A stretch of 64,000 bases of DNA, taken from the NCBI GenBank assembly GCA_046563655.1, contig CM102287.1, forward strand, positions 4,836,001 to 4,900,000, in the 5' to 3' direction. Every line of letters begins with the position of its first letter. Within the stretch, counting starts at the first letter, position 1. This DNA is from Yuukianura sp. NJ FZ-2021. Its lineage: Eukaryota. This document shows, in pieces, positions 1 to 64,000 of the stretch. Below the pieces are notes generated by a model. The model worked only from the letters and a program-made list of their open reading frames with translations. It was not told where the DNA came from and did no database searches. Made by a program: the position numbers and the translations under genes.

Positions 1-1582
1 GCCCCTGCTTAATCGGAGGTGTTAATTTCAAGTTAATTGGTTATTGATAGATAACAAATTGATTGACGTATGTTACACAGCGTAGAGCATGACATCAACA
101 AATTGACGTCGACCACATAGGACAGACTCAACATAAAACATGAACTAATTTCTACTTCGTACTAAAACCAAATGACCATTGACCTTTCGGCACTTGTTAT
201 CTAGCAGACAACGCTGCTAATACTTGTGGTCTGACTTTTGGTCAGGCACACAGCAATCCACATTTAATCGCTCTTGCATCAGCGTGAGTAAAAATATAAT
301 TCCAGCCCCCCAAATGAACCGGATTATCTAATTTAGGTGGGGATTAACCGTGAGAATTTCCACAAACCTGGCAAAAATCACGGGAAAATATATTTAGTTT
401 TTTTTTAAAGTAAAACCATACAAAACTCGTAAAATTAATTGACAAAAGAATCCACGCCTAAAAGTTTCCCTGCTTTTCCAAAGAGTTTTGCATGCTTTTT
501 TTTTACGTAAAAGCGTAAAATGGTTGAAAAACAATACAAACAATCCTAACGACGTAAGAAACGAGAAATCCCCAAATTTTTTGCAACTTTTTTTTTCCGC
601 AAACGTATTGTTTTGATAGTACCACTACCTGCGACCTGCACGTACTAAGAACTAGATATTATCCAGTCCGGATTCAAGTTTTAGCACGATGATGGCTTTT
701 CCAAACTAAAAAAAAGTTTTAAAAAAAAGCTCGTAAATAAATGGCTACGTCTGGGAAATACTGGACGTGAGAACCCACGTGGATTTAACTACGAGATTAA
801 AACGCCTTACAAACCAGTAATTAACCAAATAAATCTTCAAACTTCACAAACAATTTGCACTTTTCACCTAAAAAAAATACTCATTTTGAGCAAACGAAAA
901 CTAAAAAAAACATGAGCTAATTTCCTAGAAATCCGTATTGGTAGTGTACCCCTTCCACATTTGATTCAAATTTTTGCAAACAGACATTCATTCCTATACT
1001 GTTTGCAAAATTTTTGTAATTTTCCTATCCTGCCCCGCTGTTTTCTACAGATTAGCGAATACAATCCGGACACATAAGGAAACGGATTTTGCAAAAATCT
1101 GTGTTTTGTAGGAGAATTACCTCACCTCCATCACGTAATTTTTACTGGGAATCCAGGATATAAGTAATTTGCAAAAACCAAGAATTAGGTTCAATTTGCA
1201 TGGCTCAAAAAAGTTTGACTCAAAAATTTCCCGAAGTCATTGATATTATCCTAATAATGACCACAAGAAAGAGACATGGGCCTAGACAGACCAATGTGAG
1301 TGACTCTGCCTGGTACCCCGAGGAAACAATTGCAAATTTTTTGCAACTTTTTGCAACTAACAGGGGGAGTGGGGCTGGGAAACCAACTACGAAGGGGAAT
1401 GCCAAAAGAAATAATCTGTTCTTGCACTTACTACAAGAGGAGAGGGAGCGAAGTGGATTGACAACAGTTCCATTCCAACGGTCGTAAGAGTCACTCGTTT
1501 CCCAAATTGCATCTTCGCTACACTGTTGTTGTAGACTTTAGCCAATCCAAGAGTTCCTAAGACAAGAGGTCACGAGGTCACA

Positions 1583-4500
1583 ATGTTAGACTGCCATCAG
1601 AATCCTGCCGACGGAGAAGAGATCTTCCGTTTTGACGACGAAGAGAACTTTCTCCCAATTCCGACCATGAAGGGTCTGCACAAGAGCAAGAAGTGCTCGG
1701 GCGACTTGAGCAGCAGGGCGACCATTGGACATGGGCTGAAGGATGCCAATGGTAACCAGGTCAAGGTGTCCATGTTCAACTGCTTTGGCTCTACATTTGA
1801 TATCGATGGGGAAGAGATCTTGAGGATCCGACCACAAAAGAACTTCAGCTTCGACATCATGACGAGTTGTACGTCTGAACCAAAGGCTCGCAGGGTCATC
1901 AACCGTAAGTCAACTTCTGGAATTAACAAATTAATAGATTAGTTATTTTATTAACTTGTAACTGTATAACACTAAAATTACTTATTTCATTACTTGTAAG
2001 AAGACAGCATAGTTGACCTTCGCCTTAATGTTTCTTCCGCCAGGAAGCTAAACTGTAGTCAATTCTTGGTAAATTGCATATTTATCTCAAGCGATTACTC
2101 AAGCACATGACACACATGAATACATTAGCAGCAGTAACAATCGAGGCCTAGGCTAACAAAACAATAGTTCGCATTCACACCACAAATTATCCCCAAAAGT
2201 ACATTCGGAATCCCTAAAATTTCACATCTTTCTACTTAGTATTTGATCAGCTGAAAGTACAAAGGTTGACATTCCCATTTTAAGCATAAACATTTGGACT
2301 TTCAATGTTAACTACTGTTGGTGATGGTACCCTGCTGTTGCTTTGTCACTTTTGGTTCGTTAAGTTATGCCCAAAGTAACCTCATGAAGTAGACGATAAG
2401 TAGGAACCTTCGACGATACCTTAATTGACGAATCTCAATTAATTTTTTGTTGACACCCTAACCAAAATAAACAAAAGACACACTTTACAGTGCACACTTT
2501 TAGTTTTATACTTTGCCTTTTAAGCAGTTAACAGTTAGAGATGAAGCAATTGGTTCAAAATTGCATTCATTCACAAAAGGAAAATTTTTTTACGGCCATA
2601 TCCAATTCTATCTTTGGAATTGAAACCAAACCAAAACATAAACATCTAATTGTTCAATTTTTTGGCACTCGCCTCAATTCCTAATTTCTGCGTCTCTGCA
2701 CCGTCTAACAATGCATTCCCATCTAAAAATAAGACACAACTTAAGTGTCTATTTACAACATTAAATCAACTAGTGGAGCCATTGCACATTGAGAGCGACT
2801 GGCCATGACTCAATTGAGGTCATCGGTCATTCCTCTTCCATGGCCACTTAAGTGCCGTCTTTTCTTCGGGAAGTGTCAGATTTTACAGACTCTGTAATGG
2901 TTCCCTGGAAATGCAGAATTGGCGGGGTTAGATGAACGACCGAGTTAAACGCGAATGAACCGCAGCTTAACCGTTTTTTTACTATGCTCATAAACTAAAA
3001 ATTTCCGACGGGTCGTGTATCTCAGACGAATGACCTCTCAGCTTCCATAAACTTTGACTACAAAAAAAGAAAGCACTTTTTAGTTCTCAGCCGACTCTCG
3101 AAATTTAATGCCTCGTCTTCAAAATTCCGAAACATGCAACTTCTCAGATTTGAAAAGACCTAAATCAGCAAAAAAGCATTCAAATACCATGAAACTGAAG
3201 ATGCATGAAAAGTACGAAAGTACTAAAAATCAAATGATTTGAAAAGTGGTCGGCTGTGGCTATAAATGGTCACCATGTGAATGATTAGCAACGCCTAACC
3301 TCCTGCAGCTCACTCGACTTTATAAATTGCATTGAAATAGAAACCTACTTAGGAAATTCTAACCCACAACAGCCCCAAAGACCCAAATTACGCAACGTAG
3401 AGCATTAACTTTTCTAAAGTTAAAAGTTGAAGGTCATGAGTCAGCATGAAGTTTAGTTCAACTCCTAAATCTAAAGTTAACCGAACCCTGCCTGATGTGT
3501 AAAGCTTGTCCCAAAATTGACCGAATTTGTAAGTCTAAATTTAGTCCTAATCCAAAGTTAAGCCGAATTTCAAGTTTAACTTTGTAAAGTCCGTAGAACC
3601 CGAAACTATTCTATATAATTTGGCTTTCTAAAATGTTAAACGCATCGGCGGCGTATTAAATTAAGCTGTAAAGTCTAAGCTGTTACACTAAATTGCATCC
3701 ATTTTCGACACACTTCCCAATTAAACTTTCTAAACAAAAGGGCCGAGCGTCAGCGCGTGCAAATTTGATGAGGTTTTACGGTTCGTCTAGGATCTAAAAC
3801 CACTTGTTATACTTGTTTCATTGACGTAGCTACACAGAAAATAGAAAATAGATATTGCGGGTTAACTGCCTCCGATGACAATCCAAGGTCACTAGGGGAG
3901 AAACGAGAAAAGAGTTTTAGACAAGGCCGCTGCCCTTTGTGTCTCTCCGTTTGAACAAGCAAGGTCACCACCGTGTTTGTTCAAACGGAGATCGAAAGTT
4001 CCCAATCCCTTACTTTGTTTTCCCATTTTCAATAGTTTAGCATATAAACAAAGAAGTAGAAAACCTAAAAATTCACTGTATTTTAAAATTCAAATAAAAA
4101 ACATGCATCTGTCAATGGCAGGTTGAGAATATGAAAAATTATAAATTTGAGTTAATGAATAGTATAAATCGTCTAAATTTAGCCTCAACAAATAAGTTAT
4201 CCCTGAAACTTTCCCCCTATTTTTAACCTGTTTTTGTGTTTTTCAGGGACAAGGCGTTGTTTTGACCTTTCATCAATGTATCACAGCCTTTCGGGCAGCA
4301 GTGAAGAGGAAGATGAATTCGAGCCTTACAACTATTCTTCATCCTTCGAAGACATGACAATTGAAGGACTTCGGATTCACCTTCGATCCTGTTTCACGTA
4401 ATACCCTATTCACTTAAGCATAATCATTAGCATAATTTTTTACTTCTCCAGTCTGACTCAAACTGGAAAGACTGGATATGGCAAGATTTGAGATTCTAGG

Positions 4501-4907
4501 AAGAATTAGCATCTCATGACTGACTGATTTTTGGTTTTGTTCATTAGATGCGGAGTCCATTGGCATGAGGAACAGGCTTCACTTGACTGTACAGAATGTG
4601 GAGGCTATGCACTCTCTAGACCTTGCCCTGACTGTGATGGAAGATGTCACGCGACCTGGACACGCAACCTTGACCAGGTGACTAACCAAACAGCTTAGCA
4701 CTGACTGAGCTCCTGATCAAGTGATCACTGATGAGCTGAATGATGTGTTACAAATACAATCTTGTGACACATCCACTAAGCCTCATCAGTGCCACGAAAA
4801 CTTAACATTTAGAAAATATTTCTAACTCTTTTCTCATCTCTTTTCAGTCACATACACTTGGCAAGGCAAGATGGACCGGCGAGTGTCAGAGTCTAGACTC
4901 CGCCTAA
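1583..4907 (+). CDS. Pino: Pinocchio-like Cys-rich protein; exons 1583-1904, 4247-4397, 4548-4677, 4848-4907
   Basis: The spliced frame reads ...LRSCFTCGVHWHEEQASLDCTECGGYALSRPCPDCDGRCHATWTRNLDQSHTLGKARWTGEC..., matching the recalled pinocchio CxxC pattern. All introns are GT-AG with consistent phases. Exon 1 (donor C|GTAAGT at 1905, phase 1) joins acceptor 4247 in frame. An alternative start ATG lies at 4276. Confidence 0.8.
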
Positions 4908-5333
4908 ACCTAATCTACTAATCTCAAGATCTAGATTAATCTCAACACTTTTGTTATTCTAAAGAGAATATCAGTAATTATAATGTTAAGTAGGCTCAAA
5001 ATCCCTAAACTCAAGCACACTACTAGAAATTAGTAATGTCATTCCACTAACCTGTCAACTTTTCTCTGCCTCCCAACATCCCAGCGCTCAATATTTTTGC
5101 AATTTTAATTAAACATTTTTATACTTTGCTCAAGAGAGATAATACAACAAGAGATACGACTACTCAGTACTACTTTGTATAACAGTAGAATAACACTTAG
5201 AAAATGTAGGAAAATACGCTCTTTTTCAAGGACCATGATTAGGTTAGAGTCTTTAACTTAACCATTTTTGTAAAAGAGGGACTTAAGGAATGAAGGAAAA
5301 GTTGTGAATATGGAATAAAATGTGTAAGTTATT

Positions 5334-8300
5334 TTAAACAATGCTCTGGTGATTACCTTTGATTAGTAGAAAGAGATTATCATCCGTTTGAACACTAGCA
5401 TCCATCAGGGGAGCACTGACCCGGCCACAGGCAGTACAACAGTAAATCTCATCCACATTCCGGTTTAAGTCTTTTCTGGTAACAGCGTTAGCGTTATGTG
5501 TTGTCATCGTCGTGGGCGATTCCAGTATTTGTGGCCTAGAATGTCTAGGAAGGGACAAGGAGTAGGATTTCCTGGATTTGACTTGACTATTACTATTAGC
5601 ATGGTGGTGATGCTGATGATGATGATGGTGATTGGTTGTTGCTGGGTGTGACTCTTGCACATGACCTGTCGGAAGAGCACAAAGATTAGTGAAACATGAC
5701 ATGACCATAATGTAACTGGTTGTGCATAAATGAGAAATTACATATTCTTTTGCATGTTCGAAACTCACTATCATTTGGCAAATGACGTTCAGTTGCGGAA
5801 GAGAGGTCAGTGTCAGGGTCACTCTTGATTAGGGAGTGTCCATGGCATCTTCCGCCTAACGAAGTTTCTCTCTTCACACTCGTGATGGTAATACTGGAAA
5901 TGTTGGATTTGACCTCATTGAGGTTAACCACCCGCCGTGGTTCGTCCAGCCCCGACGTCGACTGGGATCTAAGCTGTAGACGAGAAACAAAGAAAAAATA
6001 TTAAAATTACAGTAATTTCACTTTTTACATCATTTTGCTTTCATTTTCCTCAAAAAGCTTCGTTAGTTTTGGCAATCTGGCACTGCAATCTGCAACAAGT
6101 AGTCATTAGTTGGTCAGGAGCTGAGAGCAGCTTAGAGAAAACCAAAAGAGAAGCAAAAACAACAGATCTACATTTCTGCAGTCTTAAAAAGCCTAAAAAT
6201 TCGGACTAAATATTCCCCCGAAACTCTCAAAATTTCCATTCATTCATCCAAAAACCACAATTTCCGTTTACCTTTGACCCAATTTCCGCCAAAAACTAAA
6301 AATAAGCTTAGAAAGTGGATTTCTGCATCTATTTGACCCCGTTTTCACAACTACAAGCACCAAATTGCATCATAATTGCATTTGACCCCTACACTTTTAC
6401 CAAAATAACTAAGCTAACTTTACCGATTACGTCAACAAAAGCCCACGATGAGTTTTCTAAAGCACGGAAGCATTTTGTGGTCTACGCATCGCATTTCCGC
6501 GTCATAAAAATGATGATGGGTTTAAATTACCATTTAAAGAAAAACTGTCCACTCCATTTCTGGATCTCCGCAGATCTTAAGATTTACTAAAAAGTAAAAG
6601 TAGGAATATTTGAAAAGTTAGTTAAAAATCCCAAGTTTTTGAAAAGTTTTGTCTAAAAAAAGCAGGAAGCCATTGAAATTAGATTGTTAGTAAGGCGGAA
6701 AGCCCCTTGCTTCTTGTTCAAGCAAGCATTTCACGTTTCTCCAAACAATTCAACTGTTTACAATTGAGTAGTGATTGACCTTAATATCAGTCCTGAGAGG
6801 CACGCGATATCTCGGAGACACTTTATACTCATGCTTGGGTGGAAGGGAACTTCGGCGCGGTGGCTTCTCGGGCGCTCCCGTTGCTAAAATAACATCCAAA
6901 CATTGTTCTTGTCCTTTGTCTCTTTCCAACTAAAGTTTCACTTATTTTGACATGCACATCGCAACTACTTTAGTTTGCAAATTATTGAGAAAATGACTCA
7001 ACCCAGACCCATTTTCATGTTCCGCATTTCCTCATGACCATGCTAAAGTTAACACCTTAAGATGATGATCTGTACACTGACTCACAAAAGTAAATTGAAG
7101 GTAAAACTTACACTGAAGAGAGAAACTTCGACGATACAGCTTTCCACCCGAAACGGAGTCCAAGTGACCGTAAGATTCAAACGGATATGCTTGTCCACAC
7201 TCCTTGCAAAGCAGTTTGAGCCAAATCTCCATCTCACGCTCCGATTCCGCTGCAATGTAAACTACAGATTTCTCTGCAAAAGCAGAAACAACATTTCAAA
7301 ATGAAAATCTTCAACTATCTCACATCATATTTACTTTTTAGAAATTTTGTGACTTGGTACCTTGATTCTCCTTGGCTTTTTCCAACTTGAAGGCAAATGG
7401 TCTGGAATGAACTTCGACTGCTGGTGCCACTCTGTACTCGTTTACGCTGATCTCAAAGGAATGTGATCCCACCACAAGCAGATTCCTGTAGAGACTTGAC
7501 TTGTGCCTATTCCAGCGTGGACCAAACTTCCAGTGAGCTCGTTCGTGAAGATAGCCAGAGTATGTGGCAGCACCAGCACCCGCTTGAGCAGAAGGACTTG
7601 TGGCACTGACCACTTTGATTTCTGAACTTGGATTTCCCGCTCTTTGACCGGCACTTGAGCTAGACCGGCCAAGAGTATCCATCGGTTTGGTCTTGACTGG
7701 GGACTTGGTGGCTTGTTGAGGACTCGGCACAACTGATGCTGTGGCTGTAGTATCTCCGGAAAGCTTCTCCATAAACGGAAGTGTCACTCGAGAGCCCTTC
7801 ACATTGGTATCTCCCACGAACAATTTTAAAATCTGGTCATCTACGTCTAGCTTATTGGATTCGGACTTTGATTTGTCCAGTGGCGGACGTTTCTTGTGCG
7901 CATAATTGTCATCCTGGAACAATATAAAATGAAATTGGTTACGAAAATCTTATTTTGCATGAAAACGTCAGAAAATCGTTTTTGTAATTTGATTCACCTG
8001 AATAAAAGTAACTGGTGGTCGAGTACTGATTGGACTTGTCCCACTGACAGTAGCCCTCCGTCGCAAAACTCCACGCGGTCTCGTGGGATACAATTTCCAG
8101 AATCTTGCCTCAGCATTTGAAGAAGCACTGGAAGTTGGTTCCTCATTTTCAACGTCTTTTCCAGTCGTCGCCAATGGAAACTTCATAGTTTCTTTTTCGC
8201 TAAACTCTCGTTCCCCTGCCTCCTCTGCCACTGGACTCACAATCTTGCGAACAGGGACCCTGCTCGGTTTGAGATACATGTGACCAAGGAGGTTACTGGC

Positions 8301-9530
8301 ATGACGAGGTCGTCGTTTGATTGTCAGAATTACTTCACATGGATTTTCATGTAACAGGGAAATCACATTCTTCTGAACCCATCCCACGACGGTCTGATAG
8401 TTGACCTGCAGAATTTCGTCACCTCGATCTAAATGTTGTGTCCCACCAGATTGCTGTGCTGGAGAGTTCGTTACAACTCCAGAAACTAAATGCAATCCAA
8501 AATAACTCGTCTCGAACTCTAGTCCCTAAAACACAATGATAAAGGTGTAACTTTTGAAAGCATTTTTAAGCTATAACTCTTGGAAATCTTACGAGTTCTT
8601 GTTCATGTCTTTTTCGAATATTGACAATGTCAATGGCAGCTGGCTGATATGCTAGCGAATCCTTGGTGTGGATCATGTAATCACAGAGTTCAATAATTTT
8701 GGTGCAGAGATACTGGACTTCCTGTCAACAAAAACAAAACAATAGCTAAAGATTCATTGAATTCTAAAGCGTGGTTACATCAACACATTTTTATAAACTT
8801 AGAACGTACCTCGCTGGCGTTGTCAGCAAATAAATCTCGCTGACTGAGTACAGCCAATTCGAAACAATGCCTCGTTAGCTTCTTCGTGATTTCGTCATAT
8901 TCTATCACACCTAGGAATGGATATCGAGTCAGCCAGCGAACCAATGTTTTGCTTGCATCCAGCAAATAAGCTCCCGTTGAGAGTGACTGCGTCGGAATTT
9001 TGTTCTTCCTTGGTAAATCACTCAACTCTGAACGATACGTCTTGCATCGGACGCTGAAAAATACAAAACACGTCATGAGCCATAAAAACAGTAAACAAAA
9101 TTGGAAATTCTTACCTAAGATTTGAGGCCAATGTTTGCAATGTGATCCTATCAGTCTCCATTTCCTGCAACAACAAAAGAAATAAATCGCTTGAACGTTA
9201 TCATTTACTGGAAATCGTAGAAAAAACGAAAAAGTCTTACGTCTCGCAGTGCCTGAATGGCATCGTGAAGGAGCAACTGATCACCGACTTTGTTTATACC
9301 GATTAATGCCAAGTCTCCAGCCATCAAATTGAGTAACCTGGCACCATTGATTTGCTTCCGGATGAACTGCGCTCCATAATTGCAAATTGTGGGATCCAAT
9401 CCTAAAGTCAATCATCAGAAACAACTGTAATTAGCAAAAGTAAGATTGCAACAAAGGTGCGAAAATCGTTACCTCCAATCCATTCTACCACTTGTTGAAC
9501 TGTCCACTCCGTAACGTTGAGCAGCGACAT
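5334..9530 (-). CDS. cnk: Connector enhancer of KSR (CNK)-like scaffold: SAM-CRIC-PDZ-PH, multi-exon
   Basis: SAM: MSLLNVTEWTVQQVVEWIGGLD...INGARLLNL. CRIC: LLDASKTLVRWLTRYPF. PDZ: GDEILQVNYQTVVGW...VILTIKRRP. It also has a RRRATVS motif and a PH-like domain YSGYL...RPFAFKL...YIAAESEREMEIWL. The 3' exons near 6781-6883, 5769-5973 and 5334-5665 join in phase. Confidence 0.88.
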
Positions 9531-10705
9531 AAAGAAAGCACCACCCTCTTCCTCTGTGATTCAAGATTGTCGTTTTACGCTAATCACAGTGTTCGGCAAG
9601 GTCACATAACGTAAACACTCTCTCCTCCGCTTGCTAAATTAAACAAAACCGGGAATGCAATTAGTCGATTAATTAGGAGTGCACTTGGTTGTAACTCCCA
9701 ATTTTAGTTACTAACTTTTCAGTTATAACTGGAAGGTAATTAAATTACACTCTAAAATCAGTGTAAGTCTTCGGGGTTAAGAGGTGTTAATTTAAATAAT
9801 TAATTAGATAAAAGGTTAACGTTAAAATTGTAGAGAACATGAATGAAGTTATAGATGATAGAGATGAAAAATTTGTTGTTATCTTCCCATTTTTTGAATC
9901 TCGAGCCAACAATTCGCAAAGTTTTGACCGACGGCGTACAATGTAAATATCCGATATCGATTAAGCAACCCGCTTCTAGAAGCCAAAAATAGTAATGAGG
10001 GTTAACAAAACTTTGCGCAGCCAATGTAGGTAATTGAAGCGTTAACTAAAAACTGGAATTGATTAGCAATGCAGGTCAACTAACCTTATTAGAAGGAGCC
10101 TCCTTCAAGGAGGGCCTCTCACGCATTGTCAGTACTAACTTGCTGGATGGCTCTCAAGAAGATTGGTCTAGGATGCATTCATCATGGGTGACCATCGGTG
10201 TACCAGAACTTTCTTTAGTCCTTGGAAATTCCAAGGTCGCCGACGAGTAACAGTTGGGTGCATCGCTGGCCGATGTGTCCATTTTTCCAGAATCATTTGA
10301 GTTCGCATGCATCTCTGTGTTTCCCTTTCCAAGGCGGTTTAACTTTCTCGGTCGCTTTCTCCACACACCCATGTCATGTCCCGCAGAGGCAACTAGTAGT
10401 TCCGTCGAGGTAGAATCCGGGAGACGTCGGGTTTTTTTCCGAATACAAATCCCCCTACGAAGTCGAGCACGGTCCATTTGAACATGTCTTGGTCGCTTGC
10501 TGGCTTTCATTTGAACATGAAAGAATAGTAGTAGAAGAGCGTAGCCAAGCGAGGTCTCCGGTTTGTAATCGGATTCCAAAGTTTTCTAAAATGTTTCGAG
10601 GTTTCAATTTCAAAGAGCCAGAGTAGTAAAACTAAAACAACAAACACAACAGTTAATTAGGTTCAACTAATTTGGAATAAGTGGAGATTTTTGATTACTT
10701 TGGAC

Positions 10706-11428
10706 ATGACCCAAATCGTTCTCAAAAGTCTGTCTATCCTGTTAGGAATTTTCTTCATATTCCTTGGGATCCTTAAGATTACTCCCTTCATCAATAAAGA
10801 CCTTCACAAAGACATGGTAAGCAAAAGCGAAAAGCAAGAAAGCAGCAAAACCTTAATAAGCGTTGACCTCTGATTTGACCTCTCCAAATTTCAAAATTTT
10901 CAGAGGAAGGAATTTGTGAAATATGCCAAGATATTTCCACTCGCTCAAACTTTAGGGTTCAAATTACCGTCAAAATGGTACCGCAGAACAATCGGCGGAC
11001 TCGAAATTGTATGCGGAGCCTTACTTGCCTTTGCTCCGAACCGTAAGAAAACCGTATCGGAACATTAAGATTTTCGAAACGAATGATTCTGCCAAGTCAA
11101 AGCTCAATTCGTTGTCAATTTCAGCTCAAGCAAAGCGACTCATGAATGGAATTCTGTTCGTCCTAACGCTTCTCAACGTCTACTCTCATTTACTAGTAGA
11201 TGAAAAGTTTGAACGAACTGCTCCAGCCTTGGTAATCTAAAAATGATCAAAAATTTAGAAAAGTTCAAAAATGTCTTCAAAAAATTAAAAATTTGATGAA
11301 ATGTTGCGCAGGTTTTCTTCTTTATGTTATCCTGTCGCCTAGTCGTGGAATACCAACAAGACAGAAAACTGAGACAAGATGCTCTTCTGGCAAGTAAATC
11401 CAAGGAAAATGGAGAAAAGATCGAGTAA
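10706..11428 (+). CDS. TMEM35A: NACHO / TMEM35 nicotinic acetylcholine receptor chaperone; exons 10706-10816, 10904-11042, 11125-11231, 11312-11428
   Basis: MTQIVLKSLSILLGIFFIFLGILKITPFINKDLHKDM|RKEFVKYAKIFPL...KWYRRTIGGLEIVCG...EKFERTAPAL|VFFFMLSCRLVV is the characteristic NACHO sequence. It ends in a Lys-containing tail. Confidence 0.92.
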
Positions 11429-11746
11429 ACATTCCATCACCGATTACTCACTCCGCCCACTTCTATAAGCAACTTATATTGGAAGCATCAAGCATCGCCC
11501 AGCACCGCAAGCAAAAGCAATTTAGGAATCTTGTTCATGATTTTGATTCGTAGCAAATTGGCAAAAGCTTGTATCCTTTAATTTGATCAATTTTCAACAT
11601 TGCACAACTAAGGGCTGATCAGTTATCAGTTAACTGATCGGCAGTATTTGAAGTAAGGAGTAGCATATAGGACTTACAGTTTAGGTAAATTGGGTATTGG
11701 TGGATCTTACAGGAGTTAGATTGAAGGAATTTGAGGATTTCGGTTT

Positions 11747-12920
11747 TTAAGGATCGTCATGGCCAGTTTTAAGGAGACGAAGGGCTCTTTCTAGGTTCTG
11801 AATGGCAGTCGGTACATCTTCGTGGTCAATGGCAGACACAGCCCACTTGCAATACTTTTGTGCTTTGGTCATCTCCGCAATTGATAGTCTCGCAGGACCT
11901 ACAATCAAGAGCAACGTTTATTATTAAGTTAATCGTAAGTAAATGAATAATGAGTAAAGCATTTGTAAACAAAAACTTTGTACTATACCTTGTGCCGATT
12001 CCATTTGTGAGTACGGATTCACTTGAGGACTGAACCCACCTCCTGGTTGTAACGTAGCGGAAGTTGTAGGTGAAGGCACGGCGGGTCTCGCTTGGGGTAC
12101 AGGCTGAGGCTGTGTAAAATTATCAATATTAGGCCAGTATCCGCCAACTGCACCAGCAGCAGAGCTTCCTGAACTCAAGTTGGAGTGTTGCTGCTGATTC
12201 TGAGGAGGCTGTTGAGTGTTAGATGCTTCGTCTTTGGAATCGGAGTCTTCCTCCTCTCCTTCTTCCGGAAATGGTCCAGGATGCGGCGTTTCCCCATTCT
12301 TCAGGCAACTGTTGATGTACGCTGCCTTCCACTTTGCGTACTTCCTTGTTCCTACAAGGTCCTCAGACAATTCCCCTTTGTTGAAGTTTGTCAGCACATC
12401 AATGAGAATTCCAGCAGTGTAATACGTTTTTATAACGTTCCTGTAAAATATTAACGAAAATTATTAAATTGATATCAACCGACAGTTCAATATGGAAATC
12501 AAAGTCGTGTATGACCCCTCACTTGTTAAATATTCCAGCACGATCCTGTCCGTCAGCCCAGTTGAAAATTCTGAGGGCGTAGTTCTCTATATGTGCTTCC
12601 GCTACGGCTTCGTTGGTTATTGCTTCGTTGTCCTTCATCTCCTTCTTACGTTTCTCCAGCCAGTCCATCAAGGCCAATAGAAACGTTCTTGCTTCTGCTG
12701 AGCTTTTATCGATTGCCAATCCCTGTTGAACTGCATAGAAGCGACCTGCAACACCAAACGTTTGATGAGTTTCATGTCCACTGCAATGCTAAAGTGTAGT
12801 TAAAATTGATTTGAACTTACACCAATAGGCGACGACGGGGTCACGAACATCATGTTCGGAAGCGATCTTGAGACAGTGGTTCAACGTTTTCAGTTGCGGA
12901 GGAAGTACGGGAATGGACAT
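11747..12920 (-). CDS. VTA1: Vacuolar protein sorting-associated protein VTA1 homolog
   Basis: MIT region: MSIPVLPPQLKTLNHCLKIASEHDVRDPVVAYW...ARTFLLALMDWLEK...AHIENYALRIFNWADGQDRAG...RKYAKWKAAYINSCLKNGETPHPGP. VSL domain: AQKYCKWAVSAIDHEDVPTAIQNLERALRLL. Confidence 0.95.
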
Positions 12921-12923
12921 CTT

Positions 12924-13168
12924 GGTTGAGGTAAACTTTAACGACCGTCATTGTAGCCGCACAGTGTAGCCACTCCGCCATTTTTTGTGGCTACAATGGG
13001 TGGCTACACTTTGCGGCAACTTATGTTGCCACTCTAGGTTAGGTTAGGTTAGGTTAAAGTGGCTACTTAAGTTGCCGCTCAGGTGTAGCCACCCATTGTA
13101 GCCACTAAAAATGGCGGAGTGGCTACACTGTGCGGCTACAATGACGGTCGTTAAAGTTTACCTCGACC
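12924..13168. mobile_element. 245-bp foldback MITE with ~110-bp TIRs, 8-bp TSD (GACATCTT) and (AGGTT)4 core; superfamily possibly Merlin, or hAT/P
   Basis: The left end GGTTGAGGTAAACTTTAACGACCGTCATTGTAGCCGCACAGTG... is the near-exact reverse complement of the right end ...CACTGTGCGGCTACAATGACGGTCGTTAAAGTTTACCTCGACC. GACATCTT flanks it at 12916-12923 and 13169-13176. Termini are GG and there are internal TGTAGCCAC/GTGGCTACA subrepeats. Confidence 0.95.
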
Positions 13169-13932
13169 GACATCTTCACGTTCAATTGATTGATTACCAG
13201 CTGATTGGAGCTGAGATGAGAAGAGAAGAAGAGAACACAACTTCAATTAAACTGAAATTAAAACAGAATTTATAGCCAACTGGTACCAAGTTACTACACA
13301 GAATCCCCCACCGAAAAAACTGAGTCACTGATGAATGTTGTGTTGTGTTTGTGACGAAATCAGAAATCATATGATTGCTCAAAAAAAAACTTGAATTTCA
13401 TGAATGTGAAACCCAAATGAAGTTAGAGTTGGACAGTACAGACTTAATTTTTAATTGAAAATCCTGTAAAATGTATCTTACCACCGTACCATTACCGGGT
13501 CTACCTCGAAAACTTCAAAAACTCTCACTTAATTCATAATTTATAAAATTAGCTAGGAAATTAGCAATGATTACTACCTGATTACTTTATACAAGGTTGT
13601 TCATGGAAATAAAATTATTAAAACTGATTATAAAATATGGTTATCCCTAAGTAAAATGAAATGATCTTACTAAATGATTTTTAGTAGTACATTATTGCAC
13701 TTCTGCACTGCTGTCTACTAGATAGATTAACAGAGACAACTGAAAATGCAGTATAGTAAGAAACGATAGTTGAAGAAATTAAGTTAGTAGCATGCAATTA
13801 AGTACGAAAAGTAAGCAGTGACAGCACGTACGCACGTAGGTAGCATTCCAGTTTGTTTTGACATGACTCGTGTAACAGATGGCTTAACTACGCTGACTGG
13901 CTGACAGAGTGAATACTACGATGATTACTTGT

Positions 13933-15333
13933 TCAACGCCTACGCTTACGGCGCTTCGATGCTGAATTGGTGTTAGCTGTACTCTAGTATTTGAAAAGAA
14001 GAGTGTTAAATAAAATCATCATTAAAGTTTTCGAACATTCAGATTCTTGAATTCCTTACCTTGCGCTGTGGACTTTTAGCCTTAACGGGTGAAGGTGTTC
14101 GTGAACTGTCTGTTTTTTTCGGTACCACGACAGAATCATCTCCAGCATTGCCTCTTTTCGTCGCTTGGTTCTGCTGGCTCTTGGTTCTGGCACCAACAAT
14201 TGGTGTAACTTCCATATCCTCCCCAAATCTTTGGCTTTTCTTTCGATCTCTTGCGGACTTCCGAAGCTCAATTACGACTGGAGAAGTCGTAACAACTCCA
14301 ACGGGTTCTTCCTCGTCAGTAGCAGAAGCTTCTTTTTCTTCATCTTCATCCTTTGGTTCGGTTGCTTCATCATCAACTTCGTTATCTCCGTCGTTCTTCG
14401 GTTCATCATCTTTCTTCTCAATTGTTTCATCTTCAGTTTCATCATCATCTCCTTCTCTGCCGTTCTTTGGTTCCTCTTGCTTTTCAATCTCGACACAGTC
14501 GACACTTGCAGTTACTTCGGACGCGACGACTTCCATTTGAGTTTCTTCCACCTCCACTTCAGAGTTAGTGCTTAATTCTAGATTATTACTTGGCTCTTCT
14601 ACAGCAGATTCTTCAAGCTTGTCTTCAGGAACTTCTGAGACAGAGGAAGTATTTTGATCTGGAACTTCTTCCTTACTTTCACTCTGTTCAGCCTCAGCTT
14701 CAGTTCCATTTTGGCTTACAATGGTGGACTCCGTTTTTGGATGCTTCGTATGGAAGTTTTTGAATTGTGGAATGAGTTCACTTATTGGAGCAGTAGGAGT
14801 AGAGAAGTTGAGGAGGGTATTGAAGTGCCCGTACAACTGAGATGCAATCTTGGCGCACTTAACGCAAAATCCAGCTTCCCGGAGTTCATCCCTACTGGCC
14901 TGTTGACGATCAGTCTCTGGCGAAAACACAGATGACAAGGCATCCACCAGATACATCTTGGAACAGTCATCTACTTTATCCTCTTCCTCTTCCTCACAAT
15001 AACCGACCTAACAACAAAAGATAATTAGCCTCACAATCTTATACTTTCCTTATGAAAAAGATTTACCTCGATTTCTGTAATTCGGAGGTTTTGTTTCGTG
15101 AATACTGTGTCACAGTTTACACACTGTAACTGCGGCTTTGACTTCACTGCAGTGACGATTGCATCATCATGTGTCTTGGGTTCTTCAGCTTCTGGTGGCT
15201 TTGATTCTGCTTGTGATTCCGATGGCCCAGCTTTTGGTTTCGAAACGACCGACTCTCCATTTTCGTTTTCATCCGTTATGTTTACTTCCAGCAGCGGCAT
15301 GGAATCTGAAAGCGGCTCCGGTTCACATTCCAT
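13933..15333 (-). CDS. Uncharacterised acidic nuclear protein with a ZAD-like pair of CxxC motifs; exons 15333-15067, 15007-14060, ~13983-13933
   Basis: Long Glu/Asp-rich ORFs join by GT-AG introns. CxxC pairs are LQCVNCDTVF and GFCVKCAKIASQLY. The basic C-terminus is ...SASKRRKRRR* (NLS-like). Confidence 0.7.
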
Positions 15334-15873
15334 AACTGTTGACAGGTGATTAATCGATGATTACTTTTCCTGATTACTTGATTAATTCAGCAGAAATGAG
15401 GAATCAGATCAGATGCCGAAACCGAAAGCACTACTGCACGAACTGGAGAAGAGTACCGAACGAACACTGATGAACTGAAGAAAGAAACAAAAAAAAAAGA
15501 AATTCAATCAAATTATAAATTCAGTGTTTGTGTTTTTTTAGTCTTTTCAAATCAAGTTCCCGCTCTTTGTCTCACGATTCCCCAAAACGTCTGTCTGACG
15601 TTTTCCTTTTTTCTGTGAATTAGACAGTACAGCTATGGGGTACCGTGAGAATTTGCGGGAAAACATTTTGAAAGTGTCAAAATTAATTTTAAAAAATTTC
15701 AAAATTCATTCAAAATCAAATTGAAATTCCAAATTCTCAATTCCAAACTCCTCAATTCTAAAAATTCAATAATTAATATTTTTCAAGTGTTGAACTGATT
15801 GATTAGTGATCAATTCAATCAGGCAAATCAATTAATTTAGCCCGGAAAGTATATTTGTGGATTTGATTAGAAG

Positions 15874-17204
15874 ATGTCATCTGTAATACCTGGTGGTTTC
15901 ACCTCCAACTCCAAGTATGAAAATCTACCGGGAATCGTAAGCTGCTAAAATCTTAATGTTAACTAAACGCTATCAATTACTGTGCAGTTGATTAACGTCC
16001 CTCTTGTTGTTGTAGGCTCACGATCAGCCAGACGTGTACGAGACACCGGACTTGCCAGAATCCGATCAATACGTCGATTTTGGGCGGTATGATGAAGTGA
16101 GTAATCCTTGCATCGAAACTCCATCAATCAGCGTCGAGGCCGCCTTTGAGCGATTCCGTCTACAACGTCTGCATGGGAACGTCAACTTCTTCGACCTCTA
16201 CAAAGGCTACTCCAATGATCCTGTAGTCGAACCACGCAAGGAAACCATAGCCGAGAAGTTGGCTCGACTCAAATTAGAGGTGGCTGAGCTAGCTGAGGAA
16301 ATGGTGGCCAATCCTCCTTCAGATCCGAACCAAATAGATGAATTGCAGGAACTGGAGAAGAAGATGGGGATGCTCATCAAAAGTAGACATCCGAATCCCA
16401 GTGTCCTCCAGGAACGTTTAGCGGGATACGCCAAGAAGCCAGAGTCGGATCCTAATGGTCTTCAGTACGAACTCCATTTGGAGAAGACGTTGAACTTGAG
16501 TTCCGCTGGATCCATTGGACAGAGGGCCACTGAACTGGAGTCTCGCATCCAACGTCTGGAGCACGTATTAGGCCAAAGCAGGGAGAACCTCGTAAGAAAC
16601 CATTATTTATTGTAAACTTATTCAATTATTAATTAACAATCCATTCCAAATTGTAAAATCCTTGTTGTTGTTAGGCTCCTCTTGGCTTCCAATCGAGACA
16701 TAGCAGCGTCCTTGGTGCTTTGACGGTGTTACATAGTAAACTGGGACTACTGGAACCTGCGCACATTGAAATCATCGAGTCACGCCTTGCTTCCGTTCTT
16801 CAAAAGGTGAACAGCATTGTCGAAAAGAAACTGGATGTACAAGAGCTGGAGCGGAACTTGAAGGTGACATTTCCTTCTCAAATTCAGTCAATTGATCCTT
16901 AAATTACCCTTAACTGTACCGTATAACTTAATTAACCAAAACTAATTAATAATCGATTTGTCATTTGCAGTTGTCTTCGCTGTACGACCTTCTGGAGACT
17001 TCTGCAGCTACAATCGAGGCTCTGCCTGAACTGTCTGAGCGATTTGAGGCTCTGAAAGACCTTCATAGCCATGCCGCTGGAGTAATCTCAGAGATCGGAG
17101 CCATCAAGGCTGTCCAGGAAGGAATTGCAGCAGGGACATTGGAAAATGACAAACTGCTGAGGGAACTCAAGGGGACCCTTAGTGTCGTCATAAGTGAAAA
17201 GTGA
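15874..17204 (+). CDS. DCTN2: Dynactin subunit 2 (p50/dynamitin), 4 exons
   Basis: KYENLPGI|AHDQPDVYETPDLPESDQ...ETIAEKLARLKLEVAEL...LESRIQRLEHVLG...LPELSERFEALKDLH are diagnostic dynamitin motifs. Confidence 0.93.
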
Positions 17205-17425
17205 ACTCCCTATTCTCTGTTTCTCATAGGTTAATTAAGTTTCTATGGTTTTAACCTAATTCTCGGAATCTGTCCAGTCCGTAACATTTAAGTTTCTAAC
17301 CTAATGTCTTTTGACAAGTTTTAAAAGTAAAGTAATTCCTCCCTCTGGTGATTATGTTCTAAGAAATGTTTTGACAGGTTAGGATAGGATATAGGATAGG
17401 ATACCCCGGGCTGACCTTGTTGACC

Positions 17426-20400
17426 TCAGGGCTCGTTGGGGACAAGGTAGGAGACTTTCACAGGGTACACGAGCAGGTTCCCTGCATCTAGTGTTAACAG
17501 TTGTTTGGCTCCGGGATTGTACGAAACCATTGATGTTTGCATGAAGGGATTTGTAAATTGGAGGTCAAGTTTGTGCAGCAGTTTCCGACGGTAGAGGTCA
17601 AGGCCAAGTCTGTATCAAAAACAAAAATCGGTGATTTCCTGCTTCTTTTAACTGAAACTTGTGTGCGAGTGAATGTAATTCGCTTACCTGATTTTGCTGT
17701 CCCTCTCCCTCACACTGTCCACTGAAAAATTTTACAATTTTTATTCTGAAAATTTTCTATTTTGAACAGTTTTGTTATTTTTAATTTTCCAACAGATGCG
17801 TATTACCTGCATAGAGGATGCCACAAGTGATCCACATGTCGCCAGCATGGAGATGGCTGATTGTGATGTTCCAGCCATACACAATCTCCAGACGGTTCTC
17901 CTTCACTTCAATCTGAAAACGATTCCAAAACAGGCCAGATTTAAAAACAAAATGCCAATATTGCAGTATTTGCGCAACATTGGTTAATTTTACACGAAAA
18001 AAAAACTATATTAATTTTCTTCCAAAAAACGAATAATCGCTTTCCGTTTCAAAAAGAAAAACGATACTACAACTACGGGGATATACACACGTTAGGTAAA
18101 CTCATAAGTACCATGCAGTGCAGTAATCAGAGTCATAACTGAAGATTCAATTTCACAAAGGTACAAGTAAAATTCTATTAAATTGCAAGTGGAGTTTCAG
18201 TTTCACAAAAGTATAAGTAAAATTTTGGAAAAGTGAAAGAAGAATCTAACTTTGAAATCAAACTCCGTTCATTTGTTGACGTTTAGTGGAAGCCTGGATT
18301 TAATTAGTGGACCAATTCGTGACAGAAAACAAAGGAAGTTGAACTGTTCAAAGAACAGAAGATGCAAAAGGAAAGTGTGGATTGGACTCTTTTGCTTAAA
18401 ATTCCCAATTAAAAGGCTCCTTTGTTGACTTTCAACCTTTCACTTTCATCACTTTCTCTCAGTCCCACTCCAAAGGCAACCAAACCAACGAAGTGAAACG
18501 GCAAGAACTCCAGAATAAGTTCAACTTGTCCTTGAAAGCAAACACAAGATTCTCCAACGTTACAATTTGTATCATGCAGGTCATTTACCCCCTGAGAAGC
18601 AGAGGTCGTTGACCTCTGACCTCCTCACCTTGACGACGATTGTGTTTGTGCTGTCTGGAGTGGTGTAGATGGCCCACAGTCCGTTTTCATCTACTGCCAA
18701 ATCCACTTTGGAGATGGAGGCGACGGGACTTCTGGGGGAGTAGAGTGGGGCTGACGCGTTAGAAGAGTACGGAAGCGAAATTTCTAGGAAATGAAAACAA
18801 ACGAAAAGAAAATGAAAAAGTACTTCAATTCATTTGCTCCTTTTCCACATTGAGGTCAAAGGTCAATTATGTTTACCAGAAACGTTTTTGCGCTGATTCA
18901 GAGAATACTGGATGATTCTAAGGCGGTTCTCACTGTCGGGTTCAGCAGCGACGTAGTAGAAGCTTCCGTTGAAAATAGCATGAAAATTTCCCTGAAAATT
19001 AATCAATTTTTTACAATTCTAAAGAATTAAAAATACATACACAGTCACGCACACATTTGATTTCTAAACTTTCTAATTGCTTTCTCCGCTAAATTTTTCC
19101 ATCGAATCGCTTTCTCTCTCCCAATTTTTTGATCTGAGTGAAAGTGACTTTTTTTGTGCTTCTGCGGTAGAAAGATCTCCACCGTCCCCCGGTTTGTGGA
19201 AACCGATTTCGGAGGCAGTTGGGGTGAAAGTGGTCACTTGAGTCTTTTTTCCATTTGCTGGGATGTGGACTCGTAGTGTCTCCACTGGGAACAAAGTTGT
19301 TTTCCATTCGACCGAAATGGGGAACCCATACAAAGAACTAATAGAATTAAAGACAACAAACTTCCTTTTCCCTCAAGTCCCCCCTATTCTCAGAAGTCTC
19401 CCTCCCCGTTTCCCCGTAAAGGTAAACTACTCAGGTCACTCCTCCCTCTCTCCTCACGTAACTTTATATGACCTCTGACACGATCTGCCACAAGTCGTGA
19501 CTTTTGTGTGTGGACCTAATGGGATTAGAGTTGTCACTCCCTGGACAGGGATAAAGGGATGTAGGATGAGGTCAACTGAATGGCCACGGTGTGTCACTCT
19601 TCCAGGACGAGACAGGGACCCCTGCTGGAAGTTAGGTTTTGGTGGAGATGCGGAAGTGTCAGTGCCATCCTCCCAGTACAATACAAATCACAACCAGACT
19701 CACTTCACAAAACGATCCTCAACCAAAAATCGCTTCCCACTCAAAACCCACTTTCACTATCTCTATCAAGCGCATTTTTCCATTTCCACCAAACACTTCA
19801 AACGACAATGCCAACTTGGAAGTAATTTCGAAATTGGAATCCCAACAGAATCAGTTTCCTCTACCTTAACTATACGCTGAAATTATACTTTTACATAATT
19901 TATTTAACTAAGTAATTAAAATCTTATTCTCTCGTAGTAAGTAAAAAATCTTTCCACATTTCAAAAATAATAATTATTTTTGAATTGCAACAAATTCTTT
20001 GTCACAATTCAATGTCCCCCAAAAATATTTTGTGGAAACAAAAAAGCGCTTCACATCTTAATTAGATCGATTTTTTCCCGACATGCATATGCAAGTAGGA
20101 TGATATGATAATTCATATTTTCTTTCAACCACTCACTTATAATCAAAAATCAAAAAATCAACCTTTCAATTTCAAAGGGAAAGACACGGATTTAAAAAAA
20201 AGAAGAAATTTTTACTCCAAAAAGGCGGAAATTCTGCAGAAATTCCTGTTTTCTGCACTCTTTTTTCCAAATTCAAAATTTTCATGTTTTTTTGGCCTGT
20301 ATTAGAAGGAGTAAATCTTGTAAAAAGAACAAAGCCCTATTCACTTTCTCCATCTCGATGACAGGTAAGAGGTAAGGAAGACATAAGTGGAGAAAGCGGG

Positions 20401-23400
20401 TGAGTGGAGAAAAATGTTTCCGTGGAAACATGATGAAAACAGGGACTAAACAAAAAGTGCTTGACGAATCATCACTCCCAATCAAAATCAATTCTGCTCC
20501 AAATCAGTAGTGTCCTGCTGATTCTCGTCCTAGTCAACTCTTGTACTCTTAACAGAGACTTTGACCTCGTTTGACACAAATCATGGAGAAAGTTGTGGCT
20601 GACGAACAGGCAGTCAACGCTCGACTAGCCGCTCTGTAAGACCCAATCTCCAAATTCAATTTTCCTAATCATTTCAAACATAATCCAACGTACTCTACTA
20701 AAAAACCTAACCTAATCAATTACTCCTCCCTCGTATCTCCATTTCCTTTTTTTCAGCTCAAAACTACAATTTTAAAAATCAAAAAAATCTATTTTTAAAA
20801 TCAAAATTCAATCTCAACTGTGCGGTACTTTTGAAAACTTAACCTAATAACTTTCTCCCAAGCTGAGGATGGAGCTGAACTAACACAATTAGGCAAAATT
20901 AAAACCTTAACCTAATTGACACTTTGATAATTTGCAGAGAAGAGAGGCGGAGGGCCCTTGGCAGCAGATTGATTGACCTGCGATCAATCAAGGCCCCGGG
21001 GGACTTGGCTCTAATCCACGCCCACCTTCACCAAGCAGCTCTCCAGCGAAATGCTGCTCTCCTCCAGGTAATTAACGCCCTTCATTAACACCTAGGGTTA
21101 ACCTATCCAAACTTAAGCTTAAGCCTAACTTAAACCTTAGCCTAAACTAATTGAAGCTTAAGCTTAGCTAACCAATTCCGAATTTGATAGGAAGTGGATT
21201 TGGCCACCGGGAAACTGCATACTCGGACACTTCTGCCGATGCACCACAAAGTGCTGGCCCTTCGGAAGGCCTACATCGACAAGAGGCCATAACAGAATTC
21301 TTGCAGGGAAGCTGCTGTCCCTCGTGACTCATTAAACTGTTCCAGAACGTCCCTTAAGGGTCATTACAGAACAAGCAGCCTTCCAGGAACTCCCGCGTAC
21401 CGGGTATAAACTTTATTGAATTGAAGTTGGGAGAGGCCCCACTCCATTCTTTCATAATTCCTAAGGCCCATTCCAAAGTTTATTAACGCACAAAGTTTCA
21501 TGGACTCTCTGGAAGCAGGCCCTTAACGACTCAGTTTGAGAAGAACATTGTTCCTTAATCTCAGTTTCAACACTAACATTCTGTGCCAGAAACTAACAGT
21601 TTGACCAATTTTTCAAAAAATATGTTTCTCAAATTACCATAAGAAATCATGTTTCTGAAATTAGCCATTTTGCAATTAGAAAGTCGTGAATCACAACTCC
21701 AGCTTTTCGCTCAAAAGTTTTTTGAATTTACTAAAATAAAATTTAAAATTAGTTTTTTCTTACCTGAAAGTGTGGAATGACCGGATTGTGTTCCTTATCC
21801 ACTTGCTCCTTGGTGAAAGTCGTTTTGTTGACATACTCATACAGCACATACGTCCGATCCATGTGCGTTTTAAAGTAGCGTTCAGATTCTGGTGTTTGCG
21901 TCGACGCTTCACGCATCCAACTGCCATTGTGCTTAAACTCCCCATGGAACACAGGCTTCCCCACGGCTGACAAGCCACAACCTAACCAAAACAGAAGATT
22001 TACGTAAGTTCTAAACCTAACTTACTAAAAAGATAGACAAAAGTGAAAGTGTTGTAGATTTATTAGCTTCCACTTCAGCCTCTCTCACCTTCTGTTCTGT
22101 TCCTATCGTCCGGCAGGGAGTAATTCCCTAAACGAGAAACGTCCCAAGCAAACTTATCTGGAAACAGAAACCAAATGACCTTTGACCTTTGACATTTCAA
22201 ATGACCTGGGAATTTTGAATGAACAGAACTTGGCTGTTACCTAAGAGTTGGTAGCCACTTGGAGTGCACAGTCTACTGCTCACTTCTATTCTGGGGGGAC
22301 AACTGGGGCAAGGAGGTGGAGGACGACAGAGTTCCTGTTCTGCTTCCAGATCAGGTTGTGGCTAAAATCAATACAAAAGACAAGTTAATTGGGGTATAAT
22401 AACCATTAGGTTTAATTTATGGAAGTGTTTATGGCTAATTATGGTTTTCACACCTTCCCAAATACTTTTGGAGGCCCGGTTGTGGATTCGAATCCTGGTG
22501 GAGGCGTCGGATGACTTGAAGGCAACTCTGGACAACAACAAAAAACCTTAAAAAACTAAAAACAGCTTCACGCCACGTACAAAAAATTTAAAAATTTTGA
22601 TAGGAAATTTCCTACACCCCTAGCGTTATAAAAGTTGAACGGCAAATATCCATGACATGTTTTCAGTTTTTGGTTTTGATTTTTGAGAAAAATGACTTTT
22701 CAAAAGTTAACTTTTGAAAACTTTAATTAAAATTGATCTTACCGCCAAGAGTGACCTCGCCCTTGACAAGGTCAAAAGTATTTTTGGCAATACAGAAGTA
22801 CAGACCAAGGTCATTTCTGGTGGTATACCTCACCGTTAGAGTCATTTTGACCTGTGTTGAAATGAAACAGGTCAAAGGTCGAATCAAAATACAGAGGTCA
22901 AAGGTCAAATAATTTCAGTATTTTGATAAAATGGTGACCTTGTAGAGGTCATATTCCACAGAGGAAGTGGTATGTTTGGTTTCATTTGAGATTGAAGTGA
23001 TGTACTTTCCCTCCGGCGTCTGCCAGGCAGTGGCTCCTCTGGGGAAAGCTTCCACTTCACACTCCAGCCCAATCGTTCTTCCTAAGATGACGCCAACCTG
23101 ATGCTTACTCACCACAATTCTAGGAGCGACTGTCACAAACATGACCTCAAGGTCATCAAAAGTTCATAAACCAAATTTTGACAAGCGTCGGCCTTACAAT
23201 TTACATGAAGGGCATGAGTTCTAGACGCAGATGGGGTGACGGCATTATCCGCAAAACAAACATAACGCTAAAAATAAAAAAAAAATGAACTTCGTTGCTT
23301 CCAAACTTGATTGAAATAATTTCGCTTTGTAAACTTTTTTTCCCATTTCGAAAAAATTTTTGTTGCGCTATGTTTGGTTTGCTTACCCCCATGTGAATTC

Positions 23401-26400
23401 TGTTGACCTTGGTGAAGTTGAGCAGCGGGTCACCGACATCCGAATCTGAAAAACGCACAAGCCAAAAGTGAGTTGTGATTGGTTAGAAGTTCATGGCGGG
23501 AGGTCAAAGGTCGAATTTTGATTGGTTGGAAGTAGATGCGGTTCAATGGTTCATGGAGCTTGAGGGGAGTAGAATCTTTGTTTATTTTTGTAAAGATGAA
23601 GTGTTCATTTCCTGTGGGACTTAGAGCGTGAGTGCGCGTTCATGTAAAAGTTGTGCTTTGAAGTTTGTTGTAAAAGTGGTGCTGGAGTGCAATGGAGTGG
23701 GTTTCGTAGTTGTATTGATTTTGGACTAATTAATTTAGCCTCCTGTGGGATGAAGCGGGCTAAATGAGGGCCAAGGGCTAAACAAAGGGAGCTAAAAGAG
23801 AAAGTTAATTGGATAGGACCAAAGTGTAAGTGGCTCACATGCAATGAGGCCTTGATGAATCGGCAATCCATCTTCGCGTGCCCAGGTAATCCGAGGCACT
23901 GGAGAGCCAGTGGCACTACAACGCAGTCGCACTGTCTCACCCTCCATCACCACCAGTGGACGCACTCTTGTGTCTGACCCTGAAAAGTCCCTAGGTCAAG
24001 GTCAAAGGTCAATTCAAGGTCAAAGGTCAAGTCTATTTTGAGTCAAATAACCCATAATTGATGGTGGGATGAGAATTGTTGTGTTAAGTGCTCCCGTGTC
24101 CACTCCGCCTCCGACGAATACTGTCGTATTGACTCCGGGAATACCAGGAATGCCATCTCGACCACTCGGGCCAACCGTTCCAGTCAAACCAGTAAAACCT
24201 AACAAAAACCGCAATTAGCACAAAAAGTTACGTTAATTACAATTTTTTTTTCAGAATGTGATCACTGATTACTGACCTCTTTCGCCCTTGTCCCCCTTTG
24301 GCCCACTAGCGCCAGCTTTTCCTAAAATAGAAAAAAATGATGAAAATGTTAGCAATGTTTGTTGAATAAAAGAGAAAGCGTGGGAAATGTGCTGCGTCCA
24401 TTAGGGTCGTCGTGCCTAATTAAAAACGAAGGCGGATGTGAATGACTGCAGCCTCTGCAACAACACTCCTAATGACCTCGCTGACCTCGGCTGATTCAAC
24501 TGCCGCCGGAAAGCAGCAACATAACTTAAACATAACCTAAATAATGTTAGACTAATAGTAGTGTGAAAACGAAGTGAAAGTTCTACCGTCTTTTCCGTTG
24601 GTTCCATCCCTTCCAGCAGGTCCAGGCAGACCCTCCAAACCTTCAAAATACACAAAGAGCATTGAGTACAAAAAGCGGCCATTTAAGAGTCGGACAATAA
24701 AGTGGGCTTACCCGGAATCCCATCTACGCCGTTCCTTCCTGTTAAAACAAAAGTAAATCTTTGCAAAAAGAACTTAAAAAACAAAACGCTCACGTTAAAC
24801 TTCTCACCTGGAACACCGTCCAAACCTAGATAGAGGTCAAATGTCAAGTTATTCCAAAAACTTAAATTTAAATTTGAAAAAAAAGTACTGAAAAAACCAT
24901 GTACCTGGCTCTCCCGGAAGCCTGAAGAAAAATACTTTAAGTATTATTATAATCCAAATATTGCATTCAGATCAGATCTTTCTATAATTCCCTACTTACC
25001 CATCTCTTCCCTCGATTCCTCTCCCTATGTATGGAGTATTCAAAGATTATAATTATTATACATTATAAAATTATAAATTATTAACTTATAAATTATAACA
25101 TTATAAATTATAAATTTATAAATCATAACCTTATAAATTATAAAATTATACATTATAACATTATAAATTATAAAATTATAAATCAAAAATTTTAAATTTT
25201 AAATTATTAATTCTAGTTCGTAAAATTATACTTTTTGGAATTAGTTTTTGAGTTTTGAACTTCATTACCAGGTTCCCCCTTTTGGCCCTTGAAACCATGT
25301 GCTCCGGTAGGCCCCTTCAAAATTAAACTTAATTTCAACTAAACTAAACTAATTAAACTGAATTAAACTTGACCTTTGTAGTTTGAATTTTTTTTTGCAA
25401 AGATACAATTGAACTAACCACTGGTCCTCTAGCTCCGCGATCACCAGGCCCACCCTTGTCACCTCTTTCACCTACGTCAGTAAGCACAAATTAAAATTTA
25501 TCTAAAAACGCTGACCTAACTTGAATGCGACCTTTGACCCCTGGAAGCCCGATATCTCCTTTGCCTACACAAAAACAATCTCAGCTAAACTATGAAAATT
25601 CAAAACAGCACAAATTCTCGGATGGCTGAGAACTGTGGATGGCTTACAGTAATCTTTCGTTTTGGAACAAAAGTCTTGAATGGCCATCACCTGCAACAAA
25701 GCCAATAAAAAATTAACAGAGTTTAAAATTTTCGCAAACAATTTCATGAATACTACAGAAAATAAACTGCAACTTTTTAACTTTTAGTTTTTTAAAAATT
25801 GAAGAAAGTAAACCGGAAGTGGAGAAAGTCTGGATCAGAGATGGTTAAAAATAAAACCTGCTTTCCCCCAACTTCTTCCTCCTAAAACTTTTGGGGCGTT
25901 TTGAATGGCTTGTAACCCCAAAACTACACATTAACTTTTAACACGTTGTTTTTTAACACCCTAAACATAACACCTTATTTAATACCCTAACCTTCTTATA
26001 GCTGTTTCCCCCAAGTCATATTACAATTTCCTGTGAAGTTGCAATGGCTTTTCCTAAAATGTTAAACCCTCCCGGGGAAGTCTGTTCTTAATTTGGACTT
26101 TACTGTGCCCTTGTCAGTGTTTGTTCAATTTGTGATGATGTGAGATTTAGAGACTGGAAGTGCCTCCCTCCCACTGCGTCTTTGTACATGCTTTAAATGA
26201 GTTTTTAGAAGAAACGGAGAGATGCGGTTGGACCTAGGAAGAGACGAACCCACTCCCGTTGTTTTGGTGAAAGAAGATGAGACCACAAGTCCTGCTTAGA
26301 TCCCACTCTTATTAGATTATCACACCCTCACAACGAGCACATGGATCCTGTTGTCTAGCAACCAGCTTCCAAAGGACACAAACCAATGGACACACTACTA

Positions 26401-29116
26401 TGCAGATTAAACGCAACCACCACTTTCTCCTCGAATCTAACGTCCCAGTCTAACTTCAACCTAACCTTAAGCCCCTACCCGAACGTCCAAAAGGCTGTCT
26501 AGGTCGTTTGTTTTCCAATTGAGCAGTTTGTGTTGGAGAAAAGAGAAAGTTGTGCTCTGGTGCCTCTGCATATTTCCCTGGAGAAAGTCGGGGTTTGAAA
26601 TACAACGCCTAATGGGCTCTCCAATTAGCCCAATCCCTCACTCTCAATTAAAACTAACACTTACACACAATCACCCCAAAACACAATCCATCATTCACAA
26701 CATTGGTCACATCGTTCTCAACACCATTCGCAACATTTTCTAGTGCACTATTCTAACTGTTCATGAGATTCTTAGCATTTTTTCACAATATATAGCAGTT
26801 ACAGGTATTCACAATATCATTGTGTGCTTAATATATACATTATTATTATAATGTAAATGCTATCGTGAATGTGGTGAATTCTTCAATTCTCAGAGTTCAC
26901 AACATTCACAAGTAATCAATTCACAGCATAACTACGAAAACAGAAAAGAAGAAAAATGGAAATTCAACTTTCTCCACAATTAAAAATGCTAATGTCAAAT
27001 TTTGAAAAAATTGACCGGTGACAAGGAACAGTATTTTAAGTTGGTTGAGAACAATTTTCGTTTAGAGTAAACCCGTGACCTTTTGACCTCTTCGCTTTTT
27101 TTTTCTGTGTAGAGTGTAAAGTAAAAGTAGTAAAAGCAAATGTAAAAGTGAGAGTGGATGAAGGTGGGTGTTAAAAGGAACCCATTCTTGAGTCTCCTGC
27201 TTTCTTTTATTGTTGGCTTTTACTTTTTCCAGCATCAAAGGAGAGTTTTGGGATTGAGTAATATTTGTGTGAGTGGTGTACGACCTCTGACCTCGTGTAA
27301 TTCCTGTTGGGATGCAGAACATGTCTTGCCCATAAAATATGCCAAGAGTCACAAGGATTCAGAGCTAAGGCCTGACAGAGTGGAGTTGAATAGGCCACAC
27401 ACTAGATTTATTACACAAAGAGTCCCGGTCCCACCCAAAGTCAAAACTTTCAATTCCCACGCCACCATAATAACACAAACCCAAATTCATCTTTAGAGAA
27501 GATCTCTCGGATCTTCTCAACTATAAACAAAAACAATCAATTCCGCTTGCAATTTACAGGTCACTTACCGGAATTCTGGACACGGACGTTAGGAGAACAG
27601 AATCAGAGTTGTTGGAATCTGGACTGTCACTGCTTTCGCCTGGAGCTCTTCCTGGGTGTGAATACATGAATTCAAAATGTGAAGAGTCACCACTGACCCC
27701 TTGACCTTGACCTTGACCTCCGCGTGACGAAGCGTGTCGTCCTGGTCCATGTCTGTCTTGATCTACTCTTCGTTTCACCTAAGAAATCAAACAAAGTTTA
27801 ATTCAAACACTCAAAAGATACATTTTCTTATAAAAAATCAAAAAAGAAGGAAGAAAGTGGTTTTCAAGCACGCACTTAAAGTGAAATCCTGCTGTTTTTC
27901 TAAAAATTGAAAACAAAAGAAGAATCCTGCTGGTTTCAAAAGCTTTAAACTCGTAGAAATTCTCTGTTTTGCAAACACACAAAAAAACGAACTTTTTCCT
28001 AGTTCTGAAAAGTGAAAGTTTTTTGTTTGGAAAAAAAAACTAGCGCTTTCCTCTCCGGCTTTGATTGAGTTGGTTGGAAATAATTAAAATTAATTCAATT
28101 TGCAAATATAACACAAAAGTTACCACGGTTCTCATTTCATTTGGAGAAAGTTGGGACATTCGAAGCGGAACTTCCAGGAAAAAGTTATTGGAAAATTTCT
28201 GTTTTGTGTATGTGAATATTTGTTGAATTCCAAAAGTCCAACAAGTTCCTTGTTTGGATTCCGGTACAAAATTTATTGGCGGGGATAAATTCCATGCCAT
28301 TCCCTCTTTCTCTGGATTGTGGAGAGTTTAAACTGGAGAAAGTTGTTCTTTTGGAGGGAGCTGCATGTGGAAATTAGTTTATAGGAGCACGCAGAATACT
28401 ACTACGTGTTCCTTGGCACAAAATTCACATTCATTTCCACTCCACCATCCACTTTCTCCCTCAGAATCGCAAACACAGAAATTTGATAGTCTAATTGGAT
28501 TCTGCCAAGCAACAACTACAACTCTCCGTATTTACAACCCTCAACTATTACTTTTGTTCTGTCTCCACCTCAATTGCTTTCTAAACATCCAAATTCTGTT
28601 TCAAATTCTCCAAAAAGTGACAAAACTCGTACGAAATTTTCACAAAACTGATCGAAAATTTGAAAAAAATTTCTCCCGTGCTGCGGCGTAGGGTGGTAAA
28701 CAACAAACAAAAAATAAAAAATAAGCATTAATTTTTTCTGCCATTTCCATTTTTAGTTTAAAGTGTAAATTTTGGAGTTCAAATTAACTTACTCTGTTGA
28801 TTGGCTGCTTCTCCACGGGAGTTTCTGTGACCTTTTGACCTTGAACTTTCACTTGACCAGAAATTGTTCTAACTTGCTCTTCGAGCGTAGACAGACGAAA
28901 GTGAAAAGAAGTTGCAGTGATTAAAATCGCACTAACAAGCACAGTTAGGAAAAACAATTTGGCACTTTTGGAGTTCCAGAAGCACCGGATTCCATTGATG
29001 AACTTGGCGGGAAAGTTTGACTCTAACGGAAAAAGACGTTCAGAGTCCTCTTCATCTCCCTCCAACTTTGTCAAAAAAGTGTCTTTTGGCTTCGGCCGAC
29101 CTTGACCTTTGGCCAT
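17426..29116 (-). CDS. Colmedin/gliomedin-like type II membrane protein: TM, furin site, collagen repeats, 2 Ig domains, olfactomedin domain
   Basis: TM LFFLTVLVSAILITA and a furin-type site NR|VKR. SRIP|VMAIQDFCSKTKDYC precedes Gly-X-Y microexons (25.6-24.05 kb). Ig1: EGETVRLRCSATGSPVPRITW. Ig2: LECEVEAFP...DLGLYFCIAKN. Olfactomedin: GSWMRE...AVDENGLWAIY...CGSLVASS...FTNPFMQTSMVSYNP...DAGNLLVYPV. Confidence 0.9.
20416..20429. promoter_or_regulatory. RFX X-box motif GTTTCCGTGGAAAC
   Basis: A near-palindromic 14-bp match to the X-box consensus, about 150 bp upstream of the nested ATG at 20583. Confidence 0.65.
20583..21292 (+). CDS. Nested 94-aa CEP15/C3orf14 (DUF4570)-like protein; exons 20583-20635, 20938-21067, 21191-21292
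   Basis: Three exons (53+130+102 = 285 nt) with GT-AG introns give one open frame: MEKVVADEQAVNARLAALEERRRALGSRLIDLRSIKAPGDLALIHAHLHQAALQRNAALLQEVDLATGKLHTRTLLPMHHKVLALRKAYIDKRP*. The pattern RNxxLLxE/D...LxTR...P...VxxL...Y resembles C3orf14 as recalled. Confidence 0.72.
25045..25210. repeat. AT-rich intronic minisatellite (ATTATAA / CATTATAAA variants)
   Basis: Tandem degenerate ATTATAAA(A/C) units in a colmedin intron. Confidence 0.85.
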
Positions 29117-29932
29117 GTCACTTGACCTTTGACCTTGACCTGAACTTTCAAAAATTAGACCTCACCTCCACTTTCTACCATTTTGGTTGAAACTAGAAAT
29201 TTAACACATCTTGTCAACAAGTGTAAGTTGATTGTACTTGAGAAAGTTTGCTTTCACTCACCAGAAGAACAACGAAACGAGCCCGTCTTGAGAGAAGACT
29301 GAGCGTGAAACCCGCTTTGTCCTCGTGATTTTGAGTCTGCTGAAGACGCTGGAAGCGCAAACGCTGAAACGCTGATCTTTAGCAACACTTCAGCCGAACT
29401 TCAGTTTAAATTGATGTTTTAAAGTAGTGTCTCCGTTATCACCGCTCCTCTTCCTCTTGTACTGACTGGACATGTTTCAGCGGATGTAAAGCGTCAGTTA
29501 TCAGTTGACCTCTTTCTGTCTCATTCATGTTTAGCATTTTAGGTTAGTTAGGCTGTCACGGGTTAGGTTAGTTAGGTTTTCCGGAAGTTTTCTTGGAGTC
29601 GCGTAGTCAACAACTGAAGTTTGCGTGGAAGTGGGCCAGTGGGAAGCGACATCGCTGGAATTTAATTTGTGAAGTTATGGTTGCGTAGTTAAGATGACTG
29701 TGTTCACATGATGATGCACTTTACGTCTTTATTCATGAGAGTCTTCTTAATGACATGAAGAATCTCAAAGGGAGCAGTGAAGTGTTGGATAATCCGCCCC
29801 AAGAACACGTTCTGGCGCCCTTTGCGTTTCCAGCATCCACTTTCGTACTTTCACCTCCTCTTTCCGTCTTAAATCCACCAGAAACAAAGCCTCTAAATTG
29901 TCTTCCACAAATAGCCACACATACACACACTA

Positions 29933-30708
29933 CCGTATTTTCGCGTCTATAATACGCGTATTATCTATGAAATTTGAAGGAATTCTGGCGAGAATTTTTT
30001 TTTATTTCGAAATCAAAGAAAATTTTTCACTGTGTAATGATGGTTTAGCTACTAAACCTAAACTAAAACGAGATTATTTTAACTCCAACTCGTCAAATCC
30101 GTCGAAAAAGTCTCCCAACATATTCTAGCATTCATCCTAGAAGACCCGCAATTTGCCTTTAAAGGAGTTGTTCACCGAAAGGTCAAGTGGCTGCAGAAGC
30201 TTGGTTAATTCCTCTGGAATTATCGCAAGCTCAGTGTGGCGCTGAACAACTTCCTTGACCTCTGGGGTCAAATGTGCGGTGCAGACATCATAAACGAGAA
30301 GTGACTCAACTTTTACCGGCTTTTTCAAAAATGCAGATTTCCGTTTATGGAATACATTGGGCATCCAATGTTCCATTATTTCTGCATTTACAACCCCTTT
30401 GGATTTGCACGGACCAAAATGCAAGCAAAAATTTCCTTTGGAATTGTCTTCATTTTAAAAATCACCAGGGTTATCAACTCTTCTATGTCAGTTAAAGTCA
30501 AAAGTATAAAAAAATTAAATTATAAATTAAAAAAATATAAATTAAAAAAATATAAAGTACAATCAAATTTAAAAAAAAAGTTTTCAGAAAAATGAATTAT
30601 ACGTAGATTGGGAAGCTTAAAACGCATTGTTCCCGCCCAAACCCAGTTTTAGTAAATTTTGAGACTGCGTACTATACACGGGAGCGTATTATAGACGCGA
30701 AAATACGG
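29933..30708 (-). mobile_element. Non-autonomous pogo-like (Tc1/mariner superfamily) DNA transposon, 776 bp, with DDE transposase remnant
   Basis: TA|CCGTATTTTCGCGTCTATAATACGC ... GCGTATTATAGACGCGAAAATACGG|TA gives 25-bp perfect TIRs and a TA TSD. The internal ORF 30137-30424 (LLVYDVCTAHLT...LAIIPEELTKLLQPLDLSVNNSFK) is the pogo/CENP-B DDE_1 signature. Confidence 0.93.
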
Positions 30709-30711
30709 TAT

Positions 30712-30820
30712 CATCTTCTTAAAGCTTCAGTAGCATCTTCTTAATGCCTCGGCAGCATCTGAGTAAAGCTTCGCCAGCATTTTCTTGAATCTTCTGCAGC
30801 ATGGCCTTAAACCTTCAGCA
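30712..30820. repeat. Degenerate ~22-bp tandem repeat, ~5 copies
   Basis: CATCTTCTTAAAGCTTCAGTAG / CATCTTCTTAATGCCTCGGCAG / CATCTGAGTAAAGCTTCGCCAG / CATTTTCTTGAATCTTCTGCAG, directly after the pogo TSD. Confidence 0.7.
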
Positions 30821-31496
30821 TTGCTTCGACGGGTTCAATTTTCGGAGGATTTTCAAAAACCCATTTGAAAAAGGAACGACGCCTTTCCAAAAATTATACC
30901 AAACAGTTTTCGTTTTTCGTCCAAAATGGTTTCAAAAAGTTCTTGAGTTGAAGTCGACTTCTGTTGGATTTTTGAACGGTGACAGGAGGATGCTTTCACT
31001 TTGTCTTCGTTTGTGGTGAGACTGGAAATCGGGCGTGAAGCGGAAGTTGTGTCGTCCGTGATGAGGAAATGCATCAATCTACAAGAAAAATAAAGTTTTC
31101 AAAAACGTGTTTTGGAGAAAGTTGCACATCAGAATTGATTTTTTGATTATTCCGAACGTTTCAAACCGGAAATGCGGTCGTTAGTCTCATGTTGAGGAAG
31201 GGACGCATCATTACAGAGAAAAGGGATATGAAAATCCATTGTCCAAATTGACCATCACAAAAGTCCATTTTTCTCTGAAAAACAGCAAAAAACAAACTGA
31301 AAACCAAGCTTTTAGTCTAAATTTTTTAGTGTTTTCAAAAAAAAATGTTTAAAAACTTAGACCTTTTGTTGAAGTGATAATTAGTTCCTCCAAATCCTTC
31401 AAGTTTGTTCCAGAAATAGCAGGGGACTTAAGGGTAGTCCATTGTTTGACCAAGAAAATGCGTCAGTGCTCAATTCGATTGCGAAAGACCCATAAA

Positions 31497-32687
31497 ATGT
31501 CTTTAACTTTTGTTTTCTTCTTGCTCGTGTCCAACGTCCCTTTGACATGGCTCAACCGTACAAACGTGTCAAGGTCACCAAGGGTCAAGCGCCAAACCGA
31601 AGATTTCAACGCCGGAGGCCTTCCGAGTCACCTTCCATCTCCGCCAGAACATCCTGAAAAACCTGCGTCTACAGGGAAGCCTCAGATGCAAGGTCAGATT
31701 GGAGCTCAAGGTCACGGCCACGGTCAGATTCACGGTCAGGGTCCTCCTCTTCATCCACTGTACCACGATGACATGATGGCCTACGAACATGAAGAAATGT
31801 ATCACTATTACAACTACGATCCTTTCTACAACCCTCCCGAAACTCACCACCAATTTCCGAGTACATCCGAAGATCAAAATCAAACGAAATCGGAAGATGC
31901 CGAAAAAGACAAAAAGAAAGAAAAACCAGACGAACCTGCGCCGTTTGGCCTCGACGAAACCATTTTGATTCTTGTTCCACAGTTCAAGTACACAATTCAT
32001 GGATTCCCGGAGTGGGCAGGAGCCAGTGTTCGTCTATCCGTGGCTTTCACAAGTAAGCAAGTAATGTCAGGGTCAAGGGATGAAACTCTTGAAAATCAAA
32101 AACATCCACATTTTAAAATTTAGTGTCGCTTTCTGTTCTTACCGTTTTACCTCTCTCCAGTATTTTTCGACGAGTTGGACTGGACTCCGGATCCTCCACC
32201 CCCTCCAGAACGTCGCCGTCGTTCCTTCTTAGACAGAATTCCGGGTCAAGGTCAAAGTCGTAGCAGACGATCCAAATCAATCCTGTCCCTTCCACCCCCA
32301 GATTCGCTTGTAGGGGGAGAACGAGCCACTTTGATTCCAAAAGTAGAAAAAATCCTGGGTGGAACCGGCGTTGGAGATTCCAGAGCTTGTCTTCTGCGCA
32401 GTGTCTGTGAAGTCCATGCAGAACAGATTGAAAAGACGTACGGATTCTTCGGGGAATTCATGAAACAACTCTTCAGGTAAAAAATCTTATACAAGTACAC
32501 CTAAAATGTCAAAGATTATGTTAATTAACTATTTTAGTTATGAATTAATAAGTTATTCCTGTACAGTGTCAGCCGTTCGCAGTATTCCGAGACTCACTTG
32601 GCCTCGTATCTGGCAGCAGAGCGACAAGGTAGGAGAGGCAACTGTTCTGAATATTTTCAGAAGTGCGAGCACTCACTGTTTCACTAA
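31497..32687 (+). CDS. Secreted DM4/DM12-family protein, 3 exons (start could be 31458)
   Basis: Hydrophobic N-terminus MSLTFVFFLLVS and an RVKR processing site. The C-terminus GDSRACLLRSVCEV...GFFGEFMKQLF|SVS...YLAAERQGRRGNCSEYFQKCEHSLF* follows the DM4/DM12 cysteine pattern. Confidence 0.78.
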
Positions 32688-32862
32688 AATTATAAAGTTT
32701 TAAAATAATTTGTTATAATAATACAATAATGTATAAGAATATTATCGTATTTTTAAAATAATTGAATTCCGACTTCAAAATTTGGTTTTATTAAAATTTC
32801 GTAATGATTCTGAGGACGCAATCGCTGAAATGTCATCAATCAGAGTGCTGATGCTGCATCAG

Positions 32863-35475
32863 TTAGACGTAATTGAGCAAACTGCTGCAGCACGCGTCGA
32901 AAGAGTAGTCAGTTTGTTCGTCCTTCTCGCTCTTTTCGTCTTTAGCCGACCCAGGTCCACTGCTATCTTTGTGCAAATGACCAATGATCCGCTCAGCCTC
33001 TCTCACTCCAGAATCATAAGCACCGTGGACAGTGGAATAGAAGCAGTAGTGTGTAGCTTCTCCAGCAAAGCAAATGACCTTTGACCACAATTAATCCATT
33101 ACTCAATCCACATTCAAAGTTATTACGTATTTTAGTTAAGTAAGACATACCGGTTTCTTGGTAGGAGTCAAAATAGGTGCGGCCAATTCCGCTGCACTGA
33201 CAGCATGTTGCTCAGTTGAAACTGTTCGGAAACTGTAGGATCCGCGAGTCAGAGGATTCGTCTTCCATGTACTTCGTAAAAGGGCTACTGGCGGTGGGAC
33301 AGTAAATACTGCTCCGACAAACTTCTGCAGCACCTTGACCAAATGCTTCTGGAGCGTCTCTGTGTCCAGCATCTCCATGCATTCAGCTGCTGGTCCAGTG
33401 ACCCACGTGACAAGCGTCTTGGGCTGATTTTTCAAAGTGTAGAAGCCTAGGAGACTACGACACCAATGCGGAATTCCATTCTCGTCTTCTTGCAACAGGG
33501 CACTGGGCGCAACGCCTGGAACCCAATGTTGATGGACCTAAAACGACGTCCATCGGTTATCATATTTTCATTTTATTAAATAAATAAATAAATAAAATAA
33601 ATAAGACTTTTGACTATCGAATGGTGACCTTGCAGCAGTCGTCCCAAATGAAGTTGAAACCCAACGATTTTTCTGGCCACCACGAAGTAAAAAACTCCAG
33701 AAAGACTTTGTCGACAACTCCAAATCCGAGATGCTGCAAAACAGATTAATATTATTTATTATATATAAAAAAAGAATTATGATTTTTAGTAGTTTTGGTA
33801 TTTGGTTTTCGGGTTTGGTTGGACTAACCTCGATTGCATTGACTTTTTCAAGTGGAAGTGGTGGACTAAACAGTTTTCCATGTTTGGTCTTCAGTACACC
33901 CAAAGAAACAGTACAAACGACGTAGTCGGCATTGTACTTCTTCCCATCTTTGCACTGAACTATCACCTCCTAAAAAGAAGCGCCACAAAAATTCCAAGGC
34001 AAAATTTTCCAAAATTTTGAAATAATGGTTTTCGGAAACATTGCAAAGTTTACATCATCTCCAACATAAGTGATTGACTTCACTTCCTTTCTCAGGTGGA
34101 TCCACGTTGGCAATTCGTCAATACGGTTTAGTCCTTTTGGACGGCCATTCTGCAACACAAGGTTAAAGTAACGATTAGCTCACATAAGGAGAGATTAGAG
34201 GGAAAAACTTTTGAAAGTTTGAAACAGGACCAAAAAGATTTCGGACCAAAACTGGTCCCAATATTTTTCGGATCCAGAAAAAAAACTTTTTTTAACAACT
34301 TTTTCGAAAAAAAAATTTTTTTTTCGTGGATTTCACTTTTTTTCGACGTTTTAAACCATTTCCAATCGTTTTCTGCAAACAAAATTTTGGTGGGAAGACC
34401 CTTGGCATGTTTTTGGACTTTGCCATTTTTTGACTTTTCGAAAATGATGGGAAGGGAACATTTTCTGAAAATTTCAACCTGGTCCCAAATTTTTTCGGAT
34501 CCAGAAAAAAAAACTTTTTTCGTCAACTTTTACAAAAAAAAAATTTTTTTTTTTCGAAAGTTTTGTTCTAGTTTGAAAGTTTGGAGAAAATTACGATTAG
34601 AAGTTGGAGAAGGGTGTTGTAGGACGCCGGTTTCTTCCAGGAAATGGTTGGATTCCCTTCACAAGAAGCGTATTGCAGTTGACCTCTGCAGGACGTTACA
34701 AACCATGACTCTGCACCATCAATGTGATTCTACAATTTCAAAATGTCAATTAATCCAACTAAATTGTAACCAAAACTTTTTAGTTTTGAATTTTTCCAAA
34801 TTATGGTAATTGCAAATGACCTGGAAACGGTGAATCCAGTCCAGGACTCCAGCGCAGACGGCCTCTTGCGTATGAATCGGAGCCTCTTCGTTGGCCTTCC
34901 AGAAAATCCTTTCTGTAAAGTGACCTAGCGGTTCGTTGTCCTTGATTCCCAGCGCAGAAGTAGCTGTGACACGGAGTTTGTCCAGCAACTCGTCCACTCT
35001 GTCCGAGACCGAGTCAGGCAGAAATTCACCCTTCTGTGTCACGTACATCGAACTCAGGCCAAACTGCCAACAAAAGTTACATTTCAGATAACATTCAAAA
35101 TTTTGAGAAAATGTTTTTGCAAAACTTGCTTTATCCGAGACATGATCATCTTCCAGCAGATCATAAGGAGCAGCAAGGGAGTAGATGCTATTTCCATTCT
35201 CTCCATGTACCCACTGAGCACCAAGTTCCACTTGACCTCCCTCCCCTAAAAACGAAAAACGAAACTTTAACATTTTTTTTTGCTTTCAAAAAGTGAAGAG
35301 GTCAAAATTCACCGAATTCTGCCGATTTGACCCGTCCACCGATCGTATCTGCAGCTTCCAGTAGAGTCACATTTAGTCCAGGAACTGAGCTCAGTTTGAC
35401 TCCACACGCAAGTCCTGCCACACCACTGCCAACAATCACGACATGCTTCGTATTCTTCGTAGCACTCTCATCCAT
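32863..35475 (-). CDS. Spermine oxidase / polyamine oxidase-like flavin amine oxidase
   Basis: VVIVGSGVAGLACG...LEAADTIGGRV (FAD-binding), VELGAQWVHGENGN, ADYVVCTVSLGVLK, WKTNPLTRGSYS and FAGEATHYCFYSTVHGAYDSGVREAERI. Confidence 0.93.
34252..34557. repeat. Intronic direct duplication of a ~75-bp unit
   Basis: CTGGTCCCAA..TTTTTCGGATCCAGAAAAAAAAACTTTTTT..CAACTTTT..AAAAAAAAATTTTTTTTTCG occurs at ~34252 and ~34479. Confidence 0.75.
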
Positions 35476-36467
35476 GTTAAAATTTGCAATTTTGAGGCGT
35501 TGCAAACTTGTTAATTGGTTGGCATGAATTTGGTTACTGAATGATCCTGACTGAGAATTTAGAACTTCGAGCAACACTCGTAGTCGGCTGGACAAAGATT
35601 TTGTTGAAGTGTGAAAAACACAAAACATGAACGTACTTTTCCAGTCGTTGTGGCATCGTGTCTGTTTAAAACGCTGATGTCATGGTAATTAAAAACATCT
35701 TCTTAAGCCAAATGGCAAGTGCGAATTGTCCCTCTGCACAAACAGCAACATGACACTCTGCAATCCGCATTCTCTGCAAACCACAAATCGATCAAGCAAT
35801 CATGTTTCATCAGCAATAAATAATGTTTGAAGCTCTACTTTTTTATCCTCTTCATTCACACTTCCTCTGTCTACTAACAAAACAAACAACTTCGTTCCAA
35901 TTTGCACACTCAAAAGCCCAATCCTATCCAATCATAAATAAAAAACGTTCGTGTTATTTCTATCTTTATCTTGCTTCTTGCAAATTGTAACTTCTAACCT
36001 CCAGCCAGTAAAACCACACAATTTACTCCGTGGCGTGATGTTGACAGTTCCAACTTTTGCGTCAACCATGGGATGCTATTAATCTTAATTTACAAATTTT
36101 AGCAAAGGAGACGAGATAGTACTAAGCACTTAAGTCGAAATTTTGTAAAATTTCAGGTCAAAGGTCAAGTTTATACCTATTGTCGAGAAGGTCAAGTGCA
36201 ATTGGAAAATCTGGTGGAGTTAAGCCAGCTAGAGCGTGTGATGCGACGATCAGCTGATTCGTGTCAACAAATCCTTGGACTTGTGAAATGTTTTCAGAAG
36301 TGTGAAATTGAATCGAATTCTCGTTACAATAAAACTTAGCGGAAGTTTTAGTTACCTTTTTAACAACAATCAACTTATTGTTCGTCTTGTGCCATTATTC
36401 TTCCAAGTCCAACTATACTAAGCTAGGACGCAGGGAGCGGAAACGAACCACTTTTTGTTCCAAAATC

Positions 36468-39400
36468 ATGAAATTACTCCAGAAATCCACCACCACGAAC
36501 TGGATTTCACACCAAACCCATCATTATCGCAATTACCACTTTCAAAAACTTGGTTTAGTACACCACAGACACAATTATTTTGGACAATGCACACTAACAC
36601 ATCATTCGTTGAAGCTTCAGACAAAATCAGGTTAGCCTTAACAGACGTCATAGTCTGAATTCTGAAATGATTCTTACTAGGATGTATATTTTGTTTTTCC
36701 CAAAGTACCTGTTGTCACATTCTCACGGAATCTGCCGTATTCTACTGTGTTACAAAAACAACGGAGAAACCGAAAGGGAGTGAATTCGGATTCGGAGCAT
36801 CATCAGCAGGAAAGCACAACACTTTCACTTTCCCCGGATTCGGGTAATATCAAAGTTCAACAACCTGCACTTCCTGAATATCAAAAGAACATACTATCTA
36901 ATTTATTTAGGATGGGGGCAGAGGTCGTCTCCTACGCACCGTGAGTTCCACACGGCAGCAAAGCTTAGCAGTATCATGTCAACAATTTTAAGTCCCACTG
37001 GAACTTCACCAACGTCACCACTTGGTCTGTCCAAGTCCCCCATGTCATCGTCCCTCAACTTGTCTGGAGAGGAGAACGACGACATCAAGGCCCTTTCAGC
37101 CGGGTTTGACCGTCGAAGGACTCTGAGACGACGACTTTCCACGGCATTTGACCCACCACAGGAAGGAGAGGGCAAGTCAGCTGACAAACTACTGACTGAA
37201 GCACAACAACACCGTGACAGTATTAAGGAAGTTGACGAGGTTCCGGGTAGCGAAGTATTAACTGAAATTGCCAAGGTCAAAGTTCAAGACGTTTTGGCCC
37301 AACTGGAGAGAGTCATTTCCTACCGTGGAAGACACGTTTCGCATATCATTGTAGAGGTAAAAGAAAATCCAATTTAAAAAATCTCCGAGTTTTCAAAATT
37401 TTGCATTTCTTTTCAATTTCAGAAAGAAGTCAAGGAGTTGTGCACTGCCTACGACTTGTTAGAAGAGCATGAGAAGTTGACCTTTCTAAGTACGCTTGCC
37501 CTGAAACACAGTGTAGATCACGATGTCGTCAAGAAGCTCGGAAGATCTTTAGCAGAGTGCAACGTAAGGATTCCAAACGTTAGCCAATTTAGCCTAAACT
37601 TTTGAAACGCATAATTTTACCGGAACTACTAGGATGAGAATACTGAGTTGGCGATTCACGAGAGACTCCGGACGGCGTTGATCCCTCGCTATCAATGGCT
37701 ATTTTCACAAATTGGACGACTCGAAGGAGGTGTTAAATTCCTCGTGGATTTCAGAACTGACTTGTCAGTGAGTCCCCATTTCGAAATTTTTTCGCAACCA
37801 AAATTTTGAAACAAAATTCTCAAAATGCCTAAAATCTTTACATTTGCTGTAGGAAATCAGTGCCAAATACGGCGACTCATCCCTCCATCTGAAGACGATG
37901 AACAACACGCTGCGTGACAAAATTGAAATGTGGTTTGCTATTGGATTTCTCAACTTGGAACGTGTCACTTGGAACTCTCCTTGCGACATGCTCCAGAAGG
38001 TAGTCTTAAAGTCATGCTGAATTTTTCGAATTTGGAAACACGGAATTTTCTAAGCCAGTGAATTTCTAGATTGTTTGAATTGCTTTGGTGTTTTACTATT
38101 TTTGAAGATCTCAGAATACGAAGCTGTTCACCCCATGCGGAACTGGACTGATCTGAAACAGCGCGTGGGGAACTATAGACGATGTTATGTCTTTACCCAC
38201 GGAAGCATGCCAGGCGAACCAGTAGTCGTCCTCCACACTGCACTTACTGATCATATCCCGTCAAGCATCGGCTACATCGTTACCAACGCTCGTATGCGCC
38301 TCATGTCAGGTACTACAACAAAAATCGTTTTCGCTACTTAAATACAAGTAGTGCAACACAACTTGTAACCATTGACCTAAACTTACTTCTTAGAAAATCT
38401 GCTCATTTTCATTTTTAAATTTCAGTGGACAGCAACTCTGACTTTGGAAGCAGAGGAGCAGAAGATCCTGGCTCTATCACGACAGCCATCTTCTACTCAA
38501 TCACCTCAACACAAAAAGGCTTAGCTGTAACTTATCACTCCAAAATTTCAATATATCTTCATTTTTCAAAATTTTGAAATTCCAGAATTTCCATTTCCAG
38601 GGAATCGAGCTTGGAAACTACTTGATCAAACGGGTCGTAAAAGAGCTTCAGAAGGAATTCCCTAAGATGACAGTTTTCTCCAGCCTGTCTCCGATTCCAG
38701 GATTCAAAAGCTGGTTCATCACGGAAATCAAGACAGCACTCAAAACTCCATCTTCTGAAAATCCGAAAATAATCACTGCAGAAGAGATGGCCAAATTCAG
38801 TGTACTTCTGGGCTGTGCGGCAACTGACGAAGAAGTACTGGAAAGAGTGCTGACGCTGATTGCAAACAACGATTGGGTGGAAGATGACCAACTGATGAAT
38901 GCCCTGGAACATATTCTCATGAGACACTGTGCTCGATACCTCGTTCTAGTCAAGCGAAGGGGCTTCGCACTCAACTCAGTCGGTCAGAATTCATCAACTG
39001 ACTTACATTAATCTTAACAATTAATTAAGCTAATCACAGTAATGCTCTCATAACTTTCCGTTTTCTTACTAGCCAACTTTCATTTGAAAAATGGAGCTGT
39101 CGTGTGGCGTTTAAATTGGAAGGCCAACATGAAACCCAGAGGTAAGAAATTCGAAATTTCAGTTTCCGCGTCGTGCTTTGGCTAATTCCATAACTTAATT
39201 TTTAATTTAATGACAATTTACTTAATTAGGTGTTAATGAATCGTGTGGAATCATGGTCAACTATCGGTAAGAACTTCCCTAACTTATCATATTCCACCGA
39301 ATTCAAGCCTAACTGTAAATCATTTTAGCCTAACATATAACGAATATTTGCAGATACTTTTTGGACGACTGCGAATTGAACAGTCAGCAGTACATGGAGA

Positions 39401-39513
39401 GTCAACGTATCAAAAGTTCTGATCAAGTGAAGCACCTACTTCGCTCTTTTTCATCAAGCGACCTCTCACCCTCCACCCCTCCCCCGCAGTCTCATCCAGT
39501 TCAAATCAAATAA
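36468..39513 (+). CDS. MLYCD: Malonyl-CoA decarboxylase, multi-exon; 5' exons tentative
   Basis: [108 protein letters not shown]...[10 protein letters not shown] and [15 protein letters not shown]...[10 protein letters not shown]. Confidence 0.95.
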
Positions 39514-39579
39514 AATTAGTAACGACTCTGTCCATTTTCTGGAAAAAGCATTTGGACATCAAAGAGAGTTTGTGGAAGA

Positions 39580-40541
39580 TCAAAGGACGTTGAGTACTTT
39601 GATCGTATCAAAGTGGTTCAGAATCTCCTTCCTTGAAAGTGGACACACGAAGTACCTCTCCTCGCACTCCGTCCCTTCAGCACCCTTGGCATTCCAACCT
39701 ACTTCCACAGCCTCTTCAAATACTGAAAGTACTGGACGCTCCTCCAGCACATCAGGATCCACATTCCTCTTCTCTCTCCGATTCCATCCTGACCTAATAG
39801 CACAAACGAAATGAATTTCAAAATTTTCAAATTTCAGCAGAATTTTTGAATTTCAACTTCTAAAAAGTTACTTGCTAAGAGCTGACAAGGTCATCTTGGT
39901 CTCCCTGGTCAGCGGATGTCCATGGAGGGATTGGATTTGAAGTTCACAGAGTGTGCGCAGAAGACAATCCTGCATATCCAATCGCCGCAGAACCTAACAG
40001 CGATATACTACAGATCATTTAAGCTTTACTTTAGCACAAAGACTGTGACCTTATGACCTTACTGTGAACATGGTTTCGGCTAACCGCTCTTTTTCTTTGG
40101 CCAATTTCGGATCAGTTGATCTCTTCCGCCGAATAACACCGTGCAGCCCTGCTTCTTCGCCGAACAGCGCCATTAAAATTGGGTTGAAATCCGTGAACCG
40201 GAGTATCATCAACTACCAAATCAAATCATATTTACATTCAACTCCTAAAAAAAATTTCCTAAAAAAGTTTAAGTTCCTAAAAAAAACTTTCAAAATTTTG
40301 AAAAATTCCTTGAAACCTTTAGAACAACAAGGCCAAGCATGATAGATTCGAACGGAGTGAGGGAAAAATTCCACGTCGACGATGGATCCAGCAGCTTTTC
40401 CTTCGGTATGGCCATTGCCCTGGACGACATTAGCAGCAGCGCTGCCGCTGAAACCTTGGAAAGTTGAAGCGGATTGGTCAGAATTGGAACTGCACCGGGA
40501 GAGGGACACTGGGTCAAAAGGTCAAACGCTCCTACGGACAT
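39580..40541 (-). CDS. Second DM4/DM12-like protein, 4 exons (start uncertain)
   Basis: The spliced frame reads ...IRRKRSTDP...LDMQDCLLRTLCEL...VFEEAVEVG...ECEERYFVCPLS. It has the same CLLRxxCE / CxxxYxxC pattern as the gene at 31.5 kb. Confidence 0.65.
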
Positions 40542-43500
40542 GTTGCTCTGCAAATGAATCTGAACTGAACTGAATTCCTACATGAGCTAAAAGTTTCAGG
40601 AGCGCCTAGTAACGGTAATTTGATTTGAATTTGAATTAGTAGAACATTTAGTGTTTGCCTAATTGATTTCATGTTTACGCAGTCAAAACTGGGCCAACCG
40701 CTACAAAGTCCATACAAAGTTGACCTCAATGGTCAACCAAGTCACCTCACCAGACTAGCAATTATGCAATGACTTTAACAGGTTCCATTCCAGAACAAAT
40801 CGGAATCACCTTCTACAACTTGGAGACTCGCAATTATTCAGGGATTCCTAAACTCATAAAATCCTTTTTCAAAAATTAAAATTCAAAATTCAAAATTTTG
40901 AATATCGTATGCTTCAAGGTCATTGTCGACTAACATCAGTTTCTTTGCAATTTCCTCACATATCAATCTGAATTGCAATGAAGCAGAAGCAGAAAGTGTG
41001 TAACATAAATGATGATGTGACACACTAACTTCCGCATTTCCAATTCAGCAAGCATCCCCCAATCAGGAAGTGAAATCTAACATTTAACCCATCCAAAATC
41101 TTCAATCAACCACCAAAAATCCCCCAAAATTTCAAAAAAAAATCAAAAACTTTCAAAACTTTTTCTTCTCTCTTTTTTTCTTATTGGCTTTACACTCAAA
41201 ATCGCCCTCGCTTAACCAAAACCAATCGCTTTTAAGTCAGATCTGACTCACTTTAGATCTCTCACTCAAATTGAATATTGAGGATTGTGTTAGTGTTACC
41301 CAAAGAAGAATATTTTTGGAAAGTGTGATGATGAGTTATGTAAAAATGACAACAAATAAATAAAAATGAGGGGTGCGGTTAGTTGTTGGGAAGGACAAGG
41401 ATGGTTTTTGTGGTAGAGGCCTTAGCACAACCACAAAAAGTGAAAGTGATGCTGATGTTGTTGTCACTTTCTCTTTTCGTTGTTACAGCGTCTGTTACCC
41501 TCATTGAATAATCTCCAATTGGCCAATACTTGACTACAGCAAACCAGTTTGCTCACATTCCAACACATTCGCAGTAACACACTCACAATTACGTTGAGTC
41601 CCCTCAGTAATCGTTACATCAACAACTCACAGATTCATAAATCCACGACCAATTGAAAACAATCAAAAGGAAATCGCTTGAAAGTGGATTTGCTCTACCC
41701 ACACGATGCTAAAAAGTTGAGCTGATGCTCTCCTGGATGTTAAGCATTGTTTTAGCATGCATGTTATGTTAGGGCGGGTATGCAAATAAGTTCTGGAAGT
41801 GGTCAAGGTTGACCTTGGACAACATTTTGTTTCCTACAAGACAAAAAGTGGACTTGGACAACTCTCAAGTTCTGGATGGTTTGCTGAGACACACTGCCTT
41901 GCTTATTTTTTATGGAGAACAATAGATTCCAAAAAGTGGAACTGCCTCAGGGCATTGCCAATTTAATTAATTCATGCCAATCCATCCTCTGCTCAACCCA
42001 TATTTACACACCTTCTGTCTATCTTAAATTCAACACAGTCATCACACCACATTCACACTATCACACTCACTCTACGAATTTTGCAGAAATGTTTTGCACA
42101 ACCACTTTGACTTGGTTAGATGAAGAAAAAAACGGAAACTTTTGGAGTGATAAAAACAAGAAAGTTGCTTTAAAAATGCCTGTAAGATGATTTGCAGCTC
42201 TGCAAATTTTTTTGCCAAAGCAAAAACATCGCAATCTTGAAACCTTCCCTGCTCCTCCTAGTCGTACAAGAGGACAAGACTTAAAAGTTTTACCAGAATT
42301 TGCTAACTTAAGTTTGCCAATTTTCACATGACTTTGTTTTAGCATTCACAAGGTCAAGGGTCATGAGATACGGAAAATGTAGTTGACGTACCCAAAAACA
42401 TCTGCGTAAACCTGACTAATAATTGAGATTTGAGATTACGAAAACTTAATTAATCAACTAACCTAACAATCAACCTGCTAAGTTAGCCAGGTTAGCAGTG
42501 CTAACTTATGAACATGGACAATGGGAGATTCAGTCTGCAAACCAATAGCTCAGCTATGATAGCTGTAAGGAGCAGGCGTAGCGTCTCTGCATCATGGAAG
42601 ATTTAGCGGGAAAAAATTTGAAATTGCTGCACGCGGAAAGCGGAAGTTTGTTTACAATTTTTTTTTCGTGTCTGAAATTTTAACTTTGCCAAGCAAAACA
42701 ATCGAATTTATAAACAATCGTTAGAACAGGAAGTGTTAGAGGCATCAGTGACAACTGTAAGCAATGTCCTTGTCCATTTTCAGCAGTTGCCAATCCAGAT
42801 AACGACAACAACTAACAGTAACTTCCTTCAATTTCAGGCTCTTTTCAGCAATCGTCAGCGTCTCGTCCTCTTCTGGCCGAGGCCGACGACGCTTGTTCAG
42901 CCAAACAAGACGAAGCGAAAAACTGGAGGTGAACTCTCATGCCCTTCTTCATATCGCTCATCACACACTTACAAGAGTCTTGGCATAAGGATAAGGTTCA
43001 GTACAAGTACCACAGCTCATTAGACATCCAAAATATTCATTGCTCAGGATTAATTCTAACTCCAAGTCTCTTTGTTTAGACTTTAGATCTAACATCATCT
43101 CTCATAAACTGGGATTTGGCCTAGCCTGGACCAGCCGCACCAACTTTTCACCTACTTAGGCATCAACCGAACCTCAATTCCCCTCCAACATCGTTGATCA
43201 CCGACGACGAGTGGGCTGAAGTGGCTATAAAGCTCCGTCTATAGCCTGGGAGATTACAAATGGAAAGTTAAGTGGCCAAACTCTCCCTTTCGTCGGCCAC
43301 AGCAGTGAGAGTGTGGGCATACATCGGTACAAGAGGAGACACTCTGTATCAGTCGCTATTCGAGGGAGCAAGGAGCCATTCCAACCAAGATCCTACCTCG
43401 TGCATCTTCCAAATACTCTTTCACAACGTGCTCATCTCTGCATCTTAGCTTCTTAACGTTCAATTCAACTGATCTGACTGGGACTTGGCTCTTTTGGAAG

Positions 43501-44105
43501 AAGACTTGTGCTCGTGCTGCAGTGAAACAGTGGATTGGAGAGGTAGGACTATTACACGCTCTCACTACTCGACTCCCGTCGCCAATTAACTGCTCACTCT
43601 CTCTTTCAATCAAAGGAAACAAAGAGCTCAAACAATAGGACCAACCATTCTTACTTCTCCTAGTTTCCATTCTTCAGTAGTCCCAGTTTCACTTTCAGTT
43701 TCCAAACACTCTGAGGCAGGACACAGTCCAGAACAATCCTCTCTAGTAGTACTCCACTCCATCAAGCCCATCCTCCTCGTCTCTCGCCAAATCCTGAGCC
43801 CCAGAGAGGCCTCCGTATTACAACGCAGTAGATCGAGATAGACATAAAAAGTCGGGTGACCTTGGCCTTGAGTAAAGAGTTTTTCGCTAGAGCCCACACT
43901 CCCAGCTCCTTCCTTGTACCAGCAAACGACTGAGCAGTGGCCCACTGCTGTACAAAAGACAAAGAGTGTGGACCAAGTAGGAAGCTACTGCTCAGCTTGA
44001 CTCCTTCCTCTTCCTTGCATCTCCCCAACTTACTTCGCAATCATTCCACTAATTCAATCTTTTCTTTCTTTCCAAATCCATTGCTAACTCTGGACCATTC
44101 GGCAG

Positions 44106-45013
44106 CCATCTTCGTCTCCCGCCGTTCTGCCCTCGACAATGAAGGACAACACCACCTCGTCTTCACGATACAAGACGGAACTCTGCCGGTAAGAATTGCA
44201 CAAATCGTATCACCTAGTAACTAAACTAATACGCTTTCTTCTCACAGCGGTCTCATTTTCTAAACGGACAACAAGTGCAACAAGTTCTTGTTGTCCTGTT
44301 TAAAATATTTTCCGAACAACCTAAACAAAGCAATCAATGAATGACCCACTGCTTGCCTTTTGCCTAACATAAACATAAACAAACCATAAAAATTTCAATT
44401 TCATTTTCTTCTCTCTCTTCAGTTGAAGACAAAATTTTAATTGAATTTGGTTTAATTTCCAGCCCCTTCACGGAGTACACCCACTGCAAATACGGTGAAA
44501 AGTGTCAGTTTGCCCATGGCCCTGGTGAGCTCCGCAGCACTTCCAGGCATCCCAAGTACAAGACAGAATTGTGCAAGACCTACCACACGCTGGGCCTCTG
44601 TCCCTACGGACATCGATGGTAATTAACAACACCCATCAGTCAATCACGCTGCAGATTAATCTAATGGCTTAATAAACTCATTCCCAATTTGATCCAATCT
44701 AGCCACTTTGTGCATGAAGACAATGAGGCTCTCCTGAGACAGGTAACGACAATTTACACAAAAATAGCCTAACCTACACCTTCATGTCAAAGGTCAAACC
44801 GAAAAAAAAATCCATGTCTTACAAACTTGTTTTCCATTCCAGGCCCTGCCGTCACTCTCATCTCTTCCGAACAGTGCCTTGAGCAGCGCTGCAACGAGTC
44901 CAACCAGCTCCATTTCAAGTCCAAGTCCCACATCGTCCATTAACGAAAACGACTTTAACTTTGTTGAATTCAAACCACGACTGCCCGTTTTTAGTCAATT
45001 TGCTGGAAACTGA
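44106..45013 (+). CDS. Tis11: Tis11/ZFP36 (tristetraprolin family) tandem CCCH mRNA-decay factor; upstream exon(s) unresolved, in-frame ATG at 44139
   Basis: [66 protein letters not shown] (intron within the Cys codon). The C-terminal RLPVFSQF is a CNOT1-binding-type motif. Exons are too short for the ORF track. Confidence 0.93.
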
Positions 45014-45333
45014 TGCTACTACGTACGATCGAAAGACAAATCGGAAGCACTCGGAACTGTGGAACATACTTCAACATAGAACAAAACTTCAGCAAAAACT
45101 TACTCAAAAGCAATCAATTTGGTGATTCCTCAAAATGGAAAACTTCAAGAGTTCTCGGTTTTGGTTCTTCCAAAAACCAAACATTCTAAAAAAAATCTAC
45201 CCTCAGGATGAAGTGCTTTGTTTTAAAAAAAATGTTAAAAATATCCTAAATTATTGACTTTGATTTTCCCTTGAAGTCTTTTTTTCTCATGTTTTTCACA
45301 AAAATGGTTGCTACACCCTGCGCAGTAGGAATC

Positions 45334-45342
45334 TTATTTATT
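45334..45342 (+). promoter_or_regulatory. AU-rich element nonamer UUAUUUAUU in probable Tis11 3' UTR
   Basis: TTATTTATT lies about 320 nt after the stop codon, followed by further AT-rich TTATT runs. Confidence 0.55.
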
Positions 45343-48300
45343 GTATATCACAACTAATTTCACCGCCCCTTTATTTTAATATTATTATTATTATATTCTA
45401 TAATTCAAATCACTTTCTTCATGTTTTCTGTTTTCCTTTAAATCACCCCTTCCGTTTTAAGTTTTGTTTTACTTTTTAGAATTCTTGAATGTAGAAAACT
45501 CCTTTTTTAATCCTTGTTTTATGTTCGAAATGACCCAACTCCTGGCGAGAATCGGATCACTTTGGACAATTTTCAAAATTTCAAAAGCTGTTTAGAAAAA
45601 GGGGGGCCCTTTTTAGTTTAGTGTGTCAGGCGGATGTTCTTGTGGCCTTGGGAAACTGTCAATGCCTTTGAAATTTGGAAAGAAAACCTTGAGCTACTCT
45701 CATCTCCCTTTGTTCTGTTTTAGAAAAAGATTGTATTTAGAAAATGCTTTGTGTTTTTAGAAAAAGTGACCTTTTCTTTTAGAAAACGAAAAGAACGCAT
45801 CTTAGGTCTTGACTATAAAAATATCGAAATGAAATTAATATATTCCCTTATTACTAAAATTTAAGAAGTTATGTTTGGACTTAGCTTAGTTTAATTAATT
45901 GAAATGTTAACTTAACTAATTTATATTTTTAAAACAAAATCAACCCCTCTTCCACTGTGACCATAGTATACTCGGCACTCCTCCTCAAAATTGCCTTGAA
46001 ACAGCTATACTTAACTAGGTTAACCTCTGTTTTTTGAATGCCGGTGGGGAACAGTTAGAATTGTGGTTGAGCAGTGGACTAAAAAGTTGATTGGGTTTTT
46101 CATGAGGAGGCTAACACTGTTATAAATCCTTGGACAAAATGGAAATAAAAGTGAAACTGTTGTGCCTAGGTGTGGGAATTGGTTTAGTATTTTGAAATTG
46201 AAAGTGAAAGTGCATTTGAACTTGAGTCCTTTTGGAGGGAAATGCAACGCCCTGCGACTCAACTGGGTCAAGAGGTCACTCTCCCTTTCCCCATTGTTCT
46301 CACAACTCAACCAAAACAACCCTTGCACTTTCTGTAACACACAAATTAACCCCCTACCAAATGCAACTGCATTTCCAACACTCCAAATCTCCCACGATCT
46401 TCACAGGCCATTCACCTCTTTAACCAACTCCTAAACTAACCTCATCAATTTAATACATTTACTAACCCTGTGTTACACCAAAACTTCAGTTTGCGTCTAA
46501 TTCGCACAGATACTAAAATTTCTGTTTTTCAACATTTTTGGTAGGAAATGCGCATCATTATCAACGCCGAGAAATAGGCGAAAATTTTCACTTAAGTTTT
46601 AAAAAACAATCAGGAAAAATGTTCTCGAATAGGCTTTATAATCTTCAAATGCGAACACCGATGATACCGATCGATTTTAAAATTGAGAATAATTAATTAA
46701 TAGAATAAACAAGAAAATTATACCGCAGCCCCTACTATTATTTTGAACAATAGAAAATTGACAAAGAAAAATGAAAAAAATTTGATTTATGGTAATTACC
46801 AAGTAGTACAACAAAACTCCAATATCTGTAGTAATTTTTAATAAAAGAAAAACATTTGTTTTTGTCAGGAAGTTTAGTTTAAAATGCATCTCATACCCAT
46901 AGGCATTTTAGCATACAACCTCAAGTAAAAAAAAATTATGAAAATTTTCAATTTGATATTCTTTCCTTGACTAAAACTAAATCGTTAATCCTCTTTAAAG
47001 AAACTTGAAACTGGATGATTTGAATTTGAAATTCTGTGTCCCTACCTCTGCTGGTTTTCGGCTAAGATAAAACTGAAGAGTAAACAAAGATTCGGTGTGG
47101 TTAAGAATGAAAGTGCGGTAGAACGGGAGTGGGTTTGGTATGGTGCCAAAGTGGTTAGATTGAGGGAGCGTCTATTTCTGGTGGGAGGATGTCGCAATGT
47201 CACCAGACACATTTGGAGATTGCAACTGGAGTCATTAGGCAAACCCACCAGCCATCCACTTCCCACCAGAACCAGGACGTGTCAAGTGTCACTCTAGGGC
47301 TTTCATCTCTGGAGAAAGTCAGACACCAATTGACACCTTCCCAACTACGTCATCAAAATCCTCACTTTTTACTTTCCTAAAATATAACCAATCCCTCTGC
47401 TAAAAATAAAATTTCAAAAAAGGGCCACACAATCTATTTCTAGTCTGGGAAACCTAACTGAAAACACGAATTTCAAGAAAAGTTCTTTAATTTCTTCGTG
47501 CTAAAAACTATTTCGAACTTTTTCAGAAGCTATTTCGAACTTTTTCTAAGTATTTTCTAAAGTGTGAGTTTAACGTTAGGCTAACCATGAGCGATAGGAA
47601 GCTAGAAAGTGAGCATGTCATTGTCCAATGTATCAAAGTGCTCCCTGCAGACACCAAGACCAATGACCTCCATTAACCAAACAGTTTCTGCAAACGCATC
47701 ACTTTCACTTTCCCGCCAAAAAAGAGTTGGACAAACAAACCTTCAACTTCCTAAGTTCACGAAATGCTCATTTCCGACCAAAACGTAACATAACACGTTC
47801 TTCCAACATAAACCTAACAAACTAAAAGCAGTTCGTCCAATCACAATCACATCCTTTCATTTTAGTCCAACTTAACCAGCCATTGTTTCTGCTTTAAGTG
47901 ACTTTCTCCGTATTCTAACATTAACTGCGAAATTATTTCCGCAACTAGAAACTTCCACAACTTAAAATTTTCAAAAACAAAAGAAAAAGAGAAAGTCCCC
48001 AATTTGTGTTAAGTTTGAGAAACTTGAGTAATTTCAAAACAAAACGTTCCGTTCCCGCGTTAAGTGAAGCATTTGAACTCATGTCGTAACCGTAAGGGTT
48101 GTTGTTAAATTCCAGGTGAAAACAGGCTTTCTCCAAAAACAGTCGTTTAGCCTGTGTGATAATTGAAATTCCTGGCATTCCTCGGTGCTGTTTCCCCAAC
48201 TGAAGGCCATTATCACGTTCGATGGAGAAATGTTAGGTTAACCTAACTTGATCATAACCTAACCTTAAATAACGTACGCATTATTCATCCAGAACATCCA

Positions 48301-49644
48301 TTGCCCAGTGAAAGCCATTGTCAACTTAATCCTCCACAGTCTATTTCCCGCTCATCCATCATCATCCGTCCACACATCATTTCACCCATCGTAGACATAA
48401 TTCACATTCCACAATTATATTACTTATCCATTATAATACATTATTACTATTATTATATAATTATTGTATTTCATTAATATTACTATGATGTTATTGTATT
48501 TCATCATATTAATTCCACCCCCAACTTAACGAATACCTTAATCAATTCACGTTTCACATTTTTCGTTTAGAGTTTTAGACTTCTCAAGTTTTTTCACTTC
48601 ACTTTTTAAGCAAGGTTCGTAAACTTGCTTTTTAAGTGATTACTTTTGACCTGGCCGTTTTTTGACCTCTAATCTAACCTTTTTGGCTAAAAAGTCTTTA
48701 CCAAAATTGATTCTAAAGAGATCAAACTGTCTCTGGATGGCCCGGAGGGAGCTTTAAGCTCCTTCTCTTAACTTAAACCTTTCTTACTAAAGTATATGCA
48801 CAGTGGAATACAGGAGTCGCAAACCTTAAGACTAAATTTTTGTACTAGTGAAAGTCGGGAGTCAAGGAGAAAGTCTTAGGAAAGAAGAGTTTGAATGAGG
48901 TGGAACTAATCATAATTGAAGTGGTTCTGAACAACCACCGCTGGGCAAACAGGAGACAAGGAAATCCCATCCCATTTAACTTTCTTCACTTTCACATCAT
49001 GCTAAAAAAAACCCCTCGACAACATCAACCTTAAAATCCAATCCACTTTAACTGCTCATTTCTGAAAATGTCACCTAATCTGCTTTTAGTTGAACATTTT
49101 GACATCGGAAATCCCTCAGTCACTCGAAACACATTGTCTCTCCTCTCTCCTGCTTTCACCCTTCGCTCTCCTGAATACTCTTAATTTCAAAATTTCAAAT
49201 TTCCCTCCAAAATGGGAAAAAGAGAGAATTCTTCGGGTTGAAAAGAGAAACCATTTGAGTGAAAAGAGTAAAAGATGAAGTGGGTATTACATTCAAGTCT
49301 CCACTTGAAGCCCTGCCATGGAAAAATACGGAATTGGAGTCGTTTCGGATGGAGAAAGTAAGATTGGAGGGAAGTGGAGGGGAAAGGGAACATGTGAGTT
49401 CAAATTAATTTTCCCCTGGAGTGATCCGAAGGGGGAGGAGAGGGGGATTGAGACTGTGTTTGATGATTTAATATTAATATTCTATGTGTAATGAGAGATG
49501 GGGGGAGGGGGTGGTTGGCCAAGTGGAAACATTCCATAAAGGGTAAGCTTTCTCCGCCTGCACAATGCCTTCCCCTCTTCCTCCTTCGTGCTTTCTTCAA
49601 ATAAATCACATGTTTCCCAAAGAACACACCCAGCACAAGCGGTT

Positions 49645-49950
49645 GCAATTTTGGATCAACTCAAATTGCATCAACAAAAGGTTGGGCTAACAAAATTAAG
49701 ATCAACCACAACTGCTTCAAGAAGACAGTGAAAAGGAAGAGGTCCAATTAAAATCGGATAGCCAAGAATTGAATTACTACATATCAAAAAATGCGTCAAC
49801 ATGAAATGGTTCAACTGGAATTGGATCAACAAGAAATTGTTTCAACTTAGGATTCCATCAACAAAAATAGGACAAACAGATCACAGGTAGAAATCGATCA
49901 ACGAAAATTACATCAAATAGAACTGATTCAGGTAGAATCGCGTCAACAGG
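49645..49950. repeat. Degenerate ~16-bp minisatellite with a (A/G/T)TCAAC core
   Basis: Recurrent AATTGGATCAAC / AATTGCATCAAC / AATGCGTCAAC / AATCGATCAAC units. Confidence 0.6.
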
Positions 49951-52900
49951 ATAATGAAGTCCAACCTCCACGCCAGCTGAACTAATTTCGCCGTTGAGTA
50001 AATCAGCTATGCGATACAACTTCAGTTGATACTACGATGGTGCTGAGCTAGTGGTAGTTGAGCTATTTCAATTGATATAAAATTGTTTCCTGCCCGAGCA
50101 TCCGCCTTCCATTACTACTCCTTCCACGCACCACGACTTTCTCTTCATTTTCTCTTCTCATCAAACCATCCAACGCCTATTTCCAAATTCCTCCACCTTT
50201 CTCAGACTAACACTAGAAAAAGCGATTTCCACAAACATTATAAAGATGGAACGCATTATGCATTTAAGACAGAAGTTGATAGAGTAATCCTAAATCAATC
50301 TTGAACTGCCACAACAGCCGACACTGATTGACATTCATTCTACGCTTCCCAATTCATAAAATTAAAAAAAAACGAAACACCAAAGTAAAAAAAAACACAA
50401 CGGGGACACAGAAATGCGCTTTCTCCAACTGTTTATCTCTGTCTAGCAAACCAAACCAACGTTCAGCACATTTCTCTACAAGAAGAATGGAACCAAAACA
50501 TTGCAAAAAAACTTCTTTGGAAGTTTTGCATTTTCTCTCCAGTGAAAGTGAAAAACGTGGAACCTAAGCCTCCAATTGCACAGAATAAAAAGGTTTGATT
50601 GCAAAATTGTAGTCCATTTGTCCAACATCTAAAAATGTAACAAGTCGAATTAGAGAGATTACTCAATACGTCCACAACATCTTAAAGAAAAGTGAGGAGT
50701 TGAGAGAAAAACGACTTGATTCTGGTCCAATTTCTGTCGGAGTATTAAGCGTACTTACTTACGTATAGTTAAAGGAAGTTAGGAAGTGACAGGGACTAAT
50801 CAACTGCAGAAAAACTTTTCACCACACGTCCATTTTCATTTCCAATAAGAATCAGATGAAACCAAGGGCCTTGTGTCTAAAAATAGTTTAGAGTGATGTT
50901 CCTGTGACTGCGGGAGATGAGTGCTATAAATAATAGATACCATCCAACCCCTATCCTTTTGTTCTCATCTCACAACCACACCATCCCAATTAGTTACCTT
51001 CATCTACGTCAAACACTACAGCCACAACACCAAAAACCATTAACACCTTCACTTACACTACAAACTCTCTAACCTTACTTAACTGAAGCCATCACTGAAA
51101 CCCTGACTACAATGGAGACAAAACAGAACAGCAAAGTTGAGTGCAACCTCTCAATTGTCTATTTCAACCAAATTCATTAACCGAATTTTAAAATAAATTA
51201 TATCCAGCAAAAAAAAACAAACCTGAAACCAGAAATATTGAAACTGAAACAAAACTTAAGTTGTGCAGATGAAATGTATTTTTAGTTTGAGATTTTGACC
51301 TGGAGGAAAGAAAAATAATCTCCCGGCGAAAGCGCGGTCAGTGTGAAATTCAAACCCGGTGAAAGCACTCCCAAGGGAAACACATCACTCTCCTCCGCAA
51401 ATCACACCGTAATGTAACCACTCTCAAAAGAATCATCTACCACTGCATTATTTCTATTACACGTCAGTACTAATATTATATGCTGCACCATTATTATAAT
51501 ATAACAAAATATATCAATGAATGATGTAATAAAATATTCCCATTACCCATTATACTCCCCCAGTGAAATCAAAATTATGTAACACAACACGTAATGAAAC
51601 GCCGGAACTAGTGAAAATGGACATGTGAACTATTTAAAAACAAAATTTCTTTGGGCGGCGTTTAACTTTCGAAGCTAAATCAAACGACGGTAAAATAGGA
51701 ACTTTCACCTTTCTCTTTCTCCGTTTCCCGCATTTTTTGATTTCCTGACGAAACCATTCACTTTCTTTTTAAGAATTAAGCAGAAGGCTTTTGATTTTGA
51801 CTCTTCTAAAAAGAGAAGTAAACACAGTCCATTGCTCTAATTAAAAGTGTCAAGTATTTGCCAGCTCTTGTCTCTGGAGGAAGTAGAAAGCAAACAGTTG
51901 CAGGCCAACACAAACAAACCACAACTCCACTCCAAGAAACCACAAAACTTTCACAACCAAAACACTCCCGCACGCTCCCACTTCTATGAAATGCCACAAA
52001 AATCTTCCAGAAATTCTCGCGAAAATCCTTTCTCCTCGAAACTGCTTTCCAAAAACTACAAAAAAAAATCCTTCCAGAAATTCCCACAAAAACCTTCCTT
52101 AGAATTTTCAGCGTTCTCAAATTTCTTCCTTCCTTAGGTAGGTTTCTAGAGGAAATGGAAACCGCGTCACATTTAAACTGTCTCAATTTGAAACTGTTTT
52201 AAAGTGAACTTGTTTGGCGGGCACTAAGAAACTTTAAGAAAGTAGAATATTCTGAGGCCGGAGTCTAATATTTCCTCTAAGAAGAGAGACACAATGGGGT
52301 TCTAAACTTTCGTTTCTTATCGCTTCTCAAGAAGAAAGTTCTGATCCTGACGTCCGTTGTCTGGCAACAAACAATAGAGCCCAAGCTCCGCTCATTATGC
52401 TTCCGACTACCTTCCGTTTCCTAGCAACATCAACTTTTTTCATTAAAAGTTAGTGGGGAGGGAGAGGGATTAGGGGCAGGGAGATGATGATCTCTTAGAT
52501 TTCAACATTCAAAGTTCCTACTCAAGAATCAGAGGATTTGACGAGAGACGGAGGATCAGGATAGCATAGAGAAAGCGAGTTCATGGACTCCAAATTGTCT
52601 CTGTCACGGCACAACTTTTGGTTGAAGTAAACCAACACTGCACTAGTTGTTACCGTGTAACCACCATCCAACCGTCACTGGAACCACTGACGGCTGGGCG
52701 GCCGCAACAAAAAAGTCAGCTTTCTCTCAAATTTTATTTCAAATGTAAAAAGTAAAATTTTGGTGTGTGGTTTAGATCTATAAAATACAGTGAAGTTTTT
52801 AGGCATTTTTAAATTATATATATATTTTTTTACATTTTACGTGGTTCCCCGTTCTAGTGTGCAGGAAGACAAAAATTGTTAGCACATCTCAAATCCTGCA

Positions 52901-55900
52901 TTAAAACTTTTGAAAATGAAATTTACATTTTTCTCGGGTGGTTACATCTAGTGTATGTTTGGCTTACTGCAACCAACTTTCTCCAGGTCTTGGCAGTAAC
53001 TATGCAGAAACAGTTCACCGTTGTTGAATGTCAACCGCAATCAATCATGAAGCGAAGGGCCTATTGATTTTGTCCCACCCTAATTCCCTTGTCTCCAATT
53101 TTCATTCTGCTCTGCCTTTGCTCCGTGGGTCGGGCGGTGGGTTTGTCCCACCCAAGAACCCACCGTGAGATGCCTCATTAGGCACACATTCGTCAAAGCT
53201 TCTGTGCAAGTCCTGCAAACTCTTTTGTCTCCGTCAATTGCCTCCTCACTCCAACTAATCCCATCAAGGAAGTCAAGGGCCTCAATCACCCAATTTAATT
53301 CCCTCGCTCCAAGAAACGCACAACTCACCGTCAACAATGCTAGAAGAGAAAGTCAAGTTCACAAATTCAAAACCTCATAAGAAACACGCCGACAAAAAAA
53401 TTTCCTATTCCAAATTTTCAAAATTTCCAAATAAGTCATCATAATGCTCTTGCAAAATCCCGAAAACATTTCTCACAAAAACAGCCAAAAAATAAGCTTT
53501 TTACGTAGATATGCATTATGGCCAGGTTTGATAGTTATGGCAAAAAAAAAAGTAAAGAAGTCATAGTACCCAAAATCTCCTTTTTTGGTTTTTCCTAAAC
53601 GTTACGACTTACGAGATTCTAACATAATTCTCAATCCCAAATGTATTTCTATAAGTTTCCATAGCTTATGGACTGAAATTCGGAAAAATTCATATCAGGT
53701 TTGACTTTAAGTTAGGTAATTTTTCGCAACTTTCGGTTACATAACCAAACCTGAGGCGCGTGGGAGTACTAAAACGGTGGTGAAAGTTGATGAAGATGAA
53801 ACTGCTGCCAATCATGTGTGAGTGAAAGCTAAGCCATTAGAAAAGATTAGTCACTCTGACTTTGTCAATTCCTGAAAAATCCACTTTGTGCTTACGTTAG
53901 TCTCTGCTGGTCAGCATGTCCCAAATTGACCACTGTCTCTCTCCAAAACCATGACAATAAATCGATGTCACCCTTTCAAAATATGGATCCACAAAACCAA
54001 AAAAGTTTCCATCCAGTCCAACTTTCGCCTTTAAAGCGTTTCCCTCAACCCAAGTTTTAAATACAAAAAGAGCAACAAAAGACGTTTCAAATGCTTCAAG
54101 AAAAGTGTTTTCCCCGCCACTTTCTCTTCGTTATGTTCCACTCTCAAGTGTGTCCACAAACGTGTGAGAAACCTTAATTTTTAATTCACTAATCTCCCGT
54201 TCCCTCCTACGCTTAACGACACAATAGTAAAAACATCTCCACATCGTAACATACTAGTTATAGTCAGTCCCGCCTAAAAACGGCCCCACCTGAGCCACCT
54301 CTCACTTTTCCCGCCCAAAAGTAAAGTAACTTTTCACTTAATGTTAACCTTAAGGAGTTTACTGACGCCACATAGAGTGATAAATTATTCAATTGAAGTC
54401 TTTGTGTCACGTCCAAATTGGGGAAAGCAATTTTAGGCTCTTTATAAGGAAAAACACACTCCGGGGGAAAACAGGCTTAAAATAACTTCTTCTGTTGGCG
54501 TTTCCCTCCAGAGAACACCAGAAGAACGCCACGGAACACTTTTCAAAATGCAGTTCAAACAGTTTTCACTTTTCAAAAGAAACACTTTCACCCTCAACAA
54601 ACTATTTCACAAACTTCTGAAAATTTTAACCCTAACCAGAGGCAAAATGAGTCTCGCTAAGTAGAAATTGGGTTAGAAATGATACAAATTGTGTCGGAAA
54701 TTACAGAGGATTAGAAGAGACAAGGCTGATTCAGCAGAGGAAATGAGCCTATTCACAATGGCATCCGTTTATGTTCGTTTACACTAATGATTCAAGGAGG
54801 ATTCCGTTTTGGCTCATTAGGCACAACAAATAAACAACTTTCTACTTTCTCTTTCATAAGTTTTCTAAATCTCTCTCAAATGAGGATGAAACACGCCAAT
54901 TCCAATACTGCAGCAACCGTTGCTCACTTTCTCCAAAACACAAAAAAGGACAGTGAAAACCTCACATTTTGTCCAATTTAGAAATAATGCGATCTTTTAG
55001 ACATCCGCCACAAACATAAAGTTACGATGTATGGGCATAATGAGAACAAGACTCTGAGTCACGTATCACAAAGAGAGGTCAAAGTTCAACCAAAAAAGTC
55101 CATGCACACTTAATACTCCCACTTTCTGCCTAATGGGCAATCACATTTTCTCAGTTTTCTTTCATTCCCTTCAGAAACAGAAAAAGAGAAAGTGGGATTC
55201 ACCTGTCTCCAAGACAATTCATCCGTCTTTAGAAAAATAACAGACAAAAGAATGGAAAAAAGACAAAAAAGAAAAAAATAGAAAAAGAGAAAAAAAAATA
55301 CTAAAACGAAGGAAGAAAAAGAAAGAGAAAAATCTCAAAAAAAAAATACAAAAAACAGAAAAGGAAAAATTCGGAAGTTACTTTAGATCATTGGATAAGA
55401 GTAACTTAACATTTTCAAAGTAAACTAAATTGACAAAAACTCAAAAAACACAAACAACTAAAAAAATTACATTTTTCTCTCATAATGTGTACCATATGCA
55501 AAATTTCCCCTCGATTTCTCTCTTCAAAAAAAGACTGCAATACAAAGCGTCTATCTTCTGAATGGGCCTTGCTCACTTTCCATTCAAACTCCAGCTCTTT
55601 TCTAACAGTAATCTCCAAAAGACTAACAAAAGACACAAAACGTCTCTTCCCTACGACACTCATTTGAATCCGTTTTGTTACATTCAAAACCTAGTGCTAA
55701 ACCTTATGTTCTCTACCTTCATAACCACATTATTCTCTGTAATCATAGCGTAGGTAGAACATCAGCCTAATGAAAATGGTTTGTGGGAGTAGGAGGAAAT
55801 GGATGCGGACGAAGATTCATTTGAGAAAGTATAGAAGAAAGGCGAAGAACGAAAGATTATGAATGCGGATGATTATCTTAGAGAGGCAGGAGGCTCAGGT

Positions 55901-58900
55901 TAGGCTCAACACGAACAGTAAACACACTGCCAGCATTGCTGAGACCCTGCTGGATCCATTCTGGTTCTAAATCTCCCAGAGAAGGAATTAGCCTCCGCCG
56001 TTAGCAACTCGCTTTCACTCAGAAAACTCCCGCCATAAGTCAGCCTCATCCAAATAGCTTGGGAAGGTTCAATTAAAACGTTCTCAGAAGGAAACTTTAA
56101 GCCGCTTTCAAAATTCCCAAACAAAGAGAAAGAAAGTGAGAAGAGAAAGTGGAACATTTGATTTCTCCCTCAATTCACCCAAAATCTCTCTCAATTCTTC
56201 CAAATTCTACAAAATCTTTCAGGAGAGTTTCCGAATTTCGTTACTTTACGACTCCTCGTTCCAGAAGAGCAGAAACTCGTAAAAAAAGGACGCACACACT
56301 TCAATTCCAATTCCAAAGAAAAGGAAAGAAAGTGATTCCCTATAAAAAGAGAAAGTGAAGAAAAAGTGTTCGAGTTGTGCGCCTTTCTTTCTCTTTCCGC
56401 TTCATTTCCTGCGTAGAGCCATTAAACAACTTTGGAATTGACTTTTCCCCGTGGTCATTTCCTCTCTGGTCTCTGGACATGTCCGCTCAACTTGATATAA
56501 CCTAACACAATTTCCAACCTGTTGGAGCCATGGCGGGAACAACAGCAGATACTAATTAAGACTCAACGCATCACTTCCAGTAAAAAGAGAAAAGTCCACG
56601 GAAACGGAGGGAGTAACTATCTGAAATCCACTTACAGCAAAACTATTTCAAGCTTACTCGAAAAGAAACTTGGTTGGATATGGACAAAATCCAGCCCTTT
56701 TCCTCACCCAACTTTTAATTACTTCCTTCTCTCTCAAACAAAATTCAATTCTTCAATTTTCTACTCAAAGAATTCAACATAAAAAGTTAAGAAATGAGGA
56801 AACGAATAAGTGAGGAAATGGGGAAAGTGACAAAATGAAATTTCTACACACCTTCTGGACATCAAAGTCACTTTTGGTGAAAATACGATTTTGAAAAACA
56901 GAGGAATTCTGGGGAAAACGTAGCAATTACGCTAAAATTCAAAGTTAAAAAAGAATAGAACAAGCAAAAGGATTCCTACAACAAAAATTGTAAAAATCTT
57001 GTTCAAGATCATGTTCGTCTTTTTCTTAACTAAGCTGGAGGTAGGAAGATCATTTTGCAAAAAAATCTGGAGATTGAAATTGTGTTTGCCAAGAAAAATA
57101 ATTTCTCAAACAATGAAATCCCACAAGAGTATAGTAGACTTTGTTTGTTTAGAAAATTGAATTTGCTCAAACTTTTTAAAACTTAAAACTTTTTTTTCTT
57201 AAAAAAAAAGCCAACGAAGAAAGTTAACTTCTGCGTTCTGAGAAAAAACAACGTCGGAAGGGAAAAATTGATTGACTTGTCAAACTGACTTGTTTACTTG
57301 TCTAACCTCATCAAAATCTTGTCAAAAAACTTGTAAAACGAAACAGAGAAGCTCCTTTGACATTGTCAAAATAAATTTTCAAAGTATTTCTAAGTTTTCA
57401 AAAAACAGATTTTTAAAAGTTATCTAAAAACCGAGCATAAAGAAAGTTCCCAACATGATCGAAATAAAAATCTACTTTTGCATTGCATTGTCGAAAAACT
57501 TTTTGAATTGTCAAACACTCGTTGAATTTTCAATGTCAATTCTCAAAACTGCTTGAATTCTCAAGGTCAAAACTGAAAAAATGTGTCCAAGTTTTCAAAA
57601 CTAAATTTTCAAAAAAAAAAAAGTTTCAGAAGCCAGATTACAAATCGAAGTTTCCAAAAAACCTTAGTTAATTCAATTAGAATTCACTTTACAATTCCCA
57701 AAACTTTCTAAATTCTGCAAGTCAATTTTGAAAAGTTAATTGAATTCTCTAGGCCAAAGTTCAAAATTTTGATTTAAAATGTTGCGACTGAAAAGTGCTT
57801 TTAAAAAATACCAAAAAAATGCCAAGTTTGTAGAAGATCAGCGTACTGACTTGAGTGATACATGATTTAAACAGTCGTTTTCTGCCCGGGTTAGTTGGAA
57901 CTTGCGTACATCTATAAATTCTAAAAAACAAACAAAGTTGCCCATTTCTTGCCATCTTCAAACAGATTCTTTCATGACTTGTATCCAAACTACTTCCAAG
58001 TTTTCTCCAAAACTGAATTTTCAGTCAAAGGAAATGAAACTTTTTACACAACTTTGAGTCAGGAAGAGAAAGATATTTTGGACAAAAGAGAGGAAAAAGA
58101 AGCCAGTAGATTGAAATCGCGATTCCTATCTCCACTCAACTTGAATTTCAATGAAATATTCCCCTGTTCTCCTTTTAGCGTGACTTTTGTGGCCCTAGGA
58201 GAAAGTAATTGGTTCGAGTGGTGGTGGAAATAGTACACAAATTAGGTTCGGCATTCTTCCCCCTCCTGCAGCACTTACTTTCACTTTTATCATTTCAACT
58301 TTCTTCCGCTTTCACCACTACCACAAAAAGTTACTTTGAAGTTGGCCTTCTGCTAACTGTACCAAAGAAGTATGGGCTTTGATGAAAAAAGTTTGGGTGG
58401 GGTTGGGACAAGGAGCGGAAGGAAGAGCATTCCCAATCACAAGCACGAAAGATGAGAAAAACTGATTTTGGCAACAGCCTACTCCAACCGCAACCTCAGA
58501 GTAAGTAAAAACAGCAAAAACAAAAGAGGCGAACGCTATAAACTTGACTTATAAATAGAGAAAGACTCACAACAAGTCATAAACGGCAAAAAAAAAATTG
58601 AAGAAAGTCAAAAACCTACAGGGGCTGCCAAAAACCTAGAGAAAACAATGAAAAACCCTCGAAAAAATCTGAAACGTCAAAAATCATAACGAAGAAAGTC
58701 ATAAGCGTCGAAAAATTATACACAAAGAAAGTCAAAAACTAAAACAAAAAAGAAAAACCCGACGATTTCTAATATTGTTTTTAAAGTTAAAATTTGCCGA
58801 AATTGCTCAACCTATTCTTTTAATTGTTCGCGTTTTTGGAATTCGGAGTTATTTTTTCGCCGTTTTTGTTACCTCTCACCCTAACCTAATTTCCAAGACC

Positions 58901-59658
58901 ATCCGACACGCAGTGCAAATCTCCAAAGTCATAAAAAGCACTTGGACATTCCCTCAACACACCTTCACTTTTTCAAAAAAAAACCCGAAAGAAAGTTTCT
59001 GATTCCTACATCATCCGCAACTAAGCAACTTCCAAAACTCTCTTCCTTCAAGCATTTCAAATTTCCAAACTCTTTTCCAACACTTTCTCCAGTTCTACTC
59101 AATTGTGAAACTACTTTCAAACTACTTTAGATTAAAAAAAAAGAGCCCGGCTTTACTGAAAGTACGGAAAGACTTCGTTTCCACTTTTACTTTTCACATA
59201 ATCAAAGAAAAACAAAAACAAACTTTTGGATTAGGTTCAGCATCTAAATCGTCTTCTCTCAGTTAACCTAACGCTTCTTACGACATGTGTAACTGTGACC
59301 TCGATGACCCAAAGTGTCAAGTCAAAGGAAATTGATTGGTGTTTGGCCTTTAAGTATGACGCACTTTGAACCTCATCAGCAATGGAAATGAGTCTAAACA
59401 CAAACTTGCAATGGATGAGCACCGGAATGAGATGAATAAAATTAACGTGTTGTTCTAATAAATTAGCACGAGAGCATCCCCCTCTCATCTTCAACAGCAA
59501 GAGTGCGAACATAACAAATTATGGACACTTTTACTTTCCGTCTGCTTCAATTAGATCAATTTAGTTAGTATGACACATCAAACACAACAGCATGAGTCGG
59601 TAAGTCGTCTTTTTGCGATTCACCTTCACCTTTGACCCCTGACGTTTCCTCCAAAATC

Positions 59659-59722
59659 AAACTTGACCTCCAGAGCTAAATTCGAAACTTGACCTCCAGA
59701 GCAAAATTCGAAACTTGATCTC
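59659..59722. repeat. 26-bp tandem repeat, ~2.5 copies
   Basis: AAACTTGACCTCCAGAGC(T/A)AAATTCG is repeated just downstream of the 5-HT7 stop codon. Confidence 0.75.
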
Positions 59723-59951
59723 GGAGAATTCACTCCAACTCGAAATTCGAAACGAAGTCTGACATTTGTTCGAGATCCGCCTTGACCGTTGACCTCTCTT
59801 GTCATTTCCAGAGCCTTGGTGGATCCAATCTACTTTCTCCACCTTCCAAAGCCCTTTATCCCTCCAGGGATAAAGTTCTGGAGGAAGTTGACTTTTTTCG
59901 ATAGCACTCGACGTGAATTGTCCACTTTCACGTGATTTTCAGCACTCCGCT

Positions 59952-62900
59952 TCAAATGGCTGACCAGCCTAGGTCGACTGCTTCACTCTCTTCGATACAG
60001 TTGAGTTCCGATGACTGATTGAAGGGATGGTCCCTGTCAGTGAGTTTGGCCTTGACCTTTTGCTTGCTCCTTTCGCAGTCATCGTCTCTCCCGTAGTGTG
60101 TTTCATAAAACTCTTTCCGCATAAGGTCATCCAGCGTAGCACAGCGACAACACAGAATTTCCCGAAAAGGTTTACGAAAGTCACGGTTGAGAGTGGCGTA
60201 TATCACAGGATTCAGAGCAGAATTGGCATAACCCAGCCAAAGGAACAGAGAGGAAACCCAACTTGGAATTTCAACATCTAAAACAAAATCAAAACAATCT
60301 CAGTTCTCAAAAAATCGAAAAGAGAAATCATGATGAATGTATTCTTTTCCTGAAAAACGATCAGAAGTTGATTGGAAAAAGAGAAAGTGCTTACCCTGGA
60401 GAAAGAGAGGGCGAAGGAGAGCGAGTACGAAGAAGGGGAGCCAGCATATGATGAATGCGCTCATGATGATGCCCAGTGTCGTGGATGCTTTGTGGTCCTT
60501 TAGGCGCACCTTCGGACGTATGAATCTCTCTACACGTCCAAACACACCCCCAGCAGCACCCATATCAGTTTAAATCAACAAACCACCATCAATTCAAAAT
60601 CAACAAACCAGCAATTCGAAAAATAGAATCAACAAACTACCAGCAATTCAAAAAACAAAATCAACAAACCACCCGCAATTCAAAAAGCAAAATCAACAAA
60701 CTACCAACACGAGTGACAAAGGGACAAAACGAAATGGCAAAAGCTGCATGAACGAGAACGTGATACAGAATACGATTCCGAATGCAACAAAACAATAAGG
60801 AAAAACGATTAAATCAAAACGAAAACGAAAAAAAAAATCAAAAAAACAAAAACAAAAACCGCAAATCAGCAATAGAAACCAAAAATTGTAACACAAACAT
60901 CAGAATTCGTGAAGCTAAAAATCAAAAAAGTTACAGCAAAAACCAAAAATCATGAGATAGACATCAAGACTCATGAAGCTAAAGAAAAAATCATAAATAG
61001 AAAACCAGAAGTTAAGTAAAACACAAACTTCAAATCAAGAGGCAAACAACAAAACTCGTGAACCAAAAATCAAAAGTAGTAAAGCAAACATCAAAAATTA
61101 GTAAAAACAAAAACAAAAATCCGAAAGTAGCAAACAAAACACCAAAAATCATTAGACCTTACAGCAAAATTCGTCATACAAAATGAAAAACCATGAAGCA
61201 AACATGAAAGCTTGTGAAACCAAAATCTGACGTAAAAACTCAAACATCACGAAAGACATGAAAGCAACCACTTCCGATCAACTCGTCCGTTCCACCCCAA
61301 CTCTCCTTCAACTTTCACTGAATCGCACAACTCAAAAAAACTTAAAAAGCTAAGCGTTTTAGGCGAAACGCCATTTACTGCTGATGGATTCAACCAAATC
61401 GGATTTTGTCTTTTCGATTCTACTTTTGCCTCCAGTCTCTCTTTCTCTCAATCCTCTCCAGATGCTCAACAAAAGACGCCACAAAAGAAAAGAAAGTTTG
61501 GAATGAAAACAGAAGGGAGAAAGTTTGGCTGCAGAGACAAAGTCTAAAAGCCTCAGGGCAGAATCCAAATGAATTTCACATTGATCCTCATTTGGCTTAC
61601 GAGAAAGCTCAGTCACAAGCAGCCACCGTTCGTTTTCTGCAACTCTGGAGGCCTCATCTCCAGAAATCCAGGAGAAATTTGAAATAAAAATAAACCCACT
61701 CAGCATGAGACCATGGGGACATTACAGAGCTAAAGACATTGGAGACAAAAGACTCCAGCATGCAGGTCGACCAAGTGAACGACAGTTCAGGGTTCAGGAA
61801 AAAATTCAGGGGAAGGAGGAAGGGCTTACGAAAAGAAAGCCAGCTTTCTCTCTCTGCTTTCTCCCAAAACACACCAGTAGACCACTTCCACTCCATAATT
61901 CATATCAAAAACTTCTTTCTCACAAAATTCAACCAAAACCTCAACAAAGCAAAGATGCACAACAAAACAAAAAATTCAGCCAAAAGAATCTCAACAGAGT
62001 TCAGCCAAATAGCCAACATCTCAACAAAATTAAGCCAAACATCCAATGTCTCAACAAAATTCACTCAAAATCTAAAAAAATTCGGCCAAGATCTCAGCAA
62101 ACTAAGCAAAAAACATCAGCAGACAGAAAATGTCACCAAAAATCCCAAAAATTTAGCCAAGAAAATAGTTGAACAAAAATCACAACAAAATTGAGCAAAC
62201 AAAGAACTTCACAACAAAAAATACCAGCAAAATCCAGAATAAAAAAGTCGGCAAAATACCCAACCAAAATTTAGCCAGAAAGTCCAGCCCAATTCAGCTA
62301 AAATTACAACAAAATTCAGCAAAATAGCTACAAAGTCTCGGTAAAATTCAGCCAAGAATCTCATTCTCGGTTAGCACAAGTCACTGTTAGCCACTCACAT
62401 TAAATTACATCTAGCACACCAATGTTAGAGTGCAACAAAGTGGTTTAGAACACTCCGTAGCAGTAGTTGTACTCACTGCACGAAAAAAGCATTTTGCAAA
62501 TCGCGGTGGCTTAGGAATCGGAATTTCTCCAACGTAAAAGCAACTACAAGCAAAGCGACACGAAACGGAAAAGTATTTGCTTACCTGTTCGACTGGGCAG
62601 AAGAGGTGGAGAGAGAAGCGTTGTTGGAGAAGTCGTGATGGTTTTCTGCGGAGGAAGTAACTGCGCCCCGTGATTAATTGGCTGGAGTCGGAGGAGTTGG
62701 TTGGAATGGAGGTCGACGGTCGTCGTGAGCGTGTTCTGATCAATTGAGTTGTCTCGACTCGAACTGTTCGTCCAAGCCATTTCCCTCTTCTTCACTGTCA
62801 CTACCTTCAGGATCTTAATGTACACGACGACCATCACGCACAGGGGAAGGTAGAACGATACCATCGTAGCATAGAGCTGATACCTGCAAAAACCATACAT

Positions 62901-63540
62901 TTTATACATCGATATTTCACTTCAGTTAACCCAAACTTTTACCTAACCTAACCAAATTGCACTCCAGTCGCTTTCAAAAGCCTGCAAATTGCTCCTCGCT
63001 CCTACTCCCCCTCCGCAAAGAAGATTCACCGCGACTGGTGAACTCATTATGCCGTTTTCACTAAGCGTTACAGCAGCTTCCAGGAAAAAAAAAGATCCCG
63101 GTTTGAGTAAAAATGAAATGGAACGGCAGAATCTCGAGGGAAGCCTAAGCTTTCTCCGCGGCCAAATTCAATTTGCGAGCAGCAGAAGTTAAGACACGAG
63201 TTCCCTAAGCAATCAGCCCACAGAGCGTCTTGAGAGTTTTAAAGAAGCTCAAGCGACTCTTTGTGGTTTCGACTCAACTACCTTCGTAGATTCCCGGGTT
63301 TCCACAGAATCTTAATTACTCCTCATGATTAATTTAGATTTGTGATCAATTACCAGTAGTTTTGAGAGAGGGAGCACGTCGGGTCACCGGCCGAGGTCAC
63401 GTACTCATTCCCCAGAAGAAGGACGGGGGGCAGAGAGACACAGGCAGATGACAACCAAACTACGAATATCACAGAGAGCATTCTTCTGTTTGATGAGATG
63501 GAAGAGTACTCGAGGGGACGAGTGATGGCTCTGTAGCGAT
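59952..63540 (-). CDS. 5-HT7: 5-HT7-type serotonin receptor, partial (TM3 end to C-terminus; 5' exons lie beyond the window)
   Basis: (D)[11 protein letters not shown]...[92 protein letters not shown]. These match arthropod 5-HT7 motifs. Confidence 0.88.
60573..60708. repeat. Intronic ~30-bp tandem repeat
   Basis: AATCAACAAAC(C/T)ACCAGCAATTCAAAAAACAA-like unit, 4-5 copies, followed by A-rich degenerate repeats. Confidence 0.75.
61920..62360. repeat. Intronic degenerate repeat (AAAATTCAGCCAA / ATCTCAAC units)
   Basis: Repeated AAAATT(C/T/A)AGCCAA motifs. These explain the Q/K/N-rich spurious ORFs at 61705-62194. Confidence 0.65.
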
Positions 63541-64000
63541 CTGGAAACAATGTAACAAAATCGAAAGTCAGTGTTTACGAAATCAATTCTCAATTAACAA
63601 CTATTTCAAAACTAACCAACACATATACAACAGTATCATCGACCTCCTACGAAGGAGAACGTCGCATTGGCCAAAAGGAAATCAATCCATTGATGTTTTT
63701 GGAACAACGAAAATCTAAAATTTCAAAGGAAATCCTAATTCTTAAATCACTGCTAGCTCCTGCACATTCACACATCAAAGGAAAAATGCTTCTTCATTAA
63801 AAAAACAAAGCACTTTAAAAAAACACAGCTCTTCAAAAGAAAAAAAAACTCAACTTTTTTTCTTTTTTTACACCCCAAGGCTTTCTCCCGCCTTTCACCG
63901 CACAGTGATTAAAATCAACACGAAACTCGCTGTTGAACAACTGTTACGAAAATTAGAGTTTTAGCAAAGTAGAAGTAAAAGCAGACAGGTGAAAATCCAG

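Follow-up and report, generated by a model that had tools for sequence, protein, structure and literature searches.

A foldback element at the start codon of VTA1

The window, by which we mean the whole 64-kb stretch of DNA analysed here, carries the ESCRT gene VTA1 on its minus strand. Searches with six VTA1 orthologues (tblastn) resolve four coding exons, separated by introns of ~70–80 nt with the donors GGT/GTAAGT, CAA/GTGAGG and AAG/GTATAG and the acceptors CAG, CAG and TAG (a slash marks the splice boundary), and the first residues of the orthologues align to the ATG at 12920. The best protein match, 84% identical, comes from a relative, as a read-through ORF in its genomic sequence, and has the N-terminus MSSGIPVLPPQ, compared with MSIPVLPPQ here. 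For exon 2 the best named matches are the hemipterans Homalodisca (70%) and Macrosteles and Lygus (65%), together with a springtail (68%). Predicted proteins were also searched for a VTA1 read from mRNA in this species, and no same-species protein turned up. A dynactin p50 exon has only two matches, from insects, at 30% identity, and a malonyl-CoA decarboxylase exon is 41–51% identical to its counterparts among the 120 animal matches listed, of 319. On these matches the host is placed among the arthropods and is probably an insect.

A 245-bp MITE lies immediately upstream of the native VTA1 ATG, between two copies of a target-site duplication (TSD). The features on which the analysis rests are as follows (VTA1 orientation for 5' and 3').

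11750..12745, minus strand: the other VTA1 coding exons, at approximately 12745–12523, 12441–11960 and 11895–11750 (tblastn)
12821..12920, minus strand: VTA1 coding exon 1, MSIPVLPPQ...AYW, phase 1, followed by the donor GGT/GTAAGT at 12820 (tblastn, splice sites)
12916..12923, minus strand: downstream TSD copy, with the native VTA1 ATG at 12920–12918 and the proposed acceptor AG at 12922–12921
12924..13168, minus strand: foldback MITE, 245 bp, non-coding (inverted arms, RNA fold, loose contig ends at both borders)
12924..12949, minus strand: 3' terminal inverted repeat, GTTTACCTCAACC before the TSD, with no AG in its last 14 nt
13035..13054, plus strand: four TTAGG units in the hairpin loop (repeat search)
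13143..13168, minus strand: 5' terminal inverted repeat, with the donor-like GAG/GTAAAC, intron G at 13161
13169..13176, minus strand: upstream TSD copy, AAGATGTC on the minus strand, with the duplicated ATG at 13173–13171

The TSD is a perfect direct repeat (8/8), reading GACATCTT on the plus strand and AAGATGTC on the VTA1 strand, and the order along the minus strand is ...AACGTG, AAGATGTC, the 245-bp element, AAGATGTC and CATTCCC.... The first-pass annotation had placed the VTA1 ATG within this 8-bp duplication; an ATG is indeed present in each copy, and the orthologue alignment identifies the one at 12920 as native. Because the native start lies inside the TSD, the insertion duplicated the true start codon of VTA1.

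The element has terminal inverted repeats (TIRs) of ~26 nt and inverted arms of 96 nt that are 94% complementary, and it forms a near-complete palindrome, its halves being 88.6% identical as reverse complements. Folded as RNA it reaches -209.6 kcal/mol, compared with -75.2 +/- 4.6 kcal/mol for shuffled versions (z = -29.4), and none of the 200 shuffles equalled it. The TTAGG repeated in its loop is what we take to be the arthropod telomere unit. A 22-nt terminal motif that includes GAGGTAAAC matches twice in the 64-kb window, against 0.00 matches expected, and both matches are the two ends of the element, directed inward. The family termini read GGTYGAGGTAAAC and are followed by subterminal TGTAGCCRC repeats, a unit of 9–11 nt that recurs within the arms in both orientations. 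Coding capacity is nil, the longest stop-to-stop frame inside the element being 37 codons. Within the 64-kb window there are no further copies, only self-matches and short chance matches, and exact-pattern scans with two overlapping terminal stretches matched nothing in collections of metagenome, genome and viral contigs.

Termini of the hAT type follow the pattern YARNG. We considered the hAT superfamily for this element and rejected it, given that the 8-bp length of the TSD fits but the termini GGTTGAGG and GGTCGAGG do not. TSDs of ~8 bp are also made by the P, Merlin and Mutator-like superfamilies.

A repeated family and a segregating empty site

Five public runs cover the locus, all of them DNA or probable DNA, from two samples and two studies; a look for RNA runs over 11700–13400 returned none. 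Four of these (X1, X2, X3 and X5) were compared as contigs at 85% likeness, with 620, 148, 516 and 262 contigs, respectively, aligned at the locus. In all four, the element is tens to hundreds of times deeper than its flanks: the summed contig depth of the four element bins is 30153–47021 in X1 (flanks ~170–195), 850–1638 in X2 (flanks ~5), 10651–24103 in X3 (flanks ~113–566) and 3254–5094 in X5 (flanks ~81). Summed depth is not copy number, and we take from it no more than that the family has on the order of a hundred copies or fragments, or more. Contigs that run on into unrelated sequence break off exactly at 12924 (16 contigs in X1, 9 in X2, 13 in X3 and 13 in X5) and, in X2, exactly at 13168 (9 contigs). 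Their pile-up at these two positions identifies both as borders of the family. The proposal that the element is a MITE belonging to a family is borne out by the many different flanks that end at 12924 and 13168, and the element most likely belongs to a recently active foldback family of high copy number.

The loose-end consensi also reveal sub-family termini, namely GGTTAAGGTAAGGA, GGTCGACGTAAGGA, ...GGTAAGGA and CGACGTAAGGA, which indicate that a GTAAG-type motif recurs across variants of the MITE. In one variant the other end is followed by AGAAATTTC. The flank consensus of the other copies ends in AAATTTC, without an AG, in all four runs (short consensi of 9–17 contigs). If AAATTTC reflects a target preference, the usual TSD would lack an AG, a weak indication with consensi this short.

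A contig form that joins 12923 to 13183, with a single copy of the 8-mer, is present in all four runs, hence in both samples and both studies. Beyond the TSD, ten other letters replace six letters of the window in this empty-site form (X1, X3 and X5). In X1 the form has a depth of 90.8, against 194.7 for the left-flank contig shared by both forms, which stops exactly at 12923; in X3 the depths are 131.2 and 273.4, again a ratio of approximately one half. The X5 contig with the empty form is 20 kb long and, over 1412 nt, departs from the window at 55 positions and in 12 gaps; its X2 counterpart, from the other study and under another organism label, shows 22 differences over 1321 nt. These contigs also lack 8 nt at 13219. 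The filled site was not seen in the contigs of the second sample. The insertion is thus polymorphic in the sample that most resembles the window; this sample may represent either a single heterozygous animal or a pool. Empty-site alleles had been named as a check on the idea of a recent insertion, and finding them in four of four runs, at about half the flank depth in two, marks the insertion as young and polymorphic. Short and non-coding, with TIRs, a TSD with a matching empty site and many copies, the element has all the properties expected of a MITE.

An assembly artefact that misplaced the element at VTA1 could find some encouragement in the short-read contigs, given that they stop at the element border (X1, 12923) and that none of those listed bridges the junction. 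However, the perfect 8-bp TSD surrounds exact family termini and the empty form has exactly one 8-mer, and the depth of the empty form in X1, at roughly half that of the shared flank, leaves room for a filled allele. We regard misassembly as very improbable. The MITE insertion on the VTA1 start codon exceeds chance, as judged by the family borders and the empty-site form.

Predicted consequences for the VTA1 transcript

Only 3 nt lie between the element and the native AUG, so that any mRNA started at the native promoter is bound to contain the element. Three further features bear on such a transcript.

12850..12981, minus strand: second upstream ORF, with its ATG inside the element at 12981, out of frame, running across the native ATG and ending 70 nt 3' of it
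13123..13173, minus strand: upstream ORF of 16 codons plus stop, encoding MSVEVNFNDRHCSRTV, started by the duplicated ATG in transcripts that retain the element
13201..13236, minus strand: pyrimidine tract with CAG acceptor-like sites at 13211 and 13201, a candidate 3' end of a 5'-UTR intron (splice-site scan)

No clear core promoter of VTA1 was found, the TATA-like and TCAGT motifs being scattered over 13253–13741; a TATAAA at 13274 paired with TCAGT at 13255–13251 was considered and set aside as unconvincing, the two being just 21 nt apart. Were the MITE to supply a transcription start of its own, inside or just downstream of the element, the native AUG would come first and the element would have no bearing on the mRNA. 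The 3 nt between element and native ATG mean that the leader would still be element-derived, and a look for promoter-like features in the 3' arm identified none, so that we hold this arrangement to be improbable, a little more so than the alternative splice choices considered below.

The pyrimidine tract and CAG sites that had been reported at 13201–13236 are present, the tract before the CAG at 13211 being 94% pyrimidine, and donor-like sites lie farther upstream at 13481, 13495 and 13577. Together these make a 5'-UTR intron possible.

In a transcript that retains the element, the duplicated ATG would open the 16-codon upstream ORF that had been predicted from it; the frame reads MSVEVNFNDRHCSRTV and then a stop. 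Three further upstream ATGs follow at 13096, 12981 and 12951, the one at 12981 in a strong context (A at -3, G at +4), and the unspliced leader would form a hairpin of ~110 bp. On the scanning model, we infer that the duplicated AUG with its upstream ORF, the three additional upstream AUGs and the hairpin should together lower VTA1 translation greatly. A segregating allele with low translation needs no rescue to exist.

Our preferred reading, to which we give a probability of about 0.6, is an ordinary recent MITE insertion that impairs the VTA1 allele, perhaps with a fraction of cryptic splicing. A recently active, high-copy foldback MITE inserted at the 8-bp target AAGATGTC holding the VTA1 start, and the insertion is still segregating, with chromosomes that lack it in the same sample and in a second one. 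Transcripts from the native promoter would run through the MITE and thereby gain the upstream AUGs, the 16-codon upstream ORF and the hairpin. The filled allele would then most likely be a translational hypomorph or null, and some of its transcripts may be rescued by a cryptic splice from the TIR donor at 13161 to the TSD AG at 12921.

The geometry of that splice had been set out in the first-pass annotation, and each of its elements is found in the sequence. The donor lies 7 nt inside the TIR, as GAG/GTAAAC with the intron G at 13161, and the acceptor AG is provided by the second TSD copy, as AAG/ with the G at 12921. Removal of 13161..12921 would take out 241 nt and add 12 nt in frame, with the junction MSVE-MSIPVLPPQ. 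The rule that the frame is kept whenever the G of an AG falls at TSD position 3 or 6 also holds, because 8 + 7 - k is then divisible by 3. Both TIRs carry the donor motif, as had been noted, given that the terminal 22-nt motif with GAGGTAAAC occurs at each end, and a donor-like site in both TIRs would serve in either orientation.

The two proposed splice sites differ in quality. Six contiguous positions of the TIR donor (-2 to +4) agree with the U1-complementary consensus, as many as in the donor of VTA1 intron 1, and donors of such quality number 86 per 128 kb of strand in the window, or ~1.3% per 20-nt element end. When the nascent 5' half of the MITE is folded, GUAAAC falls in a small loop and the donor is unpaired. 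From its U1 match, its rarity, its recurrence across variants and its loop position in the nascent fold, we judge the TIR donor credible. The proposed acceptor is an AAG whose upstream tract is 56% pyrimidine; an A at -3 occurs in none of the three VTA1 acceptors, and the sole YTNAY nearby is TTTAC, ~12 nt from the AG. A strong acceptor, that of intron 1, lies downstream at 12746 (TTGCAG/G). Once the whole element is transcribed, the predicted fold would place both proposed splice sites inside a very stable stem. On these sequence features the acceptor at 12921 appears weak and not credible. That the predicted 13162/12920 junction forms at all is possible, with the odds leaning against it, and that it would be the main product is unlikely.

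A reading in which the element is a nascent intron would make that junction the rule. U1 would bind the TIR donor co-transcriptionally, the hairpin would bring the TSD AG alongside and the element would be spliced out, giving VTA1 with four extra N-terminal residues or the native protein from the second AUG; the allele would be near-neutral, and the family would belong to the 'carry 5', co-opt 3'' class of introner-type MITEs. This is attractive in that the donor is good and rare, present at both ends and unpaired in the nascent-RNA fold, and in that the junction is exactly in frame. Extracts of PMC11282704 and PMC12130899 describe the class of mechanism, in which one site is carried and the other comes from the TSD, and the abstract of PMC3609843 reports stable predicted structures in fungal introner-like elements. 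However, the reading depends on an AAG acceptor with a poor pyrimidine tract and a branch-like YTNAY only ~12 nt away, with a much better natural acceptor downstream at 12746. The flank consensus of the other copies has no AG, the allele is still polymorphic, which leaves tolerance in homozygotes conjectural, and the insects listed in supplement passages of the 2022 survey (Aedes, Anopheles, Drosophila and others) score 0 introners. We therefore consider a nascent intron unlikely, and no established intron exists at this site. Intron formation by the entire family would be more doubtful again.

Other splice choices could also operate, using either the 5'-UTR donor CTG/GTAATC (13197) or the TIR donor with another acceptor. 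Splicing from 13197 to 12921 would remove the element together with the duplicate AUG, whereas use of the acceptor at 12746 would skip coding exon 1 and produce a null. The donor at 13197 and the TIR donor each match the consensus at 6 of 9 positions, and 12746 is a far stronger acceptor than 12921, but the exon-1 donor at 12820 and intron definition of the ~75-nt introns favour keeping exon 1. We rate these choices as improbable.

Relation to introners and to other transposons in transcripts

One close precedent is found among single mutant alleles. In maize Ds and Ds1 alleles, an exonic transposon is spliced out through cryptic sites near its ends. Fridell et al. 1990 are said to have described the same for retrotransposon 412 in Drosophila vermilion, an exonic insertion reportedly spliced out via cryptic terminal sites. 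Like these, the filled VTA1 allele is a single mutant allele with the element in the 5' part of the transcript and a possible leaky mRNA; unlike 412 and Ds/Ds1, which are known from RNA analysis, the splice here is predicted from sequence.

Fungal introner-like elements have, to our knowledge, no TIR/TSD signature. They are also defined as spliced introns in genes, unlike the MITE described here. The likeness is in being multi-copy and in having stable predicted secondary structures, as the abstract of PMC3609843 describes for the fungal elements.

Introners are, according to extracts of PMC9860276, multi-copy transposons found as introns, many of them with TIRs and with TSDs of 3–9 bp. By the same extracts, 175 genomes of 3,325 have them and aquatic organisms are strongly over-represented, the reports coming mainly from aquatic protists, fungi and a few marine animals. 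The arthropod entries shown in the supplement of the 2022 survey are marine metagenome-assembled genomes named by the nearest reference genus, with Lepeophtheirus among the family rows and Daphnia and Eurytemora in a separate genome list. The general statement that introners carry one splice site and co-opt the other from the TSD has its precedent in Micromonas, where extracts of PMC11282704 describe an element that gives one site and a TSD that gives the other, and 'carry 5' co-opt 3'' is a labelled introner class in supplement file 7 of PMC12130899. Among the papers listed we found no published report of an insect introner, the supplements of PMC12130899 being covered by a few keywords; the one insect-genome paper among them mentions introners in its references alone. 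Our search for published insect MITE splicing likewise returned no report; plant MITE-in-UTR papers exist.

The MITE shares with introners (Micromonas IE; Gozashti et al. 2022/2025) its short, non-autonomous form, its TIRs and TSD and its many copies, as well as a terminal donor and a proposed acceptor from the duplicated target. It differs in having the donor 7 nt inside its end, which would leave a scar of 15 minus k nt, in that splicing here is only predicted, in the lack of an AG in the flank consensus of other copies and in its host, an arthropod and probably an insect. A multi-copy family with the TIR and TSD signatures of transposition is what we observe. The MITE thus fits the structural half of the introner definition, and its splicing half is a prediction. 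Quite unlikely, although conceivable, is a reading in which an introner-type element has been caught for the first time in an insect-like arthropod, still polymorphic and with TIRs that would offer a 5' splice site in both orientations; that any target with an AG would then yield an in-frame intron at once is just as doubtful.

With the ordinary insertion as the preferred reading, the locus shows cleanly a very recent MITE that has hit the initiator ATG of a conserved gene and segregates with its empty site. It could serve both as a marker and as an allele with probable loss of function or hypomorphic effect, and as such it would not be surprising. Splicing of the element in carriers would make the first step of transposon-driven intron gain directly measurable, and were the introner reading true, one population would offer alleles with and without a newborn intron for comparison, here on the initiator ATG of a conserved ESCRT gene.

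Among insect MITEs, those of Bombyx and Rhodnius include hAT-type elements with CAGTG-type termini, according to extracts of PMC3845634. The element at VTA1 resembles the MITEs described there in its few hundred bp of non-coding sequence, 8-bp TSD, tens to hundreds of copies and polymorphism, and departs from them in its termini, GGTYGAGGTAAAC, which are not CAGTG-type. Its near-complete foldback, subterminal TGTAGCCRC repeats and TTAGG loop further distinguish it from ordinary insect MITEs.

The VTA1 5' region and the empty-site form

The sequence between the start codon of VTA1, an ESCRT gene on the minus strand, and the gene upstream of it contains several predicted splice sites.

Features upstream of the VTA1 start
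13201-13236, 5' side of VTA1: strong acceptor-like site (CAG at 13211, 94% pyrimidine)
13481 (GTG|GTAAGA), 13495 and 13577: donor-like sites upstream
13935-15007, minus strand, as VTA1: upstream gene with an acidic serine-rich open reading frame of 322 codons

From these predicted splice sites, the sequence suggests a putative non-coding first exon for VTA1 and a 5'-UTR intron of approximately 270-370 nt. Near 14049, after the open reading frame of the upstream gene, lies a donor-like CAAG|GTAAGG. The last exon of this gene is short and ends near 13935 in a basic KRRKRRR tail. This arrangement leaves less than 700 bp for the 3' UTR of the gene together with the VTA1 promoter.

Public contigs that lack the 245-bp foldback MITE (the empty-site form) differ from the window at two further places. 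Just upstream of the ATG, beside the target site duplication, they have ten letters where the window has six (13177-13182), which also alters the start codon context. This difference may be an indel that has nothing to do with the MITE, or it may have arisen during insertion or repair. In addition, 8 nt of the pyrimidine tract at 13219 are absent from the empty-site form.

Interior, arms and flanks of the MITE

Features of the foldback MITE (12924-13168, minus strand)
12952-13140: arm repeats, a TGTAGCCRC unit of 9-11 nt present approximately nine times in alternating orientation with 13-nt spacing
13035-13054: four copies of TTAGG (plus strand) in the loop

The arm repeats are putative subterminal transposase-binding repeats. 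TTAGG is the repeat unit of the arthropod telomere. Between the arms, other family copies in public contigs carry many differing internal deletions, with joints that skip 40-147 nt, and the centre of this MITE family is therefore variable. Loose ends at 12924 give a flank consensus for other copies in which AAATTTC adjoins the element in all four public DNA runs, and at the other end of a variant (loose ends at 13154) the consensus continues with AGAAATTTC. Such flanks might come from a preference for palindromic targets (GAAATTTC-like) or from a nested higher-order repeat.

Haplotypes in the sample closest to the window

No fewer than two haplotypes, and probably three, are present across 11500-13800 in the sample closest to the window (runs X1, X3 and X5). 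One has a window-like left flank that occurs in X1 both with and without the MITE, and another is represented by a 20-kb X5 contig that is approximately 3.9% divergent across the VTA1 gene. Several haplotypes in one sample imply that it was pooled or that heterozygosity is very high.

Other repeats and mobile elements

Further repeats in the window
25046-25212: AT-rich tandem array, 11 copies of a 15-nt unit
29929-30712: second mobile element, approximately 780 bp; its terminal inverted repeats are perfect and 27 nt long
30712-30820: tandem array of a 22-nt unit, directly after the second mobile element

The second mobile element apparently has TA on both sides and is apparently Tc1/mariner-like. 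The AT-rich array doubles as a 75-nt palindrome.
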